Virus record (IMG/VR): IMGVR_UViG_2639762987_000002
DNA from: a virus
Lineage: Duplodnaviria; Heunggongvirae; Uroviricota; Caudoviricetes
Strand: one strand, 5' to 3'
Length of the DNA: 64,000 nucleotides
In this document: one piece after another, positions 1-64,000 of the stretch
Position numbering within the stretch: the first letter of the stretch is position 1
How the letters are laid out: the number at the start of each line of letters is the position of its first letter
Program-made: the position numbers and the translations under genes
Notes under the pieces: model-generated
The model's input: the letters and a program-made list of their open reading frames with translations, nothing else
What the model was told of the DNA's origin: nothing
The model's database searches: none

Positions 1-633
1 ACTTTTGTAATGCACGTTGACGACATTATGGCGGCAGAGGATGCGGGTGATGTTATCGCAATCTGGCATTCACATACTGATGAATCAGCAGAAGCATCTG
101 ATGCCGATCGTGCAGGCTGTGAAGCGACGGAAGTTCCGTGGATGATTCTGGCTATTCGCAAGAATGTTGAGGGAGATGCCCCTTTCCATTTTAGCGAGAT
201 GAATGTGATCACACCTGATGGTTTCGAAATGCCATACCTGGGTAGACCGTATGTATTTGGCGTATTCGATTGCTGGATGTTGTGTCGGGACTATTTGAAG
301 CGTGAGTTTAACGTCGAACTAAACCCGAACGCACACCTGCATATTCCATCGTGGTACACCGGCGATAACGACATTCTCGATCAGAACTACCGTAACGAGG
401 GATTGGTGCGTCTTGCGCCCGGAACAGAGCCTCAACGTGGGGACGTATTCTTTATCCAATACGGGAAAATGCCTGACCACTGCGCGGTTTATATCGGCGA
501 TGGAATGATTCTTCATCACCAGATCGACCGCCTAAGTTGTCGTGCTTATTACGGCGGAATGTATCAGAAACATACGACGCATCACTTGCGTCACAGAGAC
601 TTGCTCAAGGGAGATGAGACGTGTCTGAGTTAG
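1..633 (+). CDS. Tail tip assembly protein, lambda gpK-like (JAB/MPN + NlpC/P60), 5' end cut by window edge
   Basis: Frame open from nt 1; HSHTDESAEASD metal motif then NlpC/P60-like Cys (FDCWMLCRDY) and His; followed by I- and J-like genes as in lambda. Confidence 0.7.
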   Translation, partial: TFVMHVDDIMAAEDAGDVIAIWHSHTDESAEASDADRAGCEATEVPWMILAIRKNVEGDAPFHFSEMNVITPDGFEMPYLGRPYVFGVFDCWMLCRDYLKREFNVELNPNAHLHIPSWYTGDNDILDQNYRNEGLVRLAPGTEPQRGDVFFIQYGKMPDHCAVYIGDGMILHHQIDRLSCRAYYGGMYQKHTTHHLRHRDLLKGDETCLS

Positions 634-1211
634 TTCATGTGCAGCTTGGCGGCCCTATGGCCAAACATTTTGGCCGCCACTGGCATCTAAAGGTGCGTAA
701 TACAAAACAGGCTCTGGATTTAATTGAGGCCAACAAGCCTGGGTTTAAAGCATGGATGAAGCGCAATATCAAAACCTATGACAGATACCACATCCAGATC
801 ACCAATAAACAGGGCCACAAGTGGTCTGTGGACGAGAGTGAATATCAGATGATGGGGCAGTCTGACAATATTGCAAAAATCCGCATTACACCTGTTCCGC
901 GAGGAAGCGGTGGATCTGCTTTTGGATGGTTTCAGACGGTTGTTGGAGCAGTATTAATGGTTGCCTCGATATGGGTGCCCGCTCTTGCGCCTCTCGGTTT
1001 GTCACTGATGATGGGCGGTATAGCGCAAATCATATCTCCGCAAGCCACTAACGAAAGTGTGAGGCAGGCGGATAACTCGAACTCTTATTACTTTGATGGA
1101 CCTCAAAACACAACAAACCAGGGGAACCCTGTACAGCTTATCTATGGCGAGGAAATTTTAGTTGGCTCACAGGTCGTGAGTTCTTCTATCACCATCGACC
1201 AGCTTATGTAA
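621..1211 (+). CDS. Tail assembly protein, lambda gpI-like
   Basis: 196 aa; hydrophobic central segment and C-terminal LIYGEEILVGSQVVS motif resembling lambda I; 13-nt overlap with upstream gene. Confidence 0.65.
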   Translation: MSELVHVQLGGPMAKHFGRHWHLKVRNTKQALDLIEANKPGFKAWMKRNIKTYDRYHIQITNKQGHKWSVDESEYQMMGQSDNIAKIRITPVPRGSGGSAFGWFQTVVGAVLMVASIWVPALAPLGLSLMMGGIAQIISPQATNESVRQADNSNSYYFDGPQNTTNQGNPVQLIYGEEILVGSQVVSSSITIDQLM

Positions 1212-1228
1212 TCAAGGATTTTTTGGAC

Positions 1229-4200
1229 ATGGAACAGTTCAAGAAGAAAAAATTACCGCTTCTTATTGCCGGTGCTGGTGGCAAGAAAAGTAAAAGCTCC
1301 AGCCGTACCCCGGTTGAAGCTGATGATACTGTCAATTCTCGTGCTATGGCAGCCATCCTCGACCTTCTTGGCGAGGGGGTTATCGGTGGCCTGGTAAATG
1401 GCGCAAAGTCGATCTTCATCGACGATTTACCGATCTTGAATGAAGATGGCTCTTCCAACTTCAGCGGTATTACATGGGATTTTCGTGACGGCTCACAAGA
1501 CCAGACGCCAATGGCTGGTTTTGATTTTGTTGAAACGCCTAAGTCCGTAAATATTCAGCTTAAAAAAACACACGACGTTACGGTTTCAATCGATAACGAT
1601 GAAGCTGATCGCGTTCGTGTCATCATGAAATTCCCCTCTTTACGTAGCGTTGATAAAAGCTCTGGCGATACAAATGGCACTACGGTGAAGTACAAATTCC
1701 AGATCGCCAACGCAGACGCAACATTTTCTGATGTAGTGGCAGAAGGTGAGAAAAGCGTTGATATCACGCTAACGGCAAAGAAAACAGGCGTGTATTACCG
1801 TAGCTATGAGCTGAAACTACCTAAGCCTGGTCGTGCATACAAGGTTAGGGTGATTCGTCTTACGGATGATAACAGTAGCCAGTACCTCTACAACGATACC
1901 TGGGTTGATTCCATCGGTGAGATTGTAGATACCCCCATGAACTACCCTAACTCTGCACTTGTTGGCTTAAAGGTCAATTCAGAGCAGTTTGGTAGCACAA
2001 TGCCTTCCCGTTCGTATTTGGTGCGCGGTATCAAAATTCGAGTGCCGTCAAACTACAACGAATACACCAATACTTATGTCGGCGTATGGGACGGTACTTT
2101 TAAGCTGTTGTCTTCTTCAAACCCTGCGTGGATTCTCTACGATTTGCTTACCAATACTCGGTATGGTCTTGGGCAATTTGTGTCGGAGTCCATGATTGAC
2201 CTCGGCCAGCTCTACCAGATTGGTCGATATTGTGACGAAGAGGTCGATGATGGCTTTGGGGGTAAAGAGAAACGCTTTGCAATCAATACGCAGATCACCA
2301 GTCGACAGGACGCATACCGATTAATTCAGGATATTGCCGGTGCATTCCGCGGCATGGTGTTTTGGGCTGGTGGCATGGTTAACATCATGCAGGATAGCCC
2401 ATCAGATCCGGTAATGATGTTTACCAACTCCAACGTCAAAGATGGACTGTTTACCTATAAAGGTTCTGCGCGTAAAGATCGCCCATCCGTTGCGCTCGTG
2501 ACCTACAACAACAAGGAGGACGGTTATAAGCAAAACATCGAGTACGTTGAAGATCAGGACGCAATGCGCCGTTATGGTGAGCGTAAAACAGAAGTCGTAG
2601 CATTTGGATGTACAAGCCGAGGCCAGGCCCACCGAGTTGGTTTGTGGCTTTTGTATACCGCCAGAATGGAGTCGGATGTAATTACATTTACTGCCGGCTT
2701 AGACGCCTCATTTCTGATGCCCGGTGAAACCGTTCTGATTCAGAACAAATATCGTGCAGGTAAACGTAACTCCGGTCGAATTGTGGAGTTTACCAAAAAC
2801 AGCATCACTCTCGATGCGCCTGTGTCGTTAGCTAAAAGCGGCAGCTTTATTCGGATATTGAATCAGGAAGGCAAAATCGTTGAACGCGATGTTCTTGAAA
2901 CTGGCGAAAACATAACAAAGGTTACGTTTTCAAAAGCCCTGTCGTCAGCGGAAACGCCTGTTTTGAACGGTGTCTGGACAATTACAGAACCAGATCTTGA
3001 ACCTATGCGCGTTCGCATCGTTAACATCGCGCAGGGGGAAACGCCGGGTAGCTTTGACATCACCGCTGTTGAGAACAATCCGTCTAAATATGAGGCAATC
3101 GACAATGGTGCAACGCTTATCCCGCAGAATACGACGGTATTGGACCCGACTTACTCCAAGCCGTCTAATTTGCAAATCACTGAAGGGACTTACCTCTCAA
3201 GCCCGGGCAACCTGTCAGTAAAACTGACTGCAACATGGGAAGGGAAATCTCCAGAGTATTGGATCAGTTGGCGACGTTCTGATGAAAACAATGTATCGAA
3301 CTGGCAATCGGCGCGTGTAACCGAAGAACAATACGAAATCGTTAATGTCGCGGAGAATGGACGCTACGACTTCCAACTGTATGCGGTTTCATTCAACGGT
3401 AAAAAAACAGAAATTATCAGTACCGTTTATCAGGTGCTGGGAACAATGACACCGCCGGATGCACCAACGTCATTAACGGCCGTTGGAGACTATCGTAATG
3501 TGATACTGAATTGGGTTAATCCAGATTCGGTAGACCTTGATCACATTAATGTTTACGCATCCCAGACCAACAATCTGGATACGGCGAAACTGATCGCAGA
3601 GTCTGCAAGCACCACCTTTACACATGCTGGTCTTGGGGATAGCGAAACGTGGTATTACTGGGTTCGAGCATCGAACAAGCGAGGTATGTTAAGCCCTCCG
3701 AACTCAAACTTGGGTACAGAGGCGACAACTCGCGATGTACTGTCGTTCCTGGCTGGCAAAATTACATCTTCCGAGCTTGGTCAGGCTCTGCTTGAGGACA
3801 TCAACAGCAAAGCCTCTCAAGAAGCAGTTGACGAGTTAAATGAGCATATCAACCAGAGCGTCGAATCTTTGGAGGGGTCGGTAAACGACGTTAAGGAAGA
3901 TATAGCTGAATTAGATAAGCAGTTCAGCGATAACCTCGCGGGTTTTGAAATAAAATTCAACGAGCGTAGCGATGCTTTGGAGAACGCACAAACCGAGCTT
4001 AAAGGTGAGGTTTCGGCAACGATCGACAAGGTCAATGAAGCGTTTGAAAAAATTGATGCTACTGATGCTGCAATTGTTGAAATCGAAAACACCGTATCTG
4101 AACACGATAAAGCTCTCGCTAATACAGTCGAGGCAATAAAGGCTGCAAGAGACGAAGCGGCGGCTCTTATTGCTAAGGAAAGCGAGGCTCGTGTTGAAGG

Positions 4201-5953
4201 TGATGCCGCAAACGCTAAACAACTGGAAGTGTTGCAGTCGACGGTAGAGGAAAGTTCCGCAGCCGTTGAAGAAATGAAAAAGACGGTTGCAGAGGTCGAT
4301 CGTGCCAGTGCAGAACTGACTACGAACATTGAGGCGTTAGCTAAAACAAATATTGACCTGGCTCTTCGTCAAGATGAAGACCAGCACAAGCAGATGGTCA
4401 ATAACGCGAAGATCGCAACAACACAGAAAACCTTTGCTGATGATATGTCTGCAATGGCCACGAAGGTTGAGGAAATTCGCGTAGAAATTGGCGAAGACAT
4501 TAAGGCCAGTATTCTGGAAGAGTCCACCGCTCGTGCCGATGGCGATGAAGCGTTGGCAAAGCGTGTCACTCAGCTGCAATCTAAGTTTGAAGGAGATATC
4601 AGCGCGGCGATTAGTACAGAACAGGAGGCTCGTACATCTGCCGATGAAGCTTTGACGAAACAAATAACTCAGCTTGAGTCGAAAGTAAGCAACGATATTG
4701 TCGCAGCCATTAAGGAAGAGCAAGAAGCCCGAGCAACGGAAGATTCGGCTCTGGCAAGCCAGATCACCCAACTTCAGGCAAAAGTTGATGATGATATTTC
4801 TGCTGCAATACGCAGTGAGCAGGAGGCGCGTGCGAGCGGAGACTCTGCGTTAGCTAAACAAATAAACCAGCTTCAAGCAAAGGTTGACGGTGATATATCC
4901 GCTGCCATCACTCAGGAGCAGGAGGCCAGAGCAAGTGCTGACCAGGCGCTCTCACGAGAAATTAACAGCCTGCGAGCACAAACCGGAACTGATATTGCCG
5001 CAGCGGTTGCTGTAGAGACAAAGGCAAGGACTGATGCCGATAGTGCATTGTCCACTCAGATTTCGTCTCTTACAGCAAAAGCTAATGATCTCGAGGCATC
5101 TCTTGCCAGAGAAACAACGGCTCGTGCTGATGGTGATACCGCTTTAACAAAAGAGGTTTCAAGTTTAAAAGCACAGACAGCGAAAGATATTAGTGCGGCC
5201 GTTGCAGTTGAAACGCAGGCTCGAACTGATGCTGACTCGGCGTTGTCGTCTCAGATCACCAAGCTGACCTCTCAATACAAAGAGGATATTAAAGCGGCTG
5301 TAGCAACCGAAACGAAAACGCGTACAGAGCAAGATGCTGCATTGGCGACTCAAATCACAAACTTAGAGTCTCAAACGGCAGCCAACATTTCCGCGGCGGT
5401 AACAACTGAAACGACAGCGAGAACGCAGGCAGATAATGCTCTGAGTGGGCGAATCGATACTCTGAAAGCAGAGGTGGATGGAAATACCGCGACAATTCAA
5501 CAGCAGGCAACAGCTATTGCTAATACCAACAAAAAAGTGTCAACCGCGTGGACGTTGAAAATGGAAACTTCAACGAGCGGAGGGCAGAAGTATGTTGCTG
5601 GTATTGCGCTTGGTATCGACACCACTGGCCTTTCTCAGTTTTTGGTGCAGGCTGACAGGTTTGGTTTGGTCAACTCTGTTAACGGGAAGATCACCACGCC
5701 ATTTGTTATCGAAAACAGTATCGCCTATATGAATGGTGCGTATATCAAGGATGGCACAATCACCAATGCAAAAGTAGGCGATCTGCAATCTACCAATTTT
5801 GTTAGCGGTAGATCTGGATGGCGGTTCGGCAAAAATGGAACGCTTGAGATCAACGGTAATAGCGGGGGTAATGGGCGACTGGTCATAAATGGTCAGCGGA
5901 TTGACGTTTATGACGATAACAACGTCTTACGAGTAAGAATTGGCCTTCTGTGA
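1229..5953 (+). CDS. Tail tip host-specificity protein, lambda gpJ-like, with inserted coiled-coil repeat stalk
   Basis: About 1574 aa from ATG 1229 (ORF track starts at TTG 1223); blocks NSALVGLKVNSEQFG, GFGGKEKRF, AFGCTSRGQAHRVGLWL, KYVAGIALGI..LSQFLV match lambda J from memory. Confidence 0.8.
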   Translation: MEQFKKKKLPLLIAGAGGKKSKSSSRTPVEADDTVNSRAMAAILDLLGEGVIGGLVNGAKSIFIDDLPILNEDGSSNFSGITWDFRDGSQDQTPMAGFDFVETPKSVNIQLKKTHDVTVSIDNDEADRVRVIMKFPSLRSVDKSSGDTNGTTVKYKFQIANADATFSDVVAEGEKSVDITLTAKKTGVYYRSYELKLPKPGRAYKVRVIRLTDDNSSQYLYNDTWVDSIGEIVDTPMNYPNSALVGLKVNSEQFGSTMPSRSYLVRGIKIRVPSNYNEYTNTYVGVWDGTFKLLSSSNPAWILYDLLTNTRYGLGQFVSESMIDLGQLYQIGRYCDEEVDDGFGGKEKRFAINTQITSRQDAYRLIQDIAGAFRGMVFWAGGMVNIMQDSPSDPVMMFTNSNVKDGLFTYKGSARKDRPSVALVTYNNKEDGYKQNIEYVEDQDAMRRYGERKTEVVAFGCTSRGQAHRVGLWLLYTARMESDVITFTAGLDASFLMPGETVLIQNKYRAGKRNSGRIVEFTKNSITLDAPVSLAKSGSFIRILNQEGKIVERDVLETGENITKVTFSKALSSAETPVLNGVWTITEPDLEPMRVRIVNIAQGETPGSFDITAVENNPSKYEAIDNGATLIPQNTTVLDPTYSKPSNLQITEGTYLSSPGNLSVKLTATWEGKSPEYWISWRRSDENNVSNWQSARVTEEQYEIVNVAENGRYDFQLYAVSFNGKKTEIISTVYQVLGTMTPPDAPTSLTAVGDYRNVILNWVNPDSVDLDHINVYASQTNNLDTAKLIAESASTTFTHAGLGDSETWYYWVRASNKRGMLSPPNSNLGTEATTRDVLSFLAGKITSSELGQALLEDINSKASQEAVDELNEHINQSVESLEGSVNDVKEDIAELDKQFSDNLAGFEIKFNERSDALENAQTELKGEVSATIDKVNEAFEKIDATDAAIVEIENTVSEHDKALANTVEAIKAARDEAAALIAKESEARVEGDAANAKQLEVLQSTVEESSAAVEEMKKTVAEVDRASAELTTNIEALAKTNIDLALRQDEDQHKQMVNNAKIATTQKTFADDMSAMATKVEEIRVEIGEDIKASILEESTARADGDEALAKRVTQLQSKFEGDISAAISTEQEARTSADEALTKQITQLESKVSNDIVAAIKEEQEARATEDSALASQITQLQAKVDDDISAAIRSEQEARASGDSALAKQINQLQAKVDGDISAAITQEQEARASADQALSREINSLRAQTGTDIAAAVAVETKARTDADSALSTQISSLTAKANDLEASLARETTARADGDTALTKEVSSLKAQTAKDISAAVAVETQARTDADSALSSQITKLTSQYKEDIKAAVATETKTRTEQDAALATQITNLESQTAANISAAVTTETTARTQADNALSGRIDTLKAEVDGNTATIQQQATAIANTNKKVSTAWTLKMETSTSGGQKYVAGIALGIDTTGLSQFLVQADRFGLVNSVNGKITTPFVIENSIAYMNGAYIKDGTITNAKVGDLQSTNFVSGRSGWRFGKNGTLEINGNSGGNGRLVINGQRIDVYDDNNVLRVRIGLL
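4500..5480 (+). repeat. About ten in-frame tandem 99-bp (33-aa) repeats inside the gpJ-like gene
   Basis: Repeating unit DISAAIxxEQEARAxxDxALxxQIxQLxxKVxx read in the translation; predicted alpha-helical. Confidence 0.75.
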
Positions 5954-6046
5954 TGGTAGAAAAAAATATTTATATCGGTAAAAATAAGTAGGTACTTACT
6001 TAATGGTGGGCAAGGATAGCCCACCAAATCAAGGAGCATATTCAAC

Positions 6047-9000
6047 ATGTGGTACAGGGAAGGTACTATCACATTTACACAGGGCAGCAATACTCTGGTT
6101 GGGGCAGGTACAGCCTGGAACGTAACAGCTAATGGTGTGTTGCCGGGGATGATCGTCATTGGCCCCGACAATAAGCTGTATGAGATCAAGCGCGTAACCA
6201 GTGATACGAACATTGTTCTCTCAGAACCTTATACCGGCGAAACTCAGTCTGAAGTTCCGTGCCGAATCATTACGACCTATGAAGGCGACTTAACACAGTT
6301 TAGCGCGCGCTTTACAGCACTAATGTCGCGTATGTCGGCTGATTCCAAGTCCATGCGCAGTTGGTTGACTGCTCTGGATGAGGTGACAATCGAGCGTGAA
6401 GACGGTACAGAAGTGACCGTTAAGCCGCTAATGCAGATCGTCAACGAGCACAACGAAAACGTTGAGTGGTATAAAAATAACACTGACGCGATTGATGCTG
6501 CTGGCGACAAAGCTCGTGAGGCGGCGGCCAGTGCTGCCGCAGCAGCAAAAAGCGCCAATGCCGCTGGAGAAAAAGCCTCTCAAGCGTCTCAAAGTGCATC
6601 CGCTGCGGCATCCTCACAAAGTGCCGCAAGTGCGAGTGCAACTGCTGCGAAAAAATCTGAAACGAATGCTGCAGCGTCACAAAAATCTGCAGCCACTTCT
6701 GCATCCACCGCGACCACGAAGGCGTCAGAAGCTGCCACCTCAGCCCGGGATGCGGCGGCCTCAAAAGAGGCAGCAAAATCATCAGAAACGAGCGCAGCCT
6801 CGAGCGCCAGTAATGCCGCTTCCTCGGCAACGGCGGCTGGAAATTCCGCGAAGGCGGCAAAAACGTCCGAGACGAACGCCAGGTCTTCTGAAACGGCAGC
6901 GGGACAGAGCGCCTCGGCTGCGGCAGGCTCAAAAACAGCGGCTGCGTCGTCTGCCAGTGCCGCGTCAACAAGTGCCGGGCAGGCCTCAGCCAGTGCCACC
7001 GCCGCCGGAAAATCGGCAGAAAGTGCCGCATCGTCTGCTTCAACGGCCACAACGAAGGCTGGCGAAGCCACTGAACAGGCCAGCGCAGCAGCGAGGTCTG
7101 CTTCCGCAGCGAAGACATCCGAAACGAACGCGAAAGCGTCGGAAACCCGTGCAGAATCCTCAAAAACGGCAGCCGCATCGTCCGCCAGTTCGGCAGCGTC
7201 ATCGGCATCATCTGCGTCTGCTTCAAAAGATGAGGCGACCAGACAGGCGTCAGCAGCGAAGGGCAGCGCCACGACGGCATCCACGAAAGCAACAGAGGCG
7301 GCAGGCAGTGCGACGGCTGCATCTCAGAGCAAAACTGCTGCCGAATCTGCTGCGACTCGTGCAGAAGCTGCCGCTGATCGTGCTGAAGAGATTGCCGGTG
7401 CAGTTGCGATGGAAGACGCAAGCCTTACAACTAAAGGTGTTGTGAAACTTAGCAGTGCTGTCGATAGCACCAGTGAATCGCTGGCTGCAACGCCAAAGGC
7501 AGTTAAAACTGTTAAAGATAGTTCAGTTCAAAAAACTGGCGACACAATGGGAGGGCAGTTAAAAATCGGCACGATAAATGCTCTTCGAATATTCAACCAA
7601 GCCTTTGGCCTTATTTTTAGGCGTTCCGAAGATTATATTCATCTTATCCCGACTAATGAAGGGGAGGGAGAAAATGGAGACATCGGTTCATTAAGACCAT
7701 TCTCTATAAACTTAAGATCAGGGTTGGTGTCCATCGGTAATGGACTAAAAGTTGGTGGTAGTGTTACTGGTAATTTGACCGGAAACGCAGATACTGCGAC
7801 CAAGATCAAGACAGCACGTAAGATTGGGGGCGTGGCATTTGATGGATCGGCAGATATCAACTTGCCTGGAGTCAACGCTACCGGTAATCAAAACACTACA
7901 GGTAATGCTGCGACCGCCACGAAACTTCAGGCAGCCAGAACGATTAACGGTGTGTCATTTGATGGTAGTGCAAATATCACATTGACCCCTTCAAATATTG
8001 GGGCGTTGGCATTAACTGGAGGGACTCTTTCAGGTGGTTTAACTGCTGCTGGTGAGATTATTTCAAAGTCAGCAAATGGTCTGCGTATTGCCTATGGCAA
8101 CTATGGATTCTTTATCCGAAATGATGGCTCAAATACATATTTTATGTTGACAGATTCGGGTAACAGTCTTGGTACGTACAATAGCTTAAGGCCGTTTATA
8201 ATTAGTAACTCTACTGGCAATGTTACAATTGCAACTAAATTAAACGCGAGTAGTGGTATCACTGGATCTTTATCGGGTAATGCAAGCACAGCAACCAAAT
8301 TGCAGACAGCAAGAACCATCGGTGGTGTTAGCTTCGATGGCACTGCGAATATTAATTTGCCTGGTGTTAATGCTGCCGGTAATCAGAACACTACCGGTAA
8401 CGCGGCCACAGCGACCAAGTTGCAAACAGCTAGAACTATTAACGGGGTGTCGTTTAACGGCTCTGCGAATATTTCAATACCAACAATTACGTCCAGAGGG
8501 CGCGTTACTGCGCTCACCGGTACAACACAAGGTGCTGCGACTGGATTGCAGATGTACGAGGCATATAACAATGGCTACCCTTCGTCTTACGGGAATGTGC
8601 TTCATCTTAAGGGCGCAACGGCCGTTGGTGAAGGTGAGTTGTTCATAGGTTGGAGCGGTACAAGTGGTGCTCATGCACCTGTACATGTACGTTCGCGACG
8701 AGATACGGATACATCCAGTTGGTCTGAATGGGCGCAAGTTTATACGTCCAAAGACTCAATTCCAGGTGTCAATGCCACCGGTAATCAGAACACTACTGGC
8801 AACGCAGCCTCTGCAACGAAGTTGCAGACAGCCAGAACAATTGGAGGTGTGTCGTTTAATGGCACCGCCAATATTAACTTGCCGGGTGTTAATATAGCGG
8901 GTAATCAGAATACGACTGGTAACGCAGCTTCAGCCACGAAGTTACAAACGGCTCGTACTATCGGTGGTGTTAGTTTTAACGGCACAGCCAATATTAACTT

Positions 9001-9571
9001 ACCTGGTGTGAATACGACCGGTAATCAGAACACTACTGGTAATGCTGCAACCGCCACAAAATTGCAGACAGCAAGGAAAATTGCTGGTGTGGCGTTTGAT
9101 GGCTCTGCCGATATAACTTTGACTGCGGCTAACCTTAATGCTTATACGAAAACAGAGGTAACAAACCTTCTCAGTTCCTATGTGAAGAGTAGTTCTCTTC
9201 CAAGCATGACTGTGCGAACTTCCTCTGTTTCTGGTGGGGATATGGGCATGAGTTTGTCCACATTCATTAGCCACCTTAAATCAAATGGGGCATTTAGCAA
9301 AAGTTATTGGATTGGCTTTGGCGATGCTATGGGATTCAATGCTGGCAGTATCAACAATATAACGGGATTTGGTGCTGTAGAATTAGCAGAATCTATAATC
9401 GAAGTTTTTAATCTACCTAACGGTGATTATACAATTCGTTTAACAACGTCACATAAAGCTGACTACGGTGGAGTGACAAACGCAATCCTCGTTTATCACT
9501 ACCGTAGTAATAGAAGTCCGTCAGGTCAATGGCTGAAATTTGCCGGTACTGTTGGGGCAACAAGCAACTGA
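6047..9571 (+). CDS. Tail fibre protein (side-tail-fibre type)
   Basis: 1174 aa after RBS AAGGAG; long Ala/Ser-rich tract; repeated ~40-aa units with GNAATATKLQTARTIGGVSF typical of phage tail-fibre repeats; follows J-like gene. Confidence 0.75.
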   Translation: MWYREGTITFTQGSNTLVGAGTAWNVTANGVLPGMIVIGPDNKLYEIKRVTSDTNIVLSEPYTGETQSEVPCRIITTYEGDLTQFSARFTALMSRMSADSKSMRSWLTALDEVTIEREDGTEVTVKPLMQIVNEHNENVEWYKNNTDAIDAAGDKAREAAASAAAAAKSANAAGEKASQASQSASAAASSQSAASASATAAKKSETNAAASQKSAATSASTATTKASEAATSARDAAASKEAAKSSETSAASSASNAASSATAAGNSAKAAKTSETNARSSETAAGQSASAAAGSKTAAASSASAASTSAGQASASATAAGKSAESAASSASTATTKAGEATEQASAAARSASAAKTSETNAKASETRAESSKTAAASSASSAASSASSASASKDEATRQASAAKGSATTASTKATEAAGSATAASQSKTAAESAATRAEAAADRAEEIAGAVAMEDASLTTKGVVKLSSAVDSTSESLAATPKAVKTVKDSSVQKTGDTMGGQLKIGTINALRIFNQAFGLIFRRSEDYIHLIPTNEGEGENGDIGSLRPFSINLRSGLVSIGNGLKVGGSVTGNLTGNADTATKIKTARKIGGVAFDGSADINLPGVNATGNQNTTGNAATATKLQAARTINGVSFDGSANITLTPSNIGALALTGGTLSGGLTAAGEIISKSANGLRIAYGNYGFFIRNDGSNTYFMLTDSGNSLGTYNSLRPFIISNSTGNVTIATKLNASSGITGSLSGNASTATKLQTARTIGGVSFDGTANINLPGVNAAGNQNTTGNAATATKLQTARTINGVSFNGSANISIPTITSRGRVTALTGTTQGAATGLQMYEAYNNGYPSSYGNVLHLKGATAVGEGELFIGWSGTSGAHAPVHVRSRRDTDTSSWSEWAQVYTSKDSIPGVNATGNQNTTGNAASATKLQTARTIGGVSFNGTANINLPGVNIAGNQNTTGNAASATKLQTARTIGGVSFNGTANINLPGVNTTGNQNTTGNAATATKLQTARKIAGVAFDGSADITLTAANLNAYTKTEVTNLLSSYVKSSSLPSMTVRTSSVSGGDMGMSLSTFISHLKSNGAFSKSYWIGFGDAMGFNAGSINNITGFGAVELAESIIEVFNLPNGDYTIRLTTSHKADYGGVTNAILVYHYRSNRSPSGQWLKFAGTVGATSN
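6480..7390 (+). repeat. Low-complexity Ala/Ser/Thr-rich coding tract in tail fibre gene
   Basis: Protein region of ~300 aa dominated by A, S, T, K, E; generates spurious long ORFs in other frames and on the minus strand. Confidence 0.8.
7780..9125 (+). repeat. Tail-fibre 120-nt (40-aa) repeats
   Basis: Three in-phase consecutive copies at 8761-8880, 8881-9000, 9001-9120 plus diverged copies near 7861 and 8341 and partial copies. Confidence 0.8.
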
Positions 9572-9609
9572 TTTAGACATTATTTCTAATAAGGATAATT
9601 TATAAGATG

Positions 9610-9645
9610 GTTGTGAGGTCGATAAATATGGCCTCACAACCGCAG
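9610..9645 (+). terminator. Possible hairpin terminator after tail fibre gene
   Basis: 10-bp inverted repeat GGTTGTGAGG...CCTCACAACC; no clear T-run. Confidence 0.35.
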
Positions 9646-9661
9646 TTATAAGGATATATTT

Positions 9662-9916
9662 ATGAGCTATGGTGCACAGGTTTGGTCGCCATCAAGACAG
9701 GAGATGGTCGATGCGTTGGCCCCTGTTTATTACCTCGATTATTTTACTCCCTCTGGTTCAGGAAGTAGAACATATGAGGTTGAGGCGGGATTGGGAATCG
9801 ACTATTACATAATGGACGTAACCAATGGAAAATACACAAGTCTTACGGTTTCTGGAAATACCATTTCGTGGTCTGGAGCTAGTGGCAATTTAAACATATT
9901 GGTTTTTCAAAAATAA
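9662..9916 (+). CDS. Hypothetical protein (tail-fibre-associated by position)
   Basis: 84 aa ORF with RBS AAGGA; no recognisable motif. Confidence 0.4.
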   Translation: MSYGAQVWSPSRQEMVDALAPVYYLDYFTPSGSGSRTYEVEAGLGIDYYIMDVTNGKYTSLTVSGNTISWSGASGNLNILVFQK

Positions 9917-10524
9917 TGTACGGAAGCAAGATATATCGATCTGACGGGAAGGTCTGGATGTCTCCTTCTTTGTCTCCTATCGTTTTTCAGAGAAAGCAGG
10001 TTGTTTCTTTGTCTGGCGGGACAGAGTTTAACACCCAAATATCTCCAGATCGTTCACCGATGATTTTTGTTGCCTATTCGAAAGCTGTTTCATTAATAGC
10101 CAACAGAATAGTGCGTAATAACCAGGTGATTTACAGTTTCGGAGGTCAGGGTAGCGACTCTAGTGCCACGATATACGTATTTTCGAAAGGTATAGCCAAA
10201 AAAGAAACTTGGGGCATGAGTTTTTTCAATGCGCGAGGAGAGGAGATCTATAATACGGCAAATATCCCACTTTCATTTACCTTTCTTAATAATACGGAGT
10301 GGAACAGTTCTGGAGGGCATGTTTTTGATTACCCGCCAGCGATAATCCCAACATATGCAAATGTGTTCGCGGTTCCAGTACCGGGCGGGGCCATGACAAT
10401 GGTTTATGGATATGCGGCATATGGAAATACTGTTAGTTCCATATTCGTAAACCAACTTAATGGCGGCCATAGTTTTAGCGTAAATGGCAGAGTACCGGTA
10501 ATAAATAGAAATCTGTATAACTGA
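9916..10524 (+). CDS. Hypothetical protein (tail-fibre-associated by position)
   Basis: 202 aa ORF, start overlaps upstream stop (TAATG); Gly/Ser/Asn-rich; no recognisable motif. Confidence 0.45.
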   Translation: MYGSKIYRSDGKVWMSPSLSPIVFQRKQVVSLSGGTEFNTQISPDRSPMIFVAYSKAVSLIANRIVRNNQVIYSFGGQGSDSSATIYVFSKGIAKKETWGMSFFNARGEEIYNTANIPLSFTFLNNTEWNSSGGHVFDYPPAIIPTYANVFAVPVPGGAMTMVYGYAAYGNTVSSIFVNQLNGGHSFSVNGRVPVINRNLYN

Positions 10525-10534
10525 TGAGTAAACG

Positions 10535-10765
10535 ATGAAAAGATTATTTCTAACAATAGCTGTTGTTCTCTCTCTTACTGGCTGTCAGAAATTGCCGACA
10601 CCCATATGTTATGGTGAGGCTATCATTGGTGGACAGGAGACAGTCATACCTATATATGCTGTTAAAAAGGTTAACGGCTATACCTTATACAAAGCGGGTA
10701 GCATCTATAACTGGCGATGGGTTGGAGTAGGTGCTTTCTCATCAGTGCGTTGCAATGCTGAATGA
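10535..10765 (+). CDS. Small lipoprotein, candidate receptor-blocking / superinfection-exclusion protein
   Basis: 76 aa; signal peptide MKRLFLTIAVVLSLTGC with lipobox LTGC; lies directly downstream of tail fibre genes. Confidence 0.5.
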   Translation: MKRLFLTIAVVLSLTGCQKLPTPICYGEAIIGGQETVIPIYAVKKVNGYTLYKAGSIYNWRWVGVGAFSSVRCNAE

Positions 10766-10846
10766 TAAGTAAGTACACACCTACAACAAAAGGGTGAAAT
10801 GTGATATAAATCCGCCATCCCGATTTGACTTTTCATGGAGGAAAAC

Positions 10847-11170
10847 ATGTCGAACGAGATGGCGGGCGTTACAACAGAGCAAGTTGAGCGTATTGCCGCG
10901 ATCGTTGCTAGGGAGGTTGTTGGCAAATTAGGTAAAGAGCTACGTGAAGAAATTGGCCAGGAGGTCAATAATCAGCTGAAAACCTACTTTGGTGATATGA
11001 CCCCGGCGCAACATAGTATTCAACACTCCAATCTGGACAAACTCCTTAACCGGTTAGATTCCATCTCCAGTGGGTTCTTTGGCGGCATTGTTTCTAAAAT
11101 AACGTCGTTCATTATTACTGCACTGCTTTTGGGGTTAGCCGCGTATGGCGTAAAAAATGGACTGCAATAA
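10847..11170 (+). CDS. Membrane protein with C-terminal TM helix (possible holin)
   Basis: RBS GGAGGA before ATG 10847 (ORF track begins 10835); single C-terminal hydrophobic helix; first gene of putative lysis cassette. Confidence 0.35.
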   Translation: MSNEMAGVTTEQVERIAAIVAREVVGKLGKELREEIGQEVNNQLKTYFGDMTPAQHSIQHSNLDKLLNRLDSISSGFFGGIVSKITSFIITALLLGLAAYGVKNGLQ

Positions 11171-11183
11171 CAGGAGATCAAGG

Positions 11184-11876
11184 ATGAAGACTCCGAGAGG
11201 CATTCGTAATAATAACCCCGGTAATCTTGATAAAGGATCACCGTGGCAAGGTCTGGTTGCGAATCCAGGCGAACCGCGCTTTTGCACGTTTAAAGACCCT
11301 GTTTGGGGAATTCGTGCGCTGGCGGTGACTCTAATTACCTACCACGACAAACGTCGCGCAAAAGACGGCTCAAGTATCGATACCATTCGTGAAGTTATTG
11401 AACGTTGGGCACCGCCGAATGAAAACAATACTGACGCCTACATTAATGAGGTGTCTAAAGCCGTTGGTGTAACCGCAGACATGATCATCGATCTGCATGA
11501 TTACGACATCCTTCGACCTTTGGTTGAGGCAATCATTCGCCACGAGAATGGCCGAGGCCCGCTAAAAACGCTGAACACCTGGTATGCGGCAGAAGTAATT
11601 GAGGAAGGTCTGCGTCGAGCTGGCGTTGTTAAGCCGGTGAAAACCGTGAAGGCTGTTCCTGTAACTAAAGAAACCGCAGGCGCAACTGTTACAGCAGGTA
11701 TTGGTCTGGCGCAGCTGGCCGATGTTATGCCGCAGGTTTCCGCTGCTATGGATAAAGCACAAGGTCATATCTCTAGCGGGGATACAGTACGCATCATCTT
11801 CGGTATTGCCACTATTGTTGTGGCAGGATTCATTGCCTGGTCGCAGGTAAGAAAACACCAGAAAGGGATGGTCTAA
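11184..11876 (+). CDS. Lysis-cassette protein, putative cell-wall hydrolase with C-terminal membrane anchor
   Basis: RBS CAGGAG before ATG 11184; motif IRNNNPGNL; C-terminal hydrophobic helix; position before spanin pair. Function inferred from context only. Confidence 0.35.
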   Translation: MKTPRGIRNNNPGNLDKGSPWQGLVANPGEPRFCTFKDPVWGIRALAVTLITYHDKRRAKDGSSIDTIREVIERWAPPNENNTDAYINEVSKAVGVTADMIIDLHDYDILRPLVEAIIRHENGRGPLKTLNTWYAAEVIEEGLRRAGVVKPVKTVKAVPVTKETAGATVTAGIGLAQLADVMPQVSAAMDKAQGHISSGDTVRIIFGIATIVVAGFIAWSQVRKHQKGMV

Positions 11877-11877
11877 T

Positions 11878-12129
11878 ATGCTAGGCAGCCTGATGACAAA
11901 GCTAAAAGTTGCTTTGATTACGCTGGCTGCCGTTCTTTTCGTTCTTGTCGGCGCTTACACGATGGGCGGGAATGCGGCGCGACGAGCAATGGAAGAGAAG
12001 GCAAAACAGGAAGACAGAAAACGACTTCAAAGCACAGTGGATGTCAAAAATGAAACGGTTAATGAAGTGCGGCAAAAAGATGCCTCTGGTGTTCATCGCG
12101 AGCTGTTTGATAAATGGGTGCGTGATTAA
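11878..12129 (+). CDS. Putative i-spanin (Rz-like)
   Basis: 83 aa; N-terminal TM helix then charged helical region; an overlapping lipoprotein gene lies in another frame. Confidence 0.5.
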   Translation: MLGSLMTKLKVALITLAAVLFVLVGAYTMGGNAARRAMEEKAKQEDRKRLQSTVDVKNETVNEVRQKDASGVHRELFDKWVRD

Positions 12130-12286
12130 GACGCAGGCTCCAGGCGTGCTATTCTGCGATGCTGCAAATCCTATTTATGTGAGTAGAGAGGATTTTATGA
12201 CTGAGGAAACGGAGCGACAGTTGCTTATCCACAATACGATAGGTGAAAGGCTGTGTGAGTGGGGGGCACCTGAACTGAGTCGATGA
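12050..12286 (+). CDS. Putative o-spanin (Rz1-like lipoprotein), overlapping the i-spanin gene
   Basis: Alternate frame of ORF 11945-12286; signal peptide MKRLMKCGKKMPLVFIAS with lipobox IASC; start codon uncertain (12041 or 12050). Confidence 0.45.
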   Translation: MKRLMKCGKKMPLVFIASCLINGCVIKTQAPGVLFCDAANPIYVSREDFMTEETERQLLIHNTIGERLCEWGAPELSR

Positions 12287-12502
12287 TTGATGAGTGGTCT
12301 CAGTTTACCTTTTATCCTAAAGATGGCATCTTCACTCATATACACGCCTGTTCACTCAAGCTCATGTTGAATCATTTAGTAATTTGATGTAGATTTATTA
12401 GGCATCCACGTAAGTGGGCACATACAGGCTACGCATCCTCGTAGCCTTCAACCCCGAGAGGGGTGCCGCAATGACACTTGTGTTAACGGCTAAGGTGGAC
12501 AC

Positions 12503-12886
12503 ATGCTGAACGAGAAACGTTCTATACAAACTATTCGCGATTGCACGAGTATTATCGAGACTCATGTGCTGAATCAGCACAAGCTTGAAGTACGTAAGCT
12601 CAATAATGACGCTATTGAACCGGAAGACTCACGCTTCATCGTTACCTTCAAAGACGATGTTGAGCGCGCTGGTGCAAGCGTGAAGCCATTAGCTGAAGCA
12701 ATTTACCTGAATGGTCGTGTTCGTTTTGTAGTCAAGCCAGCTAAACAGTACCCTGAGCTGTCTCGTTTTATCGAGGCTTTTTCGGAGGTTATTGAACATT
12801 CTATTCGCCGCTTCTTACGCAATCATGGTAGCATTGTCAGCACGGTTAAGGCTGATGATTCTGCTACAAAATGGCTCCTACACTAG
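12503..12886 (+). CDS. Hypothetical protein
   Basis: 127 aa; overlaps next ORF by 16 nt, suggesting a two-gene operon. Confidence 0.45.
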   Translation: MLNEKRSIQTIRDCTSIIETHVLNQHKLEVRKLNNDAIEPEDSRFIVTFKDDVERAGASVKPLAEAIYLNGRVRFVVKPAKQYPELSRFIEAFSEVIEHSIRRFLRNHGSIVSTVKADDSATKWLLH

Positions 12887-13623
12887 ATAGCGCATATTCA
12901 AAAGATCTAAGCGAGTTTCCTCATAAAGGGGAGACTCGTGTTGTTCGTTTTGGCTTTCTTATCAATGAAGCCTCCCTCTATAAAATCTCAGAAATTGAAA
13001 TCATTGAACCAGAAGATGACATTTGCCTGTATGTCTCTATGGAACTTGTAGGTGCGCGCGACCAAGGCGACCTGAGCGAATTCATCTTAGATCGAGCGGA
13101 TGAAGATGCCCCTGAAGAAGAGATTATCAAAGAGGTGCTCCAGTCCGGGCTTCTGGACGAAAACAAAAATACGATCGCTGGTAGGATAGCTCTGCGTGAA
13201 TATAGTTTTGTTGAAGACGGTAATGAGATCGAATGTTACCAGGTAGCCGGTGTCGAAACTGTCAGAGAGCGTCGTCAGCGAGGATTGTGTCACCGTACCT
13301 ATCTCTTTCTTCTTCATTGGTATGAGCATTTAGTCTGCGACGATACACAAACCATTCCTGGTGCTAAGATCTGGGCAGGGCCTCTCATGCGAACCGGCGA
13401 TGTGCGTATATACAATGCCAAAACAGAAACGTTCGAGGATGTGTTAGGTGAGTACGGGATGGGGAAAGAAACCGGATTTTTGCCGTGGAACAGAGGATTG
13501 TTGCTTGATGCAGAGTTAAGCTCTTGGCTCCCAAACAAAGTGCAAGTTAACGTTCAGAAATTTATCGTACTTATCATCTCCCGCAAAACAAGAACTCCAG
13601 TAGGTTTATACCTAAAAGATTAA
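12871..13623 (+). CDS. Hypothetical protein
   Basis: 250 aa, acidic N-terminal half; followed by a terminator. Confidence 0.5.
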   Translation: MAPTLDSAYSKDLSEFPHKGETRVVRFGFLINEASLYKISEIEIIEPEDDICLYVSMELVGARDQGDLSEFILDRADEDAPEEEIIKEVLQSGLLDENKNTIAGRIALREYSFVEDGNEIECYQVAGVETVRERRQRGLCHRTYLFLLHWYEHLVCDDTQTIPGAKIWAGPLMRTGDVRIYNAKTETFEDVLGEYGMGKETGFLPWNRGLLLDAELSSWLPNKVQVNVQKFIVLIISRKTRTPVGLYLKD

Positions 13624-13628
13624 AAATC

Positions 13629-13651
13629 AGGCGACTTTGGTCGCCTTTTTT
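13629..13651 (+). terminator. Rho-independent terminator
   Basis: AGGCGAC-TTTG-GTCGCCT hairpin followed by TTTTT. Confidence 0.8.
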
Positions 13652-13751
13652 GTTAACAGCCATTGATTCTCGCCTAAAAATTCTAAGGCAGCACCTACCA
13701 TTTAACCTTTACACCACAGCCGTAGGCATTTAGGCTATATCACATATAAGA

Positions 13752-13764
13752 AAACAAGTTGTTT
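13752..13764. promoter_or_regulatory. Palindrome AAACAAgTTGTTT upstream of parA (operator-like)
   Basis: 13-bp palindrome AAACAA-N-TTGTTT; similar sites at 16682, 28267, 40681, 54203. Confidence 0.45.
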
Positions 13765-13799
13765 CAGACGATAATTATATACGCAAAGGGAACTCTCCA

Positions 13800-14468
13800 A
13801 TGACCAAGATCTTTGTGGTTGGCGGCACAAAGGGCGGGCCTGGCAAATCCACCGTTGCCCAGCAAATTGCCGTTTGCCTGAAAGTCAAAAAGAAGAAGAA
13901 GGTTTATATCACTGATATAGATATTCAGCGCACGACAACAAGCTGGTGTGAAGACCGTCGACAGAACGAAGACCTTGAGCTGATTCCTTTTGCATACGTT
14001 CAGGATGACATCATTAAGCACCTAAAATCGCTTCAGGGTAGAGCTGAGTTTGTAGTGGTAGATGCTGGTGGCTTCGACTCCGAAATTCAGCGACAAGCGA
14101 TGCTGATGGCTGACGTTATCATTATCCCGCTGCGTCCTAAGCGTCGTGATTTGAAATCTTTACGTGACATCGATCCTATTATCGACAATGTTCGCAATGT
14201 AAACGATAAAGTGAAGGTCCGCGCGGTCATGAACCAGTGCCCGGCTTTGCCATCACAAGTGTCTCGCATTCTGGCGGCTAAAGAGATTGTTGAGACGTTT
14301 GGCATCGAGTCTGCGCCAGTCAATCTATATAACCGCAACGTCTATGATGATGCGGAAGAGTCTGGTCGTTCTATCTTTGAAATGACCGGTAGCGAGCGCG
14401 ACAAAAAGGCGGAAGCCGAGTTTGAAGAATTTGTAGATTATCTGTTGAGTCTGGAGGAAGAAGAATAA
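13800..14468 (+). CDS. parA: ParA-family partition ATPase
   Basis: Deviant Walker A GGTKGGPGKST at N-terminus; 222 aa; followed by a small RHH-like gene. Confidence 0.75.
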   Translation: MTKIFVVGGTKGGPGKSTVAQQIAVCLKVKKKKKVYITDIDIQRTTTSWCEDRRQNEDLELIPFAYVQDDIIKHLKSLQGRAEFVVVDAGGFDSEIQRQAMLMADVIIIPLRPKRRDLKSLRDIDPIIDNVRNVNDKVKVRAVMNQCPALPSQVSRILAAKEIVETFGIESAPVNLYNRNVYDDAEESGRSIFEMTGSERDKKAEAEFEEFVDYLLSLEEEE

Positions 14469-14827
14469 TGTCCATGAAAATGGGTGACCTAGCAAAGCGC
14501 AAAGAGCCTGATGCACCGGCTAAGAACACAACTCCTTTGCGCCAACCAGTCAGACCACAGGGACGCCCGACTCGTGGCAAAGAGAAAATTAAAAGCCGCA
14601 CAATGTCACTGGAGGACGAATACTTCGAACTGCTGGAGATGATGAAGTTCATCCCTCGCTTCGAGAAGTTCACTCGTTCTGACGTGATTCGAGCAGCCAT
14701 TTTCCATCTGGCAGAGAAGTCACCGCAGGAAATCGAGGACATCGTGAAATTGAATGAGGCGATCACCGCTGCCGATGTCACGATGCGTACCGATGAAATT
14801 AAACGAGAGTTGATGAAGAAAGGTTAA
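14468..14827 (+). CDS. Putative centromere-binding protein (ParG/RHH-like)
   Basis: 119 aa; basic disordered N-terminus, C-terminal strand-helix-helix-like region; start overlaps parA stop. Confidence 0.4.
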   Translation: MSMKMGDLAKRKEPDAPAKNTTPLRQPVRPQGRPTRGKEKIKSRTMSLEDEYFELLEMMKFIPRFEKFTRSDVIRAAIFHLAEKSPQEIEDIVKLNEAITAADVTMRTDEIKRELMKKG

Positions 14828-14828
14828 A

Positions 14829-14865
14829 AGTTATGCATTGGCGCAATGTACGCGCCAATGCATAA
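14829..14865. other. Perfect 15-bp inverted repeat between convergent genes
   Basis: GTTATGCATTGGCGC-aatgtac-GCGCCAATGCATAAC; no T-run; terminator or protein-binding site. Confidence 0.5.
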
Positions 14866-14879
14866 CTACAGTGTCAGCT

Positions 14880-15647
14880 TTATGCCGCGCTAACACTATG
14901 TTCAGTCCTAACCACCCCAACCTTCACAAAAGGGCTACCGTAGCTTGGTGGCTTCTTGATTAATTTGCCTACATACAGTTTTCTAATATGCTCATCGGCT
15001 ATTCTGCCAACAAATTCATAACGTTTTGTGTCGGGGCCAAGAGCTATATCCCTTGTAAAGTACTGCTGAGAACCGGCTTTGACCCAGCATTCAATCTGAT
15101 AAACTTCCATTATCAGCCCACCATATGTAGCGTAGGCATATTTGAGATTCTCGTCTCTTGGAACCTTTGCCCATACGCCACGCGTAGCTTCATATAATGC
15201 CAGAGCGGACATTCCTGACTTGTAGGTGCTGTTTAGCAGGAAGGCAAGACCGGCGTGCTCAGGAGCAATTTCAGTTTCCTCTTGCAGCACTAAGTGATGG
15301 TAGGCGTCCAGTGATATTCTGCCCATCATGGAACCACTTCCTCGTACCTTATTCGTAAGCTCTCCGACCCCCATAAGGTCGATGCATGTCGCCTCAACAA
15401 GTTTGGCTGTGGTTTCATCCATACCATGACGAAGTATATCTATGCCTAATTTTTTATTAGCCAAAAGTTCTTTGATCCGCATGGATTTGGGAGAGTCATC
15501 GGGATACTTGATGTGATCGAGACAACGAGTCGATTTGCCTTTTCCTATGTAAAACGGTCTTTTCATCTTGTCTTCTGTATCATAGAGACAGTAAACATAG
15601 TATTTAGCCTTATCCAATGATCTCGCGTATACCGATAAATCGTCCAT
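14880..15647 (-). CDS. GIY-YIG family nuclease
   Basis: 255 aa on minus strand; N-terminal YYVYCLYD...PFYIGKGKSTR matches the GIY-YIG motif; C-terminal domain unassigned. Confidence 0.6.
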   Translation of the reverse strand: MDDLSVYARSLDKAKYYVYCLYDTEDKMKRPFYIGKGKSTRCLDHIKYPDDSPKSMRIKELLANKKLGIDILRHGMDETTAKLVEATCIDLMGVGELTNKVRGSGSMMGRISLDAYHHLVLQEETEIAPEHAGLAFLLNSTYKSGMSALALYEATRGVWAKVPRDENLKYAYATYGGLIMEVYQIECWVKAGSQQYFTRDIALGPDTKRYEFVGRIADEHIRKLYVGKLIKKPPSYGSPFVKVGVVRTEHSVSAA

Positions 15648-15765
15648 TATTGCATCTCTTTGCTACTGACTAATGCGTTCTATTTTACACATAAGTTTTT
15701 AATCAATTTAACAGGCTCAAAGTGTAGAGCTTCTGGGCGTCTAAGACGACAAGTTATGCCTGTTT

Positions 15766-15822
15766 CTGTATATATAAATAATAAGTAACTTATTAAATAT
15801 ATACGGAAGCAGGTCTTTTAAA
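15766..15822. promoter_or_regulatory. AT-rich element with TATAAATA core flanked by imperfect inverted repeats (copy A)
   Basis: CTGTATATATAAATAA...TATACGGAAG(C)AGG; second copy at 61957-62015; lies in divergent intergenic region. Confidence 0.4.
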
Positions 15823-15929
15823 AGACACCACCAGAACAACTCCCTTCCGTTTCCACTTCCAAAAACTGCCACCAGTCGCTATCATCCGCTCATTGTGATA
15901 AGTAAGTAACTACCTACCAGGTGAGCCAC

Positions 15930-16670
15930 ATGAGCCAAATCTTTTTCGATACCATCGACAACGACCAGTACGACTTCATGACAGAGTGGAATACCGCTGT
16001 TATGGACAAGTGGGTCGCTGAAAACATTGGTTTGTCGCGCTGTAAAGACGAGGCTGAACTCTTCGAGACGAAGTGGTTTGATTACCGCGACATGCATCCT
16101 CTCATGGCCACCTGTCTTTTTACGGAGGCATACAAACGTCAGTACTCAAATATCATGCTGACGCACGGTCGCGAACACTTTGAAACAGCTCCGTTCACCA
16201 CCGGGTTAAAACGCCTGCCTTATCAGGAGTTGTCGACTGCCAATAAAACGTCGCTATGGAAAGCACGCCAGTTTGCGGATCGCTATTGCTGCTCATACGA
16301 CTACTTTATCTCCACCGTTCTTTCCGCAGCTGCACGACGGCTGTGGGACAAGCTGCCGCGCCCACAGCATTTGTGGCAGCCAGAACTGATTGAGATATTT
16401 GAAGAGAAATTAGCCAGACGCGCAACAACCCGTCTGGATGACTCTCTGGTTAGCTTTAAGCATATGGGAGACATGCAGTTCAACCCGATTCAGGAAAGCT
16501 ATTTTGAGTGGATTCTGGAGCGTTTGCGCACCATCCCTCGCAGCAAGCGCATACGCGCAATTTTCTCCGCTATCTGGCTAATGGAAATCGTTCCAGAGCG
16601 CCTTATTTCCGCCCACTTTCCAGAAGAACTGGAAGAAGCACGGCGGTTTATTGATCCCCTATCTAATTAA
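15930..16670 (+). CDS. Hypothetical protein
   Basis: RBS AGGTGAG before ATG 15930 (ORF track begins GTG 15921); no motif recognised. Confidence 0.5.
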   Translation: MSQIFFDTIDNDQYDFMTEWNTAVMDKWVAENIGLSRCKDEAELFETKWFDYRDMHPLMATCLFTEAYKRQYSNIMLTHGREHFETAPFTTGLKRLPYQELSTANKTSLWKARQFADRYCCSYDYFISTVLSAAARRLWDKLPRPQHLWQPELIEIFEEKLARRATTRLDDSLVSFKHMGDMQFNPIQESYFEWILERLRTIPRSKRIRAIFSAIWLMEIVPERLISAHFPEELEEARRFIDPLSN

Positions 16671-16681
16671 CTAATACTAGA

Positions 16682-16694
16682 AAACAATTTGTTT
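16682..16694. promoter_or_regulatory. Palindrome AAACAAtTTGTTT upstream of helicase gene
   Basis: Perfect half-sites AAACAA/TTGTTT 20 nt upstream of the ATG. Confidence 0.45.
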
Positions 16695-16713
16695 AAAAAA
16701 CAAAGGAAAGCAC

Positions 16714-18054
16714 ATGACCGAACTTTGCCATACAGGACGCGGGCTGTCCGAAGAGTTTGATGAAGATTTCCAGAACAGACTGACGGCATATTTTTGTCGT
16801 GATCACGAGTTTCTTACTCGTGCGGGAGATCTGGTTGTGCCTAGCCAGTTTGCCAATGCGGCCAATGCCATATTGGTTAATATGGTTTCGGGCTATTACC
16901 GTATGTACAAGAGCGCGCCCTCTTCATCTGCAATTCTGGATATGCTTAAGCGTGCGAAACGCGATAAGACTATCCGTGAGGAACTATTCGCCGATGTTGT
17001 TGCTGCGTTTAAGCGCATTCTTGCAGAAAAATTGTCCGATACCTCGTACATGGTTGACCAGGTATCAACCTTCGCAAAAAGTGTAGCGTTTGATGATGCT
17101 CTGATTAAGGCTGCTGAACTGAAAGAGAAAGGCGACTTTCAGGGGGCGATGGCAATCATGGCCAAGGTTCAGCAGATTGGATCGAACGAAGCGACCGGAA
17201 TCTATGACTACTACACCTCCGCAAGTGAGCGATTGAAAGCGCGTGAATATGAGGCTTCAGAGGAGTATGTACCAAACAGTATTACAACTGGACTCCCTCT
17301 TCTCGATAGGTTGCTGTACCAAAAAGGCTGGGCAAAGCGCGAAATGGTGCTCTTCATGGGGTTCGCTAAATCCGGTAAATCGACCGCAATGGGTGAGTTT
17401 TCCATAAACGCAACGCTTGCTGGCTACAATGTTCTGTATCTCTCGCTGGAGGTTCACACCACCATTTTATCCGACCGTTTTGATGCAAGATTGTCGGAGA
17501 CAGAAATGTCCAAGCTGGTGGAACGGCGCGATGAGGTTCATCGTAAGTTGGCAGAGTTGGGAGCCACGAAGGGGATTGGTAGTTTGTGGGTGGTTGAGCG
17601 TCCGTCAGGAAGTATGTCACCGGCAGATCTGGACCGTATGCTTAACAGCATGAAAGCCAACGGCATGGTACCTGACATGGTTGTTGTCGACTACGCAGAT
17701 TTGATGCGTGCCAGTTATGACCTTCGTGATGATCGCGCCAACATTCGTAGTATCTACACCGATTTACGTGCTCTTTATGACAAGCATAACGTTGCTGGGA
17801 TCACGGCATCGCAGACAAACCGTGAAGGTGGCGCGTCAGAAGTTGCCACAATGATGCACGCTGCCGACAACATCGAAAAAGTACGTATTGCTGACCTGGT
17901 AATAACGATCAACAAAACCGAAGAAGAAGAAGCGAAAGGAGAGGCTCGTCTCTACTTTGCCGGTTCACGTAACCAGCAGGGAGGGATCAGCATTCGCGTT
18001 AAACAAAACCTCGAACAAATGCGCTTCATTGAGCGAATCTTAGACGTTACCTAA
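16714..18054 (+). CDS. Replicative DNA helicase (DnaB-like, RecA-fold)
   Basis: 446 aa; Walker A GFAKSGKST, Walker B-like VVVDYADLM; adjacent to primase. Confidence 0.6.
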   Translation: MTELCHTGRGLSEEFDEDFQNRLTAYFCRDHEFLTRAGDLVVPSQFANAANAILVNMVSGYYRMYKSAPSSSAILDMLKRAKRDKTIREELFADVVAAFKRILAEKLSDTSYMVDQVSTFAKSVAFDDALIKAAELKEKGDFQGAMAIMAKVQQIGSNEATGIYDYYTSASERLKAREYEASEEYVPNSITTGLPLLDRLLYQKGWAKREMVLFMGFAKSGKSTAMGEFSINATLAGYNVLYLSLEVHTTILSDRFDARLSETEMSKLVERRDEVHRKLAELGATKGIGSLWVVERPSGSMSPADLDRMLNSMKANGMVPDMVVVDYADLMRASYDLRDDRANIRSIYTDLRALYDKHNVAGITASQTNREGGASEVATMMHAADNIEKVRIADLVITINKTEEEEAKGEARLYFAGSRNQQGGISIRVKQNLEQMRFIERILDVT

Positions 18055-18135
18055 AAAATAAGCGTGGAGAACACCTCCACGCTTGATTCATTGGTGAAAC
18101 AACTTTTCTTTTGCCAAACCACAAAAGAAAAACAC

Positions 18136-19317
18136 ATGAGCCTTTATGTTATATCAACATTTAGGTTGGTCACAATATTGCCTGTTAAAAGTGGAATTAT
18201 CGTGAGCGAGCTGAAAGAGCTAATTACCGAATTAGATTTTGAACAATGGTTGGATACTGAAGGTATCGTTTATCGACGTGGAGGCGTGAGTACTCGCGGT
18301 CGTGAAGTGAATATCAAGGAGTGTCCGGTATGCGGCAGCTCCAACTGGAAGGTATATTTCAATCTGACCAGTGGCGTCGGTAAATGCTTCGCTGGTGATC
18401 ATCCCGAAGAGATTCAGTTCAATAAGCTGGTCTTCCTCAAGCACTACAGCGGCAAATCACGACGACAGTTCGAGGAATATGTGCAGAACGCCCTTCTTTC
18501 CCAGGGGTGGGCACCAAAGAAAGAAGAGCTAGTGCTTGCAAGCACAGTCGAGTTAGAGGAGCCAGTTGCACTCCCTCGTCATTACGAGCTTCCTATAGAT
18601 GGCCGTCTTCCAGACTATCTGGTTGAACGAAACATATCGCCTGAAATGGCAAAGTATTTTGACCTACGATACTGCGTCGAAGGCAAGCACGCCTATGTAG
18701 ATCCGTATACAGATCAGGTTAAAGGACAGATATTCGATATGCGAATACTGATACCGGTTTACGATCTGGATGGGGTAATGAAGACATTTCAGGGACGAGA
18801 CATTACCGGTACAGCAGAACGCCGCTACCTCTTTCCTATGCAACTTCCAGCTTCAGGTAAGTTTCTCTACAACGGCCATAATGCAGTCGGCAAACAGACT
18901 GTAGTTGTCTGTGAGGGGGCGTTCGATGTTATGGGGGTTAAACGAGCTATTTTTGACGAAGAAACATTACGTGATTACGTGGAACCAATAGGAACGTTCG
19001 GGATGCATCTATCTGGTAACACCACTCAGGATGCAGAAGATCAGTTAGGCGCGTTCCTGACGCTCAAGGCGCGTGGATTACGTAATGTGATCATGATGTG
19101 GGATAGTGAAAAGCAAGCTATACGCAACACGATGGCCGCAGCCAGGCGACTGACCAGTATCGGTCTTAATGTCAAAGTTGCGTGTTTGGGTGAGGAAGGA
19201 CTCGACCCGGGCGGTGCAACGCCAGAACAAATTATCAAAGCCTATTATCGGGCAAAACCGTATACCAAACAGTTGGAGTTGCAAAGCAAGGTTTTGGGCA
19301 TTAAGGCTCTATCATAA
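18136..19317 (+). CDS. DNA primase (DnaG-like zinc finger + TOPRIM)
   Basis: ATG 18136 preceded by AAAAGAAAAACACATG; CPVCGSS...GKCFAGDH zinc motif; VVVCEGAFDVMG and MMWDSEKQ TOPRIM-like motifs. Confidence 0.7.
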   Translation: MSLYVISTFRLVTILPVKSGIIVSELKELITELDFEQWLDTEGIVYRRGGVSTRGREVNIKECPVCGSSNWKVYFNLTSGVGKCFAGDHPEEIQFNKLVFLKHYSGKSRRQFEEYVQNALLSQGWAPKKEELVLASTVELEEPVALPRHYELPIDGRLPDYLVERNISPEMAKYFDLRYCVEGKHAYVDPYTDQVKGQIFDMRILIPVYDLDGVMKTFQGRDITGTAERRYLFPMQLPASGKFLYNGHNAVGKQTVVVCEGAFDVMGVKRAIFDEETLRDYVEPIGTFGMHLSGNTTQDAEDQLGAFLTLKARGLRNVIMMWDSEKQAIRNTMAAARRLTSIGLNVKVACLGEEGLDPGGATPEQIIKAYYRAKPYTKQLELQSKVLGIKALS

Positions 19318-19392
19318 CAATCACCTTTAAAATAAGTAGATGATTACTTATCTTTCTGTGAGAATACTTTCATCTGTTAGCTAGGAGTTGGT

Positions 19393-20169
19393 ATGAAAGA
19401 CGAAATTCAGAAATTAGCCTGCGACATCATTGATAAAACTGGTTTAGAAATCAGCGAGAGCAATCGACTAGACATCATTGAAAAAGCGGTAAAAACAGCA
19501 ATGGATCATATCGCCACTCGTTTGGTCGAGATCCCGCTACCGGGGCTACCTTATCTGAAGGTTAAGTTACACGTATGGGGTGAACCTTCTTGTGCACGAC
19601 GTTCTGCATTAGTTGTTTTTATTAGCAAAGAAAACCCGCTCAGTCTTAAAGTGCAGGTTGGAGCATGGCTTGATGGCAGAGTGATCTACACAAATACCGT
19701 TTTTTGTCTTTCAAACGATGAAACTATTGAAGCGGCCATTCAAGAAGCAGTTCTAGCAATGCGCAGCAGCGGTTTGATGAAGAATAACTACGAAGAGTAC
19801 TTGCGTTCGATAAGTGGTGAAAAGACATTATCTCTGAAAGCAGATTTCGTTACCCCGAAAAATCTGTTGGAAGTCTTGCTTAATAAAGGGGCTAATGATG
19901 CCGTAAATGTAATCAGAGAGAGTGAGTATGCGTCTCTTTGCGACATGTGCAAAAGCCAGTTGGATCTGGTGCATATCGTTATTGATGCTGGGAAGGCATG
20001 TGATGGCGTAATGGCGGAATTTGCTTGGAAGGTGGTCAGGATTGCTAACGAATTACCGATGATAGAGCAAGAGGCTAAATCATACGCCACCAATCATGTC
20101 ACAGAGCTTCTTGCCCCCTATCGCTTAGAAAGCAATCAGCGCAAGATGATTAGCTGGGGAAGTTGGTAA
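19393..20169 (+). CDS. Hypothetical protein
   Basis: 258 aa; RBS AGGAG. Confidence 0.5.
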   Translation: MKDEIQKLACDIIDKTGLEISESNRLDIIEKAVKTAMDHIATRLVEIPLPGLPYLKVKLHVWGEPSCARRSALVVFISKENPLSLKVQVGAWLDGRVIYTNTVFCLSNDETIEAAIQEAVLAMRSSGLMKNNYEEYLRSISGEKTLSLKADFVTPKNLLEVLLNKGANDAVNVIRESEYASLCDMCKSQLDLVHIVIDAGKACDGVMAEFAWKVVRIANELPMIEQEAKSYATNHVTELLAPYRLESNQRKMISWGSW

Positions 20170-20224
20170 TCTCTCCGCGCGTCGTTTTTTACGCAAATAA
20201 CGATAGGTAAGTACAAGATTATTT

Positions 20225-20707
20225 ATGGCGGTAGTTGTGAAAGCTGACTTGTCAAAAATCCCCTCTATTTCAGGAAATAATGGTTATTCACTTCGTTGTG
20301 AGGAAGTAAAGATAAACGGTGAGTCGGCATATTGCAGCTACTCCGTTTGCCAGCACACCATTCTTGCCTTCAAAGAAAACCGTCTTCCTCGAACTTCATT
20401 CCAGTCGTGCGCAACCGCTATCAAAGCAGGCAAATGCAAGGCGTTAAAAATGATGGTTGAAGAGATTCGTAAAGGAGAATCTCTGTATTTCGAAGATATG
20501 ACCGTGCTCATTAAGGAGGTTGAAGAACGGAATAAACAAGCCAGAACTTTAAAACGAAAACGTGACAGTGTAACGATTAATGGCATGGTTAAGAAGAGCA
20601 CCACATCACAAACAGCGATCACTGACGTGTATGCGGCGTTGCTTGAAGAAACAACAAAAGAAACACATGAGCAAATCGATCAACATATGGAGGTAAAACA
20701 ACAATGA
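20225..20707 (+). CDS. Hypothetical protein
   Basis: 160 aa; several Cys; overlaps ligase start. Confidence 0.45.
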   Translation: MAVVVKADLSKIPSISGNNGYSLRCEEVKINGESAYCSYSVCQHTILAFKENRLPRTSFQSCATAIKAGKCKALKMMVEEIRKGESLYFEDMTVLIKEVEERNKQARTLKRKRDSVTINGMVKKSTTSQTAITDVYAALLEETTKETHEQIDQHMEVKQQ

Positions 20708-22026
20708 AAAAGTTGATCGCACTTAAGCATAAGCTGGACGAAATGAAAGCTATGGGAACCAATGCAAAAAAAGAGGCATTGGCCAACATGGATGACTTCG
20801 AGCAAAGCATGGTTTCATTGATGCTCAACCCTTTCATCCGTTTTGGGGTAAAGAAATACAAAGTGGCAGAGCCGCTTAGTGAGTCCATCCCAAGTGACGA
20901 AAAAGCCATTGATGTACTGAATAAGCTGGCCTCTCGCGAGCTAACGGGGAACGCAGCAATAGCAGCTGTTGAGTCTATCGTGGCGTCAATGTGCGCCGAT
21001 GGGCAGGACGTGTTCCGTCGTTTCCTCTTAAAAGACCCGAAAGCAGGTGTTGGGATTAGCCTATGCAACAAGGTTTTTGAAAATCCCATTCCGAAATTCG
21101 AGGTGCAGCTGGCGTCACCGTATAAAGAAAAAGGCGACAAATACCCCTTCAAGCCAAATCCTAAAGCAAAATGGCCGATGATTGGCAGTCTTAAGCTCGA
21201 TGGTTTGCGAGTAATTTGCGAGGTTATTGTTGACGAGGAAGAGGTTAACTTCCTTTCTCGTACTGGTAATCCAATCACGTCTCTCGATCACCTAAAGCCA
21301 GCAATGCTCGAATTAGGCAAACTTTCAGGCCACAAACACATCTTCTTCGATGGTGAAGGAACTGCCGGTTCATTTAACCAGTCCGTATCTGCATTGCGCA
21401 AAAAGAACGTGCAGGCAATTGGCGCTATTTATCATGTTTTCGACTTCTTCCTACCGGAATGGCGAGCACAGGCTAAATCCAAAGAGTATGCAAAGACAGG
21501 TATGAAGCTGAAAGAGCGCCTGGCTATGCTGGTGGCGTTGTTCAAAAACGATCGCAGTGAAGGCTACACACAAGACATTCACCTGCATCCGTTCTATATC
21601 ATCCATAGCCACGAAGACTTCATCGAACGCTTCATGAAACGCCTGGACGATAACGAAGAAGGGGAGATGGGCAAAGATCCGAACTCTGTTTACGAGTTTA
21701 AACGTACCCGCAGCTGGTGGAAGTTAAAAGACGAAGATTCAGAAGATGGTGAAATTATCGACTTTGAGCCGGGCGACCCGGACTCTGGTTTTGCCAACAC
21801 ACTTGGAAAAATTGTTATTCGTCTTGAAAACGGCGTCATCGTTCGTGCGAGCGGCATTAAGCATAAATATCTGGATGAGTTCTGGAACAACAAAGAGAAG
21901 TACCGTGGTCGTATTGTCGAGGTTCATTGTCACGAGAAAACACCGGACGGCAGCTTACGCCACCCACGACTGAAATGGCCGCGTTGCTTACGCGATACAG
22001 AAGATCGAATCGGAGATAAAGAATGA
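20704..22026 (+). CDS. ATP-dependent DNA ligase
   Basis: 440 aa; adenylation motif I SLKLDGLR (KxDG). Confidence 0.7.
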   Translation: MKKLIALKHKLDEMKAMGTNAKKEALANMDDFEQSMVSLMLNPFIRFGVKKYKVAEPLSESIPSDEKAIDVLNKLASRELTGNAAIAAVESIVASMCADGQDVFRRFLLKDPKAGVGISLCNKVFENPIPKFEVQLASPYKEKGDKYPFKPNPKAKWPMIGSLKLDGLRVICEVIVDEEEVNFLSRTGNPITSLDHLKPAMLELGKLSGHKHIFFDGEGTAGSFNQSVSALRKKNVQAIGAIYHVFDFFLPEWRAQAKSKEYAKTGMKLKERLAMLVALFKNDRSEGYTQDIHLHPFYIIHSHEDFIERFMKRLDDNEEGEMGKDPNSVYEFKRTRSWWKLKDEDSEDGEIIDFEPGDPDSGFANTLGKIVIRLENGVIVRASGIKHKYLDEFWNNKEKYRGRIVEVHCHEKTPDGSLRHPRLKWPRCLRDTEDRIGDKE

Positions 22027-22202
22027 TGCTCGGCTGGATGATTGCATTTTTAGCAGTTGGTTTTTTCATAGGTATTGTGGTGATGTCCAGTTGCATCAAT
22101 GACTACATTAAAAGCGGTGTTATAGAAAGACGCGGTCGTATTTATCGCATTGTAGAAATAACCAACACCCTGAAGGAGATTAAGGATGATCGTATTAAGT
22201 AA
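22023..22202 (+). CDS. Small membrane protein, paralog family member A
   Basis: 59 aa, below ORF-track cutoff; ATGA overlap with ligase stop; TM helix then RGRIYRIVEIT motif. Confidence 0.4.
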   Translation: MMLGWMIAFLAVGFFIGIVVMSSCINDYIKSGVIERRGRIYRIVEITNTLKEIKDDRIK

Positions 22203-22401
22203 ACGGGAGAAGGAAACGCTTCATGAAATCAGTAAGTGGCCGGAGTTCCCTGAGTACTGGAAGCCTAAAACGCGAGCTAAGTTAGAGCGTTTAGGGTTGG
22301 TTGCAAACGTTTCTGAAACGTGGTGTTCGGCCAACTACCAGTTAACTGATAAAGGGAAAGTATTGCTACAGCAATTAGTAGAATCAGGAGTGTTAAAATG
22401 A
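22186..22401 (+). CDS. Hypothetical small protein
   Basis: 71 aa; RBS AAGGAG. Confidence 0.45.
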   Translation: MIVLSKREKETLHEISKWPEFPEYWKPKTRAKLERLGLVANVSETWCSANYQLTDKGKVLLQQLVESGVLK

Positions 22402-22550
22402 TTCCATACATCTCATTAGCTTTTATGGGTGGCTTCCTTATCGGCTTCGGCATCTGTCGTGATTTAATTAAGCAGGAACTTAAAACCAAAACACTGTGCA
22501 TCGGAAAGCGTGTGTATCGGGTAGTTCATGAAACAAAGGTGAAAAAATGA
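22398..22550 (+). CDS. Small membrane protein, paralog family member B
   Basis: 50 aa, below ORF-track cutoff; ATGA overlaps at both ends; TM helix then GKRVYRVVHET motif paralogous to 22023-22202. Confidence 0.4.
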   Translation: MIPYISLAFMGGFLIGFGICRDLIKQELKTKTLCIGKRVYRVVHETKVKK

Positions 22551-22837
22551 GCAATTTAACTTCTTGGGAATGGTGGTTGGCCACCTATTTCTTAGCGGCC
22601 GGAGTCGCATTCGCCTTTTACGTAGGTCAGTTAGTCGTAAAACTGTTGCTGATTAAATTTGCTAGTCATAAACGTATCGATGATGGTCTGTGGCGTCTTG
22701 GCACCCTAGTGGAAACTCGCTACGGGCAACTTAAGGAGAACGAAACCATTACTATCCAAGCGAAACGATTCACTGCCACCATTACAAGAACACCTAGTCG
22801 TAGAGTGGCCTTGATCAAAAAAGTCACAACCGAATAA
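22547..22837 (+). CDS. Small membrane protein
   Basis: 96 aa; N-terminal TM helix; start overlaps upstream stop. Confidence 0.45.
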   Translation: MSNLTSWEWWLATYFLAAGVAFAFYVGQLVVKLLLIKFASHKRIDDGLWRLGTLVETRYGQLKENETITIQAKRFTATITRTPSRRVALIKKVTTE

Positions 22838-23039
22838 AAACATATTGATAAGTATTTACTTACTTATCTTTTGTGTATAAGATGACTTTGTTTTCGTTGA
22901 GACGCGACTGTTTGAACTTAAATACAAGTGCAAACGAAGAAGTCTATCTGGCAGTAGCCTAATAAGCCAAACACCAGCGAGGTCAGTTTCCAGCCTCGTT
23001 ACCGAAATGGGACACACTGAGCGAGTGTGATTGCAGAAC

Positions 23040-23420
23040 GCAGGAGGGAACATTCATGTTCCCTCCGATGAAGTAACAGAATGGGCGGTTGGTATATTTT
23101 CAACTCCATATGACTCCCGGATTCTTAGCCACTGACCGCCCATCCTGTTACGTCATTTTGTTCAATTATGTCGTTTATACTGGGTTAAAAAGCGGCGACG
23201 TAGCCCGGCTGGTATGGTTAGCCAGCACACAACGTTGAGGCCATTACATTTTTATCAATTCTAAGGTTCTATTCACAGAGATACCGGCGAGCGTTGATAT
23301 GTAACATGTTGGGCAAACATTCAATCGGAGTAGTGGCCTCAACGTTGTGAAGACGGGATTGTTGTGTAGGTTTAACCACTGTTGCCATTGGTGCCTGTTT
23401 TCACAACAAATGATTCCATA
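23040..23420 (+). ncRNA. Candidate structured non-coding RNA region upstream of tRNA cluster
   Basis: No ORF over 60 codons; perfect hairpin 23043-23066; long-range complementarity 23076-23089 with 23135-23148 and 23228-23244 with 23343-23359. Confidence 0.3.
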
Positions 23421-23615
23421 CATCACATTGTATAAATTACAAAGTAGGTGCTGTCCTCAGAAACATCATCTACTTAAAGATTTTGCCTTCTACTATTGAG
23501 CGAAGTCGAAAGCGTCTGGCACTAACGAAAAGTGCAAGTAGCGGTGCGTTTCCTGGCAGAAACTAAACCGTCGCGATTGGCACTGTTGAGTAATAAATAC
23601 TGGCAGTGCTGAATT

Positions 23616-23690
23616 GATGGTGTAGCTCAGCGGTAGAGCAGTTGGCTGTTAACCAACTGGTCGGTGGTTCGAATCCACCCACCATCGCCA
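23616..23690 (+). tRNA. tRNA-Asn (anticodon GTT)
   Basis: Manual fold: acceptor GATGGTG/CACCATC, anticodon loop CTGTTAA, T-loop TTCGAAT, 3' CCA. Confidence 0.75.
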
Positions 23691-23695
23691 ATTTA

Positions 23696-23782
23696 GGGGA
23701 GTTAGTCCGTAGAGGTAGCGGTGTAGACTGTAAATCTACTGTCATGGCGACTCGGGTGGTTCGACTCCATCACTCCCCACCA
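23696..23782 (+). tRNA. tRNA-Tyr (anticodon GTA), long variable arm
   Basis: 87 nt; acceptor GGGGAGT/ACTCCCC, anticodon loop CTGTAAA, T-loop TTCGACT, 3' CCA. Confidence 0.65.
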
Positions 23783-23786
23783 AATT

Positions 23787-23862
23787 GCCGGTTTAGCTCA
23801 GTTGGTAGAGCGCCTGCCTTGTAAGCAGGATGTCAGCGGTTCGAGTCCGTTAACCGGCACCA
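23787..23862 (+). tRNA. tRNA-Thr (anticodon TGT)
   Basis: 76 nt; acceptor GCCGGTT/AACCGGC, D-loop AGTTGGTAGA, anticodon loop CTTGTAA, T-loop TTCGAGT, 3' CCA. Confidence 0.8.
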
Positions 23863-24079
23863 ACACAACAGGAAAGAGCATTGAAAACCGCCGAGACTGC
23901 CCTGTTTTAAGCGTAAGTCCGTGCAAACGTCATACAGTGCTCTTTTCGTTGTGGTTGATGCGCAGACTGATGCGCGGAAAGAAATGCCCCAGCGACACAC
24001 GAGGCGAGTTCACACACTGCAATGCAGTCAGTAGCCGGGGTCGCTAAGCCGGAGATCAGTACCGGTAACCACAACAATT

Positions 24080-24166
24080 GGAGAGTAGGGAGCATGGTGC
24101 TCAAGCGGTCTTGAAAACCGTCCCATTGTGCAAACGATGATGGTTCGATTCCATTACTCTCCGCCA
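24080..24166 (+). tRNA. tRNA-Ser (anticodon TGA), long variable arm
   Basis: 87 nt; acceptor GGAGAGT/ACTCTCC, anticodon loop CTTGAAA, T-loop TTCGATT, 3' CCA. Confidence 0.65.
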
Positions 24167-24320
24167 GACACAGCGTTGAGCGGTTTGGCCTTTTAATCAA
24201 CTCGATTAAGACTCCGCTAACATAAACCAGACCGCTCAACGCTGTGATAGATAATTACGGCAGACGTTCTTAACCATAGCTTGCTAACATCCTAGCAACA
24301 CTTTTTTCAGCGCAAAATTC

Positions 24321-24343
24321 AAAGGGGCTTCGGCCCCTTTTTT
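24321..24343. terminator. Bidirectional rho-independent terminator
   Basis: AAAGGGGC-TTCG-GCCCCTTT with A-run before and T-run after; sits between tRNA cluster and the end of a minus-strand gene. Confidence 0.8.
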
Positions 24344-24358
24344 GTTGAACAGTGCAAT

Positions 24359-25621
24359 TTACTTTGCATAGTCGCCCAATTTTAATATTTCGCGCTTATA
24401 TTCATTAACCATGCTACTGGATTCAGTATAAATTCGATTTAAAAGATTATCGTTATCTTTATTTTCATTTATCTTAATTAGTGCTAATTTATATTCATAG
24501 TCATCAAATGCCACAATTAAATGGTGGCCTGGGATTATATCTTCGTCACTCTTAAAGTATATATCTTCAAGTATGTAATCTAGTTGATTAGATTTTCTTT
24601 TCTCGATGTAATCTTCAGCCATAGCTATTACATCATTCCTGTCATTTAACCTGTTTTTTTCGGAAGGCACATCTTCGTAATGTTGCACGATTGAACAACC
24701 AATAAGGCGTGGGATGTAAACGTCAAAATGAGTAACTCTATCATTCGCGGTTTTAAGTAGTTCCTCAAAGTAGTTTCTTACATGTAAAGGCAACTTCTCA
24801 AAGTAATCATTAATTATAGGAGAACAAGGAGTTTTATAATTCATAAGAACCGACGGTACGAGCTTTGGGTGTCGAAACATCCAGTCCCTTTTAACGTCCG
24901 ATGGAACATAATAACTTTTAATGATATTATCAAAATAATTTATCATTCGAGATTTGAATATTTTGTTGAATCTAAGGTTTATGAATGTATCCAGATAAGG
25001 CATATTTGAATAAGCATCATCAAAAAATATTTCTTCATTGAAGAAATCATATTTATTTAATAAATAAAACAGTTTTTCCGAATTAATATGTTCACAATAA
25101 TCGATTTTTAATCCAAAGATAGCAATGATCAACTTCATCTGAGGTGGGATTTTAAAAATTAATTGTGACACATACGCTCTTTTTTCCTTGAGACATTCCC
25201 CATCAATATAAAATGAACCATCCACATACTCAAATATATTAATAATATGCTTCACATACTGTATTACCTCATGCTGTCTTACCAATGGATAATATAGTCT
25301 ATGTAACTCATCGCTGTTTAAATTAATTTTGTGTTTATCGATAATTTGTTTTGCAAGAAGACATAACTCATCATGTTGATTTAATAAGGAATCAAACCAT
25401 TGTTTAAATGCACTCTTTCGCATTTCGAACAATGATTCAGTTGTTAATTGAAGGGCTGAAAAAGCCGCTTTTGCACTTTTTCTCGCTTCGTAGGCATTCC
25501 ATGCTGTTGCTATAAAAGCAAATGCTGTAGCCAATGTTCCAACAGTTTGACCATTTAAAACAACCCAATCCCAAAAAATGACGGTGAGCAGTAGTATAAT
25601 AATGAAAATTAAAAAAGGCAT
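24359..25621 (-). CDS. AT-rich membrane-anchored protein of unknown function (candidate exclusion/defence gene)
   Basis: 420 aa on minus strand; two N-terminal TM helices; strongly AT-rich by eye relative to flanks; own terminator. Confidence 0.6.
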   Translation of the reverse strand: MPFLIFIIILLLTVIFWDWVVLNGQTVGTLATAFAFIATAWNAYEARKSAKAAFSALQLTTESLFEMRKSAFKQWFDSLLNQHDELCLLAKQIIDKHKINLNSDELHRLYYPLVRQHEVIQYVKHIINIFEYVDGSFYIDGECLKEKRAYVSQLIFKIPPQMKLIIAIFGLKIDYCEHINSEKLFYLLNKYDFFNEEIFFDDAYSNMPYLDTFINLRFNKIFKSRMINYFDNIIKSYYVPSDVKRDWMFRHPKLVPSVLMNYKTPCSPIINDYFEKLPLHVRNYFEELLKTANDRVTHFDVYIPRLIGCSIVQHYEDVPSEKNRLNDRNDVIAMAEDYIEKRKSNQLDYILEDIYFKSDEDIIPGHHLIVAFDDYEYKLALIKINENKDNDNLLNRIYTESSSMVNEYKREILKLGDYAK

Positions 25622-25713
25622 GTATGTATTTCACTCTACTAACTATAAAATATTAGGCTAATGTTAACCAAACAATGCCTTAATTAATAGATTGATCGAG
25701 GCTTTAATAGCTT

Positions 25714-25753
25714 TATAATGCAGACCGCAAAGATAGGTATGCACATACCTATC
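25714..25753 (+). promoter_or_regulatory. Promoter with TATAAT -10 followed by perfect palindrome GATAGGTATG-ca-CATACCTATC
   Basis: TATAAT at 25714-25719; palindrome 25732-25753 belongs to the dispersed GATA(A/G)GTA...TAC(C/T)TATC family. Confidence 0.5.
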
Positions 25754-25795
25754 TTCTTTGTAAGTAAAGTTACATATCAATTCTACGAGGTCACA

Positions 25796-26041
25796 ATGAC
25801 GATCACTATCTACGGACGAGATAACTGCTCATACTGCAAACGTGCGGTCGAGCTGGCGAAGCAACTAAAGGGACATGGCTACGGTGATTATGAGTACATC
25901 GACATCACCACTGCCGGTATCGACAAGGAAAAACTAAGTGAAATTGTTGGTAAACCGGTAGAGACTATCCCCCAAGTGCTGATCGATGGCCAACCGATTG
26001 GCGGATACACAGAACTGGCTGCATACGTCAGCACCCTCTGA
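25796..26041 (+). CDS. Glutaredoxin/NrdC-like thiol-disulfide protein
   Basis: 81 aa from ATG 25796 with RBS GAGGT (ORF track begins 25718); active-site CSYC; C-terminal GG motif. Confidence 0.65.
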   Translation: MTITIYGRDNCSYCKRAVELAKQLKGHGYGDYEYIDITTAGIDKEKLSEIVGKPVETIPQVLIDGQPIGGYTELAAYVSTL

Positions 26042-26046
26042 TTTTA

Positions 26047-26068
26047 ACGGCTCACAGGAGCCGTTTTT
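26047..26068 (+). terminator. Rho-independent terminator
   Basis: ACGGCTC-ACAG-GAGCCGT hairpin followed by TTTTT. Confidence 0.75.
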
Positions 26069-26251
26069 ATTCCCACCAAACTCACTCCCGTTTCCCTTAA
26101 AATTCAAAAAACAACGTCAAAATGATTCCATACCTACTATGTATGGAATCATTGCTGAAAATGAGTTACTTTTACTCTTGATCCTATAAGAATCTATGCC
26201 TAATATACTGTTTACTTATACAGTGCATCGGCGTAACTCGGTGATTGTCAT

Positions 26252-27355
26252 ATGAAAAATAGCTTTGACAGAGCACGCGCTGCGGAGAACACCTCAAAAG
26301 AGGCGATAGAGTATCTCGAAAGAGCATCTCAAATGCAGGCCGTTATGATCTCGCAGGTTAGCAATGACATGAGATTCTCGGACGCATTCATGTTATTCAC
26401 TCGCTTATCTCTGCTGATAACCAGACGTCGGCCAGAGATCGCTGTTCATTGTATTTTGATACATGTTTTGCCGCACATTGCCGATGTAAAAGTAAGTGAC
26501 ATTAATAGGTTCATGGTGAACCAACTGGTCAACCCACTAATACTGGATGGCAAAATTGTTATGGGCCGCCGCGTTTTCTCTCTGATGAAGCAGTTCCTTA
26601 GCTGGTGCGCCTTCCAGGGGATGATAGACGTGTCACCGTTAAACGATATGTCACTAAACAAAGTTGCCGGTGGCGCAAAGCCCACACCTCGCGAGCGGAA
26701 GCTGACCGACGCAGAGGTATGGGTGTTCTGGAATATATGGGACTACTTCAATGTGTGCGCTGGTACAAAATGGGCGGCCAGGCTGTGTCTTGTATCCGCA
26801 AGACGACCTGACGAAGTACTGCGGGCTAAAAAAAGTGAGTTCAATCTTAAGCGTGGGGTTTGGAATCAAGGCAAGAGGAACAAATCTGCCCGTGAGCATT
26901 CGCTGCCTTTAAGCACATTAATGCGCACATGTATTGAAGAGTTGTTCGAATACGGTAAAGGCAGCCAGTGGCTCGTGCCTTCGAATAAAAAAATCGGGAA
27001 AGACCTTCCTATGTCTAAAGTGGCAATAGCCCAGGCATTACGTCGTATCCTGGAACGACCAGAACTGATGGAGCTTGAGCCATTTACACCCCGAGACTTG
27101 CGCCGTACTGCGCGTAGTTACTTCCCAGCATTAGGCATAAGCCAGGAGGTATCACGTAAAATCATGAACCACAGTCTTGAGGGGATAGATCGAGTCTACG
27201 ACCGGCACGATTATATGGACGAGATGCGAGACGCCTTAGAAAGTTTCTCGACGTACATCGCATCAATCGTAGAGCAACCGGATTTAGACGAAATTGACCA
27301 CAAATTTAAGGGAGATCGTCTATCAACAGAGCTTATTCGTGTAAATTTTTCATAG
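26252..27355 (+). CDS. Tyrosine site-specific recombinase (integrase or resolution recombinase)
   Basis: 367 aa; C-terminal region with ARRPDEVLR, LRRTARSY, NHSLEG...YDRHDY resembling tyrosine recombinase boxes. Confidence 0.6.
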   Translation: MKNSFDRARAAENTSKEAIEYLERASQMQAVMISQVSNDMRFSDAFMLFTRLSLLITRRRPEIAVHCILIHVLPHIADVKVSDINRFMVNQLVNPLILDGKIVMGRRVFSLMKQFLSWCAFQGMIDVSPLNDMSLNKVAGGAKPTPRERKLTDAEVWVFWNIWDYFNVCAGTKWAARLCLVSARRPDEVLRAKKSEFNLKRGVWNQGKRNKSAREHSLPLSTLMRTCIEELFEYGKGSQWLVPSNKKIGKDLPMSKVAIAQALRRILERPELMELEPFTPRDLRRTARSYFPALGISQEVSRKIMNHSLEGIDRVYDRHDYMDEMRDALESFSTYIASIVEQPDLDEIDHKFKGDRLSTELIRVNFS

Positions 27356-27736
27356 AGACTTTATGGCCTCAACAACCTTTTGTGATGCGCCTTTCTCTTT
27401 ACCGAATCGCTCGTTATATGCAGCAAGAACCTGTTTTTCGTCCTCGTTAAGAGGAGCAGTGCCTTCTTTGTATAAAAATGCTGCGAGTTCGGGTTGGCGT
27501 TCTTCCAGCACCATCATCATAAGACGACTTGGCTCAATACCCAGTGCCAGCGCCAGCGGACGAACCTTATCGATAGGCAAAGGAATTTTGCCGCTTTTAA
27601 TTAAAGAAAGGTTGTTGGCGTTTTTATACCCAATTGTTTTGGCTATCTGGGCCTGGCTCATAGGTGAGGATTCAATCAACCCTGCGATAAAAGCAGCGTA
27701 GCGACTTTCTATAAATTCAATCTTGTTATCAGACAT
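27350..27736 (-). CDS. XRE-family helix-turn-helix transcriptional regulator
   Basis: 128 aa on minus strand; HTH segment SQAQIAKTIGYKNANNLSLIKSG; divergent from downstream operon. Confidence 0.6.
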   Translation of the reverse strand: MSDNKIEFIESRYAAFIAGLIESSPMSQAQIAKTIGYKNANNLSLIKSGKIPLPIDKVRPLALALGIEPSRLMMMVLEERQPELAAFLYKEGTAPLNEDEKQVLAAYNERFGKEKGASQKVVEAIKSL

Positions 27737-27767
27737 GGTTACAACCTTTGCGCGTTCAATTCTCTCT

Positions 27768-27781
27768 GGTAAGTGCTTACC
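27768..27781. promoter_or_regulatory. Operator-like palindrome GGTAAGTGCTTACC in divergent promoter region of the XRE regulator
   Basis: Perfect palindrome; same core as the site at 51759-51779. Confidence 0.45.
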
Positions 27782-27987
27782 GATATTACATCAAAGGTTA
27801 GGGTTGTAAAGCTATTATCATTTTTTTCGATAGGCACTTAAAAGACCGGTTAAAGGCCATTGCACGGAGAAAAATTAGCCCAAAATAGGTAAGAAAATTA
27901 ACTTGCATATGATATGAATGTATTCAGTATTGATACAAATTTTAGTAGTATTCCTTACCATAGTATAAGTTAGAATGGATTGATTGA

Positions 27988-28200
27988 ATGAACACCACTA
28001 TTTCCAGCCTAATCGCTCTTGAGATCGGACACGTACAGAAATTAGCTGATGAGTGTGTAGCTGACATCCTCACCGATCTACCGAATGAGCAGATTCAGGT
28101 TGGTGTGAATGACACAACTGGCTTTATATTCGAACTTAACAACAAACGCTTCACGCTTCTCAATACCGGCTCCGAGTCTTTAGCCGTCAGAATCTGTTAA
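27988..28200 (+). CDS. Hypothetical small protein
   Basis: 70 aa; first plus-strand ORF after divergent region; followed by hairpin 28214-28248. Confidence 0.4.
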   Translation: MNTTISSLIALEIGHVQKLADECVADILTDLPNEQIQVGVNDTTGFIFELNNKRFTLLNTGSESLAVRIC

Positions 28201-28298
28201 CCCCTCTTCTCCCTGCGCGAATGGCTTAGTTCCCTGTTCGCGCAGTGCTACATTAAACACACTAGTAAATAATTTGTTTTCATAACAAAGGATTAGCC

Positions 28299-30407
28299 AT
28301 GTCTAAAAAACGTTCCATCAAAGAGGTTCAGGACTTCCGTGACAGTGTAAAACGAGTAGTCGCTCTCCTTTCAGGTAAAAACATCCCTGTTGCAGAACGA
28401 GGAGACGACGCTTATGTACGCTATAACGATGATGGAGAGCCAATTCTCGTAAACATCCCATCAATCCCGGATAACGCAACACCGGCATTGATGAATGCTG
28501 TGCGCGGATTTCTCGATCATGAGGTTGCTCACATTTTGTTTACCGATATTCGTGTGTCCAACAAAATGAGAGAAAAAGAACGCGTTCCTTCTTGGTCGCT
28601 ATGGAATGCCTTAGAAGACGTGTTCATCGAGCGAAAAATGGGGCAGGTCTTTAACGGAACAAGACGTAATCTGATGGCAACTCAGCGCCTTATAATCGAA
28701 AAAGTCTTTAAACCAAAGGCTTCAGAGGCTATTGCTTATTGTGGCAAAGATCAGCGCGCGCTTTTTCTAAACTTCTTTCTCTGTCCGGTTGTAAGAGCCT
28801 GGGATGGCCAAGCACCGTTCGTAGATTTCATGGATGAATACTGGCCTGTCATTGAGAAACCAATTTCATTATTAAAAGAACATGGTATCGATGTGGCCGT
28901 GCGTAACATGTCTTGCACCGAGGATTGTGTAAAGGTGGCTGCGACCATAGCTAAGATCCTCAAAGACACTGAAAGTGAAAGCAAAGGTAAGGAGTCAGCT
29001 CCGGGAAAAACTTCCGATCCTTCAGACGCTGACCAGACGGATGCCTCTGGAGAAAACAGTGAAGACAACGAAGATCATGAGACACCCTCAGCGTTAGATA
29101 ATCACAAATCTATCAAATCAGAATCACATAGTAGGTACAAACATGATAATAACGACAGTGATGATTCAGATAATTCTGAATCATCAGAAACAATATTCGA
29201 TGATACAGAAAATGATAAAGAGGTATCAGATTCTGATGCTTCTGATAACGCGGCGTCAGAATCATTAACCGCTGACCACGAAAAAAGAAAAACGACAGAA
29301 GACGGCTCTTCAGATATCCCAACTCCGTCAAAAATGAGTCTGGAAGAGGCTTTAGAGGAGTTGGATAGCATGGAAGATGAAGTCGGAGGCATGACAGAAG
29401 ATGCGCTATCCGAAACGATTAAAAGCGAGTTAACAGAAAGCTCGAAAAGCGAATACAGGCCATACAATCGCTCATACGACTTCATCGGCTCGATTGATCA
29501 GGCAGAAGCCCATATCAAACGGCTTATTAAAACATTCTCCGATATTGATTTGGGAGGATATCCAATCAGCCGCTATCGCATCGTTCCTGAAGGCAACCAG
29601 CTCTTCGACAAATATATTGAAAAGCACCTTTCGTCAGGTGTTTCGTCGACGCTGGCAAAAGACCTGGAACGTGCAATAGCAAGCAGAAACAGAGTTCAGT
29701 TTATACCTGGCCAGCGTCGGGGGCGCATTCATGGTTCAAGTATCTACAGATTAACAATGAATGATGATCGCGTGTTTCGTAAAAAAGAAGAATCTAAAGC
29801 CGTTAACGCCTGTGTTCAACAAGTGATTGATTTATCGGGTTCAATGAGTGGCGAAACGATAAAACTAGCTCTTGCAAGTGCATATACCATCGCCGATGCA
29901 CTTGATCGAATAAATGTTCCCAACATTATCACCGGCTTCACTACATTTGGCAGTCATATGGCAGCAGGAGAACTTAAGGCTATCAAATATGAGTTCTCTC
30001 GCTTTGAATCTTTAATGCTACCTATCATCAAAAATTGGAATGAAAAAGCAAATTCTCGCGAAGTTCGCTCACGTATGGGGTGCGTAGGCTACACATTCCC
30101 ACTTCTTAATAACGTGGATGGTGAAAGCATAGCCAGCCTTGCATCGTTATTTTCCGGTCGCATGGAGGACAGGAAGATCATGCTTGTTCTGAGTGATGGC
30201 GCGCCGTGGGCTGTTGGGAGAGGTTTTGACGCTCATTTGCGTTCAGTTGCGAAGCAAATTGAAACGCAGACTGATATTGATTTGATGGCAATTGGCATCA
30301 TGACTGACGCACCGGAGAGATTTTACTCAAATCATGCCCTGGTAACGAGCGTTGATAGTCTTGGTTCATCTGTAGTTACTGAACTATCTCGTATCATTTT
30401 AAAGTGA
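28299..30407 (+). CDS. vWA-domain protein (CobT-like) with long acidic linker
   Basis: 702 aa; MIDAS-like VIDLSGSMSG; about 120-aa D/E/S-rich tract; C-terminal VLSDGAPW. Confidence 0.65.
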   Translation: MSKKRSIKEVQDFRDSVKRVVALLSGKNIPVAERGDDAYVRYNDDGEPILVNIPSIPDNATPALMNAVRGFLDHEVAHILFTDIRVSNKMREKERVPSWSLWNALEDVFIERKMGQVFNGTRRNLMATQRLIIEKVFKPKASEAIAYCGKDQRALFLNFFLCPVVRAWDGQAPFVDFMDEYWPVIEKPISLLKEHGIDVAVRNMSCTEDCVKVAATIAKILKDTESESKGKESAPGKTSDPSDADQTDASGENSEDNEDHETPSALDNHKSIKSESHSRYKHDNNDSDDSDNSESSETIFDDTENDKEVSDSDASDNAASESLTADHEKRKTTEDGSSDIPTPSKMSLEEALEELDSMEDEVGGMTEDALSETIKSELTESSKSEYRPYNRSYDFIGSIDQAEAHIKRLIKTFSDIDLGGYPISRYRIVPEGNQLFDKYIEKHLSSGVSSTLAKDLERAIASRNRVQFIPGQRRGRIHGSSIYRLTMNDDRVFRKKEESKAVNACVQQVIDLSGSMSGETIKLALASAYTIADALDRINVPNIITGFTTFGSHMAAGELKAIKYEFSRFESLMLPIIKNWNEKANSREVRSRMGCVGYTFPLLNNVDGESIASLASLFSGRMEDRKIMLVLSDGAPWAVGRGFDAHLRSVAKQIETQTDIDLMAIGIMTDAPERFYSNHALVTSVDSLGSSVVTELSRIILK

Positions 30408-30502
30408 ACAAAACAGCCTTAACGATAAGTAACCACTTACGATAGATAATGATATATTTATATAAGAAGTTGAACGCTCATTAGAAAACAAAGGAAAAAC
30501 GC

Positions 30503-31738
30503 ATGACTACTACTGCACTGCAAAATGAAAAAAATCCTTCTGATTACCTTGTTTGCAAGTGGTGCGGAAAATCATTTCACTATTTTAAGTCCCATGTAGC
30601 CAATGGTAATTGCGAGGGCATTCCTGAGTCAGTAAAAGATGCCGATCCTGACACCGTACTGAAAATGTACACAACACAGTTTCCAGATGAGCCAACGCTA
30701 TCGAAAAAGGCACTTGATGCAATTCAAGCTAAACGTGCCGAGCAAAAAAGCGAAATGGCCAAATCATCTGGCGTGACCAGTAGCCCAGGCTACACAGGCA
30801 CAGTTGAGTACAAGACAGATCTGGTCGCAGCTCACGAACTGCTAAATGTAACGGTGAAAGAACTCGGAACAAAACGTGGGACGCCGCTCATGGTTAGCGT
30901 CAACGTCAATACGCCGTTTCCAGAGTTCGTTCCAGAAGTGAAGAAGGGATACGTATATGGCGACTTCGAACTGATCAAAGACATTTTCATGATGCTTGAA
31001 CTTGGCATACCTGGCTATTTGTGGGGTCATGCAGGAACAGGCAAATCTTCATTGCCTACACAACTATGTGCTTTGCTCAATCGTCCGTTAATCCGTGCCC
31101 AACATACAGCATCAATGGAAGAGGCTCATGTTACGGGACAAATTCTGGCGCGTGATGGCTCTACGTATTTCGAGCCTGGCTTGCTTGCGCTCGCAATGAA
31201 GCATGGCTGGGTTTACCTCGCGGATGAATACGACTTTGCGTTTCCACAGATTCTTGGCGTGTATCAGCCAGTGCTGGAAGGTGAAGCGTTGGTCATCAAA
31301 GAGGCGACTCCAGAATGGCGTCGCATTACTCCGCATGAACGGTTTGCTTTCATTGGCACTGGCAACACGAACGGATCTGGTGATGAAACCGGCTTGTACC
31401 AGGGTACAAACATCCAGAACGCCGCGAACTTTTCGCGTTTTGGCATCGTTTCGAATGTGAAATACATGAGCAAAGAGGCAGAGATCAACATGTTGATAAA
31501 TGCCGGTATCGTGGATGAATACGCAGAAAAGATGGTTAAGTTTGCCGGTATCGTTCGCGATGGATACGAAGAACACCTTATCAGTCAGCCAATTGGCCCT
31601 CGTGAACTTTTGTTGTCGGCCAAGATTGGAATGATGCGAGGCGACTTTGTGACAGGTATTGAGCGTTCTTTCATTAACAAACTCCCTTCAGCTTCTGCAC
31701 AAGCGGCTCGTGAAGTTGTTCAAAAAATATTTGGTTAA
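30503..31738 (+). CDS. AAA+ ATPase (MoxR/CobS-like)
   Basis: 411 aa; Walker A GHAGTGKSS, Walker B VYLADEYD; N-terminal Cys cluster CKWCG...NGNCEG. Confidence 0.65.
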   Translation: MTTTALQNEKNPSDYLVCKWCGKSFHYFKSHVANGNCEGIPESVKDADPDTVLKMYTTQFPDEPTLSKKALDAIQAKRAEQKSEMAKSSGVTSSPGYTGTVEYKTDLVAAHELLNVTVKELGTKRGTPLMVSVNVNTPFPEFVPEVKKGYVYGDFELIKDIFMMLELGIPGYLWGHAGTGKSSLPTQLCALLNRPLIRAQHTASMEEAHVTGQILARDGSTYFEPGLLALAMKHGWVYLADEYDFAFPQILGVYQPVLEGEALVIKEATPEWRRITPHERFAFIGTGNTNGSGDETGLYQGTNIQNAANFSRFGIVSNVKYMSKEAEINMLINAGIVDEYAEKMVKFAGIVRDGYEEHLISQPIGPRELLLSAKIGMMRGDFVTGIERSFINKLPSASAQAAREVVQKIFG

Positions 31739-31740
31739 TC

Positions 31741-31944
31741 GTGCGTAAAGGATGTTTCGGCTCTCTTATCGCTGCTTCTGAAACTGGTAAGGCTTGTCTG
31801 GTGTGTCCAGACAAGCCCGATTGTCACCAATCAGCAAAAGAAGTTGCGATTTCGATGCATGGGAAGTTCGTAGGCTTCCCCAATGACAAAATCAAAAAAA
31901 CCAGAAAGGTAAAAACACATGAAGGCACTGATGGTTCGAACTGA
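31741..31944 (+). CDS. Hypothetical small Cys-containing protein
   Basis: 67 aa from GTG; overlaps dnaE start; weak. Confidence 0.25.
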   Translation: MRKGCFGSLIAASETGKACLVCPDKPDCHQSAKEVAISMHGKFVGFPNDKIKKTRKVKTHEGTDGSN

Positions 31945-34900
31945 CTTCTCACTTGGGGAGTCGGCTCTAAAAGCAGAAAACGCGGTGAAGATTGCCAGAG
32001 AAGCTGGCTACACCGCTGTAATTTCAGCAGATAGCATGAATATTGCGAGCGTTATTCCACTACAACGTGCCGCTGGTGACGACATGGCGGTTATTTGTGG
32101 TGTGAAACTAAACATTGTTGATGATCCCACATACGAGCACCGGGCTAAACTTGCTAAAGAATCTATGAGATGTATGGAATCATTAGAGCGGGGACGTAAC
32201 TACTCGTTTACCGCTCTAATTAAAAATGAGCAAGGATATCGCGACATCTGCGAACTAATGACGGTGGCCAACACACGAGAACAGTTCTACTTTGTACCGC
32301 GTCTCTCGCTCGAACAGTTGGTTTCTACATATGCCAAAGGCAACATCATCCTGCTCACTTCCGACATCGGTAGCGTGTTCCAACGCAACGATTTTGCAAA
32401 AATCATAAGCTCACTGATTACAGCGGGCGGGAAAGACAACTTCTATAGTGTGGTTTATCCGCACCCTACCCCATTCTACGACCAGATTAACGTCCGAGCG
32501 ATGAAAGTCGCCAGCGCACTGAAAATAGAGCCAGTAGCGTTCTATCCCGCTTATTACGAATCGATCGACGATGCAGACATTAAAGACATTGCGCACATGG
32601 TTACGAACAACATAAAAATCGACCAGCCGCATCGTCTGCGTATCCCCCACCAGCGAGATAACGCCATCAATGGTCGTCGCCATCTCCTTGAGGCGCTTAA
32701 AGCCTTCTCCGTTCGCATGGATGTGCCGGTAACAGCTGCAATGGCCTCAACAACGCAGGACTCCATTATCGATGCCTGCACATGGCGCTGGCATGAATTG
32801 CCACCAGCACTGCCCAAGATGGCAGACGACGAACCTGCAACGCTGATGAAACTGGCTGTTGCAGGGCTGCGTAAACGTCTTACCACAAAAGAGTTTGGAT
32901 ACACACCACCTGCTTCTGAGAACAGGGTTTATGTTGAGCGGCTAAAGTACGAAATGGACACGCTGACTCGCCTGGGATTCTGTGGTTACTTCCTGATGGT
33001 ACGCGATCTGATGAATCACAGCCGTGAAACTGGCATTCCTGTCGGGCCTGGTCGTGGTTCCTCTGCCGGTTCTCTGGTGGCGTGGTGCATAGGCATAACC
33101 AACGTCGACCCAATCCGTCACGGTCTTCTGTTTGAGCGTTTCATCAACCCTGAGCGTCTCGACTTGCCGGATGCGGACTTGGACTTCAGCCAGGCACGTC
33201 GCCATGAGGTGATCGAGTATCTGAATGAACGCTACGGCGAAGATTACGTTGCAGGCATTCCGAACTTCACCTACCTGGGCGCAGCCTCTGCACTACGTGA
33301 CACCGCTCGTATTTATGGTGTGGAGTCCGCAGATATGGCGGTATCAAAAGAACTGAAGAACGTCGAGGATGATAGCCTTCCATTGGAAGAGCTGCGCGAA
33401 CAACTGGCAAGTCTCGACAAATACGCAACAAAATATCCTGATGCATTCAATGCAGCCTGCAAGTTACAAAGCCTTATGCGTGGCTTTGGTAGACATGCGG
33501 CAGGGATGATCGTAGCAGGTGTTCCTCTGACAGAACGTACACCGGTTGAACGCCGTGGTGACGCGCGTTGTATCGCATTTGACAAGCGTTACTGCGAGGC
33601 TATGGGCCTAATTAAGCTGGACGTACTTGGTCTGGCAACTCTCGATTTGCTCGATAGTGCAAAACGCTACATAAAAGAGAACACAGGTGAAGATATCAAT
33701 CTTGATGCCATTTCTCTTGAAGATCGCAAGGTGCTGGATGGTTTTGCTGCTGGGTACACTCAAGGTGTTTTCCAGCTTGAATCAGGCCCAATGCGCAAGC
33801 TGCTTAAAGATTTAGGTGGTGGAATTGAGCCAATGAGCTTTAAAACGGTTGTTGCTACGACTGCGCTCTTCCGGCCGGGGCCAATTCAGTCAGGCATGTT
33901 GGATGACTATGTTTCTGTAGCCAAAGGCTTTATGACGCCGGAATCATTACACCCCGTTCTTGATGAACTTACCGCAGAAACAAATGGCGTGATTCTCTAT
34001 CAGGAACAGACGATGAACGCGACTCGATTGCTTGCTGGCTTCACAATGGCTGAAGCTGACGGCGTTCGTAAAGCGATCGGCAAAAAAGACATGGAAAAAA
34101 TGAAGAGCATGGGCGAGAAGTTCATCGTTCAGGCTCAAGCTGGCTGGATAGACGTTGAGCTGGAAGATGGCACTACACAGCGCATTCACCGTGCGGAACA
34201 TTTTAAATGCGAAGACGGAACTCTGAAAACTGTCGAAGAGGCACTTGAGTACGGCGCAAAACTACCTATAAACGCAGTACGCGTTACAGCGTCACATCCA
34301 GGGCTATCAGAGATGAAAGCGAAGGAGATCTGGACCGCATTCGAAAAGAATGGTGCCTACCAGTTCAACAAATCACACTCTGTTGCTTACTCCTTAATCA
34401 GTTATCAATCTATGTGGTTGAAAACTCATTATCCCGCGGAGTTCTTCGCTGCTGCTCTCACTATTCTTGGCGAAGATAAACACCAGGGGCTGGTTAAAGA
34501 TGCGCTGACCTATGGTATTCGCGTATTGCCACCAGACGTTAACGTGTCATCTAACCGAATCGAGATCCGCACGCTTGAAGATGGCAGCCAGGTGCTGTAT
34601 GCGCCCTTCTCTGCTGTGAAAGGGTGTTCTGAGAATGGCTGCCAAGCCATCATGAGAGCGCGAGAAAAAGTTGGCGGCAAATTCGAGTCACTGGCGCAAT
34701 TCGAAGAAGCTGTCGAGAAACGTGCCTGTAATAGTCGAGTGCGCGAATCACTGCAAAAAGTAGGTGCGTTTGCATCCATCGAGCCAGGTAGTCTGCCAGC
34801 AACTGATCCAGAGCGTCTCCGCGACCAGGCTGAATTGATGGGAAACCTTGTCATAGACGCAGTTAAAGCCTCACGTCCGTTTGAGATGAACCCCAAACGT

Positions 34901-35437
34901 TCGGCTGAGATTAACGTGCTCATGACACGGATGGCGGCTGAAATGGGATTAGGTGATGAACTAATCCGCCCTAGCATTGGCATTAAGCCGAAAATCATGA
35001 TCATTCTGGACAATGCGAACGGCAATGATGCTCGAACCGGTTACTTTATGGAGAACGGATACGACGACTTTAAGGCCAAGCTATTGACGGCTGGAGATTT
35101 ACGCATGGGCGATCTCTATGTCACAGGCGTTTGCAAGAAGGTTAAAGACAAAGAAAAAGACTACACCAAAGACGAGATCGGCCAGTTCACCGACTTTATA
35201 CGAGAAGAGATCAATCTGGTGCGTCCGACCTATGTGCTGACGTGTGGCAGCCGGGCAACGGCATTGTTTAACAACAAAAACAAGCCATCCGATTTGGTCG
35301 GCAGGAAGGAGTACCTTCCAGACCTTGACGTTACTGTCTTTTACGGGTTTAACCCCAACATTCTTTACTTCAGACCTGAAGAGGGAGAACGACTAGAAGC
35401 GATATTAGCCGACGTAGCAGAAACCATTAAGACGTGA
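31919..35437 (+). CDS. dnaE: DNA polymerase III alpha-type replicase (DnaE family)
   Basis: 1172 aa; N-terminal PHP-like region; core motif GIPVGPGRGSSAGSLVAWCIGITNVDPI; start preceded by AAAGGTAAAAACACATG. Confidence 0.85.
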   Translation: MKALMVRTDFSLGESALKAENAVKIAREAGYTAVISADSMNIASVIPLQRAAGDDMAVICGVKLNIVDDPTYEHRAKLAKESMRCMESLERGRNYSFTALIKNEQGYRDICELMTVANTREQFYFVPRLSLEQLVSTYAKGNIILLTSDIGSVFQRNDFAKIISSLITAGGKDNFYSVVYPHPTPFYDQINVRAMKVASALKIEPVAFYPAYYESIDDADIKDIAHMVTNNIKIDQPHRLRIPHQRDNAINGRRHLLEALKAFSVRMDVPVTAAMASTTQDSIIDACTWRWHELPPALPKMADDEPATLMKLAVAGLRKRLTTKEFGYTPPASENRVYVERLKYEMDTLTRLGFCGYFLMVRDLMNHSRETGIPVGPGRGSSAGSLVAWCIGITNVDPIRHGLLFERFINPERLDLPDADLDFSQARRHEVIEYLNERYGEDYVAGIPNFTYLGAASALRDTARIYGVESADMAVSKELKNVEDDSLPLEELREQLASLDKYATKYPDAFNAACKLQSLMRGFGRHAAGMIVAGVPLTERTPVERRGDARCIAFDKRYCEAMGLIKLDVLGLATLDLLDSAKRYIKENTGEDINLDAISLEDRKVLDGFAAGYTQGVFQLESGPMRKLLKDLGGGIEPMSFKTVVATTALFRPGPIQSGMLDDYVSVAKGFMTPESLHPVLDELTAETNGVILYQEQTMNATRLLAGFTMAEADGVRKAIGKKDMEKMKSMGEKFIVQAQAGWIDVELEDGTTQRIHRAEHFKCEDGTLKTVEEALEYGAKLPINAVRVTASHPGLSEMKAKEIWTAFEKNGAYQFNKSHSVAYSLISYQSMWLKTHYPAEFFAAALTILGEDKHQGLVKDALTYGIRVLPPDVNVSSNRIEIRTLEDGSQVLYAPFSAVKGCSENGCQAIMRAREKVGGKFESLAQFEEAVEKRACNSRVRESLQKVGAFASIEPGSLPATDPERLRDQAELMGNLVIDAVKASRPFEMNPKRSAEINVLMTRMAAEMGLGDELIRPSIGIKPKIMIILDNANGNDARTGYFMENGYDDFKAKLLTAGDLRMGDLYVTGVCKKVKDKEKDYTKDEIGQFTDFIREEINLVRPTYVLTCGSRATALFNNKNKPSDLVGRKEYLPDLDVTVFYGFNPNILYFRPEEGERLEAILADVAETIKT

Positions 35438-35444
35438 TCCCATA

Positions 35445-35469
35445 AACATGGCCTCTATGGCCATGTTTT
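35445..35469 (+). terminator. Rho-independent terminator
   Basis: AACATGGCC-tctat-GGCCATGTT hairpin followed by T-run. Confidence 0.7.
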
Positions 35470-35562
35470 CCCTTATCCCCTCATATCCCCTATCCTCGAA
35501 CTCCTTGCCTTATCATCACAATGATATAATCAATATAAAATGATAAGTAAAAAGGAAAGCAC

Positions 35563-35994
35563 ATGATCACCGATATTTACGAGAAAATAATGTCTGATCT
35601 CGAGTTTGACCGAGACAATCTGGAGGAAGTCTGGCGTAGACAACCCCGCCTTTTAATGGAGTATGGCTCAAAACTCGCTCATGCAGAAAGAAGTGTCGCA
35701 GAGGCAAAACTTAACCTTGAAGCTGTTGAAGCAAAGCTATACGACACAGAGCGTAAGAACTTGAGTATGAACGGCATTAAGTTCAACGAGTCTGTACTGG
35801 ACGCTAAGGTTAAAACAAACCCACAGTATCTGTCTAAACGGCAGAAGTTGGATGAAGCACGGCACATCGCAGACATATACAAACATGCTGTCGCCGCCTT
35901 TTCGCATCGCCGAGACATGATCGTTCAGGCGTCAAAGATGGCCATCGTTGAATTAGAGCGATTAGGCTCTGAACGCTTTATTACTCCCCGTTGA
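35563..35994 (+). CDS. Hypothetical protein (coiled-coil)
   Basis: 143 aa; start context AAAAGGAAAGCACATG. Confidence 0.5.
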   Translation: MITDIYEKIMSDLEFDRDNLEEVWRRQPRLLMEYGSKLAHAERSVAEAKLNLEAVEAKLYDTERKNLSMNGIKFNESVLDAKVKTNPQYLSKRQKLDEARHIADIYKHAVAAFSHRRDMIVQASKMAIVELERLGSERFITPR

Positions 35995-36111
35995 TTTTTG
36001 ATAGATAATAAGTAAGTACTGATCTATCATTTAACAGCTCGAAAGAGCCACGAATGAACGAAAGCCCAACGCGCATAGCGCCATCGGCCAAATCACAACA
36101 AGGAGAAACAC

Positions 36112-37140
36112 ATGTCTAAGACATTACTTGATTTGCTTAACAAAACTCGTGAAGACATTGCCGCCAAACGTGGTAACAACGTTGATCTGACTCGCTTAAA
36201 AGACGGCGTCAACTATATCCGCATCTTCCCGAATAAAGACGACCCAAACGGTAAGTTCTTCCAGACTTTCGGTATGCACTACGTTAAGTATCAGAACGAG
36301 GAAGGTAAAGAAGCAACCAACGCTTATATTTGTGAGCAACATACTCACGGTCGCGCTTGTCAGCTATGCGAAATGGTGATGGAAGGTCGCGCTCGTCACA
36401 AGGGTAACAAAGCAATGGAAGAACGCATCGGTCAAATGCGTGCCACTCCTCGCTACCTGGTCAACGGCATTCTTTCTGCTCGTGAGGATTTCGCAGATGC
36501 TGAGAAATGCCAGTTAATCGAGCTGCCGTCTACTGTATTCGATGATATCTGCAAAGCAATCACCGAAGACATCGCTGATGATATCGGCAATCCACTGAGC
36601 AAAGAGGAAGGCTACGCATTCCTGATTAAACGTACTGGCTCTGGTCGCGATACCAAATATGACGTCTCGCCTAAGCGTAAAGTCTACAAAGGCGATATCG
36701 AAGATAAATTCTGGAATACCCAGCATGATCTGATCGCATACGCAAATCAGGCTGATGAAACTCGTCTTCTGTCGACAGTTCGCACTATGGGTCGTCTGAT
36801 TGGCATCGCTGCACCAACTGCCGCAGCATCTGCACCAGCAATTTCCTCAACCGCGAAAACATCGGCTGCGGCACTACCTGGATTTGGCTCTGTCACTGGT
36901 CATACAGAAGGAGCGACGGCTGTAGCAACCGCGCACACACCGGCTTCTGAACCAACCAGTCTGGTTGATGAAGAAATCCTCCGTGCCGTTGAAACTGAAT
37001 TTAAACCAGAGGCAAGTTCCGCTGCCGTTGCTGTATCAGTCAAAGAGTCTGAAGCAGTCGCAGCGACATCTGTAGCAACCGCATCTGCGACGGAAGATGA
37101 AGGTCTGGATGACCTACTGAGAGAGCTGGACTCTCTGTAA
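36112..37140 (+). CDS. Single-stranded DNA-binding protein (gp32-like)
   Basis: 342 aa; Cys/His cluster CEQHTHGRACQLCEM; Ala/Ser-rich linker; acidic C-terminal tail EDEGLDDLLRELDSL. Confidence 0.5.
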   Translation: MSKTLLDLLNKTREDIAAKRGNNVDLTRLKDGVNYIRIFPNKDDPNGKFFQTFGMHYVKYQNEEGKEATNAYICEQHTHGRACQLCEMVMEGRARHKGNKAMEERIGQMRATPRYLVNGILSAREDFADAEKCQLIELPSTVFDDICKAITEDIADDIGNPLSKEEGYAFLIKRTGSGRDTKYDVSPKRKVYKGDIEDKFWNTQHDLIAYANQADETRLLSTVRTMGRLIGIAAPTAAASAPAISSTAKTSAAALPGFGSVTGHTEGATAVATAHTPASEPTSLVDEEILRAVETEFKPEASSAAVAVSVKESEAVAATSVATASATEDEGLDDLLRELDSL

Positions 37141-37156
37141 TCCCATTACGTGACCA

Positions 37157-37185
37157 GTAAGGCGTCTACGGACGCCTTACTTTTT
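37157..37185 (+). terminator. Rho-independent terminator
   Basis: GTAAGGCGTC-TACG-GACGCCTTAC followed by TTTTT; lies inside the ORF-track 5' extension of the next gene. Confidence 0.8.
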
Positions 37186-37200
37186 GGAAGGAATGTACCG

Positions 37201-38145
37201 GTGAATTATCTCTTCGTAGATGGCAATAGCCTGGGTTATTACCACCAACAATCTGACAAATTGCACAACGGCGAAATGGAAGTACAGGCTGCTTTCGGCT
37301 TTGTTAAGAACGTCCGTCGTTATGCCTCCATCCTCCATGCCCGACCTATGATTCTTTGGGATGGATTTAGTGACAAGCGTCGCGACTTTTACCCGGACTA
37401 CAAAGCAAATCGCGACGACGATCCTGATATGAAAAAGATGAAGGAAGGCTTTGCTATCCAGAAGCCATACATCCTCAAAATGATGACCGCGCTTGGTGTT
37501 AACCAAATCATTGCAAAAGATGCAGAAGCGGATGATCTGGCCGGGCTGCTGGTATCCCGCATGGCACCGCAGCCAACCGTTGAACACATCTATCTGTTAA
37601 CAGGCGATAGCGACTGGCTTCAGTTAGTTCGCGAAAACGTAAGCTGGGTAAGCCTGCGTGAAGACGCCAAAAACAAGCAGGTTAATTTTGAGCAATTTGC
37701 GGAGCTGACAGGATTCGCCACGCCTCGCGCATTTTTGGAAGCAAAAGCATTACAAGGCGATAACTCGGACAACATTAGCGGTGTTGGTGGCATTGGTGCT
37801 GGCGGTGCGAAAGAGCTGCTGCATGAATGGGGAAGTGTCGCAACGATGGTACGCGGCATCAACGACGGCTCAATCGTGGTTAATAAAGGGCGTCATAAGA
37901 CCGCCTTCAACAAACTAGCGAAGAATGCCTTCAACGAGAAAACAGGCTGTCGAATGCTCGAAGCGTTCAAGAGAAACATCACGCTAATGAACCTGATTGA
38001 GACGAAGTTTCCGCCTACCGAAATCGAAACAATCAAAGGCAATCGTGACGTGAAAGCATTCGAGCAACTGTGCTACGAGCTGAATTTCCGTTCGTTCCTT
38101 GAAGACCTTGAAGTGTTTGTTCTTCCATTCGAAAGGTATTGCTAA
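37201..38145 (+). CDS. 5'-3' exonuclease / flap endonuclease (PIN-like)
   Basis: N-terminal YLFVDGNSLGYY as in Pol I-type 5' nucleases; GDSDWLQLV; start set at GTG 37201 after RBS GGAAGG because the ORF-track start 37150 overlaps the terminator. Confidence 0.7.
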   Translation: MNYLFVDGNSLGYYHQQSDKLHNGEMEVQAAFGFVKNVRRYASILHARPMILWDGFSDKRRDFYPDYKANRDDDPDMKKMKEGFAIQKPYILKMMTALGVNQIIAKDAEADDLAGLLVSRMAPQPTVEHIYLLTGDSDWLQLVRENVSWVSLREDAKNKQVNFEQFAELTGFATPRAFLEAKALQGDNSDNISGVGGIGAGGAKELLHEWGSVATMVRGINDGSIVVNKGRHKTAFNKLAKNAFNEKTGCRMLEAFKRNITLMNLIETKFPPTEIETIKGNRDVKAFEQLCYELNFRSFLEDLEVFVLPFERYC

Positions 38146-38411
38146 TGCTTAAATCGATTATCAATGGCGCTACAACCACCCCTGCCCAACTGGCAAAAGA
38201 GATTGTCTTTTATCACGGTGAGTACGCTGTCATCGCACTGCCGTCAATTCTAGGCGCTGCCGGAATGAAAGCGACAGATCGCGAGTTTGGATTAGTCAGC
38301 GAGCAGGTCGTAAAAATCCTCGCTCGTGTATCCAGACTCCTTAACCACGATGCGATTGTATTCGACGAATCCGCCGCTTTAAAACGAATCAACGAAACAA
38401 AAGGAGCCTGA
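38145..38411 (+). CDS. Hypothetical small protein
   Basis: ATG 38145 overlaps upstream stop (TAATG); ORF track begins TTG 38139. Confidence 0.4.
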   Translation: MLKSIINGATTTPAQLAKEIVFYHGEYAVIALPSILGAAGMKATDREFGLVSEQVVKILARVSRLLNHDAIVFDESAALKRINETKGA

Positions 38412-38413
38412 TC

Positions 38414-39487
38414 ATGGCAAAAGGAAAATCCGCACTGGCACTTGCTCTGAAAAAGAAAATCGGTAGCAACGACGAAATTCAGAAAGTAACTCATTGGATT
38501 GATACAGGCTTTCCACCGTTAAACAAAGCTATTTCTGGTCGTTACGATGGCGGCTTCCCATGTGGTCGTATCGTCGAAGTATTCGGTCCTCCAAGTGCAG
38601 GGAAAACGTTCCTTGCAACAGCAGCGATGATCTCCGCTCAAAAACAAGATGGTCTGGCGGTATTCCTCGATCATGAAAACAGTTTTGACGTTGGTCTGGC
38701 TGTAGCCAATGGCCTGAACGCAGATGAGGATGACGGTCAGTGGGTATACAAGCAGCCTGATACCTTCGAAGACTCTGTAGAGTTGATCGGCACAATTCTT
38801 AAATTGGTACGTGATGAAGAGCTTATTCCTGAATCAGCACCTATCTGTATCGTGGCTGACTCACTTGCGTCTATGGTTCCGAACTCCAAAGCCGAGAAGT
38901 TCGAAAAGATGGCTGAAGGCACTGCCAAAGACAAAGATCAGCTAAACATGAACGACAATACGGCACTGGCTCGTGCGACAAGTGCGAACTTCCCTACTCT
39001 GGCTTTGTGGGCACGCAAATACAACGCCTGCATCATCTTCTTGAATCAGGTTCGCACAAAAATCGGTGTAATGTTTGGCGACCCTACTACGTCGCCAGGT
39101 GGAGATTCACCGAAGTTCTACGCTTCTGTACGTATCCGTCTTGGTGCATCGGTGATGAAGGATGGTAAAGAGAAGATCGGCCAGGACGTAGGCGCAGAAT
39201 GCATCAAAAATAAAGTTGCACCACCGTATGGCAAATGCACCTGGAAATTCTACTTCGATCCTACTCGTGGCCTCGACGTTATCGAATCGCTCGTCGAGTA
39301 CATGCTGGAAGAAGGATACCTGCCAAAGAACGCCAGCGGGCGAGTTGAAATTGGTGACAAGAAATACACCAAATCGCAGATCGTCGAGATGTATCGGGAG
39401 AAGCCACTGGCTGAAATCATTGCGGCTTTGCAGGCAATCGACGACCGAAGAGCAAAAGACAACCCCACCGAGTCAGTAGAAGAGTAA
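38414..39487 (+). CDS. RecA-family recombinase
   Basis: 357 aa; Walker A VFGPPSAGKTFLA; RBS AAAGGAG. Confidence 0.65.
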   Translation: MAKGKSALALALKKKIGSNDEIQKVTHWIDTGFPPLNKAISGRYDGGFPCGRIVEVFGPPSAGKTFLATAAMISAQKQDGLAVFLDHENSFDVGLAVANGLNADEDDGQWVYKQPDTFEDSVELIGTILKLVRDEELIPESAPICIVADSLASMVPNSKAEKFEKMAEGTAKDKDQLNMNDNTALARATSANFPTLALWARKYNACIIFLNQVRTKIGVMFGDPTTSPGGDSPKFYASVRIRLGASVMKDGKEKIGQDVGAECIKNKVAPPYGKCTWKFYFDPTRGLDVIESLVEYMLEEGYLPKNASGRVEIGDKKYTKSQIVEMYREKPLAEIIAALQAIDDRRAKDNPTESVEE

Positions 39488-39493
39488 ACACAA

Positions 39494-39516
39494 GGCGTCC
39501 ACAGGACGCCTTTTTT
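39494..39516 (+). terminator. Rho-independent terminator
   Basis: GGCGTCC-ACA-GGACGCC followed by TTTTTT. Confidence 0.8.
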
Positions 39517-39521
39517 ATCTC

Positions 39522-39550
39522 TTGAAAATATATAAGTACTTACTTATTAT
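39522..39550 (+). promoter_or_regulatory. Sigma70-like promoter with palindrome ATAAGTACTTACTTAT in the spacer
   Basis: TTGAAA (39522-39527), 17-nt spacer, TATTAT (39545-39550); spacer carries the dispersed palindrome family. Confidence 0.5.
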
Positions 39551-39579
39551 TTTCGCATAACAACCACATAGGAAAACAC

Positions 39580-39780
39580 ATGATCAAAATCTATCTATTG
39601 GCAGTAGCCACAGGCCTTTCAGTGGCTCTCATCTACGGTTTACTGGTTCCGTCGCTGATTTCTACCAAGAGTGATTTAGCCGTCATGTTTGGAGTTATCG
39701 TTGGTTTTGGTGCTCCTGTAATCGGTCTTATTGCTGGTCGTAAGTTTATCAACTCATTAATCAAAGCAAAGGGGAAATAA
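39580..39780 (+). CDS. Small membrane protein
   Basis: 66 aa; two hydrophobic helices; immediately upstream of SPFH lipoprotein gene. Confidence 0.5.
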   Translation: MIKIYLLAVATGLSVALIYGLLVPSLISTKSDLAVMFGVIVGFGAPVIGLIAGRKFINSLIKAKGK

Positions 39781-39783
39781 GTA

Positions 39784-40614
39784 ATGAAGAAAGGTTTACT
39801 TGCAGTTGCTCTGGCGGCTATTTGCACAATGGGTCTTACTGGCTGTGATCGCGTGGAGCCTGGATACGTTGGCATCAAAGTAAACAAATTAGGTGAAGAC
39901 AAAGGGATCGGTGAAGTGGTTGGCGTTGGTCGCCAATGGACAGGTCTTAACACCGAACTTTACGTATTCCCGACCTTCAAACAAATGAAGACCTACGACG
40001 AACCGTTCACATTCCAGATGAGTGACGGTACTGCTATTGGTCACAAAATTGGCGTTGCGTATCTGGTTAATCGTGACAAGGTAACGACGGTGTTCCAGAC
40101 CTATCGCAAAGGCGTAGACGATATCACCGAATCAGATCTGCGTCAGAAAATTGCCGACTCTCTAAACCGTTTGGCCAGCCGTATGACCACTGACTCATTT
40201 ATCGACGGTGGTAAGGCGCAATTGCTGGACAACGCACTGAAAGACATTCAGAAAGAGATGTCTCCGGTTGGTATTGAGGTACTGAGCCTGTCATGGGTTG
40301 GAAAGCCTGATTACCCAAAAACCGTCATTGAATCTATCAACGCCAAAGTAACGGCTAACCAGCGTACTCTGCAACGTCAGCAGGAAGTTGAACAGCGTAA
40401 AGCTGAGGCGAATATGCTACGTGAACAGGCTAATGGTGAAGCTGATGCTATCCGTGCTCGTGCGCAAGCAGAAGCCGACGCCATTCGTCTGCGCGGTGAA
40501 GCTCTGCGTCAAAACCCGAACGTTATGGAGCTGGAAGCCATCAATAAATGGAATGGCCAGTTACCGCAGTACATGACTCAAGGGGCTAACACTCCTTTCA
40601 TTACAGTGAAATAA
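39784..40614 (+). CDS. SPFH/band-7 domain lipoprotein
   Basis: 276 aa; lipoprotein signal MKKGLLAVALAAICTMGLTGC; C-terminal EAEANMLREQANGEADAIRARAQAEAD coiled coil typical of HflK/C-like proteins. Confidence 0.55.
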   Translation: MKKGLLAVALAAICTMGLTGCDRVEPGYVGIKVNKLGEDKGIGEVVGVGRQWTGLNTELYVFPTFKQMKTYDEPFTFQMSDGTAIGHKIGVAYLVNRDKVTTVFQTYRKGVDDITESDLRQKIADSLNRLASRMTTDSFIDGGKAQLLDNALKDIQKEMSPVGIEVLSLSWVGKPDYPKTVIESINAKVTANQRTLQRQQEVEQRKAEANMLREQANGEADAIRARAQAEADAIRLRGEALRQNPNVMELEAINKWNGQLPQYMTQGANTPFITVK

Positions 40615-40632
40615 CTCTCATTAAGAAGATCA

Positions 40633-40656
40633 GGCGTCCAGTTGGACGCCGTTTTA
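40633..40656 (+). terminator. Rho-independent terminator
   Basis: GGCGTCC-agtt-GGACGCC followed by GTTTTATT. Confidence 0.7.
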
Positions 40657-40680
40657 TTCTCGTTATTATCACACACAAGA

Positions 40681-40693
40681 AAACAATTTGTTA
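40681..40693. promoter_or_regulatory. Palindrome AAACAAtTTGTTa upstream of gene 40710
   Basis: Member of the AAACAA-N-TTGTTT family. Confidence 0.4.
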
Positions 40694-40709
40694 AAAGGTT
40701 AAGTTAATT

Positions 40710-41534
40710 ATGCCCAACCACATTACAAACGAAATCCGAGTCATAGGTGGTACAAATAAACAACGCTTAGATTTCATACGTGCCATAACTAACAAAAAAG
40801 GTCTAATTGACTTTAATACCATTTGCAGACGTCCGAAAAGTATAGAAATGGAAGAAAACAATCATATCAGGCGCATGGCCTCTGCAATGGCGGGCGAAAC
40901 AGTTTACGACCACATGTTCGGTGAATTAAAGACTCCAGAACAGGTCGAATTAGCTATGCGTGAATCAGGAATGACACGCAAGGAAATTCGCAAAATCAAA
41001 GAGCAGGCTCTTATGCGGCTTGAGAATTATCGTCGCTATGGCTATTACTCATGGTTTGACTGGTCGCGAGCTAATTGGGGAACAAAATGGAATGCCTACA
41101 ACATCGAAATGCCCGTAAAACGTATCCCTACACGTATTAAGTACGGCCATAATTTCCGCCATACACACGTTCGAGCATATGCAAAAAGAATCTATAAAAA
41201 ACGTCTTGCAAGACATGCCGCAACTGGTGGTGAGTTGGTGATTCGCTTTGAAACAGCCTGGTCTATGCCAAAACCAATTTATCAAGCGATGGCTAGAAAG
41301 TTCCCGCACCTTGAGTTTGTAATACGTTATGCAGACGAAGACTTCGGCAATAACTGCGGATTCATTTTACTTCGCAACGGCAAATGGGAATATGACTACA
41401 TTGCACCGGCGAATAACAAACAATCGTCAGAAGAAAAAATCAAATGGCGCAAGTTCGCCTTTGAGTTATGTTGTCCTGGTATCACTCCACAAGAATACGG
41501 TCTAAATGAAGAATACGAATACGCCGGATATTAA
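40710..41534 (+). CDS. Hypothetical protein
   Basis: 274 aa; Trp-rich motif YSWFDWSRANWGTKWNAYNIE; basic. Confidence 0.5.
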   Translation: MPNHITNEIRVIGGTNKQRLDFIRAITNKKGLIDFNTICRRPKSIEMEENNHIRRMASAMAGETVYDHMFGELKTPEQVELAMRESGMTRKEIRKIKEQALMRLENYRRYGYYSWFDWSRANWGTKWNAYNIEMPVKRIPTRIKYGHNFRHTHVRAYAKRIYKKRLARHAATGGELVIRFETAWSMPKPIYQAMARKFPHLEFVIRYADEDFGNNCGFILLRNGKWEYDYIAPANNKQSSEEKIKWRKFAFELCCPGITPQEYGLNEEYEYAGY

Positions 41535-41581
41535 AAAAAATTGTCATTTAGCTTTACGCATGAAGCATAGAGGTTAATAAG

Positions 41582-42322
41582 ATGAAAAGAAAAATTGAAG
41601 AACCAAAAACGACCCTTAATAAACATGGGGAAAAAATTCAAACACATCCAGCGTTCGGTCTTGTGAAAACAAGCCGTGTTAGCACAACTGGCATTCGCCT
41701 ATTTGATTCAGAACTGGAACATAGAGACTATATTGAAATAGGCGTTTACGAGGCGGAACTGTCCTTAGACAATGAACGAACCCGCCCACAAAGAAGTTGC
41801 AATAGACGGCCTTTAGTTGAAATTAGACTTAGCCAGGCACAATGGGCTGCTATGGTTAGCAGTTTTGGAGTGGGCGAAGGTGTGCCATGCACTATTTCAT
41901 ATAAAACCATTGGAGACTCAATTAGAGTTCATGATATTGCCGAGCAAAAAAGTATTCGGCAAAAATTCAACGATCAAATAAAGGCCGCTACGAATAGTGA
42001 GATTGATCGACTTAATCAGCAAGTTTCAGAGCTAGGTGAACTTGTGAAAAAAGGAAGAGCTGGAAAACGTGACCTTGAAGAACTATATAGAAAACTAGCA
42101 TCTGCTGTAGCTAACCTTCCTGAAAATCTGTGCTTTGCTACCGAATTAATGCAGGAACAAATGGATGAAATTGTCTCATCTGGAAAGGCGGAGATTGAGG
42201 CGTATGTTGCGGGCACGGTTATGCGTAAAGGGTTAGCAGCATTAGGCACAGAATCATGCATTAACGATGATCCTACTGTCTCTATCACCAAAATGGAAAG
42301 CGGTAAAGAATTACTGCCATAA
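41582..42322 (+). CDS. Hypothetical protein (coiled-coil)
   Basis: 246 aa; RBS GAGG. Confidence 0.5.
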   Translation: MKRKIEEPKTTLNKHGEKIQTHPAFGLVKTSRVSTTGIRLFDSELEHRDYIEIGVYEAELSLDNERTRPQRSCNRRPLVEIRLSQAQWAAMVSSFGVGEGVPCTISYKTIGDSIRVHDIAEQKSIRQKFNDQIKAATNSEIDRLNQQVSELGELVKKGRAGKRDLEELYRKLASAVANLPENLCFATELMQEQMDEIVSSGKAEIEAYVAGTVMRKGLAALGTESCINDDPTVSITKMESGKELLP

Positions 42323-42342
42323 ATGCATCTGAGGTACTGACA

Positions 42343-42732
42343 ATGCTTTTAATTCAACCTGGGTTCGGTTTAAAGATAAAAAAAGGGCATATGTTTGGTG
42401 AGCGAGATTCCAAACGAAAAATTCTGTCTATTCGATTACCATTTATCACCATTCATTGGTTAAACAGAGAGTCAACCGATTATTGGTATAAATGCGCAAG
42501 AGCAGCATTTAACGACCCTGACTGGTTTGTAGAAAATCACCACGCGGTTCGTCAGGCAAAAAGAAAGGCTAATACGACATATATGAAGGCATATCAGGAT
42601 GCCTGGGAAGAACATCGTGGCCGATACCAAAAAAACATTGAAAAACTTGAATCAGAAAATATGGACCTAAGAAGAAAACTCGGTGAAGCACGTCGAGACA
42701 TCGAAGCATATAAACGTCTTGTATCGGAGTGA
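42343..42732 (+). CDS. Hypothetical protein
   Basis: 129 aa; basic, C-terminal coiled coil. Confidence 0.45.
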   Translation: MLLIQPGFGLKIKKGHMFGERDSKRKILSIRLPFITIHWLNRESTDYWYKCARAAFNDPDWFVENHHAVRQAKRKANTTYMKAYQDAWEEHRGRYQKNIEKLESENMDLRRKLGEARRDIEAYKRLVSE

Positions 42733-42793
42733 ATATATCTTTGCTTTATTTTTTCAAAGGTGATTATTTTCCTATTTATAAGGAGAAGTAAAC

Positions 42794-43219
42794 ATGGCAG
42801 CAATTAAGAAACTCTACGATGCCGCAAACGCGGCTCTGGATGTTATTGATGATGAAGTATCAAAAGGCTTTCCTGAACCTGATTGGGCGCATCAGCTACG
42901 AAACGCTATCGCCGAAATGAATCCACCAGATCCGACCACCGACGAGACAGACTGGCAGCGATTTATCCGTATGTACGCTCAGGAAATAGGTCCAACGCCA
43001 ACGGCAGAGCAAGCAATGCTGCTGAAATACTTCAAAGAGGCGGGAGAGGATTTACCAATTGATGACTCAGCATATTGGTTCCACTGCGCATGGCGTAAGT
43101 ATGACGTGATATTCACACAAGGCATGGGGAGCAAAGATATGGTTGTGTGGCATCTACTCCATATAGACACAGCCGTTGACAGAGTTATTGAACAGTTTTT
43201 CCCTAAACAAGAAGATTGA
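42794..43219 (+). CDS. Hypothetical protein
   Basis: 141 aa; RBS AAGGAG. Confidence 0.5.
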   Translation: MAAIKKLYDAANAALDVIDDEVSKGFPEPDWAHQLRNAIAEMNPPDPTTDETDWQRFIRMYAQEIGPTPTAEQAMLLKYFKEAGEDLPIDDSAYWFHCAWRKYDVIFTQGMGSKDMVVWHLLHIDTAVDRVIEQFFPKQED

Positions 43220-43274
43220 TCGCCTATTCATAACTAACAAAATAAGTAAACACTAACCACAAAAGGAAAAACAC

Positions 43275-43550
43275 ATGAGAGTTTTAGTTCGAATCGTTAC
43301 CAGCACTGTCTATGACGTGTTTCCGCTTTTTATGGTCAAAGCCGATGGCCTTAACGACGAAGAAACTGACGCACTGATCCAGCGTATTCTCGTTGAATAT
43401 ACAGGTCATGACGCTGATTCAGTGATGGTTGATGATGATGGTGTTTGTTGGCATAACGGCAACTGTTGGTACGTAGAAGAGACTCAACAAATCAGTGATG
43501 AAGATGCCGCACATCTTGAGCGTATTTTAAGCATCAGCACTTTTGAGTGA
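43275..43550 (+). CDS. Hypothetical acidic small protein
   Basis: 91 aa; start context AAAAGGAAAAACACATG. Confidence 0.5.
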   Translation: MRVLVRIVTSTVYDVFPLFMVKADGLNDEETDALIQRILVEYTGHDADSVMVDDDGVCWHNGNCWYVEETQQISDEDAAHLERILSISTFE

Positions 43551-43765
43551 GTTTACAGTAAAGTTTATATAAGTTAGTATCTACCTATCATGAAGATTTT
43601 TATTGAATACTTGTTACTCATCGTTTCAATAGCTTTTGTCATCGACTGCATTTTCACTGGTGTCATTCGTAAAGTCTTTTCCCCGGTGCACGACGTAGTC
43701 ATAAACGCTTTGGCTATCGTGCTCGTATTTAATTCAGCATTTGATGTAATCAAAGAGGTGGCAGC

Positions 43766-44101
43766 ATGAAGACCATCCCATTCGCGCTGTTGTTTCTTTC
43801 TTCGATCGTTGTGGCTGACACCACTGTTTATCAGTGTGAAATGTCTGTAGCCGACGTTAAGAATGGCGCTCTTACCGACGTCATAAAAGCACCATATGGA
43901 GCGATGGTCGTAGACAGCGGCGACCAGTTCTATGTTGTGCGTGACGATCGAGTGTTGTCATCCCCATATCTCACAAATCGTAATGGCAAATTAACCGGCG
44001 TCGGAGAAGACCACTTCGTATACAACAAATACAAGGGCTTCTATGGCGTTCACGCTTCTCAGCAAAGCTACCTTTTCGATGACTGCAAGGAGGTTGGGTA
44101 A
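43766..44101 (+). CDS. Secreted small protein (signal peptide)
   Basis: 111 aa; N-terminal MKTIPFALLFLSSIVVA signal; RBS AGAGGTGG. Confidence 0.5.
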   Translation: MKTIPFALLFLSSIVVADTTVYQCEMSVADVKNGALTDVIKAPYGAMVVDSGDQFYVVRDDRVLSSPYLTNRNGKLTGVGEDHFVYNKYKGFYGVHASQQSYLFDDCKEVG

Positions 44102-44313
44102 TGGCATTAACACTGGCAGGTCTGGAAATCGAGAAAACAAGCGGCTACTGGCGTGCTAAGGGTTTCAAGCAGCCTGGCATTCTTGAGCGTCTGGAACGTG
44201 AAGATGGGTATATCGTCCACCAGCGGCGTGAATGGCGTATGTACGATCCAGAAACAGGAAAACTGACTACAAAAGCCGGAACACTTTGGGGTCTGTTGAA
44301 GAAAATACACTAA
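44101..44313 (+). CDS. Hypothetical small protein
   Basis: 70 aa; start overlaps upstream stop (TAATG). Confidence 0.45.
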   Translation: MALTLAGLEIEKTSGYWRAKGFKQPGILERLEREDGYIVHQRREWRMYDPETGKLTTKAGTLWGLLKKIH

Positions 44314-44360
44314 ATGCAAACTGACTGCGGCTCGTTCCGCAGTCATATTTCATAGTCGTC

Positions 44361-44893
44361 ACCGCTGACAGCATACACAATCAACTACCGCTGATAGCAT
44401 ATCGAGAGTCTATCTCACCGCTCACAGCATACTTTACTCGATTTTTTACCGCTGACAGCATACTTAAGAAATTGCATGAATAATGTGTCCCGGTATGGGT
44501 ATAACCAGAACAAAATTACCGCTGGCAGCATACGAATGTCTGACATATACCATTAATTACCGCTGATAGCATATCCAAACAAAAATTCCTCAATAAAACA
44601 CCGCTGACAGCATACGTTCTATCAGGGAGTAGCAGGCAATAAATGCCTTTCACTACAAGCAATCAGCGCAATAGCAATAGAATGTTAGTGAGCGCAAACC
44701 TATATGGAATGCACTCTTCGAGGTTAGTAACCACTGGGGAGGTATGACAGAGCATTGAGTGGTGATAGATGATTTACCGCTCACAGCATACGTTCATCTC
44801 ACTATACCGCTGGTAGCATATCTTTAACCGTTCACAGCATACTTTTCAGAAAAATAGCCGCTGATAGCATACATTTCACCGCTGACAGCATAT
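44361..44893 (+). repeat. Iteron array downstream of rep gene (12 direct repeats, consensus ACCGCTGACAGCATAC)
   Basis: Copies begin at 44361, 44387, 44417, 44448, 44518, 44559, 44600, 44776, 44806, 44827, 44857, 44878; all same orientation, irregular spacing 21-70 bp. Confidence 0.85.
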
Positions 44894-45987
44894 CAAAGCA
44901 GTTTGAGACTATTGGAAAGGATCTCAATCATCTTGATATTTTCAGGCGTCAAATTCTGCGAAAGTTCGGTTATCTTGTTGATAATGTTCTGTTTGGCATC
45001 AATTTCCCCAGCTTTCTCATCTGGTTTTTTGGGTTCGATGTCTTCAGGTTTTGGCGGTGCGACTTTGAGTTTTGGATTGCGGCTGTGAATCTGGATATAG
45101 ATCGACCGCCCACGCTTAATCTCGCTGTATTCGAGATAGCCCAAATCTTGGAGAGCTTTTAAGCCGTTACGTATAGTCTGATTCTGCGAGCTGACATTCC
45201 TGCTACTCAAATTGAGTCGCGCACGCAATCGAGCAAGCGATACCGGCGCAGGCTTGGTTGGAAGACTTTCGATGAAGGTGTACAGAGCCTGTGCTGTTTC
45301 TTTGCGTGGTAGCTTATTGATAACCTTTAACTGCAAAAGAACCTTATGGTCAAAGCGATATAGCTCGGCCAGCTTCGGTTCTGCATAGAACACCACCGTA
45401 TCTTTCTGCTCGTTGTAGTCCACGCTATTGATGAGGTGCACCATCAGAAGCGAGATCTTGTTAGAGCCGTCGACGTTCTTTTCTTCATACGTTCTCTGGA
45501 AAGACAGAGTTGTACGCATGATCTTCAAAAGACTGTTTGTAAGCCGGTCGCGGAGTGTTTTGCGGATCTGTGACGATGGATAGCCACAAAACTTAGCAAA
45601 TTTCGTGATGCTTAACTCGACACGACCGTTAGGTTCGCCGTATTCTGCCAGCGAACGCACAACGCCCACCCACGTTTTGAAATCATGATCCATGTCGAGA
45701 CGAGGACCGGTTATCTTGATATCGGAATAGCCTTCAGAACGGGCTACTTCGAGCTGGACAAGCTCCTTTGAAGCATCGATCTCATTTGGCTTGTTACGTT
45801 TACTGTATTTTGTTCCCTTAAGCGTGGGGACGAACAACCCCAGTCGCATCAACGCAATTGGTTGGACTGTATTGTTGCTATTAGGGACAAGTTCCCCTGT
45901 GTACAATTCAAGGGAACCTTCTTCAAAGTTGTCGATGTTATCTTCTACTTCTTTGTTATTTTTACCTTTTTTATTTTTTGTGGACAT
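44893..45987 (-). CDS. repA: Iteron-binding plasmid-type replication initiator (RepA-like)
   Basis: Minus strand, 364 aa from ATG at 45987 with RBS AAAGG (ORF track extends to 46107 across iterons); flanked on both sides by iterons. Confidence 0.6.
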   Translation of the reverse strand: MSTKNKKGKNNKEVEDNIDNFEEGSLELYTGELVPNSNNTVQPIALMRLGLFVPTLKGTKYSKRNKPNEIDASKELVQLEVARSEGYSDIKITGPRLDMDHDFKTWVGVVRSLAEYGEPNGRVELSITKFAKFCGYPSSQIRKTLRDRLTNSLLKIMRTTLSFQRTYEEKNVDGSNKISLLMVHLINSVDYNEQKDTVVFYAEPKLAELYRFDHKVLLQLKVINKLPRKETAQALYTFIESLPTKPAPVSLARLRARLNLSSRNVSSQNQTIRNGLKALQDLGYLEYSEIKRGRSIYIQIHSRNPKLKVAPPKPEDIEPKKPDEKAGEIDAKQNIINKITELSQNLTPENIKMIEILSNSLKLL

Positions 45988-46007
45988 GTGGACACCTTTG
46001 TCATTCA

Positions 46008-46109
46008 ACCGCTGACAGCATACTTGATTTGCCGCTGACAGAATACCAAAAACAGTTGGCAGCATACGGTGAACCGCTGACAGACTATCAATTACCGCTG
46101 ACAGCATAC
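46008..46109 (+). repeat. Origin-proximal iterons upstream of rep gene (5 copies, about 21-bp periodicity)
   Basis: Copies at 46008, 46031, 46052 (degenerate), 46073, 46094. Confidence 0.8.
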
Positions 46110-46149
46110 ATGAACATGACTTCAGACCAGGCGTGGCGCGGCTTACAGC

Positions 46150-46222
46150 GATCGGGGATCTTATTTGATCTATATAAGGATCTGTCTATGGATCTCTTTA
46201 TTAGGATCTATCCTGTGGATAT
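46150..46222. promoter_or_regulatory. Origin-like region: six clustered GATC sites and a DnaA-box-like TGTGGATAT
   Basis: GATC at 46150, 46157, 46168, 46180, 46191, 46205, four inside (A/T)GGATCT heptamers; TGTGGATAT at 46214-46222 is 8/9 to the DnaA box. Confidence 0.6.
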
Positions 46223-46308
46223 GTGAATAATTAAAACAGGCATTTACTACCTTCGGCGCACCTGGTGGGTTATCGTTGCCTCGGCTAACAATCACAGAAA
46301 AATGACAT

Positions 46309-46953
46309 ATGGATCTAAAACGCACGCGCTGGGTTCGTCGTCTTGAAGACGGCTCCTACACTATCGAATCAAATTCCAACCTGAATAAGCAGAAGTTGCT
46401 TTGTGACATCTGCGGTATAGCGGCGAAGTGCCCGATCTACGAAACCAGAATTAAACTTGATAAGGCTGGTGTGAATTTTCATTTAAACAGTTGCATCAGG
46501 TACGTTCCATTACTCGCATTTCGTAAACCGATCATCGGATTGGATGCTCCCTACTTCAACACACTCCGTTCAGGTGTGACGTGGCGAGATCGTTTATCAC
46601 CAGACAAGCTGATTTGCCTCGTATCCGCAGACACAGGGAAAATCATCCGTTTTGGGAAAGTAGACAAGGTTTACTCAGGCCCAGTAGACGAAATGTTGCG
46701 GAAACACAGCCGGTTTAATCATCTCTGTATGGGTGGTGAGAAAATCGAGAAGGTAGAAGAAGTGATCCGCAAATCCTACGGACACTTTCTGACCAAAGAT
46801 AGCCTGCTCACCGCAATCTACATCAAACATGTAAAACGTGAGTTCGACCTCGAATACCACAGCGAAGAAGAGCTTAACCTTGTTGACCCACGTCCAAAAG
46901 CTGGCGTCATAAGCATAAACGCAGCGCGTAAAAAGCCCACTGACGCGCTGTAA
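46309..46953 (+). CDS. Hypothetical protein
   Basis: 214 aa; several Cys; no motif recognised. Confidence 0.5.
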   Translation: MDLKRTRWVRRLEDGSYTIESNSNLNKQKLLCDICGIAAKCPIYETRIKLDKAGVNFHLNSCIRYVPLLAFRKPIIGLDAPYFNTLRSGVTWRDRLSPDKLICLVSADTGKIIRFGKVDKVYSGPVDEMLRKHSRFNHLCMGGEKIEKVEEVIRKSYGHFLTKDSLLTAIYIKHVKREFDLEYHSEEELNLVDPRPKAGVISINAARKKPTDAL

Positions 46954-47207
46954 CCCTCCAGATCGTATATTGGCGTAGATAGAATCTACGCCTCCTCAAA
47001 ATAGCTCTCATAGCGTTCTACAGTGATTCTGTCTTATTTTTAGTCATATAGACAAGCAAACTTGCGCCACAATAAATAGGTATATACTTACTTATAAATT
47101 TTGTATATTAAGGCGCTCGTTTCATTCCTAACATACCGTTATGCATAGTTGTTTACCTCATCATTGCTCTTAGAATTTGTATCAAAATAACCACAAAGGA
47201 AAAATAC

Positions 47208-48293
47208 ATGACTTTGCCATACGGCGTCATTTCTGACTGCCACTACCACAAATGGGATGCGTTCTCCACGACGAACGCTGAGGGGCTTAACTCCAGACTT
47301 GAAATACAGTTGGAAGCAACGAAAGAAGCAGCCATCGCCATGAAGAAGGCCGGTTGTAAGTACATGTTGGTTGCCGGTGATACATTTCACGTCCGAGGAA
47401 CTGTGTCCCCTTCTGTTTTGCATTACGTAACTGAAACGTACAAGTGGATTATCAACGAGCTTGATCTGATAGTAGTAATGCTGGCCGGTAATCACGATCT
47501 TGAAACCAACGATTCAGTATATAGCGCCAACGCAGCAGCATCGCTGAGTTCTATCGGCGTGGTAATCGTATGTGGCAAGCGCCCACACTCAATAAAAATT
47601 GGTGATGTGACTGTCCACCTGATTAGCTGGCGTAACAATCATGCGGAGCTTATCAGCGATCTGAAAGCATTACGTAAGAGCGTAGAAGGTGATAATCATG
47701 ACGTTGTTATCCATACATCCATTAACAAAGCCATTCCAACAATGCCTGACGTCGGTATCGATGCGCAGGAGTTAAAGGATATCGGCTTTCGTCTCGTGCT
47801 TAGTGGGCATTACCACAACCACAAAGAGGTCATTCCTGGAGTTATCAGTGTCGGTGCGCTGACCCATCAAAATTGGGGAGATGTTGGATCTCTGGCTGGT
47901 TACATGATCGTAAACCCGGACGGCAGTTTCAGTCACTACGAAACCAGTGCGCCTAAATTCATTAACCTGGAAGATTATGTTGCCGATGACCAAATTCGCG
48001 GCAACTACGTGCGTTTCCGCGCCGTAATCGAGAACGATGAAGAAGGCATTAAGTACCAGAACATCCTTAAAACAATGGGTGCAAAAGGTGTTGTGTGCAA
48101 CTTCATCCGTAAGTCATCAATGATGGAAGGGACTGCAAGCACAACGGAAACCAGCAAAATCGATAGCCTGGGAGAGTCGGTATCTGCTTATTGCAAGATT
48201 GTCCACGATACTGACGGCGGATTTGATCTGAGCAAGTTGGATATTTTGTGTCAGGAAATCCTCACCGAAGCGGAGAGTTCGGAGGCTGTGTGA
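47208..48293 (+). CDS. sbcD: SbcD/Mre11-family nuclease
   Basis: 361 aa; phosphoesterase motifs LVAGDTFH, LAGNHD, SGHYHNH; start context AAAGGAAAAATACATG. Confidence 0.75.
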   Translation: MTLPYGVISDCHYHKWDAFSTTNAEGLNSRLEIQLEATKEAAIAMKKAGCKYMLVAGDTFHVRGTVSPSVLHYVTETYKWIINELDLIVVMLAGNHDLETNDSVYSANAAASLSSIGVVIVCGKRPHSIKIGDVTVHLISWRNNHAELISDLKALRKSVEGDNHDVVIHTSINKAIPTMPDVGIDAQELKDIGFRLVLSGHYHNHKEVIPGVISVGALTHQNWGDVGSLAGYMIVNPDGSFSHYETSAPKFINLEDYVADDQIRGNYVRFRAVIENDEEGIKYQNILKTMGAKGVVCNFIRKSSMMEGTASTTETSKIDSLGESVSAYCKIVHDTDGGFDLSKLDILCQEILTEAESSEAV

Positions 48294-48526
48294 GGCAAAG
48301 TCGTTATGGGAGCTTTCGAGACTTTGCCATCACGATGAAAAGACTTGAACGAGGCCAGACGGTGATGTTTCACAAGCCCTACCCGCCACAAGGAAATCCC
48401 GTAGCGTTTTATCTTGGAAGGTTAACCAGAAAAGGCGTATTGAGGCGCAGATCCTTCCCGGCGCATACGGAGTTCAGATTGAAAGAAGGTCAAAAGCTAA
48501 CACACGGTATCAAAGGTGTTATATGA
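48290..48526 (+). CDS. Hypothetical small basic protein between sbcD and sbcC
   Basis: GTG 48290 after RBS GGAGG, GTGA overlap with sbcD stop; ORF track begins GTG 48248. Confidence 0.3.
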   Translation: MRQSRYGSFRDFAITMKRLERGQTVMFHKPYPPQGNPVAFYLGRLTRKGVLRRRSFPAHTEFRLKEGQKLTHGIKGVI

Positions 48527-50439
48527 AGTTTTTAAAGCTCCAGGTTGAGAATTTTATGGCTATCGCCAGCGCGGAGGTCGAGTTAGATCAGCGTGGTTTA
48601 GTGCTCATTCAGGGTGTTAATAGTGATGATAGTTCCGCATCAAGTAATGGCTCTGGAAAGTCAACGCTAATGAATAGCCTGATGTGGTGTCTTTATGGCG
48701 AAACAGCTCATGGTGTGAAGGGTGACGATGTGTTGTCTACCGACCATGAAAAGAACTGTCGTGTTGCAGTAACCATCGAGGATGAAGGCAAGAGATATGC
48801 GATCATTCGTCACCGTAAACACAAAGAGTTCAAAAATCGTCTTATCGTTCGTGGTGAAGATGGCGATATGACGAAAGGCAAAGATGCGCTGACGCAAGAG
48901 TTCGTCGAGCGTCTGATCGGTGCATCTAAAGAGGTTTTCATGGCTTCCATCTATGCGAGCCAAGAAGCTATGCCAGATTTACCTGGAATGTCCGACAAAA
49001 ACCTCAAAACCATCGTAGAAGAAGCCGCTGGCGTTGACAGACTGACACGCGCCTACGCTATTGCTCGTGAGCGAGCTAATGCAGCTGCCGCACGTATGGA
49101 TGTGGTTAAAACCAAATTGGAGTCGACAATCTCGACCATTGAGGCAACACAGTCAGAAATTGAGTCAGCGAAAGCCTCCTCTGAATCATGGGAGCAAGAG
49201 CGTTCTAAACGTTATGACGATGCCCTGGCTGGGCTGGCCAGTGCCGAAGTTGAGTTAACGGAAGTTGAACTTGAGATCCGCACTCTTCCCGAACAGATCC
49301 GTGATACCGAGAAGGCAATCGAAAGTGAGCGCAAAAAGTTAGCCTCAAAAGAAGAACATGACGCCAAGTTGCTCAAAGTTCGTGGTGCGATAACTGATAT
49401 TCGGGCAAGCATCAAAGCTACAGAAAATAGTCAGGCTGATGCAATGAGCCGCGCGCGTAATTTTAAGACCAAAGCAGAAGAGGTTGGTACTAAAGTGGGA
49501 TCACCATGTCCTACTTGTGGCAAAGCCTACTGCGAAGAAGATCTATCAACGGTGAAGGAGAATTTCATTGAACAAGCACGTCAGGAAATTGGTCAGGCGA
49601 AGACACTTGCAGAGGCAATGGCTAAACACAAAACGAATCTTGAGAAAGCGTTAAGCATTGAGTCTGCCCTTGTTAAAACGACACCTGATGTAACGGCTAT
49701 CATTGCCCGGATTGAAGAGCTTACGAAACAACTCTCATCTTTGCGTCATCGTGAGAAGGAGGTTGTTGCTATTGAGTCTCTTGTGACTCGTGCTCGTACT
49801 GAGGTCGATCGTATATCAAAAGAGATTAATCCGTTTATTGCTCTTATCGCCAGACACGAAGATAACTTGGTATCCAGTAAGTCTACCTTCAAGTCCTTAA
49901 AAGATGAGTTGAAGGCTATTCAGGAACAAACGTTGCTATTGGAAAAAGCTCGTCAGGTCTACTCTCCTGCCGGGGTGCGTTCTCATATTTTGACGTCTGT
50001 TACGCCTTTCCTGAATACACGCACTGCCGAGTATCTCAATACGTTGTCTGACGGGAATATTACTGCTGAGTGGTCGACGATGGATGTCACTAAAAAAGGT
50101 GAGTATCGCGACAAATTCAACATTAGTGTGCAGAAGAAAGGTTCAAGTAAGTCGTTCCAGACCCTCTCTGGTGGTGAGAAGCGGAAGGTTCGCATTGCGT
50201 GTTCTTTGGCATTGCAGGATCTGGTTAGTAACCGGGCGAGTAAAAACATCGATTTGTTTATCGGCGACGAAATTGACGATGCACTCGATACAGCCGGTCT
50301 TGAACGCCTCATGGGTATTCTGGAGTCCAAAGCTCGCGAGCGAGGTACTGTGCTGATTATCTCCCATAAAGAGATGAAGTCATGGTTCCGGGAAACTATT
50401 ACGCTGGAAGTTAAAGAGGGGCGCAGCTATGTCGTTTAA
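48523..50439 (+). CDS. sbcC: SbcC/Rad50-family ATPase
   Basis: 638 aa; Walker A NGSGKST, coiled coil with zinc-hook CPTCG, signature LSGGEKRK, Walker B DEIDDALD. Confidence 0.75.
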   Translation: MKFLKLQVENFMAIASAEVELDQRGLVLIQGVNSDDSSASSNGSGKSTLMNSLMWCLYGETAHGVKGDDVLSTDHEKNCRVAVTIEDEGKRYAIIRHRKHKEFKNRLIVRGEDGDMTKGKDALTQEFVERLIGASKEVFMASIYASQEAMPDLPGMSDKNLKTIVEEAAGVDRLTRAYAIARERANAAAARMDVVKTKLESTISTIEATQSEIESAKASSESWEQERSKRYDDALAGLASAEVELTEVELEIRTLPEQIRDTEKAIESERKKLASKEEHDAKLLKVRGAITDIRASIKATENSQADAMSRARNFKTKAEEVGTKVGSPCPTCGKAYCEEDLSTVKENFIEQARQEIGQAKTLAEAMAKHKTNLEKALSIESALVKTTPDVTAIIARIEELTKQLSSLRHREKEVVAIESLVTRARTEVDRISKEINPFIALIARHEDNLVSSKSTFKSLKDELKAIQEQTLLLEKARQVYSPAGVRSHILTSVTPFLNTRTAEYLNTLSDGNITAEWSTMDVTKKGEYRDKFNISVQKKGSSKSFQTLSGGEKRKVRIACSLALQDLVSNRASKNIDLFIGDEIDDALDTAGLERLMGILESKARERGTVLIISHKEMKSWFRETITLEVKEGRSYVV

Positions 50440-51172
50440 ATTAAGCCGCTCGCAGTTTTTGCAGGTATTTGCAGTGATGCAGTCGATAAAACTGATCAAT
50501 GGGCATACTTCCAATGGTGCGGCTCCACGTATTCTGTGGGGCAGCAACAATATTGACGGAGTACAATTTGCCGCGTTGCTTGGTCTAATATCCGAGACGC
50601 CATTGATGCAAAGTTTGAAATCACTACCACCTGGATGTATTGCGCCGATCCTGATTAATCCTTTTGTTGAGGGGGGATATCTTCCCAACGTCGGGCCTGG
50701 GTTTATTGCATCCCATGAAACTGAAGATCTTAACATTAATAGCGAAGGGTTCTTTGGGGGAATGGGTGCGCATCACTGTATGGCTTTCACGAACCTTATT
50801 CGACTTGCCAATAAGCGGGTGGATAGTTTGGCATCGCCAGGTGATGCTTTTACTGGTTTCCTTATCCAAAGGAGGGATAAAAAGTACAGTGCGGACAAAC
50901 TACAGTTTGTTGGTAAGTATGGAGAAATGGTAGAAATCGAACTTCAGCTCCCTCATGTTTTAGCAAACGATAGTGCAGACAGTCGGAGGCTGTTGGGCAT
51001 CATGCGTCATTTCATAGCAAGTGGTGTTAAACATACCGCAGATAAACGTGTCACGCAGGAAAATGAGTATTCAGACTTTGCAAACTATCCCCAACCAACG
51101 TTGCAAACGGCAATAGTAGCCAATTCGTTGGAGGCGAGATTATTGGAAAACCCTATATGGGGAACATGGTAA
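50429..51172 (+). CDS. Hypothetical protein
   Basis: 247 aa; overlaps sbcC stop by 11 nt. Confidence 0.5.
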   Translation: MSFKLSRSQFLQVFAVMQSIKLINGHTSNGAAPRILWGSNNIDGVQFAALLGLISETPLMQSLKSLPPGCIAPILINPFVEGGYLPNVGPGFIASHETEDLNINSEGFFGGMGAHHCMAFTNLIRLANKRVDSLASPGDAFTGFLIQRRDKKYSADKLQFVGKYGEMVEIELQLPHVLANDSADSRRLLGIMRHFIASGVKHTADKRVTQENEYSDFANYPQPTLQTAIVANSLEARLLENPIWGTW

Positions 51173-51181
51173 GGAGACTAT

Positions 51182-51751
51182 ATGAGTAAAAAAATCAGCG
51201 TAGTTGGTGTTGATCCCTCAATGAGCAACTTTGGGCTTGCTGTGGGCACTTTAGACCTTGAGACGGACGAACTTGAGATTCACGGCCTTACTCTTATTGA
51301 GACTAAAGCGGGGAGTAACAAAAAGACCGTTCGTGTGAACAGTGACGATCTGCGCCGAGCCAGTGAAATATGGCGTGTTGCGAAGCCAATCATTGATAAG
51401 GCAAATATGGTTTTTTGTGAGCTACCGGTTGGGAGCCAAAACTCTCGTTCGCAGACGTCTTACGGTATTTGTATCGGTGTACTTGCGTGTGTGGATAAGC
51501 CATTGATCCAGGTTACTCCAAACGAAATCAAGCATTTTGTCGGCAATAAACTTACTACATCGAAAGAAGAGATTATCCAGTGGGCTACGAAAAAACACCC
51601 TAAAGCACCGTGGCTGCGTCGTAAGCAATCTGGACAGGATGTTCTCGTGAACAAAAACGAACATTTGGCTGATGCGGTGGCTGCCATCCATACCGGTATG
51701 CAAACAGATCAGTTCCGCCAGGTGCGCGATGTTCTTAAGTCTCTCATTTGA
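51182..51751 (+). CDS. RuvC-like Holliday junction resolvase
   Basis: 189 aa; N-terminal VVGVDPSMSNFGLAVG, internal FCELPVG, C-terminal DAVAAIHTG resembling RuvC catalytic segments. Confidence 0.6.
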   Translation: MSKKISVVGVDPSMSNFGLAVGTLDLETDELEIHGLTLIETKAGSNKKTVRVNSDDLRRASEIWRVAKPIIDKANMVFCELPVGSQNSRSQTSYGICIGVLACVDKPLIQVTPNEIKHFVGNKLTTSKEEIIQWATKKHPKAPWLRRKQSGQDVLVNKNEHLADAVAAIHTGMQTDQFRQVRDVLKSLI

Positions 51752-51785
51752 TTTCATTGATAGGTAAGTGCTTATCTATTAACAT

Positions 51786-51815
51786 GGGCCACTATATTTA
51801 GTGGCCCTCTTTATT
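51786..51815 (+). terminator. Hairpin terminator
   Basis: GGGCCACT-atattt-AGTGGCCC followed by TCTTTATTT. Confidence 0.6.
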
Positions 51816-51824
51816 TGGTGATAC

Positions 51825-54140
51825 ATGATAAGCATCGTAAAACGTAACGGCCAAACAGAGCCGTTATCCGAAGAAAAATACAACCGCGTCGTAATGTATG
51901 GCGTAGAAGGCATTCGTGGTGTAAGCGCATCCGCTGTAGCAATGGGAGCTGCGGCCAGCATTTTTGATGGGATGACCACCAGCCAGTTGCATGAGGCTTT
52001 GGTTAAATCTGCCGCTGATTTGATCTCACCAGAAGCACCAAATTACTCACAGGTGGCTGCCCGCCTGAACATTTTTAAAATCCGCAAAGATGCCTTCGGT
52101 CGTTACGACTATCCGAACTTCTACCAACACATTGTCAAGAACGTTAACAAGGGCGTTTATGACAAGGATTTGCTGACACATTATTCGTTTGAAGAGATCG
52201 AAGAACTCGGCAATTACATTAAGCCGAAACGTGACGATCTTTTTGGCTATGCAGCTACGGTGCAGTTGCAAAGCAAATACCTCGTTCAAAACCGTGTTAC
52301 TGGTGAGATTCATGAGGGGCCGCAACATATCTATATGCTGGTAGGCATGTGTCTGTTCCAGAATTGGGAAGACGACTGCGCTGGCAAAACACGTATGGAG
52401 ATGGTCAAAGGTTTCTATGACGTTACAAGTACGTTCAAACTGTCTCTGCCCACACCTATCATGGCCGGCGTCCGTACTCCAACCCGTCAGTTCTCCAGTT
52501 GTGTGCTGATTGAGTCTGGCGATAGTCTGAAAGGGATTAGTGCAGCTTCAGCCGCAATTATCGACTACGTTTCACGTCGTGCTGGAATTGGTATTGGTAT
52601 TGGCCGTATCCGTGCGCTGGGCAGCGAGATCCGCAATGGTGAAGCCACCCATACCGGAGTTATTCCATTCCTGAAGCATTTCCAGACGGCTGTTAAATCT
52701 TGTTCGCAAGGTGGTGTTCGTGGTGGCGCAGCAACAGCGTTTTACCCGATCTGGCATCTTGAAGTTGAAAGTCTGCTGGTGGTGAAAAATAACCGTGGTA
52801 TTGATGAAAACCGCGTTCGCCATCTTGATTACGGCGTCATGAGTAACCGTCTAATGTACCGTCGACTCGTCAGAAGCGAGAACATCACTCTGTTCAGCCC
52901 GCATGATGTGCCTGATATGTACGAAGCCTTCTTCACAGACCAGGAGCTGTTTGAAAAGCTGTACCATAAATACGAAGCCGATGATTCAATTCGCAAGAAG
53001 TCAGTACCTGCCATTGAGCTGTTCTCATCTCTGATGCAGGAACGAGCGTCCACGGGCCGAATTTATATTGCGAACGTCGATCATATTAATGAGCATGGCG
53101 CTTTCATTCCTGCTCTTGCACCTGTCCGCCAGTCAAACCTGTGTATGGAGATCACCCTACCCACCCGTCCACTGGCATTTACCGACGACCCGAACGGTGA
53201 GATCGCGCTATGCACTTTATCCGCTTTTAACCTCGGAGCCATCCGTTCACTGGAGTCTCTTAAAGAGGTGGCGTTCTATGCCGTTGCTGCACTGGATTCG
53301 TTACTGGATTATCAAGACTATCCGATGGAGGCAGCCGAAGTGCCTGCCAAAGCTCGTCGTAGCTTGGGAATTGGTGTAACCAACTTTGCTTATTACCTGG
53401 CAAAGAATGGCGTTCGTTATTCTGATACCGCTGGCAATAAACTGGTGCATGAAACGTTCGAAGCTATCCAGTATTACCTTCTTGATGCCAGCTGCCGACT
53501 TGCTGAAGCAAAAGGTGAGTGTGACTGGTTTGAGCAGACCAAATACGCAATTGGTCAGTTGCCGATCGACCATTACCGTTCTTCATTAGACGAAAGTGGC
53601 GAAACCAACTTTGAGTTAAAGATGCCGTGGGAAGAACTGCGTGAACGTATTGCAAAATACGGCCTTCGCAACTCCACACTGACGGCACAAATGCCATGCG
53701 AGACTTCCAGCCAGATCACTAATTCCACCAACGGCATCGAACCGCCTCGTGGCCCGGTGTCGGTGAAATCTTCTAAGGACGGCATCGTTAAGATGGTCGT
53801 GCCTGAGTTTGAAAAACTGAAGGAACAGTATGAATACCTGTGGGATATGCCGGACAACCGCGGCTATCTGACAAAGGTGGCGATCATCCAGAAGTTCTTT
53901 GACCAGGCTATTTCAGCCAATACCAACTATGACCCTTCTCGCTTTGAAGGCGATAAAGTCCCAATGATGACGCTACTGTCAGATTTGCTTCTCGCCTACA
54001 AGATGGGAGTTAAAACGCTTTACTACCACAACACCAGAGATGGTGCAGGAAAGCGTGATGACGACGAACCGCAGAATCCACTGGCGCAAGCTGTAGCCGT
54101 CGAGCCAGAAGATGAGTGCGACGGAGCCTGCAAAATCTGA
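51825..54140 (+). CDS. nrdA: Ribonucleotide reductase class Ia large subunit
   Basis: 771 aa; N-terminal ATP-cone-like VKRNGQTEPL; active-site SNLCMEITLPT and PCETSSQI. Confidence 0.9.
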   Translation: MISIVKRNGQTEPLSEEKYNRVVMYGVEGIRGVSASAVAMGAAASIFDGMTTSQLHEALVKSAADLISPEAPNYSQVAARLNIFKIRKDAFGRYDYPNFYQHIVKNVNKGVYDKDLLTHYSFEEIEELGNYIKPKRDDLFGYAATVQLQSKYLVQNRVTGEIHEGPQHIYMLVGMCLFQNWEDDCAGKTRMEMVKGFYDVTSTFKLSLPTPIMAGVRTPTRQFSSCVLIESGDSLKGISAASAAIIDYVSRRAGIGIGIGRIRALGSEIRNGEATHTGVIPFLKHFQTAVKSCSQGGVRGGAATAFYPIWHLEVESLLVVKNNRGIDENRVRHLDYGVMSNRLMYRRLVRSENITLFSPHDVPDMYEAFFTDQELFEKLYHKYEADDSIRKKSVPAIELFSSLMQERASTGRIYIANVDHINEHGAFIPALAPVRQSNLCMEITLPTRPLAFTDDPNGEIALCTLSAFNLGAIRSLESLKEVAFYAVAALDSLLDYQDYPMEAAEVPAKARRSLGIGVTNFAYYLAKNGVRYSDTAGNKLVHETFEAIQYYLLDASCRLAEAKGECDWFEQTKYAIGQLPIDHYRSSLDESGETNFELKMPWEELRERIAKYGLRNSTLTAQMPCETSSQITNSTNGIEPPRGPVSVKSSKDGIVKMVVPEFEKLKEQYEYLWDMPDNRGYLTKVAIIQKFFDQAISANTNYDPSRFEGDKVPMMTLLSDLLLAYKMGVKTLYYHNTRDGAGKRDDDEPQNPLAQAVAVEPEDECDGACKI

Positions 54141-54202
54141 CATATGGTGGGGGATATCCCCACCTTCTCTTTGATTTGTAAGCCTTGTTTAAACACATAA
54201 GA

Positions 54203-54215
54203 TAACAACTTGTTT
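54203..54215. promoter_or_regulatory. Palindrome tAACAAcTTGTTT upstream of nrdB
   Basis: Member of the AAACAA-N-TTGTTT family. Confidence 0.4.
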
Positions 54216-54246
54216 AAACGCACCAAAAAAGAAAAAGGAAAAACAC

Positions 54247-55389
54247 ATGTCATATTCAACGTTCCGTTTGGGTGCTAATGATGCAACCAAAGAGCCTATG
54301 TTCCTCGGACAATCTGTCAACGTGGCACGTTACGATCAGCAAAAATACCGTGATTTTGAAAAGTTGATTGAACGTCAATTGTCTTTCTTCTGGCGGCCGG
54401 AAGAAGTTGATATTTCGAGCGATCGTATCGACTTCAACACGAAGCTGCGGGACCACGAACGTCACATTTTTCTGAGCAATCTCCGTTATCAAACGTTACT
54501 CGATTCAGTTCAGGGACGTAGTCCAAATGCAACGCTGCTGCCGCTTATCTCTATTCCTGAACTGGAAACGTGGGTTGAAACGTGGTCTTTCTCTGAGACT
54601 ATCCATAGCCGCAGCTACACCCACATTATTCGTGGCATGGTGGACGATCCGAGCATTGTTTTTGACGGTATTGTTACGGATGAAGAAATCATCAACCGAG
54701 CGATCAGTATCTCTGCTGAATATGACAGGCTTTATGGGATGACCTGCGAGCGCCAGTCGTTAGGTGAGAAGGAATTTGAGCGTCTGTACGTAAATGAATA
54801 TGGCTGGGAGCCATACCCTTTGCATCGTCAGCTTTTCCGCACGTTGGTGTCCATTAATGCTCTTGAGGCGATCCGTTTCTACGTAAGTTTTGCATGTACG
54901 TTTGCCTTTGGTGAACGGAAGTTGCTTGAGGGTAACACCAAAATTATGCGCTTTATTGCCCGTGATGAAGCTCTGCATTGCGAAGGAACTGAACGCATGA
55001 TCCGCTTCATGCGTACCGGTCGCGAAGGTTTATTGTGGAAAGAGATTGCTGCTGATGAAGAAAACGTCATTTACGACACCATGAAATCAGTCGCCGAACA
55101 AGAAATGAACTGGGCAGACTATCTCTTCAAAGACGGTTCGATGATTGGTTTAAACGCGGATATTCTCAAAACCTATGTAAAATACCGCACCAATCTGGCT
55201 ATGAATCGTCTTGGCCTGAAGTCTTTATTTCCAGAAGTTACCACTGATCCGCTGGTCTGGATGAACAAGTGGTTGTTAACCGACACACTGCAAATTGCAC
55301 CACAAGAGGCAGAGCAAAGCACATATCTGGTAGGTCAGATCGATTCTACCGTGGATAAGGCTTCTCTAAGCCAGTTTGCAGACCTGTAA
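54247..55389 (+). CDS. nrdB: Ribonucleotide reductase class Ia small subunit
   Basis: 380 aa; di-iron/tyrosyl-radical protein features; directly downstream of nrdA; start context AAAAAGGAAAAACACATG. Confidence 0.9.
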
Positions 55390-55466
55390 ACCGATACAAA
55401 GCATTATGTGGCCTAGCAACGCTGGGCCACAATGGATCACAAGAATTAAGAAGGAACAAAACTAGC

Positions 55467-56336
55467 ATGAACTTTACCAAACTGACTGACCACCTGAAAC
55501 TTGCCACCGATCGACTCATTGGATTTAAGCCAGAACCATATGAATTGCATGAAGGCCATGGTGTAGCCACTGAAAGTATTTACAAGATGGTCGATCAGTT
55601 TCATGAACTCTTCCAGCATCCGAGACGCGTTATGCCGACACCAGAGCTGCTTCGTCTCCGTGCAAGCCTGATTCATGAAGAAGCTGTAGTGGAAGGTATT
55701 CCAGCTGCAATGAATGGGGATATTGAGCAACTGCTGGATGCAATGGCCGACTTTTTATACGTTGGTGTTGGTACGATGGTCGCCATCAAAGGTGGTATTT
55801 CTACCGGCATGACCTATTACACGCAGGAACAGAGCATTGATCGCTTTATGCAGACAATTTTTGTGCCTGGTAACACTGTTTTCGATGATATGGCAATGCC
55901 ATTTCAGGAAGCTCGTGAGGCGTCATGTATGCTCGAAGAGCTGGCAGATAAACTTGAGAAGAAGACTGTTAAGGATTCTGAGCTGATTCAGGAACTGCGC
56001 CGTGTAATGAACAAAATCTATGTGGCGTGCATGATGACTTATCGACTGGCTGATTTTCTCGGTATCAATGTCGTCGAGCTGGTTGGCGAAATTCATCGGT
56101 CCAACATGACAAAATTATGGCCTGCAGATGCCGAAGAGCGTCGCCATGCTGTGGCCAACTGCAAATACGACTCTTCTGACCTGGGATTTCGCCATGCTGA
56201 TGGCACCGATAAGATGATCGGTTTTCGAATTTCCGATGGAAAGATTCTGAAGTCTCCAACCTATAGTGATGTCGATTTATCCTCCTTTGTTGAGCAAGCT
56301 AAAGCCTCAGCAATGTACGGAATGATCAAAAAATAA
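55467..56336 (+). CDS. Possible MazG-like nucleoside triphosphate pyrophosphohydrolase
   Basis: 289 aa; helical EExxE/D-rich segment LIHEEAVVEGIPAAMNGDIEQLLDAMADFLYV; assignment tentative. Confidence 0.4.
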   Translation: MNFTKLTDHLKLATDRLIGFKPEPYELHEGHGVATESIYKMVDQFHELFQHPRRVMPTPELLRLRASLIHEEAVVEGIPAAMNGDIEQLLDAMADFLYVGVGTMVAIKGGISTGMTYYTQEQSIDRFMQTIFVPGNTVFDDMAMPFQEAREASCMLEELADKLEKKTVKDSELIQELRRVMNKIYVACMMTYRLADFLGINVVELVGEIHRSNMTKLWPADAEERRHAVANCKYDSSDLGFRHADGTDKMIGFRISDGKILKSPTYSDVDLSSFVEQAKASAMYGMIKK

Positions 56337-56405
56337 TTGTAGGTAGTTATCTATCTGTGTATATTGCGCTGGCGCGTTAAATTTCTGAAACAACTATTCG
56401 TTTTT

Positions 56406-56431
56406 GGTGGCCTATGGCCACCATTTTTTTA
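56406..56431 (+). terminator. Rho-independent terminator
   Basis: TGGTGGCC-tat-GGCCACCA followed by TTTTTTT. Confidence 0.8.
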
Positions 56432-56507
56432 TCTGTCTGGTCTTGTTCTCTCAATAAATGTAAACTCACGCAATGAATAAGTGGTTACTTATCTTTGTGA
56501 GGTTTTT

Positions 56508-57611
56508 GTGTCACTCCTTTTGAATCGTGAGCATACGAACGGTCAGGTAACAAACGCATCGTATGCAAAAGTTATTGAGACGGTGCTTAAAAGCGGCGTG
56601 CAGGCTGATGATCGCACAGGCACTGGTACTTTAAGCACCTGCTACGTTCCCTCTTACTACATGCTTACTGGTGGGACTGTGCCGCTTATTTCTGGAAAGG
56701 CGGTAAATCTTAAGCCACTGCTTGTCGAACTTGAGTGGTATCTGAAAGGCACGGGCAACATCCAATTTCTCAAGGATAACGGCGTTAAGATTTGGGATGC
56801 ATGGGCCGATGAGAATGGCGATTTGGGGCCGGTTTACGGTAAGCAGTGGCGTCGATGGGAAGATACCCGCATCGTGAGCCATAGTGAATATCTGAGCAAG
56901 ATCGCTACTTTCCGTGAACGCGGGTACAAAGTCGAGGGATACCTGGGTATCAGTGAAGATCGCGTAGTGCTGTCCCGTGAAATCGATCAGCTACAGCGTA
57001 TTGTCGATACACTGCGCACGAACCCTACCGATCGTCGCATCATGCTTAACGCATGGAACGTAGGCGAGCTTGAGGATATGAAACTGCCACCTTGCCACTT
57101 TGTCTTCTCTTTGTGGAGTCGTGAACTGGATTTTGAAACCCGTTTAACGATGGCAACTGACATTGGTCTACAACACAGTCGCCTCGGTTATGAGTCTATC
57201 TACACCAAGATGCTATACGATCTGGAGATGGACGGCAGTGTTACTGAAACTGAACTGGATGAACTTGGAATCCCCAAACGCATCCTCAACTCCTGCCTCG
57301 TACAGCGTAGCGTAGACACTTTTGTTGGTATGCCATTCAATATTGCTGGCTATGGCATTCTCACTCATTTTCTCGCGAAGATTACGGGTCACATGGCCGG
57401 TGCATTTGTGCATTTTGGCTTTGACGTGCATTTGTACAACAACCACATGGAAGGTGTGTGTGAGCTAATGCAACGACAGGCTCCAGAGCATTCAGATCCG
57501 GTCGTTATATTCCCTAATGAATGGTCTGAGCTGGATGATTTCAAATGGGACGAGATTCTTATTCTTGGCTATGCCCCTCTACCGTGGATCAAGGTTCCAG
57601 TGGCGGTGTGA
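56508..57611 (+). CDS. thyA: Thymidylate synthase (ThyA)
   Basis: DRTGTGTLS near N-terminus and catalytic MLNAWNVGELEDMKLPPCHFVFSLW; start uncertain (GTG 56508 after GAGG; ORF track begins GTG 56481). Confidence 0.85.
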   Translation: MSLLLNREHTNGQVTNASYAKVIETVLKSGVQADDRTGTGTLSTCYVPSYYMLTGGTVPLISGKAVNLKPLLVELEWYLKGTGNIQFLKDNGVKIWDAWADENGDLGPVYGKQWRRWEDTRIVSHSEYLSKIATFRERGYKVEGYLGISEDRVVLSREIDQLQRIVDTLRTNPTDRRIMLNAWNVGELEDMKLPPCHFVFSLWSRELDFETRLTMATDIGLQHSRLGYESIYTKMLYDLEMDGSVTETELDELGIPKRILNSCLVQRSVDTFVGMPFNIAGYGILTHFLAKITGHMAGAFVHFGFDVHLYNNHMEGVCELMQRQAPEHSDPVVIFPNEWSELDDFKWDEILILGYAPLPWIKVPVAV

Positions 57612-57612
57612 T

Positions 57613-58026
57613 ATGGCAAGAGGTATGTATGTCTTATGCGAAATTGAAGGTGTGCTGGCAAATACCAGCCATCGTAAATCTGTATCTGACTCGGATGCAG
57701 GCCAATTCATTGCCGGTGATGAACTCATTTTCCCCACCAGCCGTATGTTGCGTGGTTTTGCTCGCTCAGGGGCTGAAGTGGTGCTTATCAGTAGCCGCTC
57801 TGAAACTCTTGAAGCGCCCACTAAACGATGGCTGAAAGATTTTGGTGTTGATTACGACTGGCTTCACCTCGTACCGAATAGCACTAGTTATGAGAAGCAT
57901 ATTAAGCGCACATTAGCGGAGCATAAAGGCGATCTGCTTATCGCTGCGCTGGTGCACGATCCTCGACTCCGTGCCGCTTTAGCTGACTCACATCATAGAC
58001 CGGTCATCTATGAGGTGAGCAAATGA
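57613..58026 (+). CDS. Hypothetical protein
   Basis: ATG 57613 two nt after thyA stop; ORF track begins 57517 inside thyA; no motif recognised. Confidence 0.4.
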   Translation: MARGMYVLCEIEGVLANTSHRKSVSDSDAGQFIAGDELIFPTSRMLRGFARSGAEVVLISSRSETLEAPTKRWLKDFGVDYDWLHLVPNSTSYEKHIKRTLAEHKGDLLIAALVHDPRLRAALADSHHRPVIYEVSK

Positions 58027-58499
58027 AGATGATAGCTGCTGTTGGCCGTAACTATGAGATCGGCATAGCGAACGAACTGCCCTGGCGTTGTTCTACCGAT
58101 CTGAAGCTATTTAAGAGACTCACCAAAAACGCCACTGTCGTTATGGGGCGTAAAACGATGGAAAGTCTCAAACGCCCTCTTCCAGAGCGTCATAACCTCG
58201 TTTTGACGCGCTCTCATGGCTTTGTACCAAATGGATTCTACCCTGCTGGTGTGGATGATGTGTTGCGATTACCAGAGCCTGTGTGGGTGATTGGCGGGGA
58301 ACAAATTTACTCGCTATTCATGCCGCATGTTGAAGAGATTTGGCTCTCCCACATCGGCGTTGATGTGCCAAACGCCGATGCATTCTTCCCGGCAAGCATG
58401 ATGCGTAATTTAGGCTTTGTGCCTGTTGAAACAGCTTATACCCAACGAGCCAGCGAGGAAGAGCCTGGCTTTTCGCAGATCGTATACAGAAGGTCGTAA
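58023..58499 (+). CDS. folA: Dihydrofolate reductase
   Basis: 158 aa; MIAAVGRNYEIGIANELPWR and VVMGRKTMESL match DHFR N-terminal motifs; ATGA overlap with upstream gene. Confidence 0.85.
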   Translation: MKMIAAVGRNYEIGIANELPWRCSTDLKLFKRLTKNATVVMGRKTMESLKRPLPERHNLVLTRSHGFVPNGFYPAGVDDVLRLPEPVWVIGGEQIYSLFMPHVEEIWLSHIGVDVPNADAFFPASMMRNLGFVPVETAYTQRASEEEPGFSQIVYRRS

Positions 58500-59143
58500 T
58501 GGATTACCGGATTGGGATCACTGGTGCTCAGGGCAGTGGGAAAACAACCCTGGCTAAATATATCGACAAACATTACGGAATCCCTTACGTGGATGCTGGT
58601 GTCGGAAGTTTGATGAGCCGCCTCGGTGTTCGAGTAGGTGATTCTATGCCTCTATATGAGCGGCTTCAGATTCAAATGGAAATAGCAAAGCATATAGAGC
58701 TACTTACGCGTGGTGCTGAAGGCTTTGTTATCGATCGCACACCTGCTGATGTTATGGCCTACACGTTGGATTTGGTCGGCCATACAAATGAAGATCGGTG
58801 TATTGAGTTAGCCCTCGATATCGAAAAGTTTTGCCACAAAACTGCTATTTCAAACTTTAACGCCATTGCTGGCCTACGCCCGGGGGTCGCTCTCTCAGAG
58901 CGAGATTACTTGCGGTCACAACGAGCATCATTAGACCGTCTGTATGTCGCTCGTATTGATGCGTTGATGTGCGGGGAACTGACAAAAATTCACCTGCATC
59001 CGCAAAGGGGAGATCTGCAAACCTTCGTCGTTTCCAACCGGTATCGCACAGTTGAAGCAAGAGCCAGATCAGTGATGAGAATGCTAGATAACGCGGTAGA
59101 AAAGATAGAAAACCGGTTCTGTGGCCGAGTGACCGTTCATTAG
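58499..59143 (+). CDS. P-loop nucleotide kinase (possible dNMP kinase)
   Basis: 214 aa; Walker A GITGAQGSGKTT at N-terminus; sits in nucleotide-metabolism cluster. Confidence 0.45.
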   Translation: MDYRIGITGAQGSGKTTLAKYIDKHYGIPYVDAGVGSLMSRLGVRVGDSMPLYERLQIQMEIAKHIELLTRGAEGFVIDRTPADVMAYTLDLVGHTNEDRCIELALDIEKFCHKTAISNFNAIAGLRPGVALSERDYLRSQRASLDRLYVARIDALMCGELTKIHLHPQRGDLQTFVVSNRYRTVEARARSVMRMLDNAVEKIENRFCGRVTVH

Positions 59144-59204
59144 AAATTGTTCGCCTCTTCGACATTGCGACAATAAAACTCTCAAAATGGGTTAAGGATA
59201 AAAA

Positions 59205-59624
59205 ATGTTTAGTGAAATGTTGCTTGAAGATGAACTGGATCGGAAAACAACAGAGGCTTTGATTCGTGTAGCGGACGAACATTCCCGGTCGCTTATGAGC
59301 GATCGAGAGGCTCGTCTGGCTATTCGTGCCATATTCGAAACTGCGCAGGGGCTTGTTGGTACACAAGTGGGTGAAGCCATTAACATCGCCATGTCTCAGT
59401 TCAGTGAAGGCAGTAAAAAGTCTCTGTTTCCTATGCATTTGATGCTGGCTGGTGGCACGGTGCTTTATATCTCTGTTTGTCTGGATAGCAACCAAATCAA
59501 TATTCTCAACACTGTGTCAGGTAAGTGGAAAGATCCGATTGTCTGTGAAACCAGTGAAGAAACTTTGAAAAAAGCGGCTCAATTTGTACGTAGCGCACTA
59601 CTTAAGGGCGCTAAGAAGTTGTAA
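59205..59624 (+). CDS. Hypothetical protein
   Basis: 139 aa; helical. Confidence 0.5.
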   Translation: MFSEMLLEDELDRKTTEALIRVADEHSRSLMSDREARLAIRAIFETAQGLVGTQVGEAINIAMSQFSEGSKKSLFPMHLMLAGGTVLYISVCLDSNQINILNTVSGKWKDPIVCETSEETLKKAAQFVRSALLKGAKKL

Positions 59625-59633
59625 GGAGTTCTG

Positions 59634-60191
59634 ATGACAACGATTGTTGCAGGCATCGATATCGAGTCTACGGGACTGGATTTCCTTGCTGGTCATAAAA
59701 TTATTGAAATCGCAATTACCCGCTATGAACTGGAGACACAGAGACATATTGATAGTCTGGAGATGCGTTTTAACCCTCGCAGAAACATAGATCCGAAAGC
59801 TCAAGCCGTTCATGGCATTTCATTGGAACAGCTCGCAGCTGAACCTTTGTTGTCAAATCATGCCAGCGAAATTGGCGCTTATATGGGGGCATGTAGTGTG
59901 TGGGTTGCTCATAACGGCGAAGCATTTGATATACCATTTATTCGACACGAGTTTTCAGGGTATGGAGTAAGACTGCCAGAAGTTCCTGTTATAGATACTA
60001 TGTTATCGGGATTGTGGGCCACAGAAGACGGCAAACGTCCCCGCCTTGAAGAGTTGGCCTTCTCTCTTGGCTATATATACGATCATGCCAAAGCACATAG
60101 TGCCTTATATGACACAAACTTAATGATGCAATGCTTCTTTAAGGCACGTAATAAGTACGGATTTTTTAAATTACCCTCTGAAATTGTGTAA
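59634..60191 (+). CDS. DnaQ-like 3'-5' exonuclease (DEDDh)
   Basis: 185 aa; Exo I GIDIESTGL, Exo II HNGEAFD, Exo III HSALYDT. Confidence 0.75.
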   Translation: MTTIVAGIDIESTGLDFLAGHKIIEIAITRYELETQRHIDSLEMRFNPRRNIDPKAQAVHGISLEQLAAEPLLSNHASEIGAYMGACSVWVAHNGEAFDIPFIRHEFSGYGVRLPEVPVIDTMLSGLWATEDGKRPRLEELAFSLGYIYDHAKAHSALYDTNLMMQCFFKARNKYGFFKLPSEIV

Positions 60192-60195
60192 AACA

Positions 60196-60233
60196 AAAGC
60201 CTACTTTAAAAAGTTTAAAGTAGGCTTTCTTTT
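60196..60233 (+). terminator. Rho-independent terminator
   Basis: AAAGCCTACTTT-loop-AAAGTAGGCTTT followed by CTTTT. Confidence 0.8.
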
Positions 60234-60349
60234 AAAGAACAGTAGCCTTTCAATCATTTCCTGCCTGTATTTAATACTTTTCCGCCTGATAGGTTTAGTC
60301 AAAATGCAGCCATCGAAACGCAAATGTAACCAAACAGAAGGAGACTTAC

Positions 60350-61159
60350 ATGAGTTCGGTTGAAAATGTAATGACAAATGATGATCTGGACGAGCTGACA
60401 GCCATGTTGCAATCACTTGATGAACCAGTAAAAAAAGCTGCACAGGTTGAAAATACTGATGATATTGACGATCTGCTGCTCGGCCTAGATGCTGGCGTAG
60501 CCATGAGTTCTGATGATGTTGCCGAAGAACTGTTCAATGAAGAAAAAGCAGGTGATTTCAGCTCTGCTTTAAATGAGTTGGAGTTAGCGCATGAGCCTAT
60601 AAACGTAATTAACGCTGAAAGTGTTGAAGCTGCCGAAAACGAGCCAGAACAATTGGGATTTATTGAGGTTGAAGAGTGTGTTGAGGTTAATGATGAATTA
60701 AAAGTTCAACAGTCAAATGATAGCAATACAAATAAAAAAGCTCGTACTGCAAGAGGTCCTCGTTTTACTTTAAGTGATAAAGATGATTCGTTTTTCAATA
60801 AAGCGGGCTTAGAAAAAGATATTTTCTTAGACGCTTACGATAACGCGCCTGTCAAAGCAAAGGATAAGATATTAAACCTTCTTAATTGGTTTAGCGGAGG
60901 TCCAGATATTAGTGTTTACACGGTAATTTCCATGAGACACCTTCTCACAGAAAAGAAGGCTACAAGTAATAGTATTAAGATTGCTTTAATGAGCAATCCA
61001 GAAAAACCGTATCCGCTTAATACTGCGTCAACTCAGGCTGGGCAAATGATGGCTGTATTTCCAGCGACAGGAATTGCCGTTAGAGACGGTGGAAATCTAA
61101 CATTGAACGAAGAATCACCGATCGTTAAGAAGTTTGTCGCGGAGTACACTATTGGATGA
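60350..61159 (+). CDS. Hypothetical acidic protein
   Basis: 269 aa; D/E-rich N-terminal half; RBS AAGGAG. Confidence 0.5.
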   Translation: MSSVENVMTNDDLDELTAMLQSLDEPVKKAAQVENTDDIDDLLLGLDAGVAMSSDDVAEELFNEEKAGDFSSALNELELAHEPINVINAESVEAAENEPEQLGFIEVEECVEVNDELKVQQSNDSNTNKKARTARGPRFTLSDKDDSFFNKAGLEKDIFLDAYDNAPVKAKDKILNLLNWFSGGPDISVYTVISMRHLLTEKKATSNSIKIALMSNPEKPYPLNTASTQAGQMMAVFPATGIAVRDGGNLTLNEESPIVKKFVAEYTIG

Positions 61160-61342
61160 CGTTCCCCTACTTAAAATAAAGCCCATAGAGAGCTTTATAG
61201 TACTGGGTAAGCCAATCACATACCCAGCACCACAAAAACGCGCCAGAGAGCTTCTCGTTTGCATTTCTGGCGCGTTTTATTTGATTGCCAGACATAAAAT
61301 CAAATGCAAAAATAGGTATATACTTACCTATCGAGAAAGAAG

Positions 61343-61936
61343 ATGATTGCAGCCGAAAAAATCAAACAGCGAAAGCGCGACAACTCTCTTCGTGACCTCT
61401 GGAGAACACCTGACTGGCTGTTTTCTGCCATTCAACGTTATCTTGGAGTGACATTTGATGTTGACGTTGCCTGCAACAAGGACAATGCAAAGCTGCCTAA
61501 TTTCATAGGCGTTGAGCGTGATGCTTTGAAATCTGAATGGGGACAGCCAGGTACAATTGCCTTCCTCAATCCACCCTACTCCAAAATCTCCCCCTGGATT
61601 GATGCGGCTATACGTGAGCAGGCTCGCGGAGTTACAACAGTGATGCTAATTCCTCAATCCCTAGATACAAAGTGGTATGAGCGTGCAACAGAGTGTGCGA
61701 ATGAGACGATTATTCTGTCTGGTGGCCGCGTAGCGTTTGTCGAGCCTGACGTAAATCTGGGTCAGGTAGAAGTAAACATCAACCCAGGTGGCAGTATGCT
61801 CGTTGTTTTTCGAGGATTCTGTCAGGACGCTGGGCACTCTATAAGCAAGATCCCTTTGGACGTCATGAAAAGTCTGGGAGGGTATGATCCTGCGAATGTG
61901 ATCAGGAAAAAAAGACCATCAAAGAAGGCTGCTTAG
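61343..61936 (+). CDS. DNA N6-adenine methyltransferase (phage Dam-like)
   Basis: 197 aa; catalytic FLNPPYSKISPW (NPPY) motif. Confidence 0.7.
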   Translation: MIAAEKIKQRKRDNSLRDLWRTPDWLFSAIQRYLGVTFDVDVACNKDNAKLPNFIGVERDALKSEWGQPGTIAFLNPPYSKISPWIDAAIREQARGVTTVMLIPQSLDTKWYERATECANETIILSGGRVAFVEPDVNLGQVEVNINPGGSMLVVFRGFCQDAGHSISKIPLDVMKSLGGYDPANVIRKKRPSKKAA

Positions 61937-61956
61937 TTTGTTCTGGTGTCTGTAAT

Positions 61957-62015
61957 TAGCCTGCTTCTGTATATATAAATAACTACATATTAATTATTAA
62001 TATACGGAAGAAGGC
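61957..62015. promoter_or_regulatory. AT-rich element with TATAAATA core flanked by imperfect inverted repeats (copy B)
   Basis: CTGTATATATAAATAA...TATACGGAAGAAGG; paralogous to 15766-15822. Confidence 0.4.
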
Positions 62016-62121
62016 TGTTTTGTATCAGAGACTCCAGACCTGAACATCACTACAGAATCCACTAGAACCCCTTCCCAGACGCTTTAAAATCGATTTTATG
62101 AACCACTTTAAGGAAACCAAC

Positions 62122-62349
62122 ATGTCATACCCGACTAATGTCGTTGCGCTCGTAGAGAGCGATTTTCTGGCCCAGGCTCGTGAAATGATGAAAGATCGTG
62201 AGCAGGCTTTCAACTTGTACGAATGGGCAATTAAGTGCTTGCATCTTGGCGAGCATCGCGAACTTGTTGAACAGCTTTTAGGTGAGTTGATCAATGAGGT
62301 GTTTGCCTTGAATGTTCAACTACATGGTAGAGAAAATAATCAATCATAA
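62122..62349 (+). CDS. Hypothetical small protein
   Basis: 75 aa from ATG 62122 with RBS AAGGAAA (ORF track begins 62098). Confidence 0.45.
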   Translation: MSYPTNVVALVESDFLAQAREMMKDREQAFNLYEWAIKCLHLGEHRELVEQLLGELINEVFALNVQLHGRENNQS

Positions 62350-62399
62350 TGATAGATAAGTACAAACTATTCATAAAGTGAATTGTAAGTGCTAAGATC

Positions 62400-62850
62400 T
62401 GATAGTTTCCAGTCGTAGACTGGAGACTCGACCTGATGGGTGGGGGTAAGCGTCACTGGCGTCAGGTTTAAAAAAGCTCACTACCAGCGTAGAACTGGTG
62501 CCGTTTAGGTGTCGGGGAAGGGGGAACCAAAGTGAGCAGAGACAAGGGTCACTTTATGATTGTCGAGTCTGGGGTGTTTCGAGAGGTTGAATCCAGTACT
62601 CCCCTTCATAAAGTGTGGGAAGATCTCGGTTCTGGGGTGCTGTCATCCATAACTTCCCAAGTCTAAGCTGGCAGTAGACTTAGACCATAACTTTTCAGGT
62701 TATGAAACGACCAGGTTGGTGAGAGATTTTTATACTCACCTCCCTGGGAGAGTATTACCTGAAAAGACAACCTCTCACTTCGTTCGAGGTGAACTTCACT
62801 CACTTCGTTCGTTCAGTTCAGGTTTATAAAAACCTGTTCTGGGAAGTAAT
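62400..62850 (+). ncRNA. Candidate structured RNA or regulatory leader in an ORF-free region
   Basis: No ORF; complementary AGACTCGAC (62424-62432) and GTCGAGTCT (62562-62570); repeated TCTGGGGTG and CACTTCGTTCG motifs. Confidence 0.25.
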
Positions 62851-62872
62851 TTGTTTATTTTAATAATTATTA

Positions 62873-62897
62873 ACACGCACGCGTGTGCGCACGCGCG
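62873..62897. other. 25-nt strictly alternating purine-pyrimidine tract (Z-DNA-prone)
   Basis: ACACGCACGCGTGTGCGCACGCGCG containing palindromes CACGCGTG and GTGCGCAC; upstream of RNase H start. Confidence 0.6.
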
Positions 62898-62934
62898 AGG
62901 AAAAATCGGCGCGGCGCTTGATTCAGGAGTTTAT

Positions 62935-63525
62935 ATGACGACGAAGACACCAGCCCGATCGCAAGCAAAAACTCGCAAAAAAGCCAAAAACAAAAATTCC
63001 CCCCGCACCAATCCCACAACGCCTGTCGTAGAGTTCAATCCCCAGCTTAAAACCGTGAAAATCTTTAGTGATGGCTCTTGCCTTAAAAATCCGGGTGGCC
63101 CGGGCGGTTACGGTATCGTTCTCCAGTATCGTGGTGAGGAACGCGAGTTCTCAGATGGTTTTCATAGCACCACCAATAACCGCATGGAGATGATGGGGGC
63201 ACTTATCGGGCTGGAGCGTTTGAAATATCCATGCAACGTTATTTTGCACTCTGATAGCCAGTATCTGAAAAACGGCATGACACAGTGGATGAAATGGTGG
63301 AAACGCAATGGATGGATGACTTCTGACAAAAAACCGGTAAAGAATGTTGATCTGTGGAAGCGTCTGGATGAGGCCGCAAGTCGACATAATGTTCGCTGGA
63401 AGTGGGTTAAAGGCCACGCCGGGCATCGTGAGAATGAAATATGCGATCGACTCGCGAAGATCGCAGCTTTTTCAGCAGCAGATATGCCTCACAAGAAAGA
63501 TATTGGTTTTGTTTATAATAAGTAG
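62935..63525 (+). CDS. rnhA: Ribonuclease HI with basic N-terminal extension
   Basis: ATG 62935 after RBS CAGGAG (ORF track begins 62851); [48 protein letters not shown] closely match bacterial RNase HI from memory. Confidence 0.9.
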
Positions 63526-63673
63526 TAAGTAAGTGTTTACCTATCATTTTAAATCATGTATCTTATCGGCGTCAGGATGACAATGTGTCGGTAAGACACA
63601 GTTCCAGGATGGAACGAGAAAGGCGGCTGGCAATCGCCAGCCGCAACTCTTTCTGACACTGGATGGGGTCCAC

Positions 63674-63982
63674 ATGGCACGTCAAACCTATTTCACTTCT
63701 GCAACTAAACGTCCTCGTTCTTTACGTCAAATTTTGGCCGAATTATTTAGCGGTCGTGTTATGTCACGTCTTGATGAACTAGAGACTACCGTTCGGTTGC
63801 TGAATGAACGTTTAGATAATCAAGCGTCAGTTGTTGCGAACGTGGGGGCGATTGTTGCCTCTGGTTCTTCACGCGAAGCGAAAAGTACACGGCCTTTAGT
63901 GAAGGAGAAAAACAACAAGGACAGTTCGAATGGAAAATTTTCAAAGAAAGAGGCTGAAACCAATGGCCTACGTTCTCATTAG
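63674..63982 (+). CDS. Hypothetical protein
   Basis: 102 aa; preceded by GC-rich hairpin GCGGCTGGC-aatc-GCCAGCCGC at about 63623-63645. Confidence 0.45.
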   Translation: MARQTYFTSATKRPRSLRQILAELFSGRVMSRLDELETTVRLLNERLDNQASVVANVGAIVASGSSREAKSTRPLVKEKNNKDSSNGKFSKKEAETNGLRSH

Positions 63983-64000
63983 AGTTTCACTGGCGACGGT

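Follow-up and report, generated by a model that had tools for sequence, protein, structure and literature searches.

The window, a stretch of 64 kb, derives from an SSU5-like phage-plasmid that shares 99% identity with Escherichia phage PhiR41_1 and with E. coli plasmids of ~110 kb. The whole element measures ~108 kb, and the remaining 45 kb were taken from the near-identical PhiR41_1. Its replicon is made up of the following parts, in the order tandem DnaA boxes, AT-rich heptamer core, GC-rich box, five iterons, repA and twelve iterons:

44362–44892, plus strand: twelve iterons downstream of repA, consensus CCGCTGACAGCATA, corresponding to the copy-control array incA of P1
44893–45987, minus strand: repA, 364 aa, iteron-binding initiator of the P1 RepA/RepFIB family (Pfam Rep3_N, 5.2e-09)
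46009–46108, plus strand: five iterons upstream of repA at a spacing of 21–23 bp, counterpart of P1 incC
46130–46142, no strand assigned: GC-rich box GGCGTGGCGCGGC of the origin core, the same in P1 oriR save for flanking bases
46150–46210, no strand assigned: AT-rich origin core with six GATC sites, which aligns with P1 oriR and with the cores of seven others
46214–46230, minus strand: two tandem DnaA-box-like sites, homologues of the DnaA site that is annotated in P1 oriR

The Rep3_N match, which places RepA in the Rep3 winged-helix family, lies above the Pfam cutoff. The protein is 43.5% identical to P1/P7 RepA over 76% of its length and 47.9% identical to the RepA of SSU5 and Cyrano; a PDB sequence search with it returned no match. 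Judged from the annotation of PhiR41_1, the true start of repA is the ATG at 45987; the mechanical open reading frame begins at 46107 and would cross the iterons. When up to two mismatches to the consensus were allowed, 21 iteron matches were found in the whole window as compared with 4.6 expected, and 12 of them fall in the array downstream of repA. By analogy with P1 incC, the five upstream iterons are taken to be the origin iterons and the site of repA autoregulation. A consensus promoter scan of the repA–origin region revealed no sigma-70-like site, so that the repA promoter was not located.

GATC occurs at 46150, 46157, 46167, 46179, 46191 and 46205. The six sites in 60 bp that the earlier note had reported are thus real, spanning 59 bp (46150–46208), and the ~108-kb element has no other cluster of this kind. 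GATC is otherwise of ordinary frequency in the window (261 observed, 250 ± 14 expected). When the 261 sites were shuffled over 64 kb, six or more fell within 60 bp in 7 of 5000 random trials (~1.4e-3). Neither the window nor the other 45 kb of PhiR41_1 contains a second cluster; outside oriR the maximum is three sites per 60 bp and four per 200 bp, the level expected by chance. Five of the six sites lie inside GGATCT-type heptamer repeats spaced 10–14 bp apart. In a comparison of nine homologous origin cores, identity to the window is 91% in the GATC columns and 60% in the columns between them.

Alignment with the annotated P1 oriR covers the GC-rich box (local GC 57%, against 32–33% in the adjacent repeats), the GGATCT heptamers and the tandem DnaA boxes, and Dam sites 1–5 of the P1 annotation occupy positions homologous to the GATC core of the window. 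This homology identifies the cluster as the core of a P1-type oriR, that is, the origin of a plasmid prophage; the region that had been described as merely origin-like can be named more precisely. The resemblance includes the order of the parts, a core alignable base for base, five upstream iterons at 21-bp spacing (~21 bp in the annotated incC) and a downstream array placed as incA is in P1. The two origins differ in that P1 has iterons of the CAGCACACAT type rather than CCGCTGACAGCATA, nine downstream iterons rather than 12, and five GATC sites rather than six, its fifth repeat reading GGACCT. The DnaA-like boxes of the window, TGTGGATAT and TGTGAATAA on the plus strand, each carry one mismatch to TTATCCACA, and P1 RepA has 286 aa, whereas the RepA of the window has N- and C-terminal extensions. 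These and the other P1 comparisons draw on GenBank annotation and on secondary citations.

The GATCs of the core are presumed to be sites of Dam methylation and SeqA binding within the region that unwinds. Origin methylation is essential in the P1 and ColV-K30 plasmids (PMC2865523). By extrapolation from P1 and RepFIB, the core described here would need Dam methylation for initiation and would be bound by SeqA when hemimethylated; the one observation in the present data that points to methylation dependence is that the GATC columns are selectively conserved (91% as against 60%).

The methyltransferase gene lies 15 kb from oriR, in the following setting:

61235–61285, plus strand: hairpin terminator with a T-run, between an upstream gene for a 269-aa protein and the methyltransferase gene
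61285–61331, plus strand: promoter-like site (TTGCCA-17-AAAAAT with TG), after which comes the 20-bp palindrome ATAGGTATATACTTACCTAT
61343–61936, plus strand: orphan N6-adenine DNA methyltransferase of the T1-Dam family, 197 aa (PF05869, TIGR01712, phrog_111)

The earlier note had recognized an NPPY-type N6-adenine methyltransferase here, an assignment that profile searches bear out: the protein matches Pfam PF05869 'Dam' at 2.5e-38 (131.8 bits, cutoff 28.1), the NCBIfam equivalog TIGR01712 'phage N-6-adenine-methyltransferase' at 113.9 bits (cutoff 97.05) and phrog_111 at 1.6e-65. Its motif IV, NPPY, comprises residues 76–79 (nt 61568–61579); in an alignment of 18 sequences the N and both P residues are invariant and Y is present in at least 90%, Aaphi23 having NPPF. 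The C-terminal tail is basic (KKRPSKKAA). The enzyme appears to be an orphan, in that the neighbouring open reading frames have no PADLOC or Pfam nuclease match that would indicate a restriction endonuclease partner, and its top PADLOC models are themselves 'orphan methyltransferase'. It also appears to be the sole methyltransferase of PhiR41_1, because the product annotated there as a 'DNA modification methylase', considered as a second enzyme, proved to be only a ParB_N-domain protein and was rejected. Searches of PDB sequences with the protein and with a five-sequence family profile gave no match. The AlphaFold model (pLDDT 85.7) resembled only remote Rossmann-fold N6-adenine methyltransferases, among them KsgA, M.TaqI and CamA, at a TM score of ~0.45. 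These structural matches are uninformative on target specificity.

The suggestion that the enzyme is of Dam type as in P1 holds in part. It belongs to a phage Dam family, but that family is not the one to which P1 Dmt belongs. P1 Dmt is a bifunctional fusion of PF00145 and PF02086 (754 aa, C5 and D12-class), unrelated in family, and BLASTP detected no similarity between the two proteins (E = 0.11). Nor does the window enzyme match PF02086, the classical D12-class Dam family that includes E. coli Dam, T4 Dam and the C-terminal domain of P1 Dmt. What the two genes have in common is context: each is carried by a phage-plasmid at a distance of a few kb from oriR, with an NTP-pyrophosphohydrolase gene on its upstream side and tciA/tciB homologues on its downstream side, and each is a known or likely GATC methylase gene apparently repressed in lysogeny. 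The documented role of P1 Dmt concerns not oriR but cleavage of pac, for which it is required in dam− hosts (PMC12707154). By analogy, the enzyme of the window might methylate a GATC-rich pac site and thereby license terminase cleavage, a reading that we regard as highly improbable given that the ~108-kb genome has no GATC cluster besides the one at oriR.

The target of the methyltransferase is likely to be GATC. T1 Dam is GATC-specific. Together with M.EcoVT2Dam (VT2 Dam) and M.Phi93DAM it shares with the window enzyme the Pfam and NCBIfam family, a single recognizable NPPY motif, small size, orphan status and carriage by a phage; the window enzyme differs in its basic tail and in forming a clade of its own, which is confined to SSU5-like phage-plasmids of Enterobacterales. 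It is 26–33% identical to the characterized members, far below the 80%/80% rule for motif transfer, and these members are 28–34% identical among themselves. A neighbour-joining tree, which carries no support values, places the window clade as sister to the VT2 type. VT2 Dam methylates GATC (bioRxiv 10.1101/173336). SMRT sequencing and DpnI/DpnII digestion showed that M.Phi93DAM is specific for GATC (PMC4190342); this enzyme has the NPPY motif only, and we confirmed it as a member of PF05869. The assignment of GATC to the window enzyme follows from this bracketing of its clade by VT2 Dam, M.Phi93DAM and T1 Dam. Hia5 and Hin1523, non-specific adenine methylases, were considered as relatives and rejected, being described as of the classical DPPY/FxGxG Dam type; they therefore say nothing about the enzyme studied here.

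Could the enzyme instead recognize another or a relaxed motif and serve anti-restriction only, its co-occurrence with a GATC-rich origin being coincidental? The low identity to any characterized enzyme, the small size of a protein with no separate target-recognition domain and the frequency of anti-restriction roles among phage orphan methyltransferases all favour this possibility. Nevertheless, all three bracketing enzymes have kept GATC specificity despite ~30% mutual identity, and none of the documented characterized relatives in PF05869 has another specificity; we consider the possibility unlikely.

Bounded by the terminator (−27.3 kcal/mol, z = −4.65, with 0 of 200 shuffles folding as well) and by the promoter-like site, the methyltransferase gene is, to judge from these signals, a monocistronic unit of its own. 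The palindrome ATAGGTATATACTTACCTAT overlaps the promoter-like site, has ~15 copies in the window and is common to the promoter regions of the methyltransferase, SbcD, NrdA and ThyX genes; it is a candidate operator. Expression data come from the related phage Cyrano, which has a different repA cassette, and cover lysogenic and macrophage conditions. In Cyrano lysogens grown in LB, the orthologue CYRAN_79 gave log2(5+FPKM) values of 2.82 and 2.32, as compared with 7.39 and 6.63 for RepA; this corresponds to ~0–2 FPKM, the transcriptional floor, against ~128 for repA. The region is 98% identical in Cyrano.

These data bear on the coupling of origin and methylase that the earlier note had implied. 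Both components exist, and a functional link between them is supported only in part. Such a link would mean that the phage Dam exists for the GATC cluster of oriR, making plasmid replication independent of host Dam. It would accord with an origin core of the methylation-dependent P1 type, with the probable GATC specificity of the enzyme and with the retention of both the core and the methyltransferase gene across the SSU5-like family. Against this, Cyrano lysogens transcribe repA while the methyltransferase remains at the floor, and homologous GATC cores in P1-family and RepFIB replicons depend on host Dam. The hosts on record for the element family are Enterobacterales throughout, and these are generally taken to be Dam-positive. 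P1 dmt lies behind a C1 operator and is C1-repressed according to its GenBank annotation, and it reportedly does not rescue the plasmid in dam− cells (Abeles and Austin 1987, as cited in PMC2865523). We therefore think it very unlikely that the enzyme is there to serve oriR in the plasmid state.

Our preferred explanation, which we hold to be probable, is a P1-type oriR served by host Dam in lysogeny together with a separate T1-type Dam of the lytic phase. That host Dam most likely methylates oriR in the plasmid state, as it does in P1 and ColV-K30, is indicated by the silence of the 98%-identical Cyrano gene while repA is expressed. By homology with P1 and RepFIB, iteron-bound RepA and DnaA would open the AT-rich core, which would fire only when Dam-methylated. 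After firing, the GATCs, which lie at intervals of about one helical turn, would be hemimethylated and bound by SeqA, delaying re-initiation; during lysogeny host Dam would supply the methylation. The methyltransferase is most likely active once the phage has been induced or has infected a cell; its lytic timing is inferred, lytic-phase expression being assumed. The element carries genes for a helicase, a primase, Pol III alpha and a ligase. During lytic growth the phage's own replisome may outpace host Dam, and the phage enzyme would then keep progeny DNA fully GATC-methylated, shielding it in the next host from restriction directed at GATC, and also from nicking by MutH. The role in anti-restriction or full methylation is likewise deduced, and we know of no common GATC-specific restriction threat in Escherichia, which makes the selective benefit of a second Dam less evident. 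If the phage enzyme affects oriR at all, for instance by shortening the period of SeqA sequestration, this would be incidental and not an established function.

A stronger version of that effect is conceivable, in which the induced phage Dam remethylates the oriR core and abolishes SeqA sequestration, so that a copy-controlled origin fires repeatedly; the phage-plasmid's own methylase would then uncouple its replication from the host sequestration clock. The single GATC cluster of the genome does lie at oriR, the methyltransferase seemingly belongs to a lysogeny-silent regulon by virtue of the palindrome it shares with the SbcD, NrdA and ThyX promoter regions, and a separate lytic origin was not identified here. 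However, the phage-encoded replication proteins suggest a distinct lytic mode of replication, handcuffing via the 12 incA-like iterons would still restrain oriR, and T1, Stx phages and 936 phages carry T1-type Dams without such an origin. We judge this use of oriR to be quite unlikely.

The P1-type oriR and the T1-type Dam are both real but ordinary: the findings extend the well-studied biology of P1 and T1 to another family of phage-plasmids, and current understanding stands. Its members occur widely in Escherichia, Salmonella, Klebsiella and related genera, in some cases with resistance genes. Methylation is not mentioned in a study of an SSU5-like plasmid from Klebsiella that defends against incoming DNA. 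A P1-type and presumably Dam/SeqA-controlled origin predicts dependence on host dam and incompatibility of the IncY/RepFIB kind. The minimal replicon now defined (~44.3–46.3 kb of the window) could be of use for vectors or curing strategies, while candidate roles for the orphan Dam include anti-restriction, evasion of mismatch repair and release of the origin from sequestration.

The replicon was found in 143 PLSDB plasmid records, at least 80% of its length being present in 121 of them. The methyltransferase is a conserved backbone gene of SSU5-like phage-plasmids, with ~86% protein identity in relatives from Salmonella and other Enterobacteriaceae. A contig scan with the origin-adjacent protein as bait recovered close SSU5-type relatives only, with no elements from Xenorhabdus or Providencia, and every relative recovered has six GATC sites. 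Cyrano and SSU5 differ from the window in having another repA (48% identity), iterons of the CTCTATAGTGG type and two tandem iteron–core modules instead of one, homology with the window starting exactly at the core. Replicons of the SSU5, Cyrano and pHCM2 type otherwise share with it the phage backbone, the origin core with all six GATCs, the methyltransferase gene and the gene that flanks the origin, annotated in Cyrano as encoding an ASCH-domain protein.

Nucleotide searches with window positions 45000–48000 placed this segment closest to the Escherichia phage PhiR41_1 (99.0% identity) and to plasmids recorded as 'phage CMS-2020a' (99%), followed by Cyrano (95%) and Salmonella phage SSU5 (77%); a search with the methyltransferase region returned the same relatives. 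The replicon segment is present in 143 PLSDB plasmids, mostly non-mobilizable E. coli plasmids of ∼110 kb, pECOH89 among them, and the methyltransferase gene occurs at an identity of at least 95% in 177 plasmids. These relationships, together with the occurrence on plasmids, indicate that the window is part of an SSU5-like phage-plasmid. The element carries its own genes for a DnaB-like helicase, primase, ligase, tRNAs and a Pol III alpha subunit at ∼16700–35500 (by correspondence with CYRAN_32–49 of the Cyrano genome, L019), and 47208–60191 encodes SbcCD, ribonucleotide reductase, ThyX, DHFR and an epsilon-like exonuclease.

The origin-like GATC cluster described in the earlier note was borne out. 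Six sites (46150, 46157, 46167, 46179, 46191 and 46205) fall within 60 bp; elsewhere in the window, as in the other 45 kb of PhiR41_1, no 60-bp stretch exceeds three GATC. The total number of GATC in the window is ordinary (261 observed versus 250 ± 14 expected), and random placement of 261 sites gave a cluster this dense in seven of 5000 trials. Three GATC also fall within 60 bp at 61849–61895, in the 3′-terminal part of the methyltransferase gene; this is chance level, because most random placements reach three per 60 bp. The cluster adjoins the following features.

44893–45987, minus strand: repA, left of the GATC cluster, encoding a 364-aa protein with a Rep3 winged-helix domain (Pfam)
46009–46108: origin iterons, five copies of CCGCTGACAGCATA at 21–23-bp spacing, in the gap separating repA from the GATC cluster
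44362–44892: downstream iterons, twelve copies of CCGCTGACAGCATA, just past the repA stop

The window RepA shares 43.5% identity with P1/P7 RepA and 47.9% with SSU5/Cyrano RepA. Its gene likely starts at the ATG at 45987, as annotated in PhiR41_1; a mechanically called ORF of 404 aa (44893–46107) was rejected, as its start at 46107 falls inside the origin iterons. Five iterons, repA and twelve iterons match the annotated incC–repA–incA layout of P1, in which two iteron arrays flank the initiator gene; the window iterons contain no GATC.

Read side by side, the annotated P1 oriR core (...GACGTGGCGCGGCCTGCAACGATCAGGGATCTATATGGATCTAATTGGGATCTGTATGGACCTGATTATTGGATCTATCCAGTGGATAATGTGGATAA) and the window core aligned beside it (...GGCGTGGCGCGGCTTACAGCGATCGGGGATCTTATTTGATCTATATAAGGATCTGTCTATGGATCTCTTTATTAGGATCTATCCTGTGGATATGTGAATAA) are directly homologous in sequence. 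A common plan of GC-rich box, GGATCT heptamers and tandem DnaA boxes emerged from a MAFFT alignment of nine cores: those of the window, P1, both Cyrano modules, both SSU5 modules, Klebsiella pJN2-26, Cronobacter JK004 and RCS47. The core is AT-rich (32–33% GC) and the adjoining box has 57% GC, while the two DnaA-like boxes carry one mismatch each. GATC no. 2 and no. 6 are invariant in all nine cores, and identity to the window is 91% in GATC columns as compared with 60% at intervening positions, although the nine cores are related and a Fisher p overstates their independence. Judged by its sequence, the GATC cluster is thus the core of a P1-type oriR and a homologue of P1 oriR. SeqA binds the P1 core heptamers methylation-specifically and requires at least two hemimethylated GATC on the same helical face, with which the 10–14-bp GATC spacing in the window is compatible. 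SSU5-type origin regions retaining six of six GATC were also found in contigs of ∼58–109 kb from Kluyvera, Buttiauxella and Yersinia pestis NCTC5923 (L013–L017).

Cyrano (L001, 2266–3008) and SSU5 (L002, 2416–3159) each carry two tandem modules of iterons, GATC core and DnaA boxes, whereas the window has one, and their repA-proximal core has lost three of its six GATC (GGGTCT/GGTTCT). Their iterons are unrelated to those of the window and their RepA is only 48% identical. Nucleotide homology between Cyrano/SSU5 and the window begins at 46139–46149, exactly between iterons and core; because the breakpoint coincides with this border, we infer that the rep–iteron cassette has been exchanged against a conserved core.

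An NPPY-motif adenine methyltransferase gene had also been proposed at 61343–61936, and profile searches confirmed it: the ORF matches Pfam PF05869 (2.5e-38), NCBIfam TIGR01712 (above the equivalog cutoff) and phrog_111, the T1-type phage Dam family, and NPPY occupies residues 76–79 of the product. The best PADLOC models are 'orphan methyltransferase', and no nuclease or defence-system match was found among the neighbouring ORFs. These assignments identify the predicted protein as a T1-type orphan Dam. No other methyltransferase is encoded by the element: the PhiR41_1 gene annotated 'DNA modification methylase' (28064–28732 of that genome, outside the window) specifies a ParB N-terminal domain alone and lacks a methyltransferase domain, so that its annotation is likely wrong. 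A PDB sequence search with the enzyme found no relative. Its AlphaFold model (pLDDT 85.7) bears a remote likeness to the catalytic domains of KsgA, M.TaqI and CamA (TM ∼0.45), and is that of a minimal N6-adenine enzyme with a Rossmann fold and no distinct recognition domain.

T1 Dam, which methylates GATC, is 27% identical to the window enzyme. M.EcoVT2Dam of Stx2 phages, a PF05869 member, also targets GATC (bioRxiv 10.1101/173336), and the Stx2-1717 dam of this type is 33–39% identical to the window enzyme. For M.Phi93DAM, encoded by a lactococcal 936 phage, GATC specificity has been demonstrated in two ways, with SMRT sequencing and by cutting phage and plasmid DNA with DpnI/DpnII; NPPY is the sole motif it carries according to its authors (PMC4190342). 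It is PF05869 on profile check and has 32% identity to the window enzyme. Since the characterised, GATC-specific members are mutually 28–34% identical, the same range as against the window enzyme, and since a neighbour-joining tree places the window clade next to the VT2 type, GATC is the parsimonious prediction for its target and in our view a probable one, at identities far below the at least 80% used for motif transfer in current practice. Hia5-type non-specific enzymes belong to another family and were set aside as a guide to specificity. Orthologues occur only in ∼100–113-kb elements of Escherichia, Salmonella, Cronobacter, Klebsiella, Enterobacter, Xenorhabdus and Providencia, hosts that to our knowledge are all Dam-positive.

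The gene upstream of the methyltransferase is followed by a strong hairpin terminator (61235–61285; −27.3 kcal/mol, z = −4.65), then by a promoter-like site and by a 20-bp palindrome directly before the methyltransferase ATG, the arrangement expected of a separate transcription unit. A 70-aa ORF at 61134–61346, overlapping both neighbours, is probably no gene: it holds the terminator and the promoter-like site, lacks a family match and is unannotated in Cyrano. In the LF82 transcriptome, CYRAN_79, the Cyrano counterpart of the methyltransferase (98% identical), has log2(5+FPKM) values of 2.82 and 2.32, that is ∼0–2 FPKM, the floor of the dataset; Cyrano RepA has 7.39 and 6.63 (mean ∼128 FPKM), and the DNA-metabolism genes neighbouring CYRAN_79 are likewise low, at roughly 0–10 FPKM (PMC9928086, S1 Table).

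The earlier note had linked enzyme and origin as a P1-like pair. This link is plausible for the lytic phase alone and is unsupported for plasmid replication; direct coupling of the methyltransferase to oriR in the plasmid state is argued against by its own transcription unit, the floor-level expression of CYRAN_79 in the lysogen, the Dam-positive hosts, the unrelatedness of P1's own methylase, Dmt, and the looseness of the P1 analogy. Dmt is a fusion of C5 and D12-class methylases, unrelated to the window enzyme; dmt lies behind the C1-controlled operator Odmt, and the P1 plasmid remains dependent on host Dam despite it. The documented need for Dmt is pac cleavage in dam− hosts (PMC12707154), whereas a 60-bp scan of the window and the remaining 45 kb of PhiR41_1 revealed no second, pac-like GATC cluster. 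Synteny between window 55467–63525 and P1 65233–70822 is loose: an NTP-pyrophosphohydrolase gene (MazG-like in the window, uhr in P1) precedes a GATC-type methylase in each, but the methylases are unrelated. Both elements then have tciA/tciB homologues, located to the same side of oriR; in the window element these lie past the window end and are known through the Cyrano annotation.

Origin and methyltransferase are both of already well-known kinds. The origin, with its observed P1-like anatomy and homology, most likely runs like P1 oriR during lysogeny, in a methylation-dependent manner with host Dam and SeqA. The phage Dam, silent in lysogens of a close relative, is most likely a lytic-phase enzyme whose benefit, if it methylates GATC, would be to keep rapidly replicating DNA fully methylated. 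Such service to rapid replication is suggested because the element has its own helicase, primase, Pol III alpha, ligase, ribonucleotide reductase and ThyX. We consider it quite unlikely that the enzyme frees oriR from SeqA sequestration after induction and that the same origin then drives amplification.

The palindrome before the methyltransferase ATG, ATAGGTA-N6-TACTTAT, recurs at ∼15 mostly intergenic window sites, as compared with 0.7 expected in shuffles.

Palindrome sites (20 bp), window positions: 5984, 10765, 15898, 19332, 20203, 22848, 25733, 36008, 39528, 43569, 47076, 51760, 56477, 61312, 63525

Nearly every copy sits in a gap shortly before a gene, among them the genes for the methyltransferase, SbcD, NrdA, ThyX and tail fibre, and those of the genes behind such sites that were checked show little or no expression in Cyrano lysogens. 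The palindrome is probably a phage regulatory site, and a candidate operator/promoter element of a phage-wide regulon.

Follow-up and report, generated by a model that had tools for sequence, protein, structure and literature searches.

The window analysed here, a stretch of 64,000 nucleotides, is an SSU5/pHCM2-type phage-plasmid. One of its regions, lying between a conserved ORF of 75 codons and the RNase HI gene rnhA, had been described in a first-pass annotation as a leader of about 580 bp devoid of ORFs. The lack of ORFs is borne out: 586 bp separate the stop of the 75-aa ORF (62349) from the ATG of rnhA (62935), and this stretch holds only mechanical ORFs of 20-46 aa. The features identified in and around it are collected in Table 1.

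Table 1. Features of the region between the 75-aa ORF and rnhA (positions in the 64,000-nt window).
Feature	Position	Strand	Basis or remark
75-aa helical ORF (phrog_5343), conserved 5' neighbour of the RNA	62122..62349	+	PHROGs E = 2e-52
Putative RNA promoter: -35 TTCATA 62370-75, 17-nt spacer, TG-extended -10 TAAGAT 62393-98	62370..62398	+	Read from sequence
5' terminal hairpin	62404..62428	+	Inverted repeat; hypervariable sequence, hairpin always kept
Structured non-coding RNA, ~450 nt	~62405..62860	+	Covariation, G-U strand bias, RNA-seq peak; ends inferred
Conserved RNA core	62427..62861	+	Cross-genus identity
5' domain: closing helix 62427-32/62562-67; inner helices 62435-45/62451-63, 62477-81/62532-36, 62495-501/62508-15	62427..62567	+	
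Spurious 44-aa GTG ORF inside the RNA (CYRAN_81 in phage Cyrano)	62532..62666	+	ORF broken in relatives
Central domain, first helices: 62550-58/62607-15, 62569-73/62592-96, 62616-22/62653-59, 62635-39/62644-48	62550..62760	+	
Central domain, further helices: 62661-70/62675-85, 62686-92/62698-704, 62708-23/62735-50, long-range 62545-47/62758-60		+	
Invariant loop GAGAGGUUG, perfect complement of CAACCUCUC at 62768-76	62581..62589	+	Candidate tertiary contact or switch
Two adjacent hairpins showing the same loop UCAC(N)UUCGUUC; direct repeat CTCACTTCGTTCG at 62774 and 62799	62771..62820	+	
A+T-rich spacer with -10-like box (TAATTAT here, TAATAT in SSU5)	62847..62872	+	
Uninterrupted purine/pyrimidine alternation over 25 nt, containing the nested palindromes CACGCGTG and GTGCGCAC	62873..62897		
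Rest of GC-rich hairpin (62887-62917), cargo swap boundary after AAAAATCG (~62908), Shine-Dalgarno AGGAG 62924-28	62898..62934	+	
rnhA, encoding an RNase HI of 196 aa whose basic N-terminal extension is specified by codons 1-37 (62935-63045)	62935..63525	+	

None of the ORFs of the 586-bp stretch stays intact throughout 95 distinct relatives, and the variable columns are free of codon periodicity (85/87/86 over the three positions), so that a coding potential is rejected. The CDS annotated as CYRAN_81 in phage Cyrano is intact in 60 of the 95 relatives and frameshifted in the Klebsiella and S. Concord versions; this annotation has to be corrected, CYRAN_81 being a false CDS. A type I toxin-antitoxin mRNA of the hok/sok kind was likewise rejected, since every ORF is broken in at least one relative, none of the candidate peptides is hydrophobic and a 3-base periodicity is lacking.

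The long-range complementary segments that had been noticed in this stretch are present, e.g., 62424-32/62562-70, 62581-89/62768-76 and 62691-703/62754-66. Folded as RNA, 62400-62935 reaches a minimum free energy of -196 kcal/mol (z = -5.7 compared with shuffles). The RNAalifold consensus comprises 96 base pairs, almost none of them broken, with 99.2% of cells paired versus 34-49% when the partners are slid, and its covariation was reached by none of 500 shuffles. Compensatory double changes affect 29 of these pairs, and 34 pairs when 95 distinct sequences are considered (98.7% of cells paired), most of these changes tracing to one deep two-clade split, so that independent events are fewer than covarying pairs. 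Furthermore, 225 G-U cells are valid on the plus strand only; a minus-strand RNA, in which they would turn into C-A mismatches, is ruled out. The structure is conserved over about 435 nt. Compensatory pairs beyond controls, strand-specific G-U pairs and transcription (see below) together characterise this stretch as a structured non-coding RNA.

The transcript would start with a stabilising 5' hairpin, followed by about 17 helices arranged in two or three domains. The closing helix of the 5' domain shows changes from CG to TA, from GC to CG and between AT, GT and GC, and the inner helices of this domain also carry compensatory pairs. In the central domain, each helix has 1-5 compensatory pairs and 97.8-100% of its cells paired. 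The covarying closing helix crosses helix 62550-58/62607-15; this crossing points to a pseudoknot or to a pair of alternative folds. The supported pairings 62686-92/62698-704 and 62691-703/62754-66 are mutually exclusive, which implies that a single consensus fold is incomplete. Eight of the nine pairs between the invariant loop 62581-89 and its complement are standard in all 95 sequences, but without covariation, so that this pairing is only a candidate for a tertiary contact or a switch. As for the twin-loop hairpins, the second one (helix 16) has three compensatory pairs and their arrangement is kept in the divergent clade; within the window, the loop motif TCACTTCGTTC has exact matches only in its two copies in the RNA.

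The promoter proposed for this RNA has an equivalent in 55 of 58 distinct upstream variants, i.e., a -35/-10 pair with a spacer of 16-17 nt, usually TG-extended, located 23-29 nt ahead of the core. Its position is kept although the sequences of the promoter region cannot be aligned between relatives. The 5' terminal hairpin is found in at least 10 sequence versions, each folding at -4 to -17 kcal/mol; these have no blastn similarity between relatives, whereas the adjoining core is 91-95% identical. No convincing intrinsic terminator is predicted at the 3' end of the RNA.

RNA-seq data of the E. coli LF82 lysogen indicate that CYRAN_81, which lies inside the RNA, reaches 12 times the prophage background in LB (PMC9928086, Table 1 and S1 Table). 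Over ten LF82 samples, its log2 FPKM is 6.8-10.35, whereas the upstream ORF has 3.1-5.8 and RNase H 2.6-5.0 (PMC9928086). The RNA is thus transcribed in the lysogen, where it forms a discrete peak 12-40 times above both neighbours, rnhA included, in reads that may not be strand-specific (PMC9928086). Its level inside macrophages is about ten times that of an overnight LB culture, and it is most abundant in the lysogen, stationary cultures included (PMC9928086). The possibility that this stretch is untranscribed, raised in the first-pass annotation, is contradicted by this peak.

The reading of the 580 bp as a leader of rnhA is not supported. The RNA has its own conserved promoter and 5' hairpin and is far better conserved than rnhA; it is unchanged in loci where rnhA is replaced by unrelated genes or missing, and it far exceeds rnhA, which stays at background, in LF82 (PMC9928086). 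With a probability of about 0.8, we consider that ~62405-62860 is a stand-alone plus-strand gene whose product is a non-coding RNA, structured and probably pseudoknotted, which is a core component of this family of elements and not the 5' leader of rnhA. Its own sigma-70-type promoter (62370-98) would drive it in lysogeny, and its level drops to background again before rnhA.

The gene found 3' of the RNA is rnhA in most loci. The other occupants are TIR_2, GmrSD, HNH, HEPN/RES-NTD, Tad2-like, BetT, LysR and lipoprotein genes, so that the constant link to one regulated gene or class expected of an rnhA riboswitch or cis-leader is not seen. The loci with another cargo share the sequence up to ...GAGGGGAAAAATCG and then diverge. 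Ahead of this boundary, a -10-like box occurs at a fixed distance from the GC tract in the alignments, and the sequence of 62847-62872 suggests that it is promoter-like. The site just 3' of the RNA is a hotspot for defence and counter-defence cargo. It could be organised as an accessory-gene slot made of the A+T-rich promoter-like box, the alternating GC tract of variable length and a swappable gene, which would usually be an RNase HI with a disordered basic tail and, in other members, defence or counter-defence genes. Given this hotspot position, the tailed RNase HI is counted as an accessory gene and not as a core replication gene.

The RNA core shares 91-95% identity with its counterparts in Salmonella, Klebsiella, Cronobacter and Kluyvera relatives, whereas dam, the small ORF and rnhA reach only 75-81% in the same comparison; it is the best-conserved non-coding segment of SSU5/pHCM2-type phage-plasmids. 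The relatives fall into two clades separated by a deep split (about 68% identity). The RNA is present in 687 PLSDB plasmids, which PLSDB types as IncFIB, RepA-type replicons. Among 5426 complete E. coli genomes, 232 contain it, and the phage-plasmid family that carries it spans E. coli, Salmonella and Klebsiella. The 75-aa ORF accompanies it closely: among 58 metagenome loci found through this ORF, two were truncated and left out, and the RNA occurs in 56/56 of those with enough downstream sequence. The protein itself is known from only 29 clusters, all from Enterobacteriaceae. AF2 predicts a helical hairpin for it (pLDDT 78), and it has neither a Pfam match nor a PDB fold match that would make it a recognisable RNA binder.

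Searches for distant relatives, i.e., a 21-mer and a three-motif gapped pattern in IMG/VR, the 21-mer in GTDB genomes, a protein-anchored metagenome scan and blastn with the divergent clade, gave credible relatives only among SSU5-type elements, which fall in two clades. Over these searches, the RNA is confined to SSU5-type phage-plasmids of Enterobacteriaceae. The 21-mer also matched six unrelated genomes and one viral contig, in or beside genes; these matches were set aside as chance or ribosome-binding-site-like sequences.

The Rfam scan that had been suggested for this region (cmscan of 61800-64000 with the 4227 models of Rfam 15, E <= 1) gave no family match to the RNA core. It returned five weak matches at chance level, all well below gathering scores, and the single one within 62350-62935 sits on the GC tract (62868-62920). 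The putative leader, structured and transcribed, does not belong to a known family. Furthermore, no ncRNA feature is annotated at the locus in RefSeq E. coli records, a tRNA/tmRNA scan of the window matches solely the tRNA cluster at 23.6-24.2 kb, and no published description of the RNA was found in the literature. Phage-plasmids of the SSU5/pHCM2 type are common in clinical Enterobacteriaceae and bear genes for resistance and defence; it is unusual for a structured RNA family of this size to have been overlooked in E. coli, Salmonella and Klebsiella.

Several known systems resemble this RNA in part. Like GOLLD and ROOL, large structured RNAs of phages and prophages with Rfam families, it measures several hundred nucleotides, has many covarying helices and invariant junctions, resides on a mobile element and is expressed without obvious mRNA target. 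However, it is smaller (about 450 nt), matches no Rfam 15 family and lies away from the tRNA genes of the window. The c4 RNA of P1, the CI RNA of P4, the anti-sRNAs AsxR/AgvB of EHEC prophages and IsrK of Gifsy are also prophage-borne RNAs that have their own promoter and are active in the lysogen with silent lytic neighbours, and specificity could depend on a hairpin that varies between lineages, as in P1/P7 c4. These RNAs are 60-200 nt long and act by short antisense pairing, whereas the SSU5-type RNA reaches about 450 nt and has no complementary target of at least 12 nt in the 64-kb window, where complementarity extends to 11 nt at most and does not exceed the maxima of shuffles. Nor does it resemble Hfq-type sRNAs, given its length and a 3' end that lacks a GC hairpin followed by a U-run. 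With the RNA II/RNase H/Rop system of ColE1, it shares a long structured transcript beside genes for an RNase HI and a small helical-hairpin protein. However, RNA I is lacking, the replicon is of the RepA/IncFIB type, RNase HI is a dispensable cargo and the 75-aa protein has no fold likeness in the PDB, Rop included.

As to function, our best guess, tentative and held at somewhat less than even odds, is that the RNA may serve the prophage state as a trans-acting scaffold with a protein-binding or regulatory role, a proposal drawn from its anatomy. The hypervariable 5' hairpin could set lineage specificity. The scaffold is suggested by the many invariant loops and junctions, by the two adjacent hairpins that present the same loop of 11-12 nt, as for a dimeric binder, and by the absence of an antisense target within the 64-kb window. 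A bolder proposal, which we regard as rather unlikely, is that the RNA represents a new class of large pseudoknotted functional RNAs, at the core of regulation in SSU5-type phage-plasmids. It could, for instance, form an RNA-protein particle, or its 5' hairpin could set a lineage-specific immunity or incompatibility and thereby control the choice between dormant and lytic states or exclude related elements. Nothing comparable would then exist among the phage immunity RNAs known so far.

Other explanations have to be weighed against a stand-alone RNA gene. An abundant 5' RNA followed by a silent gene is the RNA-seq pattern of terminated leaders, all genes here have the same orientation, and the exclusive, partly covarying pairings (the 62686-704 hairpin versus 62691-703/62754-66) as well as the invariant 9-nt complement could constitute a switch. 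The RNA could thus be a very long riboswitch-like attenuator or insulator, which would stop transcription before the cargo and release it on a signal or during the lytic cycle. This cis-acting role is improbable, because the cargo swaps among unrelated functions and the RNA still remains 91-95% identical, and because the core is set apart from the cargo by a promoter-like box and by a spacer and GC tract of about 75 nt that are poorly conserved. Furthermore, no 3' terminator is predicted, none of the alternative pairings inside the RNA reaches the Shine-Dalgarno at 62924-28, and no terminator/anti-terminator pair or sequestration was seen that would join the core to the 5' end of the cargo; no known riboswitch or leader family matches, and 450 nt with about 17 helices is far above the size of known attenuators.

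The proximity of RNase HI, Dam and exonuclease genes in a DNA-metabolism module raises the question of an RNA-primed or R-loop origin, in which the transcript would form a persistent hybrid in the A+T stretch 62847-72 and the phage RNase HI would make the primer, as for ColE1 RNA II or T4 oriF/oriG. From the promoter to the A+T stretch (~62405 to 62847), the distance is comparable with the length of ColE1 RNA II, and G-rich RNA segments are followed by this A+T stretch and then by a GC tract prone to unusual DNA structure. Such an origin is nevertheless very improbable: RNase HI is missing from many members that keep the RNA, the plasmids are typed as IncFIB, RepA-type replicons, the locus coincides with no GC-skew inflection, and conservation is lowest in the A+T stretch and the GC tract. 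No promoter-like site exists on the minus strand in 62405-62520, where an RNA I-like antisense RNA would start, no Rfam RNAI match was obtained, and the abundance of the RNA in the lysogen, even in stationary cultures, also argues against an origin. Finally, the conserved unit might not be an RNA but a DNA-level element (iterons, packaging site or ssDNA structure) or the small protein gene CYRAN_81. The direct repeats (CTCACTTCGTTCG, two copies) could be protein sites, G-T pairs are also tolerated in hairpins of single-stranded DNA, and a CDS is annotated here in phage Cyrano. This is scarcely credible in view of the conserved promoter just 5' of the transcript peak, of about 435 nt of conserved structure with strand-specific G-U pairs, and of an ORF that is frameshifted in relatives and shows no codon periodicity. 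No ssDNA stage is known in the life cycle of siphovirus phage-plasmids.

Beyond the stand-alone RNA gene, the alternating run was located exactly at 62873-62897 (ACACGCACGCGTGTGCGCACGCGCG, 25 nt), as previously noticed. No other run in the window exceeds 15 nt, and the maximum of 200 shuffles is 21 nt. The sequence of these 25 alternating nucleotides agrees with the earlier description of a Z-DNA-prone tract, and a Z conformation may be adopted there under supercoiling. Among relatives, the length of the tract varies from 6 to 27 nt, which indicates that no particular length is needed. The tract is not part of the conserved RNA core but is located beside the promoter-like box and ahead of the cargo gene. 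Its folding as RNA is no more stable than that of shuffles (z = -0.7). A role as repeated operator was rejected, as the window contains no second copy.

The rnhA product matches Pfam RNase_H (PF00075) with E = 1e-44 over profile positions 3-140 of 141, and the catalytic Asp/Glu/Asp/Asp motifs DGSC, NNRME, SDSQY and NEICD align with those of E. coli and Vibrio RnhA; by domain match and motifs, it is assigned to type 1 RNases H. The closeness to the bacterial enzyme put forward earlier was confirmed, the whole catalytic domain being 60% identical to E. coli RnhA over residues 38-192. Host RnhA homologues, of about 155 aa, cover 79% of the phage-plasmid protein and are devoid of its N-terminal extension, which is also unrelated to the eukaryotic hybrid-binding domain. 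This extension had been estimated at about 50 basic residues; it is real but comprises 37 aa, with 9 K/R and one acidic residue, since the true start is the ATG at 62935, located 6 nt past AGGAG, and not the mechanical TTG at 62851. It is no artefact of start-site choice, as its frame is kept and a Shine-Dalgarno precedes it: the extension is in frame in 45/45 distinct variants, with conserved ends (MTTKTPAR at one end, a 13-residue motif at the other). In the AF2 model, residues 1-27 have a pLDDT below 50, whereas confidence is high for residues 28-39 and for the RNase H core. Compared with E. coli RnhA, the enzyme would thus add a tail of about 27 residues, predicted to be disordered with a net charge of about +8, and the conserved 13-residue motif. 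The position of the ATG also corrects the annotation of SSU5, in which the rnhA start is over-long.

The ORF-free stretch that precedes rnhA was first read as a long leader of this gene. Bounded by the 75-aa ORF's stop codon (62349) and the rnhA ATG (62935), it measures 586 bp, close to the 580 bp proposed, and contains only short mechanical ORFs. The long-range complementary segments reported by the first-pass annotation were recovered as inverted repeats, and folding is far above that of shuffles (z = -5.7). No ORF is conserved inside the stretch, where substitutions lack codon periodicity, and no toxin ORF was found in the RNA. It should be emphasized that the leader reading itself does not hold: the stretch carries a discrete RNA with its own promoter, whose level is at background before rnhA, and the downstream gene is swappable. 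The locus is thus considered an independent structured RNA gene (plus strand, about 62405-62860), with a probability of roughly 0.8-0.9; we infer the transcript ends.

The terminal 2.1 kb of the window share 98-99% identity with the Escherichia phages CMS-2020a, Cyrano and PhiR41_1, and 78-81% with the Salmonella phage SSU5 and Klebsiella phage-plasmids. The neighbourhood is the DNA-metabolism module of SSU5/pHCM2, in the order ribonucleotide reductase, ThyX, DHFR, exonuclease, Dam methylase, 75-aa ORF, ORF-free stretch, RNase HI and small unknown ORFs. A blast with the ORF-free stretch alone retrieved 12 phage records and 687 PLSDB plasmids, hosted by Klebsiella, Escherichia, Enterobacter, Salmonella, Citrobacter and Cronobacter. 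Segment 62427-62861 is 91-95% identical to relatives, whereas their dam, small-ORF and rnhA genes reach just 75-81%. The RNA is present in each of the 56 metagenome loci that were reached via the upstream 75-aa ORF and extend far enough for a call. Since the RNA is kept across loci while the downstream gene changes, the RNA and the 75-aa ORF belong to the core, whereas whatever gene comes next is accessory. In the databases searched, the family is narrow, being confined to SSU5-type elements of Enterobacteriaceae. The record of Klebsiella phage vB_KpnS_p4727 (PQ492289.1, positions 6-1592) starts within a few bases of the 75-aa ORF start, which may mark a true end of the genome or an arbitrarily chosen first base.

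The variation needed for covariation analysis is supplied by one divergent clade, about 68% identical, in which Cronobacter sp. JZ38 is joined by a few contigs from viruses and metagenomes. RNAalifold on 18 sequences gave 96 pairs, 29 of them with a pair-preserving change on both sides and almost none broken, most of this covariation tracing to the single deep split between the two clades. Standard pairs occupy 99.2% of cells vs 34-49% in controls, sliding the 3' partners by 1-3 columns leaves 2-5 compensatory pairs instead of 29, and none of 500 shuffles reached the observed covariation score. With 95 distinct sequences, 98.7% of cells are paired and 34 pairs are compensatory. Such changes also occur within the main clade, for example at 62436/62462 (AT to GC), 62478/62535 and 62662/62684 (both TA/TG/CG). 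G-U represents 13% of paired cells (225); as these would become C-A mismatches on the opposite strand, a minus-strand RNA was rejected and the plus strand retained. Some supported pairings are mutually exclusive. An additional helix, 62427-32/62562-67, covaries (CG to TA, GC to CG) and crosses helix 62550-58/62607-15; the predicted RNA is therefore pseudoknotted or alternates between folds.

Coordinates of the predicted features in the window
Feature	Position	Strand	Remark
tRNA cluster, four genes	23616-24166	+	Asn-GTT, Tyr-GTA, Thr-TGT, Ser-TGA
Predicted promoter TTCATA-17-TGcTAAGAT	62370-98	+	read from the window sequence
Invariant loop GAGAGGUUG	62581-89	+	perfect complement of invariant CAACCUCUC at 62768-76
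Two adjoining hairpins	62771-89 and 62790-820	+	identical loop UCAC(N)UUCGUUC
Promoter-like TTTACC-17-TATCTT	within 63537-63672		5' of hairpins GUCAGGAUGAC and GUUCCAGGAUGGAAC
Strong GC hairpin	63623-44		followed by GGAUGG overlapping the next ORF's Shine-Dalgarno sequence

The 21-mer AACCTCTCACT(N)CGTTCGAGG (62769-62789) was also found in six unrelated genomes, where chance would yield about 1, as well as in a viral contig (loci L031, L096, L097, L099, L100, L101 and L103). In three Acidobacteria, its reverse complement lies directly 5' of an ORF's ATG and reads as GAGAGG plus a spacer; judging from its N-terminus, the ORF looks like an anti-sigma factor. In L031, the 21-mer is located within a 442-aa ORF. 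These matches are probably due to chance or ribosome-binding-site-like.

In 55 of the 58 distinct variants of the upstream region, the conserved core is preceded at 23-29 nt by a pair of -35 and -10 boxes spaced 16-17 nt apart, and most of these pairs have a TG extension. Between promoter and core, at least 10 unrelated sequence versions occur, each forming a hairpin; this promoter-plus-hairpin module is too diverged for blastn, yet adjoins the best-conserved segment of the locus. Transcription would start from about 62405, and the 5' hairpin would be protective and possibly specificity-bearing. In the E. coli lineage only, the promoter region (62370-62400, TTCATAAAGTG...GTGCTAAGATCT) is a partial duplicate of RNA-internal 62605-62626 (TTCATAAAGTG-TGGGAAGATCT), which suggests that the promoter module was rebuilt out of RNA sequence.

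The stretch is abundantly transcribed in RNA-seq of the LF82 lysogen (PMC9928086). CYRAN_81, a 44-aa "hypothetical protein" of Cyrano, the LF82 phage-plasmid as re-annotated, corresponds to 62532-62666, inside the RNA. It is among the genes transcribed in the lysogen, at 12 times the local prophage background (PMC9928086). Its values in the two replicates of each sample, in log2(FPKM+5) from data that may not be strand-specific, are 6.8 / 6.9 in overnight LB (BLB), 9.3 / 9.0 in B1, 6.9 / 6.9 in B6, 9.0 / 8.2 in MB1 and 10.35 / 10.3 in MB6 (S1 Table of PMC9928086); going by the column headings and the study design, B1/B6 were taken as bacteria kept in medium for 1 h/6 h, and MB1/MB6 as their counterparts inside macrophages at these times. 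In the same samples, the upstream ORF CYRAN_80 gives 3.1-5.8 and the RNase H gene CYRAN_82 2.6-5.0 (PMC9928086), which argues for a discrete abundant RNA, back at background before rnhA. CYRAN_43, another "hypothetical protein", is by far the highest on the element, 723 times above prophage background (PMC9928086); it may represent a further small RNA or a strongly expressed accessory (moron) gene.

Shared sequence ends at ...GAGG(G)AAAAATCG (about 62908), and loci diverge 3' of that point. The next gene is rnhA in roughly 100 of the about 125 loci with enough downstream sequence. Elsewhere (L075, L135, L127, L009, L003/L158, L012, L095, L132), the RNA is unchanged but the gene behind it encodes a TIR_2 protein of 822 aa, a GmrSD-type restriction enzyme, an HNH protein, a protein weakly matching the HEPN/RES N-terminal domain, BetT, a LysR regulator, a lipoprotein or, in the divergent clade, a Tad2-like anti-Thoeris protein. 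This cargo slot is an accessory-gene hotspot, and its occupants prompt one to ask if the tailed RNase HI, too, serves in defence or counter-defence.

The RNA shows no tie to one downstream gene. Rfam 15 gave nothing relevant at E <= 1, no RNA is annotated at the locus in RefSeq for 232 E. coli genomes, and no description was found in the literature. Searches for an antisense target in the 64-kb window and for an Hfq-type terminator on the RNA were negative. With its size, its probable pseudoknot, its invariant junctions and its two identical loops, the RNA resembles folded-particle or protein-scaffold RNAs. By this analogy, a role in trans as a protein-binding or regulatory scaffold of the prophage state is ranked first, albeit as a tentative proposal with the odds somewhat against it. 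An attenuator or insulator acting in cis on the cargo slot comes next and is unlikely, the downstream gene differing between loci while the RNA does not. An R-loop or primer origin appears still less probable, no GC-skew switch being present at the locus. A DNA-level element or a small protein is the least credible, the latter conflicting with the lack of a conserved ORF and of codon periodicity.

The 25-nt alternating purine-pyrimidine run, a candidate for Z-DNA formation, was located exactly where first described (62873-62897); no other run in the window exceeds 15 nt, and 200 shuffles gave at most 21 nt. It lies outside the conserved RNA core and 3' of an A+T-rich spacer, in which a -10-like box (TAATAT in SSU5, TAATTAT in the window) sits at a constant distance. 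Relatives have tracts of 6 to 27 nt, mostly 21-26, a variation that slippage in a CG/CA repeat would be expected to produce. The window holds no second copy, and as RNA the tract is not more stable than shuffles. It would be a promoter-proximal element of the cargo slot that serves as operator, as 5'-UTR hairpin or as a spacer sensitive to supercoiling.

The closeness of the RNase HI to the bacterial enzyme was borne out by a full RNase_H domain (Pfam E = 1e-44) and 60% identity to E. coli RnhA in a strong, full-length alignment. Its basic N-terminal extension is also real, being in frame in 45 of 45 distinct RnhA variants of the fetched loci rather than a start-site artefact, but comprises 37 aa, not about 50, because the predicted start is ATG 62935. 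This ATG follows AGGAG (62924-28) and is where relatives' annotations begin; the mechanical start at 62851 was rejected on these grounds. The ends of the extension are conserved (MTTKTPAR at the N-terminal one), while its basic middle varies by whole codons. In the database search, phage-plasmid forms have 193-202 aa, vs about 155 aa for host enzymes, which show 61-62% identity over just 79% of the query; in two forms that are more distant, the same FxPxLKT junction follows a shorter basic tail. AlphaFold gives pLDDT <50 for residues 1-27 and is confident from about residue 28 through the RNase H fold. The tail is thus predicted to be disordered and positively charged, and could plausibly confer extra nucleic-acid binding. 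In the SSU5 locus (L002), the 765-bp RefSeq RNase H CDS SSU5_090 (6844-7608) starts about 150 bp too early and reaches the 3' part of the RNA; in the Cyrano record (L001), CYRAN_81 is annotated at 8634-8768. Both this start and CYRAN_81 are annotation artefacts in public records.

A second small element that is conserved is found at 63537-63672, in the gap that separates the rnhA stop from the next ORF (start at 63674). Its hairpin GUCAGGAUGAC is invariant in 65 distinct relatives, and a covarying hairpin lies between it and GUUCCAGGAUGGAAC. GGA in hairpin loops is the signature of CsrA binding, and Rfam returned a weak CsrB match (E = 0.059). This element may be a 5' UTR under CsrA control or a small RNA that acts as a sponge for CsrA.
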